Below, piece by piece: positions 1 to 64,000 of a stretch of DNA of 64,000 nucleotides. The notes beneath the pieces were generated by a model that saw nothing but the letters and a program-made list of their open reading frames with translations, was not told the DNA's origin and did no database searches. The DNA lies in NCBI GenBank assembly GCA_964016885.1, contig OZ024742.1, forward strand, positions 51,894,001-51,958,000, read 5' to 3'. A program made the translations under genes and the position numbers. This DNA comes from Eledone cirrhosa (taxonomy: Eukaryota). Position 1 is the stretch's first letter; each line of letters starts with the position of its first letter.

Positions 1-84
1 TGTTAAAATATGGGTTCTTTAGAATAACATTTTTCGCGGCGTCTTCTAGCATTACTGTAGTGTGACCCGTACGCTGACTTTTCT

Positions 85-153
<69 letters not shown>

Positions 154-348
154 TCTTTTTTTATTCTCTGACGGAGAGGTGGTAGTACATTATAAGCCTT
201 CGCCCCTTCACCAGATGGTCATTAGTAGACCGACTTGCCATCACTTGAGGGCGACTGACCGAGGTGAAAGCAGCTAGTTGGTCAGTCGTCCTCTCTGTCT
301 CTGATTTTCGGACCCATGGATTTTATATATTCCTTTGTTATATTTCGA

Positions 349-406
349 ATACCTGATGATATCACCGGATTCATACGGAACCCGGTCATTGAAATGATCA
401 TAGTAT
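349..406 (+). ncRNA. Type I hammerhead ribozyme motif (canonical CUGAUGA core, palindromic helix III)
   Basis: ATAC-CTGATGA-(stem ACCGG.TTC/GAA.CCGGT)-GAAA-TGATCA-TA-GTAT. Helix I AUAC/GUAU, self-complementary AUGAUCAU helix III. Homologous to 16148-16205. Confidence 0.7.
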
Positions 407-601
407 AATAAACTTTTCAATGATTTAACCAGTCCAACCTCCTGATATTTTATTTATAATAATTAACTCCGTATTAGAACCACCAACTACACAAACGAAG
501 ACGGGTGAACTGCACTACGTTGAGTACTCTCCATAATATTACATCAAGATTGACCATACGGAATGACCAATTCTATCCAGTGGTGAACCAACAAACCTAA
601 A

Positions 602-633
<32 letters not shown>

Positions 634-634
634 T

Positions 635-1426
635 ATACAAATAAAATTATCGAGAATCGAAACTTCGGCCCACGAAATAACTAAAAACATTCTCTCCGAA
701 ATGTGCGGCAAAGTGCTCAATGGTTCGGATGAACCAGAGCTATAACTAACGTTTAATACCAAACACACTGAGACGATGTTTAAACAATCATTCGCACAGC
801 CAAAAAATACGATCAAGTAATTCGGGTCAAACAAATAAAAATATACATGATTGAAACATTTACCCGGACCCCCTGGAAAGGTGGTAAAACCCAGCATTTG
901 GGTTTCTGCGACTCCGAAATCAGGTACCGTCCGCCTACATAAAAAATGTCCGGCTTCTGGTAAGATGATGAATTCGCTTTTTCAACAGGCTTTTAGTTCA
1001 GTAATACAGGGGAAGACTTTTACTGAATCCACGTGGGGATTAGCAAGGGAGGCAACCCCTATATTAGGCGAATGAATTCAGTTGTGTATATTATTGTAAG
1101 AATACAAAATATCACAAATCTAATTAGAGTTCTCAACAGACGGGTTAAAGTTAACATAAGCTATTCATCAGTCAATAGAATCAACTAAAAAATCAATAAA
1201 ATTAACTGATCAATAGGTAGAGTCTGGAGATAAATACAAATAAAATTATCGAGAATCGAAACTTCGGCCCAAGAAATAACGAAAACCAATCTCCGAAATG
1301 TGCGGCAAAGTGCTCAATGGTTCGGATGAACCAGAGCTATAACTAACGTTTAATACCAAACACACTGAGACGATGTTTAAACAATCATTCGCACAGCCAA
1401 AAAATACGATCAAGTAATTCGGGTCA
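635..1426 (-). mobile_element. Terminally redundant non-coding element (~599-bp monomer plus ~193-bp repeat) in (TA)n; retrozyme/PLE-pLTR-like
   Basis: 635-829 is repeated almost exactly at 1234-1426, with (TA)n on both sides. Contains a hammerhead-like motif on the minus strand and no credible ORF. Confidence 0.7.
888..989 (-). ncRNA. Hammerhead-like motif with UUGAAAA (U3-A8) core, helix I degenerate
   Basis: Minus strand: TTGAAAA-A-GCGAATTC...GGAGTCGC-A-GAAACCCA-AATGC-TGGGT-T. Helices II and III form; helix I does not pair well. Confidence 0.5.
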
Positions 1427-2023
1427 TATATATATATATACATATAAGCCAATAAAATAATTACTATTGGACGAATGCTAAGATATCTTCGTTCGGGCGT
1501 CGATATAATTGGCTTTCCCTTCTCCACAACTCGTTGATTTTCTGCTTAAATATTTAGTAGTAGTAGTAGTAGTATGCGGATATTTTGCTCTTGTTTACTT
1601 AAACTAACTAAGACTTCAGCGAAAATTTAATTTTTAAGAGTCGAATACTGTAAATGTGTCGGTTAAATATGCAACCTTTCCGAAAGGAACAAAAATTATA
1701 TTATTATAAACTATATATAATATTGTTAGTATTAATTCGTTTTATGAAGCTAAAATACGTAGAAAATTCTACGTCTTCGCCGTTTTATGCGGTATGGAGG
1801 TTCAATGAAAAATTATATTGTGTGAAGTAATTAACCATTGTTAAGTAACAGAGAAGTATCCATTGTAAAGTATCTGTCAGAAATTTACACCAGCGTTTAT
1901 TCTTTTTGGGTCGTTACGTGAGTGCAGGATCATTGAATGCTACATATTATTGTCAATAAATTGTGAAGAAGAGACATGCTTTTGTTTTCCTTTTGTTGAT
2001 GATTCTTATAAGCAATGTTGTCA

Positions 2024-2081
2024 CTGATGAAGGTTATGGCTTAGCTTGTCTTGCGTTTAATAACCATAACTGAATTGCACT
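2024..2081 (+). ncRNA. Degenerate hammerhead relic
   Basis: CTGATGA-AG-GTTATGG...CCATAAC-T-GAATTGCAC. Core and helix II present, 3' half decayed. Confidence 0.35.
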
Positions 2082-2388
2082 TTCTTATATGTTGGGTTTC
2101 CCTGCAGAGATACCTCTTTTTCACAATATTCTTTATAAATTATATAAATGTCATATTATATTCTTATTAAGAAATATCATAAATTGTCTAGTCTCCATAT
2201 GTATTTATCTTTAGTGAGAGGAAGCTAGCTGACATACCCAATAAAAAATGTTCTGAAGTACAGACGTTCACCTAGATGTGCTAGAAAAATCCACACACAC
2301 ACCAACGCAAACACACAGATTTTTTTAGCCACTTTATAATAATAATAATAATAACAATAATAATCGTATATTATTATGTATGGACATG

Positions 2389-2462
<74 letters not shown>

Positions 2463-2532
2463 CATGAGTGTGTGTATGCGTATATATATATATATATATA
2501 TATATAAACATGTATATTCATACAAATAGGAA

Positions 2533-2722
2533 AAATAATTGTTTCTTCGTTTGGCACGAGGCCAGCAATCACCCAGTGCATTACTGGTACTTTATTTTAT
2601 CGACCTCATAAGGATGAAAGGCAAAGTTAACCTCGACGGGATTGAACTCAGACTGTAAAGGGACATAACTATGCTGAAAAGCATGGCGTCCGACCCTCTA
2701 CCGATACTGCCAATACACCGCC
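2533..2722 (-). mobile_element. tRNA-derived SINE (same family as 51527-51717)
   Basis: Reverse complement matches GGCGGTGGATTGGCAGTATCG...GAGTTCAA.TCCCG.CGAGGT..ACTTTGCCTTTCATCCTT...GTCGATAAAATAAAGTACCAG. Confidence 0.85.
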
Positions 2723-3315
2723 TAGGAAAAATAATGATTTATGAAATGAAATAAAATATTACAATTAAAGGAAAAAATAAAATCCAACATACAATAAAAA
2801 AACAAAGAATTATAATTATGAGATAAAATTATTTTGCATAAGAAAATATATTAATCGATTTGATATTGATACATTTTTTTCTTTTTCAGATTTATTTCTT
2901 ATTCTCCTTCTGACTGAATATTTCCTCAAGCGTAAAGATTGCCTGATTTATTCCTCGTTTCTCTGGTTTCTTTGAAATATATGTCGAATTACACTACGGT
3001 CCAACTTTAATGTCTTCATCTCAATCGATATTTCTTACAATATATTGCCTATTAAAATCATTGGGCTATCGTTGAAAGATTTGTTAGATTATTTTCTTGG
3101 ATAGCTGCACTGCGATCGTCATCATCATCAGTATCATCGTCATTAACATTATAATCATCATCATCATCATCATTCTTGTCATTATTATTATTATAATAAT
3201 CGTGTTCATCATCATCATGATTACCTTTAATGTCCACTTTTAATAGTTGGTTTGGTGGATAAGCAATCTATGCACATTACATATAAATTATACATATACA
3301 CACAGACATGTCTAC

Positions 3316-3356
<41 letters not shown>

Positions 3357-3412
3357 TATACACATATATATATATACACATATATATATGCATATATATA
3401 TATATATGCACA

Positions 3413-3493
<81 letters not shown>

Positions 3494-3904
3494 ATGAAGG
3501 TTCATTGTATTTAACTGTACGTTGCTCCATGTTACATGGCGCTGTGTGATATTATTCCTTATATTAAAGAACGTACGTCTGATTAAGTGCGTGTATGATT
3601 TTTTATGGAAATGCGTAAGTATATGCAGAAAAAATTGATTGAACGTGAGTATGTGTATGTGAATGTAAGAATCTGTATGAAAGTGTGTGTGTGGGGTGGA
3701 CTATGCCATATACTCCTCTGTGTATGTAGGCATAATTCTATGTGTTTAAGAGTGTATGTATGTATGTATACCACATAAAGTAGTTTCTAGCACTAAAAGC
3801 AGCTAGATTAAATCATATACTCCACCGGTAGTTTATTGTGCAGCATTGGGACAATTTTATGGAAAGCCACTCATCTAAATACATAATATGTCTCTGTACA
3901 TGTG

Positions 3905-4066
3905 ACCGGTTACATCGATCCCAACATGTACCTGATACTTATTTTATCGAGCACAAAATGATAGAAAGCAAATTGACCATGGCGTAATTAAGACTTAGAG
4001 TGGAAAGGGCCCTAGTTAAATACGACAAAACATTGTTTCCGACGCTCTACCGATATGGCCAATCCA
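3905..4066 (-). mobile_element. Degraded copy of the same tRNA-derived SINE
   Basis: Contains TACT.TATTTTATCGA and CCGACGCTCTACCGATA segments of the family. Confidence 0.6.
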
Positions 4067-4250
4067 TCTTCTTCTTCTTCTTCTTCTTCTTCTTCTTCTT
4101 CTGACGGGGTCGTCGGTGCAGAGTCCTCCAACACTCCCTCCGGTGGGTCTTGTCAGAAGCAACTCTCTCCAACTAATTCGGCTGGATTCCCAAGCGTGAC
4201 CGGCCCAGCTCAAGGATGTTATCCAACTATCTTGCTTCGAGTCTAGCCCT
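4067..4250 (-). mobile_element. Probable 3' end of a LINE (RTE-like) with (GAA)n tail
   Basis: GC-richer segment ending on the minus strand in a (GAA)n tract, similar in organisation to 61690-62096. Confidence 0.4.
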
Positions 4251-5400
4251 GGGAATTTAATATTGCACCTTATTTATCGTAATATTATTTGAAAATTATT
4301 GGAAACTGAACTAATATAATTCTGCTAAATATGTAAGATAGATATTTTATTCTGAAATGAATTTTGTTTACGGTATCATCTATAAAACATATTATCGCTT
4401 TATTCTTGTTTATTCTGAAGACGAAAAACTCTCGACTGTCAGAAAATATCACCTGTTATGCATTTTTCAAACATGAACCATTTCAATTTGAAAATATTAT
4501 ACGAAATTCTTCTGTCTCTTCCTATAACAACTATCGGAAATCCTTTTCGTTAGTTTGATCCATAAAAAAGGATGTGTTCATAGCCATCACAGGTCATCGA
4601 AGAAGGCATAATCGGTGCATCTTATGTTATGTCTAAATCATACACATTTTTAAAAAATCCGAAATTATTACGAAGCATGAATATTATAAGTAAACATTCG
4701 CCAATTACGAAATTTTCAAGGAGCAAATGAGGATGTAAGCAATAGTATGATTTGCTACGAGTAACAGTTAAATATCTCTAAATGAAGTTGCAATATTTTA
4801 TGGATGTGTTGGAACATATTCAATATTTTTTTCTACTTATTACATTTGCAAATTATCTCCCACTGGACATGCTCTCACGTTCAGCAACTCCCATTCATTT
4901 TAAAGTAGCTTGCCAGACAAATTTATTACAATTTTGAAACATTCTATGAAATTTTACGGAATCTATAAACTCAAATAATTAGAAAAGCTAAACATTTCAT
5001 TTTACTTATATTTCTATTTTCTAAACTATAAGTATATTTTAAAAGTTCTGCTATAGAAGAACGAAAATAACTATCCGACCTTGTTCCAGCAGTACAGCAA
5101 ATAAACTAAATAGGAAAATTGATTAGATAGATACTTTAATTATATATTTTTCATCAAAGTCGATAGTTGAAATAACAGAAAATTAAAATTGGAAAAATTT
5201 GATTTATATGCCACTGAATGTTTGATATATTAACTACAAATCATAAACGACAAAATGTATTTATGTATATTACAACGAAACATCCTAACACATTTTCACA
5301 TGAACTAAAAGGACATTCACACACACACACACACATGATTATGAGTCATGGGTCCTGACTCTTTTCCTATATAGCGAGGGATGTGTAACGTCCCAATATG

Positions 5401-5443
<43 letters not shown>

Positions 5444-5566
5444 CGAGGAAGAGTGACATACATACATACATACATACGCACATACATACATACATACATA
5501 CATACACACATACATACATACATACATACATACATACATACATACATACATACATACATACATACA

Positions 5567-5599
<33 letters not shown>

Positions 5600-6433
5600 G
5601 GATATGAATTTATATATTCTCTATATATAGATATAGATATATATATAGAATATAAGGTTGATTGGTATGCTACAGACATTAGAATTGTAGACTTGAATTG
5701 ATTTATATATATCAAAGCAAAAATATATATTAAAAAACTTAAATAGAGGGAAAGATTTTATACGGTAAGGCACATGCTTATCGAAGAAAATGCCGAGAAG
5801 GGATGAAAGGATCAGGCAAAGGCGAATTGAATTAACTTGTGTGTGAACTTGCCTTGTACATCGCGTTTATTTATGTTCCTCTTCCAGTTATTTCTCTGCG
5901 CCTATATGCTTTCCTTACCCTGCTTCTCTCTCAATCTGTTCTATGTTCCATCCGTATGTCCCTTACCTCGTTAATTGACTCTCTGCCGATCGCTGACTGC
6001 TGGTCTCTATCCTGATGCATTTTTACCCACCGCTGTCGTTGACAGCATTTGGCTGTTTTAACAGCTAATCTAGTATTGAGTTTTTTTTAATTTGTCTATG
6101 AATAGCTAAAAGCAACTTCATCAGCGTGGGTTTAGCCCCCCCCCCCCCCCCCCCCCTCCCCAGAAGAGATCAGCTTCCTACTGACTGTTTTGGTATTATT
6201 TAGCCTTTGCTGTAGTACATACTACCACGTGACCGCAATGAGGAAGTAAGTTAGTTCCGAATATTCACGGATATTTATATATATTTATATATAATATATA
6301 AAAGAAATGTCTGTCAATAGTTGGTGTCTTCGTGCATCACACAGAAACAAACACAGACAATCGAAAGGTAAGTACAGCAATTGAATAAGAGTATACCAAG
6401 GAAGGTTTATTGATACTCATTTTATAGATTAAC

Positions 6434-6541
6434 GAAATAATTGTTTCTACTTTAGGCACAAGGCCAGCAAATACCCAGTGCATTACTGGTACTTTATTTT
6501 ATCGACCCCGTAAGGATGAAAGGCAAAGTCAACCTCGGCGG
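6434..6541 (-). mobile_element. 3' half of the tRNA-derived SINE
   Basis: Near-exact reverse complement of the 3' half of 51527-51717. Confidence 0.85.
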
Positions 6542-7202
6542 GACGAAATAATACCCTGCGTATGCTAACCAACCCGACTGCTATTTCTAAGCGATTCTCT
6601 CTCCGTTGTCAACGACTCCATGGAAATGGACGCTGGTTTACACATACACACACATTTATTTATATATAATTATCTATATCTATATTTGTATATATAATAT
6701 TAAACATTCGAATTCCATCATCTGTTTGAGAAAACTGGACAAACCACGTCTCTGCAATGGCGCGCGCTTAACAGTCAGGTACATCATGAACCATCTCCTA
6801 GAGGTCAATATTCTTGGTGGCAATCAAAGAGAAAGTGCGTTTATTCCCAATATTCCTGTCATCCCTTTCTCTGCCGGGTTGCCGTTCAAATTCTAAAGTC
6901 TTTAGTTCCCCGTTAGAGCCTGATTTGTTATTATAATAAATAAAGCACAGGGGACAGTCTCGAAGTTCTAGGATTGAATATGAGAGAATCGGGTTTTACC
7001 CATGGACAGTTATATGAAGATTGTTCACGATTGGAAACACCTAGAAATCTTCATATATTATGCACGAATGGTAAAACGAAGAATTTGGTGTATCTGGAAT
7101 ATTTGTGTCTGCTCTTACCGTAAACCAGATAATGTCCAATACAGTCGTTTTCTCTTCTACCGGTCTTCTCTCATCATCCTTTTACTCGGGCAAAGCTCCG
7201 TA

Positions 7203-7255
<53 letters not shown>

Positions 7256-7261
7256 AGGGAG

Positions 7262-7345
7262 AGATATAAATAGATAGATAGATAGATAGATAGATTGATT
7301 GATAAATAAATAGATAGGTAGATAGATAGATATATATATACATAA

Positions 7346-7425
<80 letters not shown>
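7262..7425. repeat. (GATA)n microsatellite, unoccupied
   Basis: Direct reading. Confidence 0.95.
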
Positions 7426-7639
7426 GTATATAAATATACATATATGTGTGTGTGTTTGTATGTGGTTTGTGTGTATGTGTGTGCAATTATTGCATCATCT
7501 TCCCGTTTAAACTCTATAATTCAAGCAAATTGAGCAACGCATAAATTGAGGTTGGATATAAAACTGAATAATGCAAAATTAGTCTCGATTCTCTCTCAGA
7601 ATTTATCACATTGAATATAAATTTGGACTTAAGAGCTTA

Positions 7640-7870
7640 ATGCCGTGGATTCGATTCCCTGACTAGGATGTGTGTTATGTTCTTGAACTAAACACTTTCA
7701 GTTGCTCCAGTGTACTAAGCTGAAACTGAGTACAGGCAATAGCTGTAAGTTTAAACCTACAATGGACTTTCGTCCTGTCCAGAGGAAGGGTCTAGTACTC
7801 TCAGTCACTCTACGCCACAGAAAACGGAATAAACACTGGCCGGATGAGCCTACGGTTTGTAGACAATCTT
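7640..7870 (+). mobile_element. Second SINE family, degraded
   Basis: B-box-like GGATTCGATTCCC followed by TGTTCTTGAACTAAACACTTT...TTGCTCCAGTGTACTAAGCTG, typical of central-domain SINEs. Confidence 0.5.
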
Positions 7871-8167
7871 TAGTCTTCTATTTAGGGATTTTATATGTCG
7901 GAAATTTTAGTGTTTCAGATCGTAGGAAATAAAAGCTGACCTACGGATTGTTATACTCGCTGACAGGTCAATAAAGCTCACATTATTTATGCGTTGAAAG
8001 GAAATGGTTGTGTGAATGACAAATGAAATGTATTAACTGAGTCATTATATCCTATGTTTAGAGAAAGGGAACTGTTTCCCTTGACAGATATACTAGTGTG
8101 TCTAGATGTTCACAAATATGGTAAACGTTATAATCTGATTTTTAGTTTTTAATATATAATAGTCAAG

Positions 8168-8375
8168 TCGGTGAATTGACAGTATCGTTAGAGCCAAGGA
8201 AAATATGCTTTGAAGCATATAGTTACGGCCGTTTATGTTCTGATTTCAAATTCCGCCGATGAAATTTGCCTTTCATGCTTACGGGATCGATCAAATAAAT
8301 TACCAGTAACGAACTGCGGTCAATTTAATCGGTTTTTTCCCTCCTTCTGTTGGATTGTGACTAAATAAGGAACTA
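8168..8375 (+). mobile_element. Diverged tRNA-derived SINE copy
   Basis: GGTGAATTGACAGTATCG...TTCAAATTCCGCCGA...TTTGCCTTTCATGCTTACGGGATCGAT matches the family. Confidence 0.75.
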
Positions 8376-9819
8376 TTATATGGTAGTCAGACTTTCATAT
8401 TAAGGTTTACATAAATTCAGAAGGTCGTTCCAAACTTACTTATTGAGTCTGCATCGGAAATTTTCAGTTTATTTCGGCAGAAAATTAATTGTTGTACAAC
8501 AAAACCTGCGAAGAAATACTCTAGTTAATCATTATAAATTAAATTATACACCAGAAATAACGTATTTAAGTTAATTAGATTTAAATGATTAATTCATGTA
8601 ACAATGATCTGGATTAGGTAGATAATTAAGGAAATAACTTAATTTAATGAACGGGGAAGGATTGTAAGCAAGGCTTTAAAGTGACAGTGTATTGTATGTT
8701 GAATACAATTAATTATGATTTATTAAAACACCGCACTTTGGTGGGAATAGAACCAGAATTCCTAACGTTAATTGTAAGCAACTGGGAATGTGAGCTGCTT
8801 TCAAGAGATTCTGAACAAATTAAAATACATTAATCTGCCACAAGAAAACATATCTATGTGTGTCGGGTTCCAGATTGGCGGCGTATCCTAGGAGAGAATT
8901 CTGCATGAAGGAGTATGGATATATTGTAGTATTACTCATACTTAATATATGAATAATACATTCATCCTTCAAAATACATTCATTCTTTAGGGGTGTTCAA
9001 ATTTAAAAGAAAGTAAAACGAGTTACAATTCCTACAGTATCAGCTAATTCAAATGTTAAGGGAAAATTTATAAAGTGCAAAAAGAGTAGAGTATGAGTAC
9101 AAACGCAATGATAAGAACCAAAAGGTTAACATAATATAAATACATACAAAGCAATGGAATTTTAAAAGAATAATGATATTTTACACACACATATACATAT
9201 ATACACATACACATATAAATATATATTTGTGTACGTGTGTGCGTCTGTGTATATGTACATAAAGTGATACGATGACAAATGGCTATCGCTTCATGTTCTG
9301 TGTACCTGATAATTTCATGTAACCAAAGGGTTATAGTATAGAATACCGTGTGTAAAAATTGTATATATATCTTGGTTGTCCATCGTAAACGATGATGACA
9401 TCTTATATATTGTTGTTCCCGTCTGACGTGGGCACGAAGGTGGCTGTGGAGGCCGATCCTTCACTCCGATCCTTGACCGCAGTCAGACCGGCAACTCCCA
9501 GAGGGTAACTCCACCTCTCGCCCATCGCCGCAGAGCTTTGGTAGTGCACACTAAAGAAGAAACCTGTGTGGGAAAGATTTATAGTGGGAAGGCCAGTGCA
9601 CAGTGACGGTCCCACTCACTCGGCCGCAGAAGCCAGATTCCGGTGGTACGGAGGACCGTCACGACTAGGGACTTCCTTGGCTACAGCGGATGGCCACGAC
9701 GTCTGTAGTGCCTTGCCGTACATAAAGAAATATACACGGGTGTGTATGATTGTGTATAGAAGATTATATTAATAAAAGGAATTCCAACTTTGTCTGATTT
9801 ACTCGTTTTATTGTATGTA

Positions 9820-9883
<64 letters not shown>

Positions 9884-9913
9884 GTTATATGTCTATGTAT
9901 ATGTATGTATGTA

Positions 9914-10028
<115 letters not shown>

Positions 10029-10299
10029 CAGCTCACACCTATTCAGGTTTAGCTGGCCTCCTCCAAGGTATATCTCGTTGAAGGTGTCTTGGGTTATTTA
10101 ATGATAGGGACCCAGTGCTCTGCTGTACATCCCTAATTGTATATCGTTAGCTTGGCCACAGCCAAAACTTCGAATTTACTAAACTTCCATTTGTATATAT
10201 ATATATAGAGAGAGAGAGAATAAGAAAATGCGAAGTAGTTTCAGATGTTAAAATCCTTTATTGATAAGGCCGTAAATATATATATATATATATATATAT

Positions 10300-11836
10300 A
10301 TAATGAAAAATTGAACAGGGACAGAACAGAGAGGCAGTACAATAAATGTTTATTAAATTCACGCTCAGGAGAGTGGGAGGTAGGTGGGGGACGACGTTTC
10401 GGGCATAAGCCCTTCTTCAGGTGAGAAGTGTGTGGGAACAGAGTTCAAAAGGTGTGTAGGGGGGTGGTGGAGAGACATAGAGCGAAAGGAAACGGTGCGA
10501 ATGAAAAATTAACAAATAAAGACAAAAAATATAATAAATAAAAATAAAGCATGATCAAAATACAAGGAATGAGAAAATTTAAAAGTAAAGGCATGATCAA
10601 AATAAACTGAAATTAAAAGGGGGGTAAACAGGTCGTGGAGGGGTGTGGGGTGAGTAGGGGTGGTGGCGGGTGGAGTGGGGAGAGGGAGACGGGGTGTTTA
10701 GCGGGAAGGGCTGAAGGTGGTGTGTGTGGTTAGGTGTGCGTGTGTGTGTATGTGAAAGTGAGGGTTGGGGGAAGAAAGGGGTTGCATGTTCAGGAAGGTG
10801 TGTGTGGGGGGTCTTTTTGTGGGTCGGAGTGTCGGTGCGTGTGTGGATAGGGGGTGGGGGAGAGGAATCAGGAGGCTGAGGGTGTAAATATGTGGTGGGA
10901 AGCACGTGTGTGTGGTTTAAGCGTGTTGTGGGTGTGGGTGGCGTGTGGAGAAAAAAAATGTTTGGGGGTTGTAGTGTGGGTGAGTTATATCGGTGATGGC
11001 GTAAGAGGATGGTTGAAAAGTTGGTAAGTTCCACGGATGTTTGGAGATTTGGTTAGAAGTCAATTTCGCGTGTGGGTAATCCAAGAAGCGGTGGTCGGAA
11101 GAGGAGAGATGTGGGGTGCGCGCGCAACAGGAAGTGGTCAGCAGTGGGAGTGCTGTGGTCAGTTGGTGCTGAGAGGTGGTCGGAAGGGCATAGCAGCAGT
11201 CGGTGGAATGGTAGGGAGGCGAGGATGGGTAGGTGTGAGAGTAGGAGTGAGGAGGGTGTGTGTGTGTGTGTGTATTAGTAGGGGTGTTAGTGGGATGAGT
11301 GAGTGTGGAGCGGGGAGAGAAGGGTGTGTGTGGTTCTATGGAGGGAGTGTGGTGTACTGGTGTGTGTGTAGTTTGGTGAAGAGGTGTTAGTGGGTGTTAG
11401 TATACGGGAGGTGGGGAGGGGTGGAATGCAGGTGTGTGTGGGGGTTAGTGGTGGTAGGGTGTGTAGAGTTGGTGGTGTACGAGGGTGTGTGGGTACGTGT
11501 GCGTGGGGTTGGGGGGTGTTAGTGATGTTAGTTGCGTGTGGGGTGGGTGGTGTAAGTGGGTGCGTGTGTGCGTGTGATAAGGAGGGGGAGGAGGAGAAGA
11601 GGGGAGGGAAGGGATGTTAGTATGTTAGTTGGGGAAGGGTGGTCAGATGAGGGGTGGATTGGAGGTGTTAGTATTGTTAGTGTGGGGTGGGCGGTGAAAA
11701 GGAGGGGTGTGTTAGTGGTGTTAGTGGGGGATAAGTGCGGGGGGAAGGGGGCGGTCGAACGCTAAAGGAATAAGGGTGGGGAGTTCAGGCCGGGGGGAGT
11801 GTGGGTCTGTAAGATGAAGATAGTGCGTTGTTCGAC
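10300..11836 (-). mobile_element. 3' portion of a Penelope-like element (GIY-YIG C-terminus, C/A-rich 3' region, hammerhead motif)
   Basis: Minus strand 11836-11762 translates VEQRTIFILQTHTPPGLNSPPLFL*, resembling the E..IF.L.T..P.GLN end of PLE GIY-YIG domains. CTGAAGA-AGGGC-TTAT-GCCC-GAAACGTCGTC lies downstream. Confidence 0.65.
10390..10420 (-). ncRNA. Minimal PLE-type hammerhead motif
   Basis: CUGAAGA-A-GGGC/GCCC-GAAAC-GUC-GUC. Helix I is not evident. Confidence 0.55.
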
Positions 11837-11859
11837 CGTAAGGCCCGTAAGGTCCGTAT

Positions 11860-12187
11860 TTGGCGCAAAACCAATTTTTTATTCACATGACCTCTACCGA
11901 CCAATCAAAATTGTTTTGACCACAAGAATTTTTGCTGAAGCCATTTTTTTAACATAAAAACAGTCTTGGCGCAAAATCAATTTTTTACATTCACATGACC
12001 TCTACCGACCAATCAAAATTGTTTTGACCACAAGAATTTTTGCAAATTGGAGCCACTTTTTTAACATAAAAACAGTCTTGGCGCAAAATCAATTTTTTAC
12101 ATTCACATGACCTCTACCGACCAATCAAAATTGTTTTGACCACAAGAATTTTTGCAAATTGGAGCCACTTTTTTAACATAAAAACAG
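11860..12187. repeat. Tandem repeat, 3 x ~110 bp
   Basis: Units start TTGGCGCAAAA at 11860, 11966 and 12078. Units 2 and 3 are essentially identical. Confidence 0.95.
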
Positions 12188-12443
12188 GTAGAATTCCCAA
12201 AACTAATCAGATCAGAGCAAACAGCACGGACACTCTATCTCAAAATTATTTTTGAAAAGCATTTAGAAATGCGCAACCGGTAAAAACTTAAAAACTTCAA
12301 ACCACAACTGAATACTAACCCATACAATCACTAATACTCTTTTATTCCTAATTAAACCATTTTTTCAACTGTGAACAATTTGTCAGCATTTTCTATTCCG
12401 TTTACCAATATATAATAACTTGTGTGTTACACCTCTATTCTTT

Positions 12444-12520
<77 letters not shown>

Positions 12521-12912
12521 TTATATATATGTTGTGTTGTTCACCAATGGGTAGACCTGTTTATTCTATTCATTTAACCATTACGAAAAGCACTCTACGT
12601 TATGCACCACTTCCATCGTAGATGCTTAATCCCATGGCTGGAACAGAAACGGAGTTAAATATTCAGAGATGTTCTACAGCAACTATAACACCGAATGCGC
12701 AGGTCATTTCCGAATCAATTATATACTCTATTCTCTGTTTGTGTTTGCCGTTATTCCTTTTATTGGTTAACTAATTGTGCAATCCGAATGATGATCTCGC
12801 CACTCACTTACGTAGCTAGCCATTGACATGTATATATATATATATCGTCTTGTTGCATCACTAGAGTTTTAAAAATATATTCTAGTTCAGCCATCCGTTG
12901 TTTTAGTTAAAT

Positions 12913-13023
<111 letters not shown>

Positions 13024-13636
13024 AAAATATGCATATGTGTGGGTGTGTGTGTGTTAGTCCCAAGTACAAAACTCAATACGTTTTTCATTCGAAGGAAATC
13101 ATCAGGGCTTTTCTGATATATGTATATCTCTCTCTCTATATATATATATATGTATGTGTGTATGTATATAAGTACGCATATATATATGTATATATATATG
13201 TATGTGTGTATGTGTGCGTGTGTGTTTAAGCAGGGACCAAGCAAACCAGTGGTCAATCTGTTGGAAGAGAAAGTATTAGTATAAACAATACCTCATACAC
13301 TTAATATGTATGTGACAATATTGATTATGGAAAAGTGCCTTTTTCAATATACAGTGGTGGCCATAACTGGACACCGAAACCACTAGTCTCACATATATGT
13401 TAAGTGTATGTTTTTTTAATATATATACATTTACACACACACACGGTATTTTTTCCATTTCAGGTAGACGCGCTCCACCATCCACTTTTCTAATAAATAA
13501 ATCTTACACAAAACGCCAGCACCAACGGTTTTGCAAGAGGTGTCAACACGAATGAACCTGTTATTTTATCTAAATACATTTTATCCAATTCCAACCCGCC
13601 CGTCCCTTCAATCTAACTTATTTCTCATTCTTTCTT

Positions 13637-13664
13637 CTGATAAAGGACTAGCGTCCGAAACGTA
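13637..13664 (+). ncRNA. Degenerate minimal PLE-type hammerhead
   Basis: CTGATAA-A-GGAC-TAGC-GTCC-GAAACGTA (G8 changed to A). Confidence 0.45.
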
Positions 13665-13845
13665 AAATCCCTCTTCCTGATATATCAAGCGTTAACCTAA
13701 TATATCCCTTCCGTATATTGTACCGATTGTGTTGTTATTTCTGTTAACCTTTTACATATAAATGTATATATATATATAGATATAGATATATACATATATA
13801 TATATGTGTGTGTGTGCGTATGTGTGTGCGTGTGTGTGGGTGTGT

Positions 13846-13912
<67 letters not shown>

Positions 13913-14204
13913 CAGGATCGTAACGTCCAGTTACTGTAGGTTCACCAGATTGAGGACCAGAGTGAGCACTAGATGCATTGTTTCCAGAGCTATCAATCAC
14001 GAAACGTGCGTCACACCTGAATAAACATAATCAAGATCTAATACTTCGGCCTTTTTATTGTTATCCGTATACATATATATCTGCTAATATGCAGATCTGA
14101 CTGATCAGGCAGTCTGCTAATATGCAAATCAGGCCGATCAATCTGTACATTTTAGAAAATAGCATATATCTTCATTAGCTCTGACATTTGGCAGGTGAAG
14201 AGTG

Positions 14205-14252
14205 AGCTGTACTGATCAAGGGTGATACCTAGAAACATTAGTGTCTGCAGTT
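14205..14252 (+). ncRNA. Type I hammerhead (G8 to C mutant core)
   Basis: AGCTGTA-CTGATCA-A-GGGT.GAT.ACCT-A-GAAACA-TTAG-TGTC-TGCAGTT. 7-bp helix I, 3-bp helix III, GUC site. Confidence 0.65.
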
Positions 14253-14351
14253 CTGTTTACATGCCAACACAAGAGCAAGAATGAAGGGTTCATTCTACTG
14301 ATAAGGCTTTAAAAATGAGGCATGTTTGCATAATTGCAAACGAATCGATTG

Positions 14352-14540
14352 CTGGTGGATTGGCAGTATCGGTAGAGGGTCGGGCGCCACGCTTTGAAGC
14401 ATAGAGTTACCTACGTTTATGATCTGAGTTCGAATCCCGCCGAGGTTAACTTTGACTTTTATCCTGACGGGGTCGATAAAATAAAGTACCAGTAATGCAC
14501 TTGGATAATTGCTGGCCTTCTGCCAAAAGTAGAAACAGTT
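14352..14540 (+). mobile_element. tRNA-derived SINE, full length
   Basis: A-box-like TGGATTGGCAGTATCGG, B-box GAGTTCGAATCCC, family body. Confidence 0.85.
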
Positions 14541-15159
14541 ATTAATATTCGAAAAACTCACATAACATTTATATATATATATATACACACACACATATAT
14601 ATATATGTCGGGGTAGGGGTTGTGTGTGTGTGTACATCGTTTTTGTATTTATTTTGTAAAATTCCTTATCTGAAAACATTTGTTGAAACAGAAATTGTTA
14701 TACTTTGGGAGGCTCATGCTTCCATAAAAACTTACACACCAGTGATTTTCACTTCAATTTATTACAAATTTGCAGTTGATTGTTTTAATAATCGGATGGT
14801 TGTTTATTTGTTTATTATCAAAGGTCTTTCTTCAAATAATATGTAACCACTTCAGGGGCTAATTTTTATTTTGTGTCTCTCCTTTGTTCTGTCCTGCACC
14901 ATTTGCTGTGTGTGCTGTGTGCTGTGTACTTGGATTGCGCATGCGTAATACCCGTGTGTGTACTTTTATTCGTATATGCGTTTATTTACTTGTCACTAGG
15001 CGGTGCCTTGTTCTATCTGTGTATCTGTGTGGTTTGTTTTATTAGTTTGGTTCTTATGTGTCTCTGTATGACTTTATATTGCCCGCAACTACTAATTGTT
15101 ATTTTGTTGCTATTCCACTCATGTTTTCTATTCAATTTTGGTTGAAAGAGATTGTAGAA

Positions 15160-15600
15160 AATGATGTGAATGTGTCTTGACCCATATACAGGAGCACATT
15201 TTGGAATAATATAAAAAGAATTAAGACGAAGAATAATAAAGGCAAATCGTGATATGGCAATAAATACGAGAGTGAAATATTCGTCAATGCAGGCCCCAGA
15301 GGCGAACTAGCTTACAGATTTAGAATGGCTCTCGACAAACTAAAATTAAATATTAAAATAGTCGAAAGAACAGATATTCCCATAAAAGCTCTAATTAGTA
15401 GAACATATTCTTTTCAACAGAATTGCATTGTTTGGAAATGTATAGTTTGTAATTTAAGCCCACAAATTAACTGCAAATCTAGAACTTTGTTTGTAGCATA
15501 AGATGTAAGGAGGGGCACTAGAGAACATAGTAATAAAGATCATACACAGAAATAACGCAATGCTCCGACAGATTGCAGAAATGACAAATAAAAATGAATC
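15160..15600 (+). pseudogene. Possible highly decayed Penelope-like ORF remnant
   Basis: Fragments resembling VERT.IPIKALI and INCKSR from the RT-GIY-YIG linker region. Many stops. Confidence 0.25.
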
Positions 15601-15742
15601 CCAACCAAAGTATACAAATAAAACAATAAACAATAAACAAATAAACAATCAATTTGTAATAAATTGAAGTGAAAACCGACAGGTGCGTGTGTTTTTATTT
15701 GCAGCATGTCCCTCCCAAAGTATAACAGTATATATGTATATA

Positions 15743-15830
<88 letters not shown>

Positions 15831-16147
15831 TAGCTAGATAGCTATATACACACTTAAGTTTTGGGGTTCACCACTAGCCAGAGCTGGTCATTCCGTATAG
15901 TTTATCATGATGTAATATGTAAAGCACTCGACGGTGGTTAATCATGCATCGTAGAAGTTGAATGCTGTTGATGGAGCCGGAACAGAATTAATTACTATTA
16001 GGCAGTGAGCCAAACTGTCAACAACTGACCCACTGTTCGCCTTCGTCAAAAAGTATTTTGTTCTCTGCTTTCTCTCCTTATAGACAACCGTAGATGCTAA
16101 AATTGTCTTTACCATTTCGGTTTTATTATATAACAATTATGCAATAT

Positions 16148-16205
16148 ACATCTGATGATGTCACCAGGATCATACGTAGCCTGCCCACTGAAATGTACAT
16201 AATGT
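16148..16205 (+). ncRNA. Type I hammerhead motif (family of 349-406)
   Basis: ACAT-CTGATGA-TGTCACCAGG...CCTGCCCACT-GAAA-TGTACA-TA-ATGT. Helix I ACAU/AUGU, palindromic AUGUACAU. Confidence 0.7.
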
Positions 16206-16266
16206 TTTTCAGCAATACAACCTTGAAGGAATTTCGCCAGTCCGGCCTTTTGTAATTTTACCCAAT

Positions 16267-16359
<93 letters not shown>

Positions 16360-16361
<2 letters not shown>

Positions 16362-16707
16362 CGAAGAAGGTGTGGTAAAGAACCAGATGGACCATAACGC
16401 ATCAGAGTACTCAATACTTAGGTTAGTAGAGTGGATATTAGGAAAATGTTAGACCCCGACGGCAGAGCTCAAGCCGTTTCGACGGCTATTTCTGGACGAA
16501 ATTAGAATTTTTTCAAGGGGCAATTCCTTATATGGGAAGATTGTAGTTGTCAAGAGGATTGTGAATCCTCTTGACAATAAAATCCTCCCATATAAGGAAT
16601 TACCCCTTGAAAAGTTCGGCTATTTATTTACCATGCTAAAAATTCTAATTTCGTCCAGAAATAGCTGTCGAAACGGCTTGAGCTCTGCCGTCGGGGTCTA
16701 ACATTTT

Positions 16708-16710
<3 letters not shown>
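16360..16710. mobile_element. Fold-back (head-to-head) hammerhead-bearing element in (TA)n
   Basis: 16440-16560 is the inverted repeat of 16564-16710 around a 3-nt GTG centre, with (TA)n on both flanks. Confidence 0.85.
16602..16697 (+). ncRNA. Complete type I hammerhead with U3-A8 core
   Basis: ACCCC-TTGAAAA-GTTCGGCTATTT...AAATAGCTGTC-GAAACGGC-TTGAGCTCT-GCCGTC-GGGGT. Helix I 5 bp, helix II about 10 bp, helix III 5 bp, GUC cleavage triplet. Confidence 0.85.
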
Positions 16711-16750
<40 letters not shown>

Positions 16751-18991
16751 ACACATACATATATATGTATATATATTATTGAGTAAAATGACAGGACGGA
16801 CTGGCGAAATTCCTTCAAGGTTGTATTGCTGCCAATAGTATGTATATATATATATGTATATATAGTCTTTGAAATTAGAACTCATATATATATATATATA
16901 TGGAAGACCAGCAGGTTGGGAAAGGAATGTAATTATTGTAGCAACCTCTTTCACTAATTATAGAGGCGTATATCGATCAGGTATATACTGCTATTGTAAA
17001 TTTTATGTGTGATTATATGTTGAGAGAGCAAATATTTAAAATATACTTAAGGTCAGGTATGTCTTCTGTGTTTGCGCATTTGAAAATTTGTCATTTGGTG
17101 TTCATATTTATAAGATAATTTAGACGTTAATATATGGAATAAATAACTTTTTGATTACTGCTACATGAAAGAATTTAGAATTCTTAAGCTATTCTAATAG
17201 ATATTATGAACAATGATGAATGCATTTTTGAAACGAAATAACGTAACAATCTATCTTATCATGAAACGCCAACACCGTTTTAAATGATACACAAAATTAA
17301 TCGAATTTCGTATATTAGTGAAAAGGAAACAAAAGCAGAATTCCAGAGGGCTTAAACACCGCTTCACATTATTTAGTTACACTGTTTGGAAGAAGGTTTT
17401 GTGTTATTTATTTCAATTCTAATTTTTCCGATTTCAAATAGCCCTGAGGTCACCTTTTGGCTTCATGCTTGCGTGGTATGATAAAACAAACTTCCAATAC
17501 TTTATTTTCTATATTTTCTATAGCTCATTCTTACTTTCTCTCCTTCACCCACTCTCTTTGGCTTGAAGATATCAACTGCGTTCAATCGTTCTTGGAAGGC
17601 AAATGCTAAGACCCAAGGCACGCCATATTTCACTAGATTTACCTCCACGACTCCAACAGAAGATATAGGGCCATATATACATGCAGTCTGCTGACATGTC
17701 AGAAAAAGATTGAAAGAGATAGTGCTTTAAATGTCGAGATAAAAAACGATGAGAGACAAATTTGATCTCGGCGTGATGAAAACTCATTGTATCGAGAGAA
17801 AGTGGTGCAAACATTAGCATTTCATCCAACGCACCATCAAATCCGCCAATGATCATTCTGTATAATTTTAATATGAATTGTTTCACCTCCAGTATAAATG
17901 CTTTCGTGAAGTATTTACTCATGATTTTTTTTTTATTTATCATTACTCATGTGAATACATTTCTTACACAATGTTATCTTTTCACTGCCTCCATTTAAGA
18001 ATGAATGAGAAAAATGAAATATATTTCTTTAGTATTGATTTCTTACATAGAAATACAAAGCCAATTAAAGAAATGTGGAAATGGGATTTGATGACATTCT
18101 ACATTTTAGAAAGGCTATTTATGGCTTAATATTGTTAATCATGTGTATACAGACAGTACGTATAATAGCAATAATTGAACATTTTGGGAAATGATATGGA
18201 GAAAATTTAACGCTTGGCTAAGTGCGCACTTGTATGTACGATATCTTGTTGTATAATTTCAAGAAAATTCTAATTATACGAATAATGAGATAATCATATT
18301 TAGTTAATTACATGTCTAAATTTGTGAAATAAGTTATGATAATAATTGTAAATTTGTTCCAGAATATTAGTCTTGACAATACAGTTCTTCATGTATTAGA
18401 GATTTCACAACAGCCTTGTTATACAATTGGTTTGAGATATTTTACTATTATATATGTTCGCTTCTATATGTGTGTACTCGAATATATATATATATATTAG
18501 AATAGGCGCTCTGAAATAGCTATATATATATGAATGTATATATAGTGTATTTTGCAATACACTGTATGTTTAATTAAAAGCACTTCAAAGACCTTATGCT
18601 ATTGTTTTAGAGTAATGACACTCTCACTTAATTAAAATTTTCAGCAAACAGGGGGGGGGGGGGGGATAAAGCTGGCAGAGCTATGTTTCGTACTGCGTGG
18701 TACTTATCAAAGCCAAGTTCTCCACCTGTTTGCTGAAAATCATGAATGTTTGATTATTATAGAATTTCTAGTAATAATCAGGAACTGATTATACAGACCG
18801 GTTGCCGGTCAAGCATAAATTAAAAATTAGAATTGGCGCTCTGAAATAGCTATATATATATGAATGTATATATTGTGTATTTTGCAATACACTGTATGCT
18901 TAATTAAAAGCATTTCGAAGAACTTATGCTATTGTTTTAGAGTAGTGACAGTCTCACTTACTTTAAATTTTCATCAAACAGGGGAGATAAA

Positions 18992-19034
18992 GCTGACAGA
19001 GCTATGTTTCGTACTGATGGGTACTTATCAAAGC
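18992..19034 (-). ncRNA. Intact type I hammerhead, UUGAUAA (U3-A8) core, array unit 2
   Basis: Minus: GCT-TTGATAA-GTAC-CCATCA-GTAC-GAAACA-TAGCTC-TGTC-AGC. Confidence 0.85.
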
Positions 19035-20281
19035 CAAGTGCTCCACCTGTTTGCTGAAAATCATGAATGTTTGATTATTATAGAATTTCTAGTAATAATC
19101 AGGAACTGATTATACAGAGCGGTTGCCGGTCAAGCAGAAATTGAAAATTTGAATTGGCGCTCTGAAATAGCTATATATATATATGAATGTATATATTGTG
19201 TATTTTGCAATACACTGTATGGTAAATTAAAAGCATTTGGAAGACATTCTGCTATTGTTTTAGAATAATGTCAGTCTCACTTACTTTAAATTTTCAGCAA
19301 ACTGGGGGAGATAAAGCTGACAGAGCTATGTTTCATACTGATTGGTACTTATCAAAGCTAAGTACCCCACCTGTTTACTGAAAATTATGAATGTTTGATT
19401 CTTATAGAATTTCTAGTAATAATCAGGAACTGATTATACAGAGCGGTTGCCGGTCAAGCAGGCATTGAAAATTAGAATTGGCGTCCTGAAATAGCTATAT
19501 ATATATGAATGTATATATAGTGTATTTTGCAATACACTGTATGCTTAAATAAAAGCATTTCGAAGACCTTATGCTATTGATTTAGAGTAGTGACAGTCTC
19601 ACTTACTTTATATATTCAGCAAAATGGGGGAGATAAAGCTGAAAGAGCTATTTTTCACACTGATTCGTACTTATCAAAGACAAGTACCCCATGTGTTTGC
19701 TGAAAATCATGAATTTTTTATTCTTATAGAATTTCTAGTAATAATCAGGAACTGATTATACAGAGCGGTTGCCGGTCAAGCAGAAATTGAAAATTAAAAT
19801 TGGCGCTCTGAAATAGCTATATATATATGAATGTATATATAGTGTATTTTACAATACACTGTATGCTTAATTTAAAGCATTTCGAAGTACTTATGCTATT
19901 GTTCTGGAGTAGTGACAGTCTCACTTACTTTAAATTTTCAGCAAACAGGGAGAGTTAAAGCTGACAGAGCTATGTTTCGTACTGATTGCTACTTATCAAA
20001 GCCAAGTACCCCCACCTGTTTGATTTAAATCACGAATGTTTGAATCTTATAGAATGTCTAGTAATAACCAGGAACTGATTATACAGAGCGGTTGCCGGTC
20101 AAGCAGAATTTGAAAATTAGAATTGGCGCTCTGAAATAGCTATATATATATGAATGTATATATAGTGTATTGTGCAATACACTGTATGCTTAATTAAAAG
20201 CATTTCGAAGACCTTATGCTATTGTTTTAGAGTAGTGACAGTCTCACATATTTTAAATTTTCAGCAAACAGGGGAGATAAA

Positions 20282-20324
20282 GCTGACAGAGCTATGTTTC
20301 GTACTGATTGGTACTTATCAAAGC
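20282..20324 (-). ncRNA. Intact type I hammerhead, UUGAUAA core, array unit 6
   Basis: Minus: GCT-TTGATAA-GTAC-CAATCA-GTAC-GAAACA-TAGCTC-TGTC-AGC. Confidence 0.85.
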
Positions 20325-21124
20325 CATGTAACCAACCTGTTTGCTGAAAATCATGAATGTTTGATTCTTATAGAATTTCTAGGAATAATCAGGAACTGAT
20401 TATTACTAGAACAATAGCATAAGGTCTTCCAAATGCTTTTAATTAAGCATACAGTGTATTGCAAAATACACTATATATACATTCTTATATATATTGCTAT
20501 TTCAGAGCGCCAAATCTAATTTTCAATTTCTGCTTGACCAGCAACCGTTTTGTATAATCAGTTTCTGATTATTACTAGAAATTCTATAAGAATCAAACAT
20601 TCATGATTTTCATCAAACAGGTCTGGTACTTGGCTTTGATAAGTACCAATCAGTACTAAACAGAGCTCTGTCTATTTTATCTCCCCCTGTTTGCTGAAAA
20701 TTTTAAGTAAGTGAGACTGTCACTACTCTAAAACAATAGCATAAGGTCTTTGAAATGCTTTTAATTAAGCATACAGTGTATTGAAAAATACACTATATAT
20801 ACATTCATATATATATAGCTATTTCAGAGCGCCAATTCTAATTTTCAATTTCTTCTTGACCGGCAACCGCTCTGTATAATCAGTTCCTGATTATTACTAG
20901 AAATTCTATAAGAATCAAGCATTCATGAATTACATCAAACAGGTGGAGTACTTGGCTTTGATATGTACCAATCAGTACGAAACATAGCTCTGTCAGCTTT
21001 ATCTCCCTCTATCTGCTGAAAATTTAAAGTAAGTGATACTGTCACTACTCTAAAACAATAGCATAAGGTCTTCGAAATGCTTTTAATTAAGCATACAGTG
21101 TATTGCAAAATACACTATATATAC

Positions 21125-21176
<52 letters not shown>

Positions 21177-21180
<4 letters not shown>

Positions 21181-21345
21181 TTCGACAGCTAGATCCGAAC
21201 GAGCTTCGGATCTAGCTGTGGAAACGGCCGGTGCTCAGCCTTTGGAGTTCTGACTCTTTTCCTATTACTCACTCTACTACCCTACGTATCGAGTACTCTG
21301 GTGCGTTATGGTCCACCTGGTGTGGTTCACACTTTGTTTGTTATA
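21177..21345 (+). mobile_element. 5'-truncated member of the 16360-16710 family, starting with a 23-bp hairpin
   Basis: Arms 21177-21199 and 21205-21227 with one mismatch. The downstream GAGTACTCTG.TGCGTTATGGTCCA.CTGG matches the reverse complement of 16360-16440. Confidence 0.75.
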
Positions 21346-22632
21346 TATATTGTTAAAATTAAATGCCATATCTTTTGGTATTATGAACATACCAAAACAT
21401 ACAATATTTTAAGTTTTGTTGATTCGTACAGATATATATTCAGAAATTCTGGTGAGTATGCGCATACACAAATACTCAGTAATATATATGTAGAGAAATA
21501 TTTATATGCGTACATATAATTCATAGCCAGATTACATATAATATAATACACATATATGCATTCTTTAATGTCTTCATACACATAAAAACACACATAGATG
21601 AATACAAAAAGTATTGCTCTATTTTACATTAGTGTTTGAAAATTGCTTCATCCCAGGTCTTTGAAAATGTTACAAATCTACACTTTAATCATATATAAAT
21701 ATACACAAAACATTGATCTAATTTCAAAGAGGCCGGTATGTAAGATTCTACTGGGCTCCTAATTTCAAGCCATATATGTAAATAAAGTATTGCCGATACT
21801 ATTATTAGAATCAGCACCTCAAATATACCCATAAAATAGGTTTAACATCTTTGGTTCAAAATCTGATATAACTTTTATTGTTATTTTTACGGAGATTATT
21901 GAAAAAGTACATACGAAAACAAAATCATATTTTTATGAAAACAGTCATGCGATTTTGTGATTCAGTGCACCAAAATTATTTGAAAGCGTGGTTGTTTAGA
22001 GTCTGAAAACGTTGTTGTTTAGAGTTACATACATACATTTAGATTTTTAAATAGTTTGTGTATGTAAAGAAGCGTCTATATTTCATACATGGTTTAGCAA
22101 TATTTAAATTTAACATCGTAAAACATGAACTAAAAATATTTTTATAATGAAGGCTAAACAATTTGGTTTCATCAGACTGTCTGAATATAAACAAAGATTG
22201 TAATTTTCTAGAAAATGTAAGAATTATATACAGTTGCATTTTTTCTGGTATGATAGGAAATTAATTAACTTTTATAATTTATCGGCTATAGAAATGATGG
22301 TATTATACAATAATTCAGAGAAATAATTGACTTGTTACTGTCAGTTAAGTTAATAATTTAATTGTTATTATCAGTATGTGACATGAAACAGCTTTCACTT
22401 GCAAACAACTAAATTATGCAAAAGCACTTTCAACTAGAAGTGAGAAATCATGTGTTGTTGTTGTTTTGGGAGTTTTCTTATATTTATTTTTTGTCAATCA
22501 CTCTTATTTTCTTAGAATATTGTTTGGCGGCTCTTAACACTACCGACACACTCATCGTTATATTTAATAGCCTCAACAATCCACATTTTCATTTCTATAG
22601 ACTTCATCATATTCAACATGACCATTATCAAC

Positions 22633-22698
<66 letters not shown>
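22633..22698. repeat. (AAT)n microsatellite, followed by a degenerate (ATC)n low-complexity tract to ~23120
   Basis: Direct reading. Confidence 0.9.
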
Positions 22699-22701
<3 letters not shown>

Positions 22702-23949
22702 CAATACATTTCAACACCGCGACTTCAGTATCTTCGTCAGTATTGTCAAATTCATTATCATCATAATAATAATAATCACCACCATCATCATCATCGTTGC
22801 ATTGTTATTATTCACAAATTCGTATTAACACTAATTAAATAAATCTCAATCAATTATGCTTTGTTTGACTGTGTATTATCTGACTAAATTAACATCATAA
22901 CCACCATCACTATTATCATAATCATCACCATCATCACGCCAATCATCATGAAAACCATCAATATCATCATCATTATTAATGGTATCATCCGTACCATCAT
23001 CATCGACATCATAACACTCCTCACTATCTCTACCACTATAGCTACCATTATCTCTATTTTCTTCATCTTCACCAACAATTTTCTGACAATGACAACCAGC
23101 AATATTATCATTACTATTAACGTACACCATTTCTTTAATATAACCATGGCAAATTGGTATAATTAGCGTTATCACGCACGCTATTTCTAATTCTCTCCCA
23201 TCTGTCGGTCAGCAATACTAACAAATCTGGAGCGATACAGCTGTTTTGCATGAGATGCAGTTCAAAACCGAGCCAGAACAATTGCTTAACATGCCTGTGA
23301 AAGCAATCAATCCTTCTTACATTCAAAACATATTTCATCTTTTTGTCGGTTTTTTTAATTTTTTATTCTTTTTATTTACTCACCCCAAACAAGGTAAAAA
23401 TGCAGCTAAAGTGCAACAGGCTACTTAAAATGTGAAACCACAGAGAGAACATCCTTCAAGGAGAGTGAAGAAGATTGCTGTTGCTTACAAATGTTTACAA
23501 AAGCTAGTTTACATTGCATAGTCAGCCCTAGATATACTTAATATGAATAAAGGACAACGGCATTCACTGCTGGACCGCATACAATAAGTTTTCCTCGATG
23601 ATAGTTGACTTCGTTTTAAATAGCGTTTACTTCAACGATAAATCGGCGAATAGTCAGATTTGTTAGTGTGTCGGATAGAACGTTTTTTGGTACTTGTTTC
23701 GTTGACTCGAAGGAAACTGGCCCAACGCATGTTTTGGTTAATGTATATTTATGTTTTAAGCGATCAACCTTAAATTTTACGACATGGCAGATACAGCGTC
23801 TGAAACGGAAATCAAGACACCAATGGTAACACAAGCAGTGGTGTTTCTTTGATAAAATACTACTATAAGTGTGACTCATACAAAGATAGCCCGAATTAAT
23901 TTCATGCATTATTTCGAACGGAAACATGCCCTTCAAAGCCAGCATAAAC

Positions 23950-24810
23950 GTGAGACACAGGGGATGGTAACAAATCTCAATACCCTGCCTGAGGACCCTC
24001 CTACTAACTCTGGACGATCAAAGAAGAGCATATAGGACGTTATTGGCATGATCTGAGACTCAGTTGAACAAAACAAAATGATTTCTGTGGAGAAGAAGCC
24101 AATACTTAGGTTACTCCGCGAAAACTTGCAGAAGGGTTTGAAAGATGATCTTAATAAATAAACATACAGAATGCAGGCTAAACAAAGGTTTACTGCAGCT
24201 GGTAAAACCAAGACGGAAACAACCCAAATTTTCTGAGTCTTCTTTGGACCAGTGTTAAAGCCCACCTTCACTTAGAAGGAAAGATCAAATCTAAGGACAA
24301 TGGTCTGGGGAGTTATATATACCCACTGAATAGGCTGTGAAACCTCTCCATTTTGGCTGAATATACCGTGTGGGCTACCATATGTGGAAGAGGATATATA
24401 GGACTGTTCGTTTTCAAGTCTATAGAACTGTAGTTTTCGTTCCTACAATCACAGAAGAACGTTATGTGGAGGTCCTGGAAGATTTTAAATGAAGCTGCAG
24501 TCCTTGTAACCATCTCTAATGAATATATTCATGTTACAGCAAGGCACAACAAGCCATCACACATCCAATAAGTCGCCAGAATGACTAAAAAATAATTTTA
24601 GACATTGTGTTATCTGTTTGAAGACTGGTTTTTAGTGGGCGCTTATTTAAGCCACCATATTTCTTTCTTTAGGGCTATCTAAAAGGTAGGGTATATCTCA
24701 ACAAACTCAGGACCACAACTGAACTAAATGAAAATATCAGAGAAATCAGAGCCAACCTTAGCTCTCTGCTAAAATCCATGATGCACCTAAAAATGGGATC
24801 ACTTGAAATA
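23950..24810 (+). pseudogene. Decayed Tc1/mariner-type transposase remnant
   Basis: Fragments resembling QQ.GT..H (~24540) and FFL*GYLKGRVYLNKLRTTTELNENIR (~24660-24745). Confidence 0.45.
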
Positions 24811-25806
24811 TGTGCCATAATTCTGAACAGAAACATCAGAAGTTAGTGATGTTTTGATATGTTGAGTTTAATTGTTTATAAAAATACATTCGGAAAACAA
24901 TCAAATTTTTATGAGAAATGAATAATGCAGACAAAAATAATATGGGCCAGGGTTTTTTTAGTAACCCATATCTCACAATCAGACGGAGATTATTAAACAT
25001 GTACAAACCACGCCGTATATCATTACGGAGCCCTAATACCTGGTGTTTTAGTGTCTCTCAATTTTAATGACTTTAAAAATATGATAATCTTATACAAAAC
25101 ATGATCGATGATCGTGATATTTGGACATTATTCTCAAGCAGATTTCTTTCTCCTACAATTCATTTGTGTTTAATGTCTCTGAGGCTACAAATGAGATGGA
25201 TAATTGTAGGTTAAACTGAATTATTCAGTTTTATGCTCGTATTTTGCTATATGAATTTACTCCTATACTGCAGCTTAATCAAACTTGCATTTACCATATT
25301 TCTGCACATTTCATTTGTTGAAACACTTGCTCTCTGTTGGAACTTGAGACAGGCTAAAATATAAAGGTTTTTGGCTTGTGTGTGTAGGCTGTTTAGTCTC
25401 ATTTGCATGTGGAGCTGTGTAAGTTGGCTCAACTTAAAAAAAGTAGAATTAAGATTTAGCTACGACATAGCTGCATACATACAAGCATAGCTATGAATAT
25501 TGAAATGTTGATGGGTAGCACCGTATAGAAAACGGGAAGCACTGTCCTCGTGGTATCCAGTTGTCCCCCACTTCTTCGTATGTGACCCGCTAGATGGGGC
25601 TAGCCGTCAGACTTTCCATATGCATAGCTAGATTTCAAAATGTTTTTTAATTAAACATATCGTAGATATTTTAGATATACGACGTTCACATAGTTGTATA
25701 GTTGTATGTATAAAGCTCTGTCGGAGCCAAATTTTATTTCTTCTTAATGTATGAATATTTTAAATACTACTATATTGTAAACGCATATTATATATATATG
25801 TATATG

Positions 25807-25891
<85 letters not shown>

Positions 25892-25910
25892 ATTAAACTA
25901 TTTTTTTTTT

Positions 25911-27010
25911 CTAGGGCGGGTAAAATTCCCGATATCCATGGACGAGTTCTCTCCACCGGTCTCTGTCCCTCATTATCGCTGCCATGTCCTGAGTCTCCAA
26001 CAGACCAGTGTCTGTCCTTAGAGCATCAACATACGTTAACCTTAGTCTTCCTCTTCCAGTGTGTCCATGTAGGGGCTCCCACAGGAGCACTGAGTGCAAT
26101 GTCAACTCTGGATGTCTGTGAGCATGTCCAGCTAACCTCAGTCACCTCTGTGTCACATTTGAGCTGACTTTTGGGAGGCTCCCATGCAGCTCTGAGTTTC
26201 ATCCTCAGTGTATACTGATTAATGTTCAGAGCCATCCTCAGCATTCTCGTGTAGCACCCATCCACCATCTGAGTGAGTTTCTTGGTTAGTGTCCAAATCT
26301 CAGATCCGTACAGCAGCACATACTCCACTACAGCAATGAAGAGGCGGATTTTCAGGTCTTTACGACGGTCTGACTTCCACACCGATCTCAAGCTGTGGCA
26401 CGCCGCCCAGGCTTTGCTCTTCCTCTCAACCACATCATCTTCCGTATTCCCAATCTTTGCTCCCAAATACAGGAAGTCCTCAAACAATTCTAGCGGCTTC
26501 CCGCATTCATTAGTGATCCCCTCTGGTTTCTCAACATTCTCTACCAGATATTTTGTTTTAATCTCATTCATTCCCAGCCCCACACTCATCGACACAGTCT
26601 CAATCTCCTGCATCAAATCATCTGCCTCCTTTACTGTATTTGTCACCAAAACTATGTCGTCGGCAAATTCAGCATCTGATATCTTTTTCGCCTTAACTCT
26701 CCTGCTCTCAGCCGGTGCTACAGTAAAGCCAGAGTCCTGGTGTTTCTCCAGTGCAAGGCGCATACAATAGTCTACTACGATGATAAAAAGGTAGGGAGCC
26801 AATGTATCTCCCTGAAGCACTCCAGCCAATATCTCAAGGAACTCTGTCATCCCATCAGGTGTAATGACCTGGGCTTTTGTGTTGGTGTAGAGCAGTGATA
26901 TCAGGTCCACTATCTTCTTGGGGATTCCATAAGCCTGTAAGGTCTTCATCAGGCAGTGACGGTCCACAGAATCAAAGGCTTTCCTAAAGTCAATGAAAAC
27001 CATGACCGCA
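25911..27010 (-). mobile_element. 5'-truncated RTE-clade LINE (RT C-terminal half to 3' end)
   Basis: ORF 26026-27003 has FIDFRKAFDSV, GVLQGDTLAPYLF, FADD, FLYLG and LLYGSEIW. Frameshifted C-terminus GRLRLTY...DRDRWR. Confidence 0.9.
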
Positions 27011-27357
27011 GGTCATATATATGCATGTATGTATGTATATATATATATTTCTATGTGTGTCTGGGTGGTGGGGTGTGTGAGTGTTTGTATGAGAATGTTT
27101 GCTGTTTATATACGCCTGAAGATATATGTATATATATATATATATATGTGTGTGCGTGTGTGTGCATGTGTGTATGTTTGCGTTATGTGTGTAACAACTG
27201 TTACAGGCGGCGCGCCGTTCGAAATACTCAATGTTTTTACGAGGTCCGATTCGTTTGGTTTGTATTCCACAACTAGGCTGTAGTGTGCGCAGTGTACCCT
27301 GAGCGGATCTACATCGAAATAATTATAATATACAAATTAAATTTGTACATAGGCTGC

Positions 27358-27435
27358 AACACTGACAACGAGACTTTATATGTATATTTAAGGCTGTCGA
27401 AACGGCCGGAGCTCAGGCGTCGTGGTCCTGAATAT

Positions 27436-27440
<5 letters not shown>
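27358..27440 (+). ncRNA. Degenerate hammerhead of the 16602 family
   Basis: AACAC-TGACAA...AAGGCTGTC-GAAACGGC-CGGAGCTCA-GGCGTC-GTGGT followed by (TA)n. Confidence 0.5.
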
Positions 27441-27493
<53 letters not shown>

Positions 27494-27900
27494 TTAAAAA
27501 GATCGGAGCATACAACCAGTTGGTTTAGATTTATTTAACACTCCGTGATACATATTTCACCGTGGCCTATCAGAATGTCAAACACATATTTATATAAAGA
27601 ACAAAACAATGAACATATTTTAAAAAAAACTCTTTAAAAAAATGTTAAATTGTCTCGCAAAATATGTTCTATCCTTCGATCCCATGATACAAGGGACGGC
27701 AGGATACGTTGATGTTGTTTTCCGTTGACCAGCCCCCACATTATATATATAATATATATATAAATATATATATATATTTTTTAAAATAACAGATTAAAGT
27801 TAAACAAAGAATCGCTGCTTTCACCCTTAACGGGATTTTCTGATATATATTTATCCTTATCGAGCCCTCTTTGGATTTTAGTCTTCAAATTTATTATTAT

Positions 27901-27939
<39 letters not shown>

Positions 27940-28372
27940 AGCATATATGTAATATATGTATGCACGTATACATGCTTGTATACATGTATGCACCTGATTC
28001 TTTTGGATTATATATTTGATTGTATGACGTGAAGTTTGAAGAATCTGTCTATTAAGATCTGCTTTCAATTGCTAACAATGCAAGGATTATTGTTATTAAT
28101 ATCGTCTTTATATTTCTGACAGAATCTAATTTAATAGTTTCGTTTTTACTTTGTTGAAAAATCATAGCCCGAATAGTTAAATAGAACAAACAAAGATATT
28201 CAGCAAATTCAATGGATATGAGAAGCAGAACACTTAAATCATTGTTGTGATTCTAAATACTAAGGAAACATCTATTATTTTGCTACTGCAATGACGTTAT
28301 TTCCAACATCTGTATAGCACTCAATATTTACTCAGGAACACAAACACGCACGCACAGACAGACAGACAGACA

Positions 28373-28463
<91 letters not shown>

Positions 28464-29380
28464 ACACACAAATACACTCATAGATACAAACATACATACT
28501 TATAAGCATGCATGCATACGTATATGCATCAATCCATACATGCATATATAGATATATACGTACATATCTATATATACACATACACACATGTATATACGTA
28601 TATAAATTAGCAGTGGCACTAAGATAACGTTAAGTGTAATAGGGGTTGTATATGAAAGCATATGCTATAGGATTCTATACAATAAACATATGGTAACTAC
28701 GCTATCAAAGGAAAAATTATTTTTCATTACGAAAAAGTCATTTTTTTAAATTTTTATCCATAGAATGAAAGTAGTAGGCGAGAATGCCAGATAGCGCTCT
28801 TTCCAATTCATTAATCTCTCAGTAGCGACATACACTCAACCGGTACTGTCTAACATTGAAATAAACTATATACATTTTGCATGATGAACATTTCTGGAGG
28901 TGCTCACTTGCATATAGAAAATAAAATAAGTTTGGCTACAAATACTCATTTCTATTTAGTCCAAATGTGGCTGGTTATAATTAATTAGCAGTAGGACTAA
29001 GATTTGGCATAATGAACATTTGCTGTATATAGAGATAGGGAGAGATAGGGGCGGGGAGATATTGATGGAAAGATAGATAGACAGACATATATATATAAAT
29101 ATATATTAAAAGAGAGAAGTGAGATAAATTGATAGATAGATATGTTTCTTTATTAGCCACAGGGGCAAAAGGAAGGGGACAAATACAAAGGGGGAAGTTT
29201 ACATACAATGGAAACGTGTAAAATATTATCACAAATACAATTTAAACATTAGTCGATTTTCCCCAATAGGGGGAGACATTACATATGGGTAACATATACC
29301 CCCGAAAAAAATGTGCAACCCTCATCTCCAGGAGTACGAAGAGTTTGTACCCCTTTCCTCTCTTCCTCTTTTTCTTCAAC

Positions 29381-32300
29381 CTACAGGCTTATATAGAGAG
29401 ATTCTCGCCACTTTCACCCACCTTTCAAAAACTTGCTGGGATACAGCACCTCTCTCTCCATCCTGATTCTTCTTCCAAAGTGGTATTTAAAAAAAAAATA
29501 AGTTGTGGGCCGGAGAGAAAGGTGTCTGACCTCAGCCCTTTCAACCTTGTCCACCATACAACCTCTTTCGCCATAGCTATCACACAAAGGAAAACCGCCT
29601 CTCATTCGTTTTTGAAGAAGGCTGGTGGTTTGATCATGACAATGGGCTCGGTGGTCAACCGAATTGGTACCACTCGTGACAATAGTCGATCTACATAGCC
29701 CCAGAGGTCGGTAACGCCCGGACAGTGTATGAATGCGTGCGTGACGGTTTCTTCGTCTCGCACGCACCTCGGACAGATCGTTTTCGAAGGGTCCATGCCC
29801 GGGCGCCCATGTCTGTAGAGCTTGTCTAGAAATGGTAGAGATCCTCGGCAGCACTGCCAGGCCAGGGAATTTTGGAAGTTGTCCATCGGTCCCGGGCGGA
29901 AGGTCCTACTGAACAGACTGGCCAGTTCGTCCTCCTCTACGCCTAGAATGTCACCGAGCGCGTCGTCGCACTTGCTGCGGATCAATCCTCTATAGAATGA
30001 CGAAGTGGAGTCTCCACTGAGCGCCGGGTCCGCCTGCCAGAGAGCTGTGAGTGCCTGATCACATTCGATGTGCCAGTCGCCCATATTCCTCGGTCCTTGC
30101 TTGAGCCAGGATTGCAGCTCGGTCAGCAAGACGAGTCGTGGGAGGCTCGCGTCCGGTGAGGAATACGTAGAGATGTCGAAGCCTGTGCGCGTGTTTGCGC
30201 ATCGTCAACCTCTGCAACCCCAGCCCTCCGTTCGAAGGGTGTTGGCAGCAGATGGATCTTCTCAGCAAAGGAGCCCGCCTCTTCCAAAGGAATTGGAAGA
30301 GCGCGCGCTCCATTTTGGTGAGCGTTGTGGCTGGAAAGGAAGGACGGTCAAACGGTAGTAGATGGCGGACGCTATAAAAGTGTTCGCCACCTCCTCTCGA
30401 CCTTTCAAGGATAGTTTGCACTCGGCCCACTTATGGGTGAGTGCAAACACCTTGGCCGCCACCTCATTCCAGTTCTTCTCCACCTGGAGGTCCGGACCAA
30501 ACCAGACCCCTAGCAGCTTTACCGGTCCTTCCGTCCAGCATCCGACGACGCCATCGGAAGGCATCGGTCTGCCTCTCCACGATCCGAGTTGCAAACCGAT
30601 GGACTTGTTCCGGTTCAGCTTCGCTCCTGTGAAACTTGCGTATTCCTTCAGTAAGGTGCCAACCTCCTCGATTTGCGAGGTGCTTGAGGCCATCACGGTC
30701 ATGTTGTCAGCGTAGGCCGACGCCGCCTTTCGCAGTCTCGGTTCCAGAGGGATGCCCTGCAATAGCTTCAACTTCCGCAGTAGTGGCTCGAGAGTCAGTA
30801 CGTACAGAAGGGAGGAGAGAGGGCATCCCTGTCAAATGAATCGCGTGATATGGAACGACTCCGAGAGGTAGCCGTTCACCTTGACCCTTGAGCAGATGTT
30901 GCTGTTGTGCATTGCAGCAATCTAGCCTCTGAACACGGGTCCGAAGCCTGCTGCCTCGAGCACCGCATGCAGGTAACGATTGTCAACCCTATCGAAAGCC
31001 TTAGACTGATCCATGTTGATCAGGGCCTCACCGAAGCCAGGTTTACACCCTACCCTCTCTATGATGTATCGCATGAGGTGGAGGTTGTCGTGTATGGACC
31101 TGGTCGGGATTGCGCATGTCTGTGCTTCTCCCACCAGGTTCTCGACGACAAGCGCCAGCCTCTTTGCCAACACCTTGGCCACAATCTGTAACTCTGTGTT
31201 TAGCAGAGTTGTGGGCCGGAAGTTGACTATGTGATCCCCCTTATTATCGTCCTTCCTGACTATTGTGACTACGCCCCCGGTCACAGAACTGGGAATTCTC
31301 CCGTTCTGCTGCCAGTTGCAGTAGACCGCTTCCAGGAGACCGGATAATAAGTCCGGCATTGCTACGTAAAATTCGTAGGGTAGACCGTGGAGATCTGGAG
31401 ATTTGCGTTTGCGGCATTGGCTCAGTGCGTCCCCTATCTCGGCGGCTGGAATCGGTTTTTCGCAGAGCTTCGCCTCGCTGTCCGAGAGTCGCGGCAGGCC
31501 GTCGAGGTATGGACCGAAATCCATAGATCCTCCAAGCGTGCCGCCCTGCCCGAACAGTTGAACAATGTGCCGCTGAAAGGCCGCGCACATCTGCTTCGGT
31601 TCGCGTCTCACGGGTCCGTCTTAGTTCTTCAAAGACCGAATCGTGGATTTTTGCCACTTTTTGCCTCCGTCACTCAGGCCCAGCTAACAGCTTTGGCTCC
31701 CTCGTTTCCCAGAGCACATACTTTACTTCTGACAACGCAGCCCTCGTGCTTTGCGTCGAAGAACTGGTACAAGGCCGTTCTCGTTGCTAGCACGCTGGCT
31801 ACTTTGACACTTCTAATTGCCTCTTCCACTTTATCTACCAGTTCCTTCTCGGTCCTATTTCTATTTAACGCTAATTCTTTACTAAACACTAAGGAGTCTA
31901 ATCTAACTGCCCTCTTGAGAGAGTACCACCATCTGTTGTTGACAATGGCCCCTGTCAAGTGCTGTTTAACTAAAGTGCTAATCCGTCTACTGTAGGCTTT
32001 GCATGTCGGTAACGACAAGTTCAGATTCCAGTAGCCCGGTGCTTGTCTATGGGATCTATCAAGGTTGACCATGCAGGTCACTAGTTTGTGATCTGAATAG
32101 GCAACCATGAACATTTGTGGACAGCTTAACATGTCCCTATCCTTAGTTCTAACTAGCACCATATCTAGGTACGATCTAGATGTTCCGCTACGATTAGTCC
32201 ACGTTCACAGTGGCACAGTCGGAAAATCTAGTCGATATTTATCGGCCAGGTCAACTCGGCCGATTAACTGTTTGATGCTGTTACACACCCCTTTATCGGA

Positions 32301-32769
32301 ACATGCCCCTACATAGTCCCAAATGTGCATCTAGGATTCCATTCCAGTCTCCCACCAACAGCAGGGAGCGGAAGGTTCCAAGAAAAGTCTCTAGACGTAT
32401 GAAGAAGTCTGGCTGCGGTGTCCCGGATTGGGCATATGCGGCCACCAGCCTGAAGGCTCCACCTTCACTACCGTCAACATCTAGTACCACCAGTCGACCC
32501 TCCGGGTCCAGATGTACCGTCTGTGTTACGAGGTCCAGGTGCTTCCGCAGCAAAACGGCGACCCCACCCCCACCTCCCGGGTGACAGAGAAATGCGTAGA
32601 TCTCAATGTCGTCGAACACGGCGGCCAGTTGTCGCTCGCTGTGGATCCTGGACTCGCAAATGACTACTACATCCATACTGTGTAATCTGAGGTCGTTTAA
32701 GAGTTTGCCCTGTTTCCAGAGCATCCCCAGGCTGCGTACATTCACACATCCAACTCTTATATTGGCCAT
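29381..32769 (-). pseudogene. Copy A ORF2 pseudogene (APE endonuclease-RT-zinc finger)
   Basis: ORF pieces 32293-32769, 31674-32162, 30922-31611, 30262-30771 and 29602-30129. YADD is mutated to YADN, with frameshifts and stops. Confidence 0.92.
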
Positions 32770-32809
32770 GTTGTTGCTGAAAAGTTAAAAGAAGAGAAAA
32801 TGAAATCAC

Positions 32810-34560
32810 TCACCTCTTCGTCTCCTGGGGACGGTGGTCTCTGGCGTGGTGGGGACGGAGATGTTTGGTGGGGAGGAGGTGTCAGGTATGTCGGGGTGTC
32901 TGGGGTGGGGGTGGGGAAACATTTCAAAAGGACGTGGTTATAGGGTTTAACGTAGGGGTTACTTGCGTCGTTAGGAAATTTTTCTTTTAACTGTTTATGT
33001 GAGTCGATGCAGATCCTAATCATTTTGAGATTAGGATTCTCCGAAGAGTGTGTAAAAGTTTTCCCTTCGGTCTCCACCGAAGTGTTTTTATATATGGTGT
33101 CTGTTAAAGTTTTATTGTTAGTATTTATGTAGGTGTAACATTTTTGTTGTGTTGTGTTACTTTTTGTTTGTGGTTCTTGTGTGTGTTTACGTTTTGTAGT
33201 AGGTGTTTTGTTTTCAGGAGAGGGTGTTTTTGTTTGTGCTGTTTGCGTCACTTGTGTTGGTGTTTGTGTGTTTGTTGCATTTTTGTTTGTGTTATGTCTT
33301 TTCTTTTTTATTTTTACTGGTCGAAAAGGCTCTCCCTCATCGTCACTGAGTGACGATAATGAGGCCTCATCCTTGTTATTGGGGAGTGGTACATTTTGGG
33401 GCGCTGTTATGCGTATGGGTGTTTCTAGAGTTGTTTTAGGTGGGGAGGGTTGGGTGGGACTGTGTTTGTCGTTTGTTTTGTTGTCACTATTTTGTATGTT
33501 GTTGTTGTGGTGGTGGTGGTGGTGATTGTTGTGCTGGTGTTGTTAGGTGTTGGCAGTAATGCCTTTTTTTGGCTAGTTAGCCGAGGACAGGAAGCTCTCA
33601 GGTGACCCCTGCTTAGGCAGTGGTAACATGAGGGCCGCCTACCCTCGACCGAAATTTTATGTATATAAGCCCATCCAGCAGCACACGTTCCGGGATCCTA
33701 GCTATTCGTTCTGGTGTCATTTGGACCAGAATTTCCAGGTTAGTACCACTGAACAGGTCGCCGGAGGACTAATCTACCGATATTATTGAGTCTTTTTCTA
33801 GGTTTAAAATTCCACATAGTACCCACCAAATATCAATGTTTGGTGTGATACTTTTGATTTTGATTTTCTGTGGTCTTTTCCCCATGTAAGTGGGGAAAAA
33901 GGTGAACATGGGTGACACAATTGGCGACACTGAATATTTCTGTGCCGTCAGTTGGTCTTTCATCAGAATGGATAAACTCCCGTAGAGTCTACCCTTCTGA
34001 ATGAAAGCAATGTCTTTTAAGGCATCTTCTAAAACCAACTCAATTTCGCCTTGTGGAAGTTGAGTCGGTTTTCGGGTTCTGTTTGAGACAGTCCTGAAAA
34101 CCACAGTTTTCAAAGCAGCTTCTCTTCGCAAATCTGGGGGAGAGTTTATGGAGAAGGATCCGTCTCCCCAAAAGTTATGTACTGTCTGGCGTTATTCAAA
34201 AGCTCATTTGCATTTGAAATATCTAGTAGCTTACCGTTTTCTTTACGGTTTGCGCAAACGATATCCTTGTCGTTTACTTCATTGTTGCAGTTATTGTTCT
34301 TGTTGTTGTTGTTATTGTTCTTGTTGTTGGTGTTGTTTTCGTTCATAGCATTGTTGTTTTTGTTGTTGCTGGTGCCACTCGTTGTGTCGTTTTTGTTCAT
34401 TGTTTCACACTTTTTGTTTTGGTTTGTTGCTATGGCAACATCAAGATGTCGGTTAGCGGGTGGAGAAAATCCTTTCTCTTGCTGACCTTTGTCTTTGACA
34501 TCTGCTACTATGACAGTGGTAGGGGAAAGCTGTAAACATATCTTCCCCTTTCCTCCTTGG
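32810..34560 (-). pseudogene. Copy A ORF1 pseudogene (Asn-rich N-terminus, zinc knuckle, Pro/Thr-rich linker)
   Basis: ORF pieces 34146-34400, 33769-34131 and 32757-33251 are homologous to ORF1 of copies C and D. Confidence 0.88.
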
Positions 34561-34744
34561 AAAAAATTGTTTATGAACTATTTCGCCTAAAGGCGTCGAA
34601 TATTTTGAGAGACTGACCAGATCAAAATTTGACCTGGAAGTCCCTCAACAAATTGGTATTAAAATGAGGGTTCACAGTTAAGAGTTTCTATAAAAATTTA
34701 GGCAGAACTTACCCAGCAAGTTTCACGCGTGTGTCTATCCCAGA

Positions 34745-34765
34745 GATAGATAGATAGATAGATAT

Positions 34766-34859
<94 letters not shown>

Positions 34860-34918
34860 CATGTTAGATAGAAAGATAGATAGATAGATCATGTTAGATA
34901 GAAAGATAGATAGATAGA
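34745..34918. repeat. (GATA)n spacer between copies A and B, with a duplicated 30-bp variant unit
   Basis: CATGTTAGATAGAAAGATAGATAGATAGAT occurs twice (34860-34919). Confidence 0.95.
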
Positions 34919-35568
34919 TTTCTTTATTAGCCACAGGGGCACAAAAGAAGGGGACAAATACAAAGGGGGTGTTTACATACAATAAAAACGTGTAAAATGT
35001 TATCACAAATGGAATTTAAAAAGTTAGTCGATTTTCCCCAATAGAGGGAGACAGTTTATATGGGTAACACATACCCCCGAAAAAAAATGTGCAACCCTCA
35101 TCTCCAGGAGTACGAAGAGCTTGTACTCCTTTCCTCTCCTCCTCCTTTTCCTCAACCTACAGGCTGATATAGAGAGAAGGCCCATTCACTCGGGCCATTC
35201 TCGCCACTTTCACCCACCTTTCATAAAACTTGCTGGGGTACAGCACCTCTCTCTCCATCCTGATTCTTCTTCCAAAGTGGTATTTGAAAAAAAGAATCAG
35301 TTGTTGGCCGGAGAGAAAGGTGTCTGACCTCAGCCCTTTCAACTTTGTCCACCATACAACCTCTTTCGCCATAGCTATCACACAAAGGAAAACCGCCTCT
35401 CCTTCGTTTTTGAAGGAGGGTGGCGGTTTGATCATGACAATGGACTCGGTGGTCAACTGGATTGGTCCCACCCGCGACAATAGTCGTTCTACATAGCCCC
35501 ACAGGTCAGTGACGCCCGGGCAGTGTATGAATGCGTGCGCGACGGTTTCTTCGTCTCGCACGCACCTC
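34919..35568 (-). mobile_element. L1/Tx1-like copy B, 5'-truncated (650 bp) with 23-bp TSD
   Basis: Nearly identical to the 3' end of copy C. AGATAGAAAGATAGATAGATAGA occurs at 34896-34918 and 35569-35591. Confidence 0.95.
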
Positions 35569-35840
35569 AGATAGAAAGATAGATAGATAGATAGATAGAT
35601 ATATTTCTTTATTAGCCACAGGGGCACAAAAGAAGGGGACAAATACAAAGGGGGAAGTTTACATACAATAAAAACGTGTAAAATGTTATCACAGATGGAA
35701 TTTAAAAGTTAGTCGATTTTCCCCAATAGAGGGAGACAGTTTATATGGGTAACACATACCCCCGAAAAAAATGTGCAACCCTCATCTCCAGGAGTACGAA
35801 GAGCTTGTACTCCTTTCCTCTCCTCCTCCTTTTCCTCAAT

Positions 35841-38800
35841 CTACAGGCTGATATAGAGAGAAGGCCCATTCACTCGGGCCATTCTCGCCACTTTCACCCA
35901 CCTTTCATAAAACTTGCTGGGGTACAGCACCTCTCTCTCCATCCTGATTCTTCTTCCAAAGTGGTATTTGAAAAAAAGAATCAGTTGTTGGCCGGAGAGA
36001 AAGGTGTCTGACCTCAGCCCTTTCAACCTTGTCCACCATACAACCTCTTTCGCCATAGCTATCACACAAAGGAAAACCGCCTCTCCTTCGTTTTTGAAGG
36101 AGGGTGGCGGTTTGATCATGACAATGGACTCGGTGGTCAACTGGATTGGTCCCACCCACGACAATAGTCGTTCTACATATCCCCACAGGTCAGTGACGCC
36201 CGAGCAGTGTATGAATGCGTGCGCGACGGTTTCTTCGTCTCGCACGCACCTCGGACAGATCTTTTTTGCAGGGTCCCCGCCCGGGCGCCTATGTCTGTAG
36301 AGCTTGTCTCGAACTGGTAGAGCTCCTCGGTAGCACTGCCAGGCCAGGGACTTTTGGAAGTTGTCCATCGGTCCCGGGCGGAAGGTCCTACCGAACAGAC
36401 TGGCCAGTTCATCTTCCTCCACGCCTAGAGTTTCACCGAGCGCGTCGTCGCACTTGCTGCGGACCAACCCTCTATAGAATGACGAAGTGGAGTCTCCACT
36501 GATCGCCGGGTCCGCCTGCCAGAGGGCTGTGAGCGCCTGAGCACATTCGATGTGCCAGTCGCCCATTTTCCTCGGTCTCTGCTTGACCCAGGACTGCAGC
36601 TCGGTCAGTGAGACGAGTCGTGGGAAGGCTCGCCTCACGAACGGGGCCCACACCGGTTGTCCGGTGAGGAATACGTAGAGTTGCCGCAGCCTGAACGCGT
36701 GTTTGCGCATCGTCAACCACGGCATCCCCAGCCCTCCGTTAGAAGGGTGTTGGCAGCAGATGGATCTTCTTACCAAAGGAGCCCGCCTCTTCCAAAGGAA
36801 TCGGAAGAGGGCGCGCTCCATTTTGGCGAGCGTTTTGGCTGGACAAGGCACGACGGTCAAGCGGTAGTAGATGGCGGACGCTATAAAAGTGTTTGCCACC
36901 TCCGCTCGACCTTTCAAGGATAGTTTGCACTCGGCCCACTTCTGGGTGAGTGCAAACACCTTGGCCGTCACTTCGTTCCAGTTCTTCTCCACCTGGAGGT
37001 CCGGACCAAACCAGACCCCGAGCAGCTTTACCGGTCCTTCCGTCCAGCGTCCGACGACGCCATCGGAAGGCATCGGTCTGCTTCTCCACGATCCGAGTTG
37101 CAAACCGATGGACTTGTCCCGGTTCAGCTTCGCTCCTGTGAGACTTTCGTATTCCTTTAGTAAGGTGCCGACTTTCTCGATTTGCGAGGCGCTCGACACC
37201 ATTACTGTCACGTCGTCGGCGTAGGCCGACGCCGCTTTCCGCAGTCCCGGTTCCAGAGGGATGCCCTGCAATAGCTCCAGCTTCCGCAGTAGTGGCTCGA
37301 GAGTCAGTACGTACAGAAGGGAGGAGAGAGGGCATCCCTGTCAAATGAATCGCGTGATATGGAACGACTCCGAGAGGTAGCCGTTCACCTTGACCCTTGA
37401 GCAGATGTTGCTGTTGTGCATTGCAGCAATCTAGCCTCTGAACACGGGTCCGAAGCCTGCTGCCTCGAGCACCGCATCCAGGTAACGATTGTCAACCCTA
37501 TCGAAAGCCTTAGACTGATCCATGTTGATCAGGGCCTCACCGAAGCCAGGTTTACACCCTACCCTCTCTATGATGTATCGCATGAGGTGGAGGTTGTCGT
37601 GTATGGACCTGGTCGGGATTGCGCATGTCTGTGCTTCTCCCACCAGGTTCTCGACGACAAGCGCCAGCCTCTTTGCCAACACCTTGGCGACAATCTGTAA
37701 CTCTGTGTTTAGCAGAGTTGTGGGCCGGAAGTTGACTATGTGATCCCCCTTATTATCGTCCTTCCTGACTATTGTGACTACGCCCCCGGTCACAGAACTG
37801 GGAATTCTCCCGTTCTGCTGCCAGTTGCAGTAGACCGCTTCCAGGAGACCGGATAATAAGTCCGGCATTGCTATGTAAAATTCGTAGGGTAGACCGTCGA
37901 GACCTGGAGATTTGCGTTTGCCGCATTGGCTCAGCGCGTCCCCTATCTCAGTGGCTGAAATCGGCTTTTCGCAGAACTTCGCCTCGCTGTCCGAGAGTCG
38001 CGGTAGGCCGTCGAGGTATGGACCGAAATCCATAGCCTCTCCCGGCGCGCCGCTCCCCCCGAACAGCCGAGCAAAGTGCCGCTGAAAAGCCGCACATATC
38101 TGCTTCGGCTCACGTATCACGCGTCCGTTTTGGTCCTTCAAAGACCGAATCGTGGACTTGTTGCCACTTTTTGCCTCCGTCACTCGGGCCCAGCTAACAG
38201 CTTTGGCTCCCTCGTTTCCCAGAGCACGGATTTTGCTTCTTACAACGCAGCCCTCGTGCTTTGCGTCGAAGAACTGGTCCAAGGCCGTTCTCGTTGCTAG
38301 CACGCTGGCTACGTTGCCACTTCTAATAGCCTCTTCTACTTTATCTACCAGTTCCTTCTCGGTTCTATTTCTATCTAACGCTAATTCTTTACTAAAAACT
38401 ATCGAGTCTAATCTAACTGCCCTCTTGAGAGAGTACCACCATCTGTTGTTGACAATGGCCCCTGTCAAGTGCTGTTTAACTAAAGTGCTAATCCGTCTAC
38501 TGTAGGCTTTGCTTGTCGGTAACGACAAGTTCAGCTTCCAGTAGCCGGGTCCTTGTCTATGGGTTCTATCAAGGTTGGCCATGCAGGTCACTAGTTTGTG
38601 ATCTGAATAGGCAACCATGAACATTTGTGGACAGCTTAACATGTCCCTATCCTTATTTCTAACTAGAACCCTATCTAGGTACGATCTAGATGTTCCGCTA
38701 CGATTACTCCACGTCCACAGTGGCGCAGTCGGAAAATCTAGTCGATATCTATCGGCCAGGTCAAATCGGTCGATTAACTGTTTGAGGCTGTTACACCCCC

Positions 38801-39278
38801 CTTTATCGGGACATGCTCCCACATAGTCCCAACGTGCATCTAGGATTCCATTCCAGTTCCCCACTAAAAGCAAGGAGCGGGACGTTCCCAGAAAAGTCTC
38901 TAGACGTTTGAAGATGTCTGGCCGCGGTGTCCCGGATGGGGCATATGCGGCCACCAGCCTGAACGCTCCACCTTCACTACCGTCAACGTCTAGGACCACC
39001 AGTCGACCCTCCGGGTCCAGATGTACCGTCTGTGTTACGAGGCCCAGGTGTTTCCGCAGCAAAACGGCAACTCCGCCCCCACCCCCCGGTTGACAGAGAG
39101 ATGCGTAGATCTCAAAGTCATCGAAGATGGGGGCCAGCTGTCGCTCGCCGTGGATCCTGGACTCGCAAATGGCTACCACATCCAAACTGTGCGACCTGAG
39201 GTCGTTTAAGAGTTTGCCCTGTGTCCAGGGCATCCCCAGGCCGCGTACGTTCACACATCCAACTCTTATATTGGCCAT
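35841..39278 (-). pseudogene. Copy C ORF2, single frame with two premature stops (37431-33, 37341-43)
   Basis: ORFs 37431-39278 and 35841-37271 are in the same frame. APE motifs (NVRGL, SDH), QGCPLS, YADD, CPRC-x8-H-x4-C. Confidence 0.93.
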
Positions 39279-39311
39279 GTTGGTGCTGAAAAGTTAAAAG
39301 AGGAAAAGAGA

Positions 39312-41217
39312 TCACTCACCCTTCGCCTCCTGGGGACCAGGCCGCACGATTTCCATGGGGGTGTTGGAGGGGTTGTCTGGATGGGTGGTGGTTTCCGGCG
39401 GGGTGGGGACGCAGATGTTTGGTGGGGTGGGGTCTGGTGGGATGGGGGTGTCTGGGGTGGGGAGGCATTTGAGAAGGACGCGGTTGAGTGGTTTCACGCA
39501 GGAATTCCCCACATCCTTCTCAAATGTTTCTTTTAGGGACCTATAAGTTTGTATAGGGACCCTAATCAGTTTTAGGTTCATTTTTTTGCTATTTTTTATA
39601 GAGTGGGCGAAAATTTTCCCTTCGGTGAAAACCGAAGGGTCGTTCGTAATGGTCTCCATTAGTGTTTTGTTTTCAGTGTTTATGTAAGTGTAAGTGTAAT
39701 TTTCTTGTGTTGTGTTTGTTTTTGTCTGTAGTTCTTGTGTGTGCTTTCGTTTTGTTGTAGGTATTTTGTTTTCAGGAGGTGGGGGTTTTGTTTGTGATAT
39801 TTTTGTTGTTTGTGTTGGTGGTTGTATGTTTGTGGTAGTGTTTGCTGGTTTTTTTGCTTTTGTGATGTCTTTTCTTTCTTTTCGAGCGATGGGGTTCTCC
39901 CTCGTCTTCACTGGGTGATGGCGAGATAGCCTCATCTGTTGTAATGTCTGTGTGATTGGGGAGGGGTATGTCTTGGGGAGCTGTTGTGTCTGTATGTGAT
40001 TTTGCAGTGGTTTTAGGTGGAGTGAGGTTGGGTGGGACTGTGTTTGTTGTGGTTATTTTTGTGTGTTGGTGTTGTTGTTGTAGTGGTGGTGTTGGTGGTT
40101 GTGTTGTTTTGATGGGTGTTGGCAGAAGAGCCTTTTTTTGGTTCATTAGTTTAGGACAGGAAGCCCTCAGGTGACCCCTGCTAAAGCAATGGTAACATGA
40201 AGGCCGCCTACCCTCAACCGAAAGGTTTATGTAGGTAAGTCCGTCCAGGAGTACACGCTGTGGGATCATAGCTATTCGCTCTGGGCTCATTTGCACCAGA
40301 ACTTCAATGCTAGTCCCATTGAATACATCTCTGGGGGACTTGCCTACTGACAGTATTCTGTCTTCATCAAAATTGATGAAGCCGCACAGTATCCACCATA
40401 TGTTCACCTTTGGTGTGACACTTGTGATTCTGATCTTTTGTGTCCTTTTTCCCATGTATGTAGGGAAAAAGGTGTACAGGTTGGATACAATTGGCGACAC
40501 AGAGTAATTTTGGGCCGTCAATTGATCCTTCATCAGTACCGAAATACTCCCAAAAAGTTTGCTTCTTTGAATGAATGCAATATCATTCATTGAATCTTTG
40601 AAAACCAGTTCAATATCTTTCTGTGAGAATTGGACTGGTTTTCGGGTAGAATTGGAAACTGTCCTAAAAACTATCGTTTTGAGAGCAGTTTCCTTGCGAA
40701 TTTCTACCGGAGAATTGATGCTGAAAGCACCATTTTTTTCGAAGGTGACATATCTCTTAGCGTCCTTTAAAAGGTGTTCAGCATTTGTTATGTCGAGATA
40801 TATCAATTGTTCTTTCTTTTGAACTTTCTCCGCAAAGGAGATTTTTGGTTTCTTTGTGGAATCCGTATTGGTGGTGTTGTCATTATTGTTGTTATTCTTG
40901 TTGTCAGCGATGTTGGTATCATCCGTATTTTCCTTGGTGTTGTTGTTGTCTTTGATGCTGGTGTTATTGGCGTTGTCTTTATTTTTTTCTTTGTTGTTGT
41001 TATCATTGTTGCTTTTATCATCATTATTGGTTTTGCTGTTATTTTTGTTGTCATTGAGCTGTTTGGTGTCATTTGTGTTGTTTGGATGTGAATTCGTTTT
41101 TTTATTTTCATTTTGTCTTTCCATCTCTATAGTATCTAGTGAAGAAGACGTTGTTGACTGCGAGCTTTGTAGTCTTAACGCCTCTCCACCACCATTATCG
41201 TTGGACGCAGCGTTCAT
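39312..41217 (-). pseudogene. Copy C ORF1 (nucleic-acid chaperone, CCHC knuckle), one frameshift
   Basis: 481-aa ORF with CYHCFSRGHLRASC continues in ORF 39312-39935. The shift is probably at the 7-nt homopolymer 39849-39855. Confidence 0.9.
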
Positions 41218-41703
41218 AACGTAATCAAAATTTTACAATATTTTTTCCAAGATTCGATGGAGAAAAATTTTTTAAATGGATATTCCGCCCCTGAAGGGGC
41301 GAAAATGAGTTGACCCACCACCTGAAGGTCCAGACGGGTGGTCAAGTTACACAAGGATATAAAATTGAACTAAAAACTCACGTTTTTTCCTTACATAAAT
41401 TAACGGAAACTTCTCCGCGAAGTGACACACGACTGATAGAGAGATAGAGAGATAGATAGATAGATAGATATATAGATAGATAGATAGATTTCTTTATTTA
41501 CCATAAAGGCATAAAAAGAAGGGACAAATACAAAGGGGGAGTTTACATATAATCGAGTAAAAAGGGTGTAACATGAAAATAATCGAAAATAACCTCAAAA
41601 GGGAGGGGACGTGATGGCGGTTGCACACACCCCCGAAAAAGTGTGCAATCCTTTGCCCGGGGAGCACATGGAGAAGGTGCTCCCCTCTCCTTTACTTCTT
41701 TAC

Positions 41704-44700
41704 CTACAGGATGGTATACAGAGAAGGCCCATTTACACGAGCCATTCTCGCCACTATCACCCACCTTTCATAAAACTGCCTGTGGCCAAGCACCTCTCTC
41801 TCCATTCTTATCCTTCTTCCGAAGTGATATCGGAAGAAGTAGACCAGACTATGGCCAGAGAGGAAGTTGCCTGACCTCAGACCTTTCAATCGTGTCCACC
41901 AAACAACCTCTTTCAACATGGCTATTACGCACAGAAAAACCGCCTTTGCTTCCTTTGTGAAGAGGGGAGGCGGTTTGATTGTCATCACGGACTCGGCGGT
42001 CAATTTAATCGGCGCCACCCGCGACAGCAGTTGTTCGGCGTAGCCCCACAGATCAGCCACGCCCGGACATTGCACCAATGCGTGCGCTACGGTTTCTTCG
42101 TGACGCACGCATCTAGGGCAAATCTTTTTTGAGGGATCCCTGCCCGGGCGCCCGTGTCTGTAGAGCCTCTCTCGAACGGGTAGAGCCCCTCGGTAGCACT
42201 GCCAGGCCAGTGACTTCTGGAAGTTGTCCATTGGTCCTGGGCCGAAAGTCCTACCGAACAGGCTGGCCAGTTCGTCTTCTTCCATGTCCAGCGACTCTCC
42301 AAGGGTGTCATCGCCCCTGCTAGCCACCAGCCCTCTATAGAATGATGAGGTGGATTCTCCACCGATGGCCTGGCCCGCTTGCCAGAGAGCCCTGAGCGCC
42401 TGAGCACACTCAGTGTGCCAGTCTCCCAGTTTTCCGGATCTTTGCTTGACCCAGGACTGTAGCTCGGTGAGTGAGACGAGTCTCGGAAAGGCTCGTTTCA
42501 CGAACGGAGCCCACACCGGTTGACCAGTGAGGAATACCTGTAGGTGCCGTAGCCTTAATGCGTGCCTACGCATCATCAACCACGGCATCCCCAGCCCTCC
42601 TTTCGAAGGTTGTTGGCAGCAGATGGATCTTCTCACCATAGGAGGACGCTTCTTCCAAAGAAATTGGAAGAGCATGCGTTCCATGGTGGTGAGTGTTTCC
42701 TTAGGGCAAGGCACGACAGTCAGGCGGTAGTAAGTGACGGACGCTATGTAAATGTTCGCCACCTCCGCCCGGCCTTTTAGGGACAGCTTACACTTGGCCC
42801 ATTTCTGGGTTAGTGCAAACACCTTGTTCGTAACCTCGTTCCAGTTCTTTTCCACCTGGAGCTCCGGCCCAAACCAGACCCCAAGCAACTTTACCGGGCC
42901 CTCCGTCCAGTGTCCGACGACACCGTCAGGAGGCATCGGTTTGCCTCTCCACGTTCCGAGTTGCAGCCCGATGGATTTTTCCCGGTTCAGTTTCGCTCCT
43001 GACAACCTTTCGTACTCCTCCAGTAAGGTACCGATCGCCTCGATCTCCGAGTCGGTTGATACCATTACTGTTACGTCATCGGCGTAGGCCGACACCGCTT
43101 TGCTCAATCCTGGTTCCAGGGGGATACCCTGCAACAACTCCAACTTCCTCAGTAAAGGCTCGAGAGTCAATACGTACAGAAGGGAGGAGAGAGGGCACCC
43201 CTGTCGAATGGATCGTGTGATTTCGAACGGCTTCGAAAGGTAGCCGTTCACCTTGATCCTAGAACAGATGTGGTTGCTATGTAGGGCAGTGATCCAGCCT
43301 CTGAATCCAGCCGCCGCTAGCACCGCATCCAGGTAACCATGGTCGACCCTATCGAAGGCCTTAGACTGATCCAAGTTGATCAGGGCCCCACCGAAGCCGG
43401 GTTTGTTGCCAACCCTCTCTATGATGTATCGCATGAGGTGGAGGTTATCGTGAATGGACCTGGATGGGATAGCACATGTCTGCGCATCTCCCACCAGGCC
43501 ACCCACGACAAGCGCCAACCTCTTTGCTAACACCTTGGCCAAAATCTTTAACTCTGTGTTTATCAGGGTTATGGGCCGAAAATTATTTATACTATCCCCC
43601 TTGTTCTCGTCCTTCCTCACCAGCGTGACTACGCCCTTGGCTACAGAACAAGGAATTCTCCCGTTCTGCTGCCAATTGCAGTAGACCGCTTCGAGGAGTT
43701 CGGAGAAGAAGACCGGCATTGCTAAATAAAGTTCGTAAGGTATACCATCGAGACCTGGAGATTTGCGTCTGCTGCATTGGCTCAGCGCATCTCCGATCTC
43801 ATCAGCCGAGATTGGTCCCTCGCAGGACTCTGCCTCTTTGTTCGAGAGACGCGGCAGGCCGTCGAGGTATGGACCGAAATCCACGCCCCGGCCCGGACCC
43901 TCTCCTCCCCCGAACAATCGGGCAAAGTGCTTTTGAAAGGCCTCGCACATCTGCTTAGGCTCCCGGATCACTCGTCCATCTTCGTCTTGCAACGACCGGA
44001 TGGTGGATCGATTTCCACTCTTAGCTTCTGTCACGCGGGCCCATCCAACGGCTTTGGCCCCCTCATTACCTAGAGTACGTATTTTACTTCGAATGACGCA
44101 GCCTTCATGCTTTGCATCGAAAAACTGGTTCAAGGCCGTCCTCGATGCCAGCACTCTGGCCACATCTTCGCTCTTGATTGCCTCTTCTAATTTACCTGTT
44201 AATTCTTTCTCGTTTCTATTCCTATCGGCAGCTAACATCTTGCTATAACTTATTGATTCTGTTCTAATCTCTCTTTTGAGAGATGCCCACCATCGGTTGT
44301 TGACGATTGCACCCGTCAACCTCTCCTTAACTAATCTGCTAATCCGGTTTCTGTAAGTCTCTTTTGCCGGTAAAGACAAATTAAGTTTCCAGTAACCGGG
44401 ACCCTGTCTATGTGTTTTCTCGGGATTGACCACGCAGGTCACTAATTTGTGATCCGTGTAGCCAACCGTGCGCATTTCTGGACAGCTTAATATGTCCCTA
44501 TCCTTACTTCTAACTAAGAATATATCTAAGTACGATCTAGATTGACCACTGTGGTTTCTCCAAGTCCAGGTAGGCACAGTTGGAAAATCTAGTCGATATC
44601 TATCGACCAAGTTAAAACGGTCGAGTAACCCCTTGAGGCTGTTACACCCCCCTCTATTAGGACGTGCTCCTGCATAGTCCCAACGTGCATCCAGGATGTC

Positions 44701-45129
44701 ATTCCAATCCCCCGCTAGAAGCAGGGAACGCGACGTTCCCAGAAAAGTCTCCAAACGCTGGAAGAAGACGGGCCGTTCAGCTCCGAAAGGGGAGTAGACG
44801 GCGACCAGTCTCAAGGCCGCACTTTCACTACTGCCAACGTCTAGCACCAACAAACGACCCTCCGGGTCCGAGTGCACAACCTGTACGGCAAGACCCAGGT
44901 GTTTTTGCAGCAGTACGACAACCCCACCCCCACCTCCAGGTTGACAGAGAGATGCATGCACCTCAAAGTCATCGAAGGTGGGGGCCAGCTGCCGCATGAC
45001 GCTGATTCGAGTCTCACAGATAACCATTACATTTATACTACATGACCTGAGGTCATTTAGAAGCTTTGCTTGCTTCCAAGTTGAGCCCAGGCCACGTGCA
45101 TTCAAACATCCTACTCTTAACACATCCAT
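41704..45129 (-). CDS. LINE ORF2 protein: APE endonuclease, reverse transcriptase, C-terminal CCHC finger (1141 aa)
   Basis: Uninterrupted ORF with NARGL, GDWN, TDH, KSPGLDG, RPITL, KAFDRVDH, RQGCPLS, YADD and CPRCVRHEETVAHALVQC. Confidence 0.95.
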   Translation of the reverse strand: MDVLRVGCLNARGLGSTWKQAKLLNDLRSCSINVMVICETRISVMRQLAPTFDDFEVHASLCQPGGGGGVVVLLQKHLGLAVQVVHSDPEGRLLVLDVGSSESAALRLVAVYSPFGAERPVFFQRLETFLGTSRSLLLAGDWNDILDARWDYAGARPNRGGCNSLKGLLDRFNLVDRYRLDFPTVPTWTWRNHSGQSRSYLDIFLVRSKDRDILSCPEMRTVGYTDHKLVTCVVNPEKTHRQGPGYWKLNLSLPAKETYRNRISRLVKERLTGAIVNNRWWASLKREIRTESISYSKMLAADRNRNEKELTGKLEEAIKSEDVARVLASRTALNQFFDAKHEGCVIRSKIRTLGNEGAKAVGWARVTEAKSGNRSTIRSLQDEDGRVIREPKQMCEAFQKHFARLFGGGEGPGRGVDFGPYLDGLPRLSNKEAESCEGPISADEIGDALSQCSRRKSPGLDGIPYELYLAMPVFFSELLEAVYCNWQQNGRIPCSVAKGVVTLVRKDENKGDSINNFRPITLINTELKILAKVLAKRLALVVGGLVGDAQTCAIPSRSIHDNLHLMRYIIERVGNKPGFGGALINLDQSKAFDRVDHGYLDAVLAAAGFRGWITALHSNHICSRIKVNGYLSKPFEITRSIRQGCPLSSLLYVLTLEPLLRKLELLQGIPLEPGLSKAVSAYADDVTVMVSTDSEIEAIGTLLEEYERLSGAKLNREKSIGLQLGTWRGKPMPPDGVVGHWTEGPVKLLGVWFGPELQVEKNWNEVTNKVFALTQKWAKCKLSLKGRAEVANIYIASVTYYRLTVVPCPKETLTTMERMLFQFLWKKRPPMVRRSICCQQPSKGGLGMPWLMMRRHALRLRHLQVFLTGQPVWAPFVKRAFPRLVSLTELQSWVKQRSGKLGDWHTECAQALRALWQAGQAIGGESTSSFYRGLVASRGDDTLGESLDMEEDELASLFGRTFGPGPMDNFQKSLAWQCYRGALPVRERLYRHGRPGRDPSKKICPRCVRHEETVAHALVQCPGVADLWGYAEQLLSRVAPIKLTAESVMTIKPPPLFTKEAKAVFLCVIAMLKEVVWWTRLKGLRSGNFLSGHSLVYFFRYHFGRRIRMEREVLGHRQFYERWVIVARMARVNGPSLYTIL

Positions 45130-45162
45130 GTGGGCGGCAGAGCCAAAGGAGAGTGTAGAGAC

Positions 45163-47064
45163 CTACCTTTCCGCTTCCCGGGGTTCGGGTTGCACGACTT
45201 CCATGGGGTCGGGGGTGTTGGGTGAAGGGGTGTCTTGTGGTGGTGTGAGGTCGTCAGTGTGTGGTGGGGTTGGGGTGTTTGGAGTTGTGTTGGGGAGGGG
45301 AAGGGGAGGGGGAAAGCTTTTTAGTAGGACGCGGTTTATGGGTTTGACAGAGGGTGGTCCTACGTCCTCCTTAAAATCCTTTTTTAGTTTTTGGTAGAGG
45401 TTCATTGGGATTTTTATTAGTTTTAAATGTGGGTGGTTTTCTGACGAAACAAAGTTTACACCTTCGGTTTGTACCGAAGGATTATTGTATATGAGTTCAT
45501 TTAATTTATTATTGTTTCTGTTGATGTAAGTATAGTGTAATGTCTTTTTTTCCGATGGTGTGAGTGTTTCGAAGAGGGGAGGGGCAGGTTTGGTTTTGTT
45601 TGTTGCTGGAGGGGTGTTTTCTGTTTTGTTGGATTGTGTTGCGATTTGGGTGGGGGTTGTTTGTCCTTGTGTGTTTTGCACATGTTTTCTTTTTTTCCTT
45701 TTAATCTGTCTGAAGGACTCCGTTTCTTCCTCCGAATTCGTTGGGTTATCTTCAGTGTTGGAGGGAAGAGGTATGTTTGCTGGTAATGTTTCCGTGTTGG
45801 TTTTCTTTGTGGGGGAAATGGATGTCACTATGTTAGACTGTGTTATGTGTTGTGTCTGCGGTGGTTGTGTTGTTTTATTGAGTGAGAGGTTGGGTGGGCC
45901 TGTATTTTGTTTTGGGGTAATGTGTTGTGACTGTTTGTGTTGTGGTGGTGTTGTGGTTTTACTGAGGGACGGGTTGGGTGGGACTGAGTTTTGTTGTTTG
46001 TTTATCTGTTGTGGTGGTGGTGGTGGAGCTGGTGTTGGTAGCAGGGTTTTCTTTTTGTTGAGTTGGGGACAAGCGGCCTTCAGGGGCCCTCTGCCTGCAC
46101 AGATATGGCAGGACGGCCTTCTCCCCTCCACGCTAATGTTTATATACCCGTGGTCCTCTAATAGGATTCTGTCGGGTATTTGGGCGATGCGTTCAGGCTT
46201 CATTTGTACTACCAGCTCTATACCTGTTCCACTGAACGCATTGCCTGTGGTTTTCCCAATGGAAATCACGTTGTCATTCACTGGATCGATGAAGCCAGCT
46301 ATGAGCCAGCAGTAGTCCACATCTGGCATCATTGCATCCAGCCATATGCGTTGAGTTTTTTTCCCCAAAAAAGATGGATAAAAGGTGAAAATTTTCGAAC
46401 GAATCGGTGACAAAGCACATTTTTTTGCCGCCGATTCGTTCTTCATGATAATTGCTAGGCTTCCATACAGTCTGTCTTATCTTATGAAAGTTGTTTCATT
46501 CAGTACTTCTGTGAGTACTGTTTTGATATCTGCTTGAGAAGGCTGTTCGGGTTTTTTTGTACTGTTGTTGATGGTCCGAAACTTGACCGTTCGGCTTTCA
46601 ATGTCTTTCGTGAATTCTTGAGGCATTTTTATCAATAAAATACCATTCTCACCTTCACTTATGTATTGTTTGGCGTCCGTGATCCTTCGTACCACATCTG
46701 AAATGTTTTCCGCTATATAAGTCAAAGATTTCTTTGTTTTCTGTGCAAATGAAATCTTGTCGTCTGCTTTGTTTTCTGATATGGTGTTATTTTCAACTGT
46801 TATTTTTTTGTTTGTTGTGTCTTTGTTTGTGTTATTAGTATTGTCATGCAATTTTTCAAATTTTTTTTTTTCGTTGTTGGAATCCAAGTCCAGATTTATG
46901 TTTTCGTCATTTAATTTTTTCTCCGCAGATTCGTCCGTTTTTATTTTCATTTTTCCTTCCTTCTCTATGACGTTAGTTGGGAAGGAAGGGAGGACTAAAG
47001 CGTGCGAGCTTACAACTCTTACCGCTGTCCCCCCACCACTATTTTCGTTCGCTGCGTTTAACAT
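45163..47064 (-). pseudogene. Copy D ORF1, one in-frame TAA (46477-79) and knuckle His-to-Pro change
   Basis: ORFs 46477-47064 and 45163-46446 are in frame (IR*DRLYGSLAIIMK). Knuckle reads CHICAGRGPLKAAC. Confidence 0.9.
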
Positions 47065-47303
47065 TTCTGTTAGACGATTGAAATTTTTTACACAAAATTT
47101 TTTAAAACAGGTTTTTCACCTCTAGGAGGGGTAAAGATGAGCTGACCCACCGCCTGACAGTTCAGACGGAGGGTCAAGCTACACAATTGTATCAAAATTA
47201 AGTTTGAACTCACAAAATTTCCTCGATAAATTTGAACAAAACTTCTGTGCGAAGTGAATGACATCCACACTGTAGAACAGACGACAGCTAGATTATATAG
47301 ATA

Positions 47304-47362
<59 letters not shown>

Positions 47363-48409
47363 AATGGAATGTACATAAATATCGTAACATTCAGCAATAT
47401 GAAAATATGTTATTCATTGATTACATTATCTGCTACAGACGGGAATACAGTGTATAGTGATAAATTACTTCTTTTATAACATAAACAATGACATTTTCTC
47501 ATACGTCAGGATCTACTGTCTAATTCGTACGGACAGTAACACAAAATTCTACTTGCTTTATGCGAGTATCAGAAAAGCATTTTCGACGTATTTGTTAAAG
47601 TTACTTATTCGATGATATCAGTGGTTTGAATACAAGAGTGGATGAGACATTTTTGTTATTACAATTATCTTCAGTTATTTATCAAGAGAGGATTAAAATA
47701 TAATTAATATATTAAGGCGTGTGTGTATATACGTATGAGCGGGTTAAATTCCTTACACTCATATTTTATATAAAGACGGTTTCTAATTCATTTAATTAAG
47801 AGCATTGTGTGTATATCCACTCCTTTAAAATGAAATGCTGAAGTAAACTATATCTTTAGCAACATACACACGTAAGCAAACAGTAAAAATATTCTTTACA
47901 ATATCACGACACATATAAAATGATTCGACAAAACACTACTAGGAAAAATGTAATGATCGTGAATTGTGCTCAATAGGGGCCTTTTTTGATAATATTCCAT
48001 AATGACAAATATAATTCTGGACAAGGTCTGGTTCGAAATTACCTGCATAAATTCTCGAAATTATATGAACAATTTCACAATGAATTTACGGAGTCTGATG
48101 TTCTTGATGAGGTGATCCTCTCAATGTCAAATTCAAATTTATCAAGCTATAACACGAAGCATAATTTAAGATGGCATGGCTTGTTTTGGTGATGAACTTT
48201 TCTATGGACTTCTTCAATAGAACTGCTTATATGCTTATCTTCTGGAGAAGTTTATATCTTTTTTGTAGCTTAATGACCGGTATTCCTATGCTCTCAACCG
48301 TTATGCTTCAGGTTTATCAATCACCTCTGAAACCCCACAATTTCTCCCACATCTAACTTTGTGTTATTCCAAACGACCTCTATCGCAAATACTTATCAGT
48401 ATAACTAAC

Positions 48410-48560
48410 ACCGAATTGACAGATCGTTATAGTGTCGGATGGAATGATTTGCTGTATTCGTCCCATGGTTCTGTCCTCCGAGTTCAAATTTCGCGCGGTC
48501 AATTTCGCATTTAATCATTTCAAGGTCGATAATTACTAGTCCGGTAGTGAGACCAATTTT
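48410..48560 (+). mobile_element. Degraded tRNA-derived SINE
   Basis: GAATTGACAGATCGTTA...GAGTTCAAATTTCGCG...AAGGTCGATAA. Confidence 0.55.
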
Positions 48561-49742
48561 TACTCTATATCGCGTCATCACGTCCTCTCTATTGCATACA
48601 CTTTAACTTTCTCTCACTGCCTCTTCTTCTCTGAAAGAGGTCGGCTATGTTCAAATCTGGAGAGATAATGAGATTGGCTCCGTTTACGATGATAAATGTA
48701 TGTAGCAAATGTTTTCCAAAGACTCACTTTCCTGTCGCACACTCATCAGGATCTTCTTCTATCGACGTGATCACTCTGAATTAATTTCAAATATTTTGTT
48801 TCTACAAGTTTACACACGAAGACCCCCATTGGTGCTATTCGAATTAAAATGGAGAGATTATATATTTTGGTTCCATAAAATGGTCGAATATATTTCCTTC
48901 AGTAAGAGAGTAATGTTTGAATCATTTCTCAAGTTCATAGGAAATAAAAGAATCAGAAACCAAGTGTACAGGATTCAAAATAATATGAGCCTTTTTATGA
49001 AGCTATGAATCTGCTAAAATGATGATAGAGAAATATCGATATTTATGTGTATAAACTAAGGTGACATCATATCTTTGCCCTATACCCACGGCATGATACA
49101 TTTTTTTATGATTTTATTTCTTATATATGCACACAAAACCCTGCTTTACAAATTATATATAGACATTTCCTATTCATTCCTCCGTTTTCCCAGGACTACA
49201 ATTTATTAAAGTGCACATAAATTATGTATATATATATATATATAATATTCTAGCTGGACCAGTTAGCACCTAACTGGCTTTCATATGTAAAACTGTAAAA
49301 GCAAAATCTTGGAAATTAATTATATTACCTGTTTGACGGAAATATATCATGGGAATACAATTTTACTACAACATCGTTCATTTATGCAGATAGGTGTAAA
49401 CTGACGTCTAGGGAAAATAAGCTGTCATTATTCAGCCATTTTTTCCACACTTTCATTGTCCGCTTTTATTGTTTAAATAATTTCAGTCATATGACTGCTG
49501 TCACAACTTCGAATAGTCAACAAAGGGAATTTAATCACTTATATAGACCCCGTTGTTTTTTATCTTATTTTTTTCATCGGTCTCGTAAAAGTGAAAAAAC
49601 ATACTCGACCTCGATTCAAATAGATACAAATCATCAATCTGCCTATGAACAAACATACACACACACACACACACATACATACAAACATACATACATATAT
49701 AAATATATACATACATACATACGTACATACAAACATATATTC

Positions 49743-49770
<28 letters not shown>

Positions 49771-49773
<3 letters not shown>

Positions 49774-50483
49774 CATTATGAAGAGAGAAGAAACATTTAG
49801 ATATAATTAGTAATAAAATGTATCATACCTAAACTGCTCCTAGATTCCTCGACTACGTAGTTTCGTGGCATAAACAAAAACAATACATCAGAAAGATATA
49901 GAGTCCTTGCGAGGTCTGCCGACTTATCAAGAGGATACCTCATTTTACTAGTCTCAAGAACGCGTCTACACGACGTGAGAAAGATTCCCAAAAGGCGGAG
50001 AGGGAGATAGTCACGCGATATAACGGTCGAGAAACAGAGCTAAGCCTCTTATAACCCCGAAGAAAATGCCACGGAGGCGGAGGGGGTATTTATATCGAAG
50101 CCGTAGAAGAGGTGGTGAAGGAGACGAGAAGTATGAGTAATGGAAGCTTTCCAGCAGTCCCCACACTTCAAAGATTGCTCGACCAGAGGGAGTTATTAAC
50201 AATATATTTAGAAACACACAGATACATGCGGACACACACATATACATGAATGCATCCGCACCCAACCGTGAGTTAAGGGTGCCAACTTCACCGATGTTGC
50301 TCAATGAATGACTGGGACAGACCAATCCGGTTGAACCAGACTGAACCAGTATCAGAGTTAAAAATACATTATGAAGAGAGAAGAAACATTTAGATATAAA
50401 TAGTAATAAAATGTATCATACCTAAACTGCTCCTAGATTCCTCGACTACGTAGTTTCGTGGCATAAACAAAACAAAAACAATA

Positions 50484-50488
<5 letters not shown>
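49771..50488 (-). mobile_element. Terminally redundant hammerhead-bearing element (593-bp monomer plus ~120-bp repeat) in (TA)n
   Basis: 49771-49890 is repeated at 50364-50488, with (TA)n on both flanks. No credible ORF. Confidence 0.85.
49846..49935 (-). ncRNA. Complete type I hammerhead with UUGAUAA (U3-A8) core
   Basis: Minus: TCCTC-TTGATAA-GTCGGCA...TGCCAC-GAAA-CTACGTAG-TC-GAGGA. 5-bp helix I, palindromic ACUACGUAGU helix III, GUC site. Confidence 0.85.
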
Positions 50489-50531
<43 letters not shown>

Positions 50532-50902
50532 AGTTTAACGTGCAATTGCAGTAGGTTCAGCCAAGTGAGCACTCGATGCGTAGTTTCCAGCCTTTAAAGA
50601 GGTGTAGAATTAAGCAGAGTGGGAAAATAATAAAAAGAACGATTTGTTCTGTTTTCCCTACGATTATGGAGTATTGACGCAGGTTTCGCTATTAATCAGC
50701 TCAAGGTTCCATCTGTATCGATCTGGCCCGACTCTGAAATCAAAGCTCGTCGGACCTCTATTGTGGTAATGATAGAATGAACGATACAAATCGAACCATG
50801 AGCTGATCAATAGTGAAACGTAATGAAGACATAAGAAGTCGTCCTTATTATTATACACACACACACCCACATCCACACACACGCACACACACACACACCC
50901 AT

Positions 50903-50982
<80 letters not shown>

Positions 50983-51037
50983 GTATATTAAATTCGAAGT
51001 GATAAGACCGGAACGACAATTTCCTCTGAGAGTTCCC

Positions 51038-51085
51038 CATACTCTGAGGAAAGGATAGATTTTTAAGTCCCGAAATATTAGGATG
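51038..51085 (+). ncRNA. Minimal hammerhead motif (canonical core)
   Basis: CATACT-CTGAGGA-AA-GGAT...GTCC-C-GAAATATTA-GGATG. Confidence 0.5.
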
Positions 51086-51526
51086 AAACAAAAAACTATA
51101 ATAATAATAAATACCAGGTAACAGACATTTTCCTTGCCTTCGTTTTACAGTCTATTTCATATTGTCTTTGCCTTCTTAAACATACCATTTCGTATATTAT
51201 CTATAATAGTATAAAAAGAGGTTTGTTTGTACATTGACCGCTACTGACAGTAAATACATTTGGCAATAATTAAGTTTTTCGTGTTTTCAACTAATCTGAT
51301 ATCTGTCACTCTCACCATCGACCTTCTCTTCGAAAACAGAATTGTGAGAGATGGGGAGATTTTACTGCTCTTTCTAGGACAGTGATTCAGTGGCAGGTAT
51401 TCTTGCTGGTTTCTCCATTCATATAATTTCTCTCTATCTATATATCTCAATCTCACTCTTTTTCTCTATCTCACTTAATGTCTCACTATCTATTTCTCTT
51501 TAGGTCTCTCATTATTTCTTTCTCTT

Positions 51527-51717
51527 GGCGGTGGATTGGCAGTATCGCTAGAGGGTCGGATGCCATGCGTTCCAGCATAGTTACGTCCCTTTACGATCTG
51601 AGTTCAAATCCCGCCGAGGTTGACTTTGCCTTTCATCCTTACGGGGTCGATAAAATAAAGTACCAGTAATGCACTGGGTAATTGCTGGCCTTGTGCCTAA
51701 AGTAGAAACAATTATTT
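51527..51717 (+). mobile_element. tRNA-derived SINE, full length
   Basis: GGCGGTGGATTGGCAGTATCG (A-box region) and GAGTTCAAATCCC (B box). At least seven related copies occur in the window. Confidence 0.88.
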
Positions 51718-52212
51718 CTTTCTCTTTCTCTCTCAACTTGTCACTTTTTGTATGTCTTTCTCGATCTGTATAATACGTGTTTTTCTATATATATCACTTT
51801 TCTCTCACTTTTTCTCTCTCTGTTTCTCTCTCTGTCTATCTACATGTCTCTTTCTATGTCTCTTTATATGCAACACATCGTTCAGCATGCGGTCTATCAA
51901 CGAAATGGCATGTATGCTATATTTTCAACTTGTCATCTTACTCTTAAGCAACAATTCACCTCTCTTTGAAAGAACTGAAATTCTTCCGATATTGGTTATT
52001 CCAATGTCTAAAGATTGTCGATGTTGTATCGTCAGTTCCAGAAACCATGGTTGGGGTACTAAACAAGTGAAAACCGCCTTTCTTTGGCCGATTTAGATTA
52101 TATCCTCCCGTAATGAGTTTAATATATTTTGGTACTTCTCCGAGTAGATAATTTATTAATATATCTAATATGTCTTATCCTTTCAGTGAGACACTTAATA
52201 TTATATAGCTGC

Positions 52213-52310
<98 letters not shown>

Positions 52311-53483
52311 ATTACACATACACATATATACATTGAACTCTGTTTTCAAGAAATTGTTTCAACGAGACTACTAATTTGATGTTTCTAATCCTATACACTT
52401 CTTATCAATAACCATCGTATGCGAATCAAATCACCCTAGAAAATATTTACCTATAATTGCCTTACTGGCAGATGACACGATTCAGTCTAAGCAATTTTTA
52501 TTATTGGGTAGGTTGTTGACAATAGTATTTCTGGCGTGTTGAAGTTGGGCACGAATGCTTGTATTATATAAACAATACTGAATATTGTAAATTAAAAGAG
52601 CTGAAGATATCGAATCTACCATCGTGAAATACATTACTCGATCGTTTAACGTCATCTGACCCATGAACATGTTGTGATCAATTGATGGAATTTAGTTCCA
52701 GGTTAGTCTTCATTGAATAATCCTACACCCAATGATTTCAACGGTGGCTACAACGTTTCCTCTTTAAATTCAAGTCTTCATGGTTTGATTTGGTTTGTTT
52801 CGCAAAATAAATGCAGTGAAACATGACAACAAGCTTGAATAATAAAATGAACCTTGTGCGTGATAATCATTCCAATAATCGAATACACTCCAGCTATTTT
52901 GTGAGATTATACATTAAATTCGGTAATATCTATATTATTGCGGAAGATGTAAAAAGTAATATTATCAAATAGATTGCAATATTAAAGCACATAATTAGTT
53001 AGCAATATTTAATACACTGGAATTTCTTTCAGTAATTCTCACATGGAGGAAGGTTGGATATCAGCTCCGAATGTAAAGACAATCCATGTCAAATTTCTGG
53101 ATATCTTCGAATACCATATATCATCAATGGGAGGATTGTGAAGTAAATTATTCAAGCAGAATAGAAATATGCACAAAAGAGACATAAATACTGTAAATCA
53201 AACTGTAAAATATTTTAATCCAGCTATCAAGGATCATGGTTGCGCGTGATTTCATATCACTGACCTAACAGAATGTGTTGATTATTTTCTGCATAGGTTA
53301 AATATAATTAGAATAATTTGTAAGTGTTCTTGCAAACGCGGGACATAAATCTCTCATTATCACTCTCACAGACATTCTTTTACTCCTTTGCTTTCTCCCT
53401 CACAGTAATTGTTATCCTTCCCCGTTCACTCATGCTAAGTTTCTCCCCTCCTCACACCATCTCCCCCCCCCCCTCCACACATC

Positions 53484-53514
<31 letters not shown>

Positions 53515-54049
53515 TCTTAGTAATACGCCTTTTGATCTAATTTCTATCATCTTCCATATCTCTTTACAGATGGTCTATATCCATAGGTTTTGCAGCACCA
53601 ACTTGCCGGGTGGTATTTTACATGTTGGATAATCAGTTGAAACTTCCGTAGAGTGATAGACGTAGGGTAAGAACATCCTGTTGCTTGTGAACCTATTAAG
53701 TAAAACTTGAGAAACCTTATGGAACACGGATTGTGTGCTGAAATGCAGTTCAGACACCATGATTTTGCGGGTATTTTGCTAAAAGTGGTTCTTTAGAAGA
53801 ATGGAGCACTTCAGTGAATGATTTCGTTCAGCAAATGACCACTATAGTCACTGTGTAGATAACATCTATGTGTGTAGCAGCTGCTATATTCTAAATTTGT
53901 GAATATCTTGTCTCTCACCTTTGAAATGTGCTTATTTTACAAGCATTCGAATCTCGATGTTTGGCTAATAGTGAAAATGGTCATTAACATAAAGTTTTAT
54001 CTTCTAGAATTTCACATACACATCAGAATTATAGTATATATATATTTAT

Positions 54050-54579
54050 ATATACATAAATGCCAATTTCAGTCTGTATGTTTGTTTGTGAACCTAAAAC
54101 TCAAAACCTACCAGACCAATCTTGATGAAACGAGACACGTGTGTGGGGATCATGCTCATTTGATTTATTGCGTATATTTCATTCTAATTAAAAGGGTTCC
54201 TCGGTGGTTCAAACTCCCGCAGAAAAGCCCGGCTTAATTTTTGTCCCTTCGATTTATATGAAATTTAAACCATAGGTAAATGACAAGATATGATGCATAT
54301 TCCCAAAACTTCAGCAAATTTCAATAATATTAAGACACCCTAATTGGGACTCTATATTTTCCTTATAGCAACACTTAACTTCTTTGACAAACATTTTTTC
54401 GCCTGACCAATGCAATCAACATTATTTGTTTGTATTATTATTTCGTAAATGAATTTGTCTTCGCTTTCGATCATGCATGCTATATTTTGATTTCATTTTT
54501 GGTCTTAGAAACATTGGGCATTTTAATTTGAACTGGGAATACCCCCGCTCCCGGGTATTACCGCCGGGTACCACAACTA

Positions 54580-54580
<1 letters not shown>
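54050..54580 (+). mobile_element. Non-autonomous Helitron-like element
   Basis: 5' (GTCT/GTTT)n tract after TATATA. 3' GC-rich subterminal segment ...GCCGGGTACCACAA-CTAGT ending in TA repeats. Confidence 0.55.
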
Positions 54581-54627
<47 letters not shown>

Positions 54628-55289
54628 TTTATAAAAGGAAAATCTGTTTTTAGAATCTCGTGCAGAAATTCTCTCGCTATACATTGTTAGGTTGGTGCCT
54701 GTTAAGGGTTTCGTATATGTATGTAATGCTTTGTCATGTCCTTCAATTTAAATGTTACACCAAATTTATATATTTCCCAAAAAACATTTTCATTTGATTA
54801 TATATCAGCTAATTCAGAGCAAAATGTATAATTGCTTGCAAACTGACTACTGCAAGCAAAATGAATGGTTTGATATGTCCATATTTCTGATTTGATCAAT
54901 TCACTTGACTTGCATGAATATTAATTCATTGCAGTATTATCGGTTTTTAATACCTCCATATTCTGATATCAAATATTTCTCTGGCTTCTTCGTTATTATG
55001 TGCGCTGTAATTCTGACCTACAAATATACGTCTTTGTGGCATTGGTATAAATCATCAAATAAATTATAAATAAATAAATTATAAATATAAAGTAGAGGAT
55101 ATAATGACAACAGTTCATTTAAAGTTACTGCTAAATGTCTTAAAATGTTAGTCGTTATCTTCTTTGTTTCCTCTCAGAATCAGCAATCATCCTGCTCTAT
55201 ATAAATCTATTTCATCTGTCGCTTTTCTAAATTAGTCCATCACATTTATGATATTCAGTTCTGAAAATAATTAGATAACTTACATAGAT

Positions 55290-57000
55290 CAGGCTTCCGT
55301 AAGTGGACGAGGGTCTTCGCAGCACTGATTTTCATTCCTGTCGTGCAGTGCTCAGCAGTAAACATATCAAGTGCATTTCAGTTATCACCCTCAGACGAAT
55401 TAAGAAATACCATGTCGTCGGCAAATTCCAGCCGACTGATGTTACGAGGCTGGACTGAAAAGTACATAGGCTGACTATGAAGTAGTGATATTAGAGCTGT
55501 GAAATGCTGCAGGCGTTAATTTCAACTCTTCCTATTAATAATTGCATTGATTCTCCTCACTTGACTGTTCAAAGAAAAATTCAAATGTAACTAATGGTGA
55601 CTGCTCTTGAAAATGGACAACATTTGGCATGTTAGTGTTATCAAATACCTGCAAAAATATGGTTTAGCCTCCAAAGACATTCATGCTGACATGATTGCCA
55701 CATTAAGAGAGGACGCTCCAGCTTTTCAACTGTGCAAAATTGGGCAGCTAAGTTTAGGAAGGGAAGGGAGAGTCTTGAATGTCTGGATGCCTTGCAACTG
55801 CAACCACCTAGAAGAACGTGTTCACCACACAGTGATGATAACACGCGATTGACTATAAATCCAATAGCCAATGCAATTAGCATATCGTGTGAGAGAGTTG
55901 AGAATATTCTGCACAAAACAACTTGCGGTGATGAAAGTTTCTGCTTAGTGGGTGCCGCGTCTTATGACACCTGATCAAAAGAACACCAGGATGATAGTAT
56001 CACAGGAAAATCGTACATTGTTCGAGGCAGATCCAGCTGGTTTTATTAAACATTTCTTAATCCAGGATAAGTGTTGGATTCCTTTGAACAAAGAGAGAAT
56101 CCATAAGGTGGAAACACCCCTTCCTCAACTGCTACAAAAAAGGCGAAGGTTATTTTATCTACAGAGAGGGTGATGGTCTTAATTGTTTAGGGGAGGCAAA
56201 ATGCATTCTGTGTATTGCCTTTCTTCAAAATAGCCACACCATCAATGGAGAGTACTATGCCAAATTTTGCTGAGGCCATTATGAAGGGTTATCAAGACCA
56301 AACGCCCAGGAGAAATGACAAAAGGTGTTTAGGTTCATATGGACAATGCTCCAGCACACAAGCATCGGTTACAATGGTTACTGTGCGTGACTTTGGTTTG
56401 GTAATGGTTGATCACTGTCCCTATTCTGCTGATTTGGCTCCGTCTGAATATCATCTAAAAACTCACTTGGCTGGGAAACAGTATCTCAGTGAAAGGTTTT
56501 TCACCAATGAGATCCAACCGCTGCAACACCGATAAAGAAATGTATGCACTGCAAGAGGGAGTATGTTGAAAAATAGACCTTCTCTGGTCATATTCCATGA
56601 GAGGATCTTGGTCAGATTGTGACCTTTTCAGACGATACTCATACACCCGCCAATCTTTATACCACCCCCAACCCGGTTGCACGTGTCAATTTTGTCCATG
56701 AAGAATATTATGAGCAGGAAAGGTAGTGTCGCGTACTCATGGGGTGTCTGACACCCACCCTCAACTGTTTTGACATAGTACCATTTAGCCAACACAAATA
56801 CCAGGACAATCGTATAGAGACTCCAAGCAACAAGAAGCTGTCTTTCAATTACATACTCCTGTAGCATCTTCCAAAACGTGTCCAGTAGAATACGGAACGC
56901 GGGCATTTCCCTTTAAGAGATCTACGAAACAAGCATATGCCTCTTGGCAATGATCCCACAATTTCTTGAAGGCCAGATTCATTGTAGATCTTTAGTCGTC
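55290..57000 (-). mobile_element. Decayed RTE-like LINE RT fragment split by a mariner insertion
   Basis: Minus: FVDL...LLIIFFMDKID...GIKIGGC [insertion] NISRLEFADDMV. Confidence 0.7.
55445..56641 (+). mobile_element. Decayed mariner DNA transposon with TIRs and TA TSD
   Basis: TA-CGAGGCTGGACTGAAAAG...CTTTTCAGACGATACTCA-TA. Fragments VIKYLQKYGLASKDIHADM, WVPRLMTPDQK, DNA and HCPYSADLAPSEYHL. Confidence 0.88.
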
Positions 57001-60000
57001 TGTGCAGCGTCTGGAGCGAACACCACACTGTTCATCTACCATGGACTCGAAAATATACTTGCACTCTTTACCAGACATTTAGCAGTAGGGACAGTAAATT
57101 CACTAAAGTTAAAACATAGTATAACTTGGGGCTTAAAATAAAATCTGACTTCAGATTGGCAAATAATTATTAGCAAATTCTTGTAGACCATCCACCGATT
57201 AGGTATTAAACGTCCTCTCCGACATCTGCTATCAGAAGTTTGTCTAGGATTCTCCTCTTCTCTGTTTAGAGAAGTGCATCCACTCAAGATAGTGAGAATA
57301 ATTTGCTGATCTCCTAAACACGGACACAACAATATCATCTGATATAGATGTAGTGAATCTGGAAACGGAGTCTCAGGCCACTAGTTGAAATATTGCATGG
57401 CCTCTGGAGAGGATGAACTTCGGGCCGATATCTTAAAGCCTTAAATAGAGTACGTATTCTCTGGTTGTGTTGTGTGCATTTGTTGATGACCTGGATCACG
57501 GAAAAGGCACCTAAGCGATGGCAATCGGGAGTGATTATCCAAAGGGACGTTGCTCTAAATATAGTAGAACCTCCTTGTTAAGCCACCCAGGTAATGTTTT
57601 TTTTTTCTTTTTTGTTACTATGTCTATTGAAATCTCATTCCATAAGGGTCAATAAAATACAGTAACGTTCAACTACTGGGGTTGATATAATAAACGTTTC
57701 TTTTACACAAATTGCTGGTCATGTGCTAATTTTAGAAATAATTAGTTCTATGAAAATGCTGCTGCTATTTGTATAACAGTTTATTAAAATGTAATTTGTT
57801 TCATATGCAATATGACTATACAATATAGAGTTTTTAATTAATTTTAATAAATCCTATTATCAATTAAAATTAAATTAAGTCAATATGAACTGCTGATTCC
57901 ATGAATTTCTAGTGGTGAAGTCACAATCATTTTAGCTGACTTCAGAATAGTGCTAAACATTATTTTGTCGATTTCTCTGAGATTTGCACCAAGAATATAG
58001 ATATACTTATTTAAACGCAGACACAATTATTTCTCTTTGATATTCTACCGATTTGTTTATTCACTATAATAACTGGCTGTAGTAATACGTTAAGGCAACT
58101 TAAGGCTAATAATAAAACATAAGTTGGAAATATTTGGTTTGTCAAATCACATTATTAATATTGAAATACATTAATATAATATGCCTCACAGCATCTTTGT
58201 TAACTGACACAGGGACCAATATGTATATTATTAAAGCTGAAATATATAAACGCATTTAAAAATCATAGCATAAGATTCAAAGAATTATGACTTTTCAGGC
58301 AAAGTGAAATGCTATTTTTCGTAAGGAAAGGAGTGTAGTTTAATCTATATGAGTATATTTTGCATTACATATTCTCTCAAATGTAGATCAATGTACGTTA
58401 ATATTGGTCGCATTTGAACACTTAATATAGAGGAACAGAACGAAATAATACAATGAGTAATTGAATAAAGGTTCAAAACATATTAAGATAATTAAACATA
58501 AAGCGGATATTGTAAGTGAAGTGAGCAGAGGAGCAGTTTTTAAAGTATTGTGATATTAAAATTTAAAACGATTTTGAATACCAGACATTGCATATGATGA
58601 AATAAAAGATAGTAAGTTATTGAATTCTAAATGTTCAGTCTCAAAAGAAATTATTCAGTGACTGAACATAATATTCCTTATCGCGCTAGAAATTGATGAA
58701 ATATTTTTTTAAGACGGAAAATGATGAATAAAAGAAAATATGTTTTCTTTTATCATTACGCATTGCCGGGGGTTCCAAGTCATTATAAATTTTAATATTG
58801 TACATTGTCATAGCTTCGGAGAGATTTTCTAAATGCCTTTAGTTACACAGACAACAACAACATATTGAGTAATGCTAAATATAAAATCACGCAACAGACA
58901 TTTTATACATATCTTCACGCAGTTCTTACCATGATGTTTTAGATGGGAATATTTAGCCAATGTGCTTATGTGCATATTTCATTTTAGAACAATTAATATT
59001 CAATGCATTTTCTCGATAATATAAGACATAAATTCCTTGTTAGTTACTATCTGTGAGTCTAGATGTATTCCATTATGCTCTGTAATGCAACGGGTTTTAA
59101 ATAATATGCAGTAATAGTCCCAAACTATTGCTTCCTACAACAATCTATTACTAGGAATGGATCTTTTAATTAGGATTACAGTTAATCAACGACTTTTATC
59201 TTCAGATATCGCTACACTTAACCCATAATACTCGTTACCTACATATCCAATATACACTGGAAAAAAGAGCAGCACGTGACATTATGGCGTTATTCCAAAT
59301 GTCAAATACAAGATTTTCAGAAAATATTAACTTGCCAAATGATCTGGTGAAATTATCATTGCACATTATGGAATTATCAATGTAAACATGTTGGTAACGA
59401 TGAAAATAATAAAATTAAATAGTTTGTATACGTACATTTCCTAAAGTTTGGAATGTATACTTTATAAATACCTTAACAAAATAAGCATATTTGAGATTGC
59501 CTTAACTATACGCTACATAATACTGATCGTTGGTTTTATCCAATAGCATACCAAACCGCGAAACACACACATTCTATATCTATATATAAATTTGAGCTAA
59601 TTCTGTCCGTCACAAAAGATGTATGTATGTGTATGAATGTATGTGTGTAAAAGGAAGAAAGGGGGTGGTGAAAAAAACTGTAGCAAAACAGCGGTTAGCG
59701 TTGCAATTGCTACGCTGTATGTGTGCATGTGTATGTGCGTGTTTGTGTACATGTAAGTGTGTGTATGTTTGTGTGAATGTATGTTTGTTTTTTGTGAATG
59801 TATGTCTGTGAGTTTGTATTTGGGTAAGTGTGTCTGTGTTTGCGCGTCTATATTTATATACTCATACATATATATGTATACATATGCACATACACACACG
59901 CACACATGCATACACATAGGCGTCAACATGTTGAAAAAGATTCGAATATATATATAAATATAGGAGAGGGGGTGTGGACCAGTATCTACATATATGTACA

Positions 60001-60174
60001 TATGTGGGTGCTTATATGGGGGGGGGGGTAGTTGTTCGAAGTGGCAATAGTCCAGGTCCATCAACTATTTTACTTGATTGTGTGTCATCACTAAATATTG
60101 CTTCATAAAGATAAATGTATTCATAAATATCTTAAAACCAGTCAATATTAGTAAACTCTAAAATGTTGAAAAAG

Positions 60175-60606
60175 AATTAGGTAGTAACATGTGCTTACGC
60201 CGTATTTGACTAAATGGAATTAGTCTGTTTGGTGGGATTTTTAAAAGCCCTCTGAATGGAAAAAAAAAAAAGGATGAATATTGATGTACATGGGTAACGA
60301 ACCTACATCTTTCGTTTTTCGGCCCAATGTTTTACCATTACACCATCACCCTACCCATACTTCTTGCCATTGAATTAGAAGCTATATAACCATAGCATAT
60401 ATATATATATGTATATAAATAGGGAGATTCACGGCAGGCTCTGTTTAGAAACTGCTAGCAATTTGAAAATTAGGTAGTAATATGTGCTTGCCCCGTATTT
60501 TACTAAATAGAATTAGTCTGTTAGTTGGGATTATAAAATACCATCTGAGTGGAAAACAAGGATGAGTATTGACGTACATGGGACATGAACCCATATCTTT
60601 GGTTTA
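60175..60606 (-). repeat. Partial tandem (~291-bp period) containing a tRNA-like head
   Basis: 60175-60320 is similar to 60466-60606. Minus strand has TGGTGTAATGG (A box) and GGTTCGTTACCC (B box) at ~60285-60352. Confidence 0.6.
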
Positions 60607-61689
60607 AAATAGTATATATTAAAACAATGGCCCTTTTCATATTTCGCATGATTATTTGTTGCTCTAGATTTTGGAATTTTATATACTAGTCTCTCAAAAC
60701 AGTGTACCTAGTATATTTTTACTGACATAAGTCATTTGTATTTAATCATTTGTTAAAATTGATGCTATGACCTTCAACTTTATAGTTTTGGACTTTTATA
60801 AAGGTCTACATATTACTAGGATACTTACGTGTTGTCCCTTTTATATTAAATATTTTAATTGGATATAGGACTTTCCACAGAATCACACATGATGATTAAC
60901 ACAATATATTTTTGTTGTTTTTACAGAGAAAGCAATATGATTTATTGATATTGATTCAGTAGAACATGAACCTTTTCTCTAATTGACAATGTATACTTCC
61001 TGCATTGAAATATGCATTCGATCATATCGACACAGTTCTGAACAGATATAATATTCTGTTGATCTAACAAATATCGCTCAAAAGGAGTTGGTGTGTGAAC
61101 TGACGTAACCACCACAAGATAGTTTCTCAATATCTCTATGATTTCTATATAATCCTGCTCTATGTTACTGGTGCTGATGGCATAACATCGTAATATAATA
61201 AAACTGTTTTTTTATGAGTTTTTTTTCCACGTACAGAAATCTAATTTTATAACTCAGAATTCCAGGGATGATCTGCAAGAACACTTTATTTTCTGATATG
61301 AAGTCGGATTCCAGCTTCACACAAAAGTTCACACTTGTCTTAACTTTGGAGGCTTTTACTGTCACTGCTGCGGTTTTTCGTGCCTGCTTGTACCGCAAAT
61401 GCAAGAAGGACTTATTTCCAAGCAAAGCTTTGTAAACATCCTTTATTGCGCAGATGGCATATTTGCCTTCTTAATTGAACCAAGGAGTCTTTCTTCCATC
61501 AAGCGCCGCACCAAGCCTCTTTACCCGCAACATTTAACAGCTGAAGGAGCAGCAGCTGTGCTGAACAATGTCTGCGCTGGCTTCAACACTCAATAATCAG
61601 AAGGAAGGTAGGCGTAAAATCCAAACTCGCTCTCTTCAATTCGGTTTTCGTGACAACCCTTCCTATGGTCATTAATCTTATGTAATGAC

Positions 61690-62096
61690 AAAAAGAATAC
61701 GATCGCGAATACAAGGGGCCAACATATGATTCGAAGGGTTTTTGGAGTAACGTTACTCGATATAGTGCGTAACTCAGAGATCAAGGTGTCACTCCAGATA
61801 CAGCCACTACTCCTCAAATTGAGAGATCACAGTTCCGATAATATAGGCATGTGGTTAGAATGTTTCAGGAAAGAATTACTGGACAGATTTTACGGGCAAA
61901 ACCACCCGCCAAGAAACCCAGGGACAGATCCCGAACAAGATGGTTAGATAACATTCTTTTGCTAGGCTAGCCACGCTTGGGGATACAGCCGGATCAGTTG
62001 GAGACGGTTGCTTCTAACAGGACCCACTGGAAGGAGTGTTTGAGGACTTTGCCCCCACGACCCTCTCAGGAATAGGTGGGCGAAAAAGAAGAAGAG
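61690..62096 (+). mobile_element. 3' end of an RTE-like LINE
   Basis: MIRRVFGVTLLDIVRNSEIK...PRGR-like...RW...NRTHWK, followed by a (GAA)n tail. Confidence 0.7.
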
Positions 62097-62229
62097 GAAT
62101 TCCAGTGAAATTATAATTTCATTTTATTCTGTATGCTTTATATGTACAAGGGCATTTACTAAAATGAATTAAAATATAATTTATATCTCTGAAACCCATC
62201 TAGAATAGCCCATTTGATTCGTTTGCATT

Positions 62230-62833
62230 AGAAACACAAGAGCAATAATGACGTGTTCATTCTACTGACATGGCTTTAAAAAAGAGGTTGTTTGCATAAT
62301 TGCAAACGAATCGAATATTATTATTAATATTCGAAAAACTCAGACTACATGTGTTGTATTCAACCTTGTAGAGCGATGAACTATTGGTTAGCTATTTGAA
62401 TATGGCAAAGCCGGCCATTAATCGCTCGTATACATGAAACTGACTGGCCAATCTGCTGATATGCAGGTCTGGCTGATCAGTGGGTCTGCTAATATGCAGA
62501 TCTGACTGGTCATGTAGACTGCTAATATGCATGTCAGACCAATCAGACACTGGATATTTTAGAACATATCATATATTTTCACTGGCACTGACAGTTGGCA
62601 TGTAAGCATTAAACTCTACTGATGAAAGGTAATCCCCCAGAAACGGTGGTGTCCGTAGTTTTGTTGGCATGCCAATACCAGAGCAAGAATATCGGGGTCA
62701 TTCTACTGACATGGCTTAAAGAGGTTGTTTGCATAATTTTAAATGAATTGAATATTATTATTAATATTCGAAAAGTTCAGATTACATTTATACTATTCAG
62801 CCATGTAGAGCGATGAACTATTTCTTAGTTATT
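62230..62833 (+). mobile_element. Partial tandem (~440-bp period) hammerhead-bearing element
   Basis: 62240-62395 is similar to 62681-62833. CTGATGA-AAGGTAATCCCCCA-GAAACGGTGGTGTC at 62619-62653. Same family as 14070-14570. Confidence 0.7.
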
Positions 62834-62856
62834 ACACACACATATATCTATCTATC

Positions 62857-63056
62857 TAAGGCGGGTAAAATTCTCAAGATCCATGGACGAGTTCTCTCCA
62901 GCGGTCTCTGTCCCTCATTATCGCTGCCATGTCCTGCATCTCCAACAGACCAGTGTCTGTCCTGAGGGCATCAACATACGTTAACCTTGGTCTTCCTCTT
63001 CTAGTGTGTCCATGTAGGGGCTCCCAAAGGAGTACTGAGTGCAATGTCAACTCTGG

Positions 63057-63057
<1 letters not shown>
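62857..63057 (-). mobile_element. 200-bp 3' fragment of the RTE family at 25911-27010
   Basis: High identity to 25913-26112. Confidence 0.9.
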
Positions 63058-63122
<65 letters not shown>

Positions 63123-64000
63123 TTTATATAATTACATGTGCTTGCGCCAGTTGAAGTAGGCTGCCACATGGATAGACCATTATGTTATGTATTGTATATA
63201 TATATATATATATGTATATGTGTGTGTGCGCGTGTGTGTGTGTGTGTATACCTGTGTGTTTGTGTCCATTCGTACGCATGTGTGTGCCGAAATATAATGA
63301 ACATTTATTATAACTATATATCTTTCAAGTAGCAGAAGCACCTTTCTATAGAGTATGCTTCTTCACAATGCCATTCTTCAAATTTATATTGTTTCTACAT
63401 ATGAAAAATATCGCCGCAGTTGTTTTAATAGATAATTAGAAAAAAGACATCAGCAATATATTCTATTCGGAAATACAATTTATTTTCCGCTTTCGTTTCA
63501 GTATTATATTTCAGTAATTTCATTTTGGAAAGTTTATTTATGTAATAATATTTCGGGGCAGAATAAATGAAAAGGTATACAACAAACCGTCTACAACAGA
63601 AACAAATGGAAAATACATCAATATAATGAAATAGGCAACCTTAAGCAGTTTCAAAGCGAAATACAACATAGTTTAACCGATTATAAGATACAATAATTCA
63701 AGATTACATTTCCTTCTCTCATTTGAGTGGATATACGCAGATATTTGGACAATACTTCAAAATCATATGAAATGTATCATATCTTAAACTAAGAGAATGT
63801 CGTACCACGCCACATGCAAAACAACCATTTTATATATAGTCTATTAATAACAAAGTAAGGAAAGTAATGTGTTATTTGATAGATGTTTTTCATTAAAAAT
63901 CTCACGATAATGTGTGTCTGTTATAATGTAACATATGCTACTATGAACTACTATTCATATTTTCAGGATTACCTCACAATACATCGTTAGGAACATCTGG

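What the first reader, a model, noticed from the sequence alone, without database searches (positions are those of the whole stretch)
49771..50488. 1.2-mer of a 593-nt hammerhead monomer: footprint of reverse transcription around a circle
The insert is one monomer plus ~120 bp of near-identical terminal redundancy, within (TA)n. It starts (5' on the minus strand) inside the ribozyme's loop II, so it holds one complete and one 3'-half hammerhead 593 nt apart. This is the product expected when an RT goes more than once round a circular RNA, or from a PLE partial-tandem pLTR. The monomer is larger than the retrozyme units I know of.
Basis: partly seen in the sequence, partly recalled or inferred. 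Interest (0 to 1): 0.7.

Follow-up and report, generated by a model that had tools for sequence, protein, structure and literature searches.

The report
Penelope-copied hammerhead retrozyme, 593-base unit
This is one of thousands of young copies of a protein-free 593-base repeat carrying a predicted self-cutting RNA motif; its copies end at two fixed sites, as a Penelope-type jumping gene in the same genome does, and were likely made by that kind of enzyme running round a small RNA circle, a long-proposed step that can now be tested.

Summary
Observation confirmed: 1.21 units of a 593-nt monomer in (TA)n, with one complete and one half type I hammerhead. It is one of roughly 3,600 insertions (7,286 exact motif copies) of a non-LTR retrozyme.

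The ends are not freely permuted. 3' ends sit at two sites, 80 and about 243 nt after the cleavage site. 56 of 60 head-to-head insertions pair one of each, and none pairs like with like. A co-resident Neptune-type Penelope-like element has the same core and the same pairing rule (+82/+150).

Support for repeated copying of one monomer RNA:
- Units within an insertion differ by 0.4%, against 3.15% between insertions.
- 48 haplotypes occur in 54 loci.
- Private variants (10 of 24 A>G) fill every unit.
- 96.9% of copies pass the cleavage site.

Against: no RNA data; a stop zone behind a TATA-like motif; the Penelope element itself seems to use linear RNA; the driver family is unproven. 593 nt lies within published retrozyme sizes. 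The scan noted similar families, and probably this one, on other DNA.

The parts
49771..50488 (-). Whole insertion: one-armed, site-A-primed retrozyme copy of 1.21 units
49851..50443 (-). 593-nt monomer from one predicted cleavage site to the next (numbered C1-C593); predicted circular RNA
   Evidence: circular fold -169.7 kcal/mol, z -4.05 against 40 shuffles
49846..49935 (-). Complete type I hammerhead; predicted cut between 49851 and 49850
   Evidence: the stretch stem I 5' to core to stem II 5' is invariant in 7 of 7 aligned copies, two of them only 80-83% identical
49924..49930 (-). Catalytic core UUGAUAA (U3-A8 covariant)
   Evidence: sequence; variant described in Schistosoma PLEs, PMC4209133 passage
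49871..49916 (-). Long loop II (46 nt), predicted to hold an inner hairpin; more variable than the core
50439..50488 (-). 3' half of a second hammerhead; the insert's 5' end lies in loop II at a TA microhomology with the target; predicted cut between 50444 and 50443
   Evidence: loci L020, L009 and L026 start within about 10 nt of the same place
49771..49795 (-). Site A (C80): fixed 3' end, pyrimidine tract then an AT-rich end fused to (TA)n; the inferred reverse-transcription start of this copy. An unused copy of it ends at 50364
   Evidence: 35 of 78 arm ends
50201..50215 (-). Site B (C242-243): the family's second fixed 3' end, not used in this copy
   Evidence: 33 of 78 arm ends
50201..50363 (-). 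163-nt 'tail' between sites A and B
   Evidence: the PLE tail lies between two RT start sites, PMC11167929
50088..50094 (-). TATAAAT (C350-356), candidate internal promoter; excess 5' ends at C370-401 behind it
   Evidence: function inferred
50488..50528 (.). (TA)n target tract at the 5' side
49649..49770 (.). TA-led mixed microsatellite at the 3' side; a target-site duplication cannot be read

Best explanation
This is a non-coding hammerhead repeat (non-LTR retrozyme) with thousands of young genomic copies whose 3' ends fall at two fixed sites in (TA)n, and which is likely copied from a self-cleaved, circularised 593-nt RNA by the reverse transcriptase-endonuclease of a Neptune-type Penelope-like element. 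Steps: (1) inferred: multi-unit copies are transcribed, the hammerheads cut out a monomer, and a host ligase closes it; (2) inferred from ends that are shown: the PLE protein nicks both strands of a (TA)n tract and primes one strand at site A and the other at site B, 163 nt apart; (3) shown at haplotype level: both cDNAs read one template sequence again and again, up to 6.4 turns, through the ribozyme junction; (4) shown: the two cDNAs are joined 5'-to-5' into a head-to-head A+B insertion, or a single arm is captured on (TA)n. The window's copy is such a single A arm of 1.21 turns.
For: Ends: in the first 50 loci on contig C1 (49 classifiable), 68 of 78 arm ends lie at A or B. Two-arm insertions are A+B in 21 of 24, 22 of 22 in the BLAST-picked set and 13 of 14 in a later set (two old copies align 7-9 nt short). 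Total: 56 of 60 A+B, 4 atypical, 0 A+A or B+B. One template per insertion: divergence is 0.41% within an arm, 0.39% between arms and 3.15% between loci; at segregating sites 1.2%, 0.9% and 21% (81 loci). There are 48 haplotypes in 54 loci with a full unit. 24 private substitutions fill all copies of a position within one insertion, up to 7 copies over both arms. At positions with 4 or more copies there are 53 singletons but only 6 part-shared variants. RNA stage: 10 of the 24 private fixed changes are A>G on the sense strand against 2 T>C, whereas single-copy changes are 13 A>G and 25 T>C of 146 (Fisher p 1.7e-4). No end at the cut site: 6,458 of 6,667 genomic copies of C1-23 continue upstream through the junction; 1 of 78 5' ends lies there; 199 junction crossings show no indel. 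Partner: a PLE with RT, C-terminal GIY-YIG and CX4CX2C linker has a UUGAAAA hammerhead in 10,660 exact copies. Its 3' ends lie at +82 and +150 with similar motifs, and its two-arm insertions pair +82 with +150 in 13 of 16, never like with like (tallied by hand). 52 of 67 scored copies have an open RT-EN frame at 98-100% identity. In vitro, a PLE protein nicks and extends both strands of AT-rich DNA and starts at two internal RNA sites (PMC11167929).
Against: No RNA was seen, so cleavage, ligation and the circle are unobserved. Rfam does not recognise the motif, and 8 of 9 Xenopus retrozyme dimers did not cleave in vitro. In PMC11167929 hammerhead cleavage is not needed and uncut RNA is the main template. 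The partner PLE looks like a user of linear RNA: 20 of 37 5' ends fall at -61 to -74, about 30 nt behind a TATAAAA, with a matching depth step in two runs. The retrozyme has a weaker stop zone of the same kind: 4,787 copies at C360-379 against 5,847 at C400-419, an 18% drop (partly due to old subfamilies). The A>G excess is not significant in the later 27 loci alone (2 against 1), and the 5' neighbour bias is weak (8 of 10 U or A against 59% background). The driver is not pinned down: the monomer has no alignable homology to that PLE's repeat (best E 0.7); the 12 short PLE insertions dated are older (2.5% arm-to-arm); and other PLE families share the U3-A8 core.
Confidence: 0.68

Rival explanations
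1. The same PLE-primed A/B insertion, but the template is a linear, uncut multimeric transcript started at the TATA-like motif of a tandem copy; the ribozyme is a passenger.
For: Cleavage is dispensable in vitro. The PLE's 5' ends pile up at a likely start site. The retrozyme has a stop zone at C370-401 (cluster p 0.022 in one of three window sizes tried).
Against: About 82% of passages run through that zone. Arms reach 6.4 identical units. Nearly every insertion has its own haplotype in all units, and part-shared variants are rare (6 against 53 singletons). A linear route cannot spread a variant that arose in one unit to all units, nor lengthen an array. It may still account for a minority of insertions.
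Confidence: 0.15
2. The template is a self-cleaved linear monomer, and the RT jumps from its 5' end to its own 3' end each turn, mimicking a covalent circle.
For: It predicts the same haplotype homogeneity. One arm (L087) ends exactly at the cut site.
Against: 199 junction crossings show no indel (partly selected for by my search pattern), and 96.9% of copies pass the site. End-to-end jumps usually leave stops and added bases (recalled from R2 work, not checked here).
Confidence: 0.08
3. The circle replicates RNA-to-RNA like a viroid, and the multimeric plus strands are what the PLE RT copies.
For: High template diversity beside very young insertions, a well-folded monomer (z -4), and a sense-strand A>G excess.
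Against: No hammerhead on the opposite strand. Thousands of genomic source loci suffice to explain the diversity. No RNA data.
Confidence: 0.06
4. A DNA satellite amplified by unequal crossover or DNA circles, with no RNA step.
For: Tandem units are homogeneous within a locus.
Against: Copies are dispersed, have polar fixed 3' ends and variable 5' ends, follow the same A+B rule as an RT-encoding element, and show a strand-biased A>G excess.
Confidence: 0.03

Closest known systems
Metazoan non-LTR retrozymes (Cervera and de la Pena 2020, PMC7229834, parts 2-4 of 6 read; Li, Clavereau and Pollet 2026, bioRxiv 10.64898/2026.07.22.740005, parts 1-3 of 5 read)
   Same: Non-coding tandem units with one type I hammerhead each, short palindromic stem III, under 50% GC, thousands of copies, co-resident PLEs. 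Both papers propose circular RNA as the RT template and PLEs as the carrier.
   Different: A 593-nt unit (above the invertebrate 170-400 nt, within 51-972 bp), a U3-A8 core and a 46-nt loop II. The parts read do not describe fixed paired 3' ends, head-to-head arms or one haplotype per insertion. No homology to a PLE terminal repeat was found here, unlike 24 of 57 Xenopus families that match known elements, nearly all PLEs.
Endonuclease-positive Penelope-like elements, Neptune type (Craig et al. 2021, PMC8557442, passages read; Frangieh et al. 2024, PMC11167929, parts 1-2 of 4 read; Cervera and de la Pena 2014, PMC4209133, passages read)
   Same: Partial tandems, an inverted 5'-truncated second copy, a tail at one end only, microsatellite or AT-rich targets, two internal RT start sites, and the U3-A8 hammerhead variant.
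   Different: No ORF. The tail is 163 nt (68 nt in the co-resident PLE) against 30-40 nt in print. The strict one-site-per-strand pairing is not stated in the parts read: Frangieh saw no strand difference in start site in vitro.

Membership tests
Non-LTR retrozyme | Type I hammerhead in each repeat unit | tested here: met
   Manual consensus fit and descriptor scan; core and stems invariant in 7 of 7 aligned copies; no Rfam hit; no compensatory changes seen
Non-LTR retrozyme | Tandem units of a few hundred bases, many genomic copies | tested here: met
   Arms of up to 6.4 units; 7,286 motif copies
Non-LTR retrozyme | Non-coding | tested here: met
   The only stop-free frame of 120 codons or more lying inside the insert (134 aa) has no Pfam match
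Non-LTR retrozyme | No LTR, primer-binding site or polypurine tract | tested here: inconclusive
   The terminal redundancy varies from copy to copy, so it is not an LTR; PBS and PPT were not searched
Non-LTR retrozyme | Self-cleavage of the transcript | not testable with these tools
   Needs in vitro transcription
Non-LTR retrozyme | Accumulates as circular RNA | not testable with these tools
   No RNA holder listed
PLE-mobilised element | Two fixed 3' ends delimiting a tail; inverted and tandem insertions in AT-rich DNA | tested here: met
   same rule in the co-resident PLE
PLE-mobilised element | Sequence homology to the terminal repeat of an autonomous PLE | tested here: not met
   Only short motif likeness to the one family compared in detail and no real match in 50 GIY-YIG loci apart from one nested copy; the genome's PLE families were sampled, not listed in full
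Autonomous PLE (terminal repeat of one) | RT plus GIY-YIG ORF between the repeats | tested here: not met
   No ORF in the unit; arm 5' ends join (TA)n, the other arm or unrelated DNA, never a shared body
Viroid-like RNA replicon | Ribozymes in both polarities, minus-strand RNA | tested here: inconclusive
   No minus-strand hammerhead; other ribozyme classes only through Rfam; RNA not available

The most novel reading that the evidence does not exclude
The 593-nt circle is a viroid-like RNA replicon of an animal. It diversifies at the RNA level by A-to-I editing and RNA-to-RNA copying, and a PLE protein dimer captures it into DNA by priming both strands of one break at two fixed sites on the same circle, so that the genome holds thousands of dated snapshots of single RNA molecules.
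Probability: 0.08. Interest if true: 0.85.

Novelty: new member of a known kind. Interest (0 to 1): 0.52.

Why it matters
Rolling-circle reverse transcription of hammerhead circles by Penelope-like proteins has been proposed since 2014 (PMC4209133) and 2020 (PMC7229834). The one in vitro study read (PMC11167929) found that ribozyme cleavage is not needed. This family gives genome-level evidence on that open question: one template per multi-unit insertion, no stop at the cut site, and a strict one-start-site-per-strand rule. It also gives an internal contrast, because the co-resident PLE appears to use linear RNA. It names a concrete substrate (a 593-nt circle with sites A and B) and a candidate enzyme for a direct assay, and it predicts that a PLE dimer uses its two start sites asymmetrically.

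Tried and rejected
Rfam at gathering score and at E<=10: no hammerhead.

Sequencing runs: no RNA holder listed. Run X5 holds one 620-nt wrap-around contig of the unit. The same run also holds the PLE repeat with a (TA)n junction at similar depth, so low-coverage genomic DNA explains it, and I rejected it as evidence for a circle.

An apparent unit-specific change at C114-117 was an indel-placement artefact. The comparison was redone.

The ribozyme-conservation test (1 of 42 critical positions variable against 117 of 551, p 0.001) is inflated, because 25 of the 42 positions lie in my search pattern. Outside it, 1 of 17 varies, which is not significant by itself. The region table used coordinates off by two and is not used. 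The hammerhead scans were non-exhaustive (the one missed the window's own motif) and were replaced for the window only.

Fold-back copying of the first cDNA as the origin of the second arm: it fits some loci whose arms share a 5' point (L099, L109, L111), but not L063, where neither arm contains the other.

Hybrid retrozyme/PLE two-arm insertions: none in the 82 loci screened; L077 is an insertion next to a PLE end. No solved structure matches the PLE protein.

Rows dropped before counts: L106 (below the identity cut), the duplicate second copy in L073, overlapping loci L013, L014 and L024 (also L021), and three PLE arms whose 5' end ran off my reference.

Literature: searches and the parts read showed no description of the strict A+B pairing or of this family. 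Supplements were not opened and may bear on both claims.

Full report
What is there. The insert is 718 nt on the minus strand (50488 to 49771) between TA-rich microsatellites. It has a terminal repeat of about 122 nt at spacing 593. I number the unit C1-C593 from the base after the predicted cut. The copy runs from about C552 through one full unit to C80. The core is UUGAUAA, the U3-A8 covariant reported in Schistosoma PLEs (PMC4209133 passage). Rfam misses it. A descriptor scan finds it and nothing on the unit's other strand. The hammerhead fold costs 1.1 kcal/mol over the minimum-energy fold. The stretch from stem I 5' through the core to stem II 5' is invariant in 7 of 7 aligned copies, while loop II varies.

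The family. A 25-mer across the cleavage site occurs 7,286 times in the 3.0-Gb genome. Its first 100 places form 50 loci, so there are roughly 3,600 insertions (an estimate). I fetched those 50, 30 BLAST-picked loci, 5 wider views of BLAST hits, and 27 later ones. 3' ends are fixed at site A (C80) or site B (C242-248) and fused to (TA)n: 68 of 78 arm ends in the position-ordered set. About half the insertions have two arms joined 5'-to-5', mostly with 0-3 nt of microhomology or a short filler. Of 60 two-arm insertions, 56 pair A with B, 4 have an atypical end and none pairs like with like. One-arm copies are 12 A, 11 B and 2 other in the first set. 5' ends are scattered, and 32 of 78 arms exceed one unit. 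The longest arm is 3,787 nt, 6.4 units. The window's copy is a one-arm A insertion.

One template per insertion. Units differ by 0.41% within an arm, 0.39% between the arms of one insertion and 3.15% between loci; at 68 segregating sites the figures are 1.2%, 0.9% and 21% (81 loci). 54 loci with a full unit carry 48 haplotypes. In 108 loci, 24 substitutions are private to one insertion yet present in all its copies of the position, up to 7 copies across both arms. Variants shared by only some units are rare: 6 against 53 singletons. A read-through transcript of an existing array would pass unit-specific variants on in register and could not fix them in all units. Nearly every insertion therefore went through a monomer that was read repeatedly, in its own or a parent generation (inference). 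Ten of the 24 private changes are sense-strand A>G against 2 T>C, unlike single-copy changes (13 and 25 of 146; Fisher p 1.7e-4). This fits A-to-I editing of an RNA template. The later 27 loci alone are too few (2 against 1).

No stop at the cut site. My first sample required an intact junction, so I counted genome-wide: 6,458 of 6,667 copies of C1-23 continue upstream through GUC. The 3% loss is about what mutation and random truncation over six bases would give (my estimate). 199 junction crossings have no indel. A cut linear monomer is therefore rarely the end of the template.

The likely carrier. A GIY-YIG search led to several PLE families. [quoted passage not shown] It carries a UUGAAAA hammerhead in 10,660 exact copies. 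Its 3' ends lie 82 and 150 nt after the cut, on motifs resembling sites A and B. Its two-arm insertions pair these ends in 13 of 16 cases, with three near-A or truncated ends and no like-with-like pair. 52 of 67 scored copies have an open RT-EN frame. The copy I used as reference, L146, is itself a 1.2-mer (unit 4,979 nt, repeat 1,071 nt) but is broken in its N-terminal part and in the endonuclease. Frangieh et al. showed in vitro that a PLE protein nicks and extends both strands of AT-rich DNA and starts at two internal RNA sites that bound the 'tail'. Here the tail is 163 nt.

Against. No RNA could be examined. The same paper found cleavage dispensable. In the PLE, 20 of 37 5' ends cluster about 30 nt behind a TATA box, so this machinery seems to copy linear uncut RNA. 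The retrozyme shows a weaker stop zone at C370-401 behind TATAAAT (an 18% drop), so some of its templates may be linear, though most passages run through. The monomer is not alignable to that PLE's repeat, the PLE insertions dated are older, and other PLE families share the core. The carrier class is well supported and the exact family is not.

Verdict. This is a new member of the non-LTR retrozymes with a clear Penelope footprint. Repeated reverse transcription of one monomer RNA is strongly indicated; a covalent circle is the likeliest form (0.68) but is unobserved. The element class and the model are in print (PMC7229834, PMC4209133, bioRxiv 10.64898/2026.07.22.740005). The A+B rule and the haplotype evidence were not found in the parts read (searches; supplements unseen). 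The scan's earlier notes describe the same pattern for 310-, 422-, 467- and 478-nt families and for a 591-bp U3-A8 family, probably this one, elsewhere in this genome. I reached the end rule before opening them, and they are not counted as support. A look-up by sequence found nothing.

Noticed in passing
window 18496-21139: A 322-nt tandem array that flips orientation at about 20404. Four units on the minus strand carry a U3-A8 hammerhead-like motif (cores at 20321, 19999, 19355 and 19031). Probably a second, older two-armed retrozyme family in the same window.
   Followed up: partly
window about 29300-47100, minus strand: Three head-to-tail copies of an APE-RT-zinc-finger LINE; one ORF2 is open for 1,152 codons at 41707-45162, the others are broken.
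   Followed up: partly
window 11860-12530: A 112-nt repeat and adjacent DNA match the terminal region of a second PLE family at 88-94% (L158, L161).
   Followed up: no
L146:2273-8315 and L166-L195: A Neptune-type PLE family with a strong 5'-end cluster about 70 nt upstream of its ribozyme cut site, suggesting an internal TATA promoter and many mini-insertions made from the repeat alone.
   Followed up: partly
L152, L158, L161, L162, L163 (3' of their ORFs): Several other PLE families in this genome have UUGA-AA (U3-A8) cores, some without a canonical GAAA.
   Followed up: no
L085, L106, L200, L203, L215: An older subfamily of the 593-nt element at 80-83% identity, with the same ribozyme core and, where readable, the same or nearly the same A/B ends.
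   Followed up: partly
L112:2683-6501: The B-terminal one to two units differ from the rest of the insertion at three sites, a possible template switch or RT errors early in synthesis.
   Followed up: no
L104:5633-5691: The arm junction holds about five tandem copies of an 11-nt piece of the unit, suggesting repeated re-priming at the joint.
   Followed up: no
window 26029-27012, minus strand: A separate RT fragment (Pfam RVT_1, E 1.6e-18).
   Followed up: no
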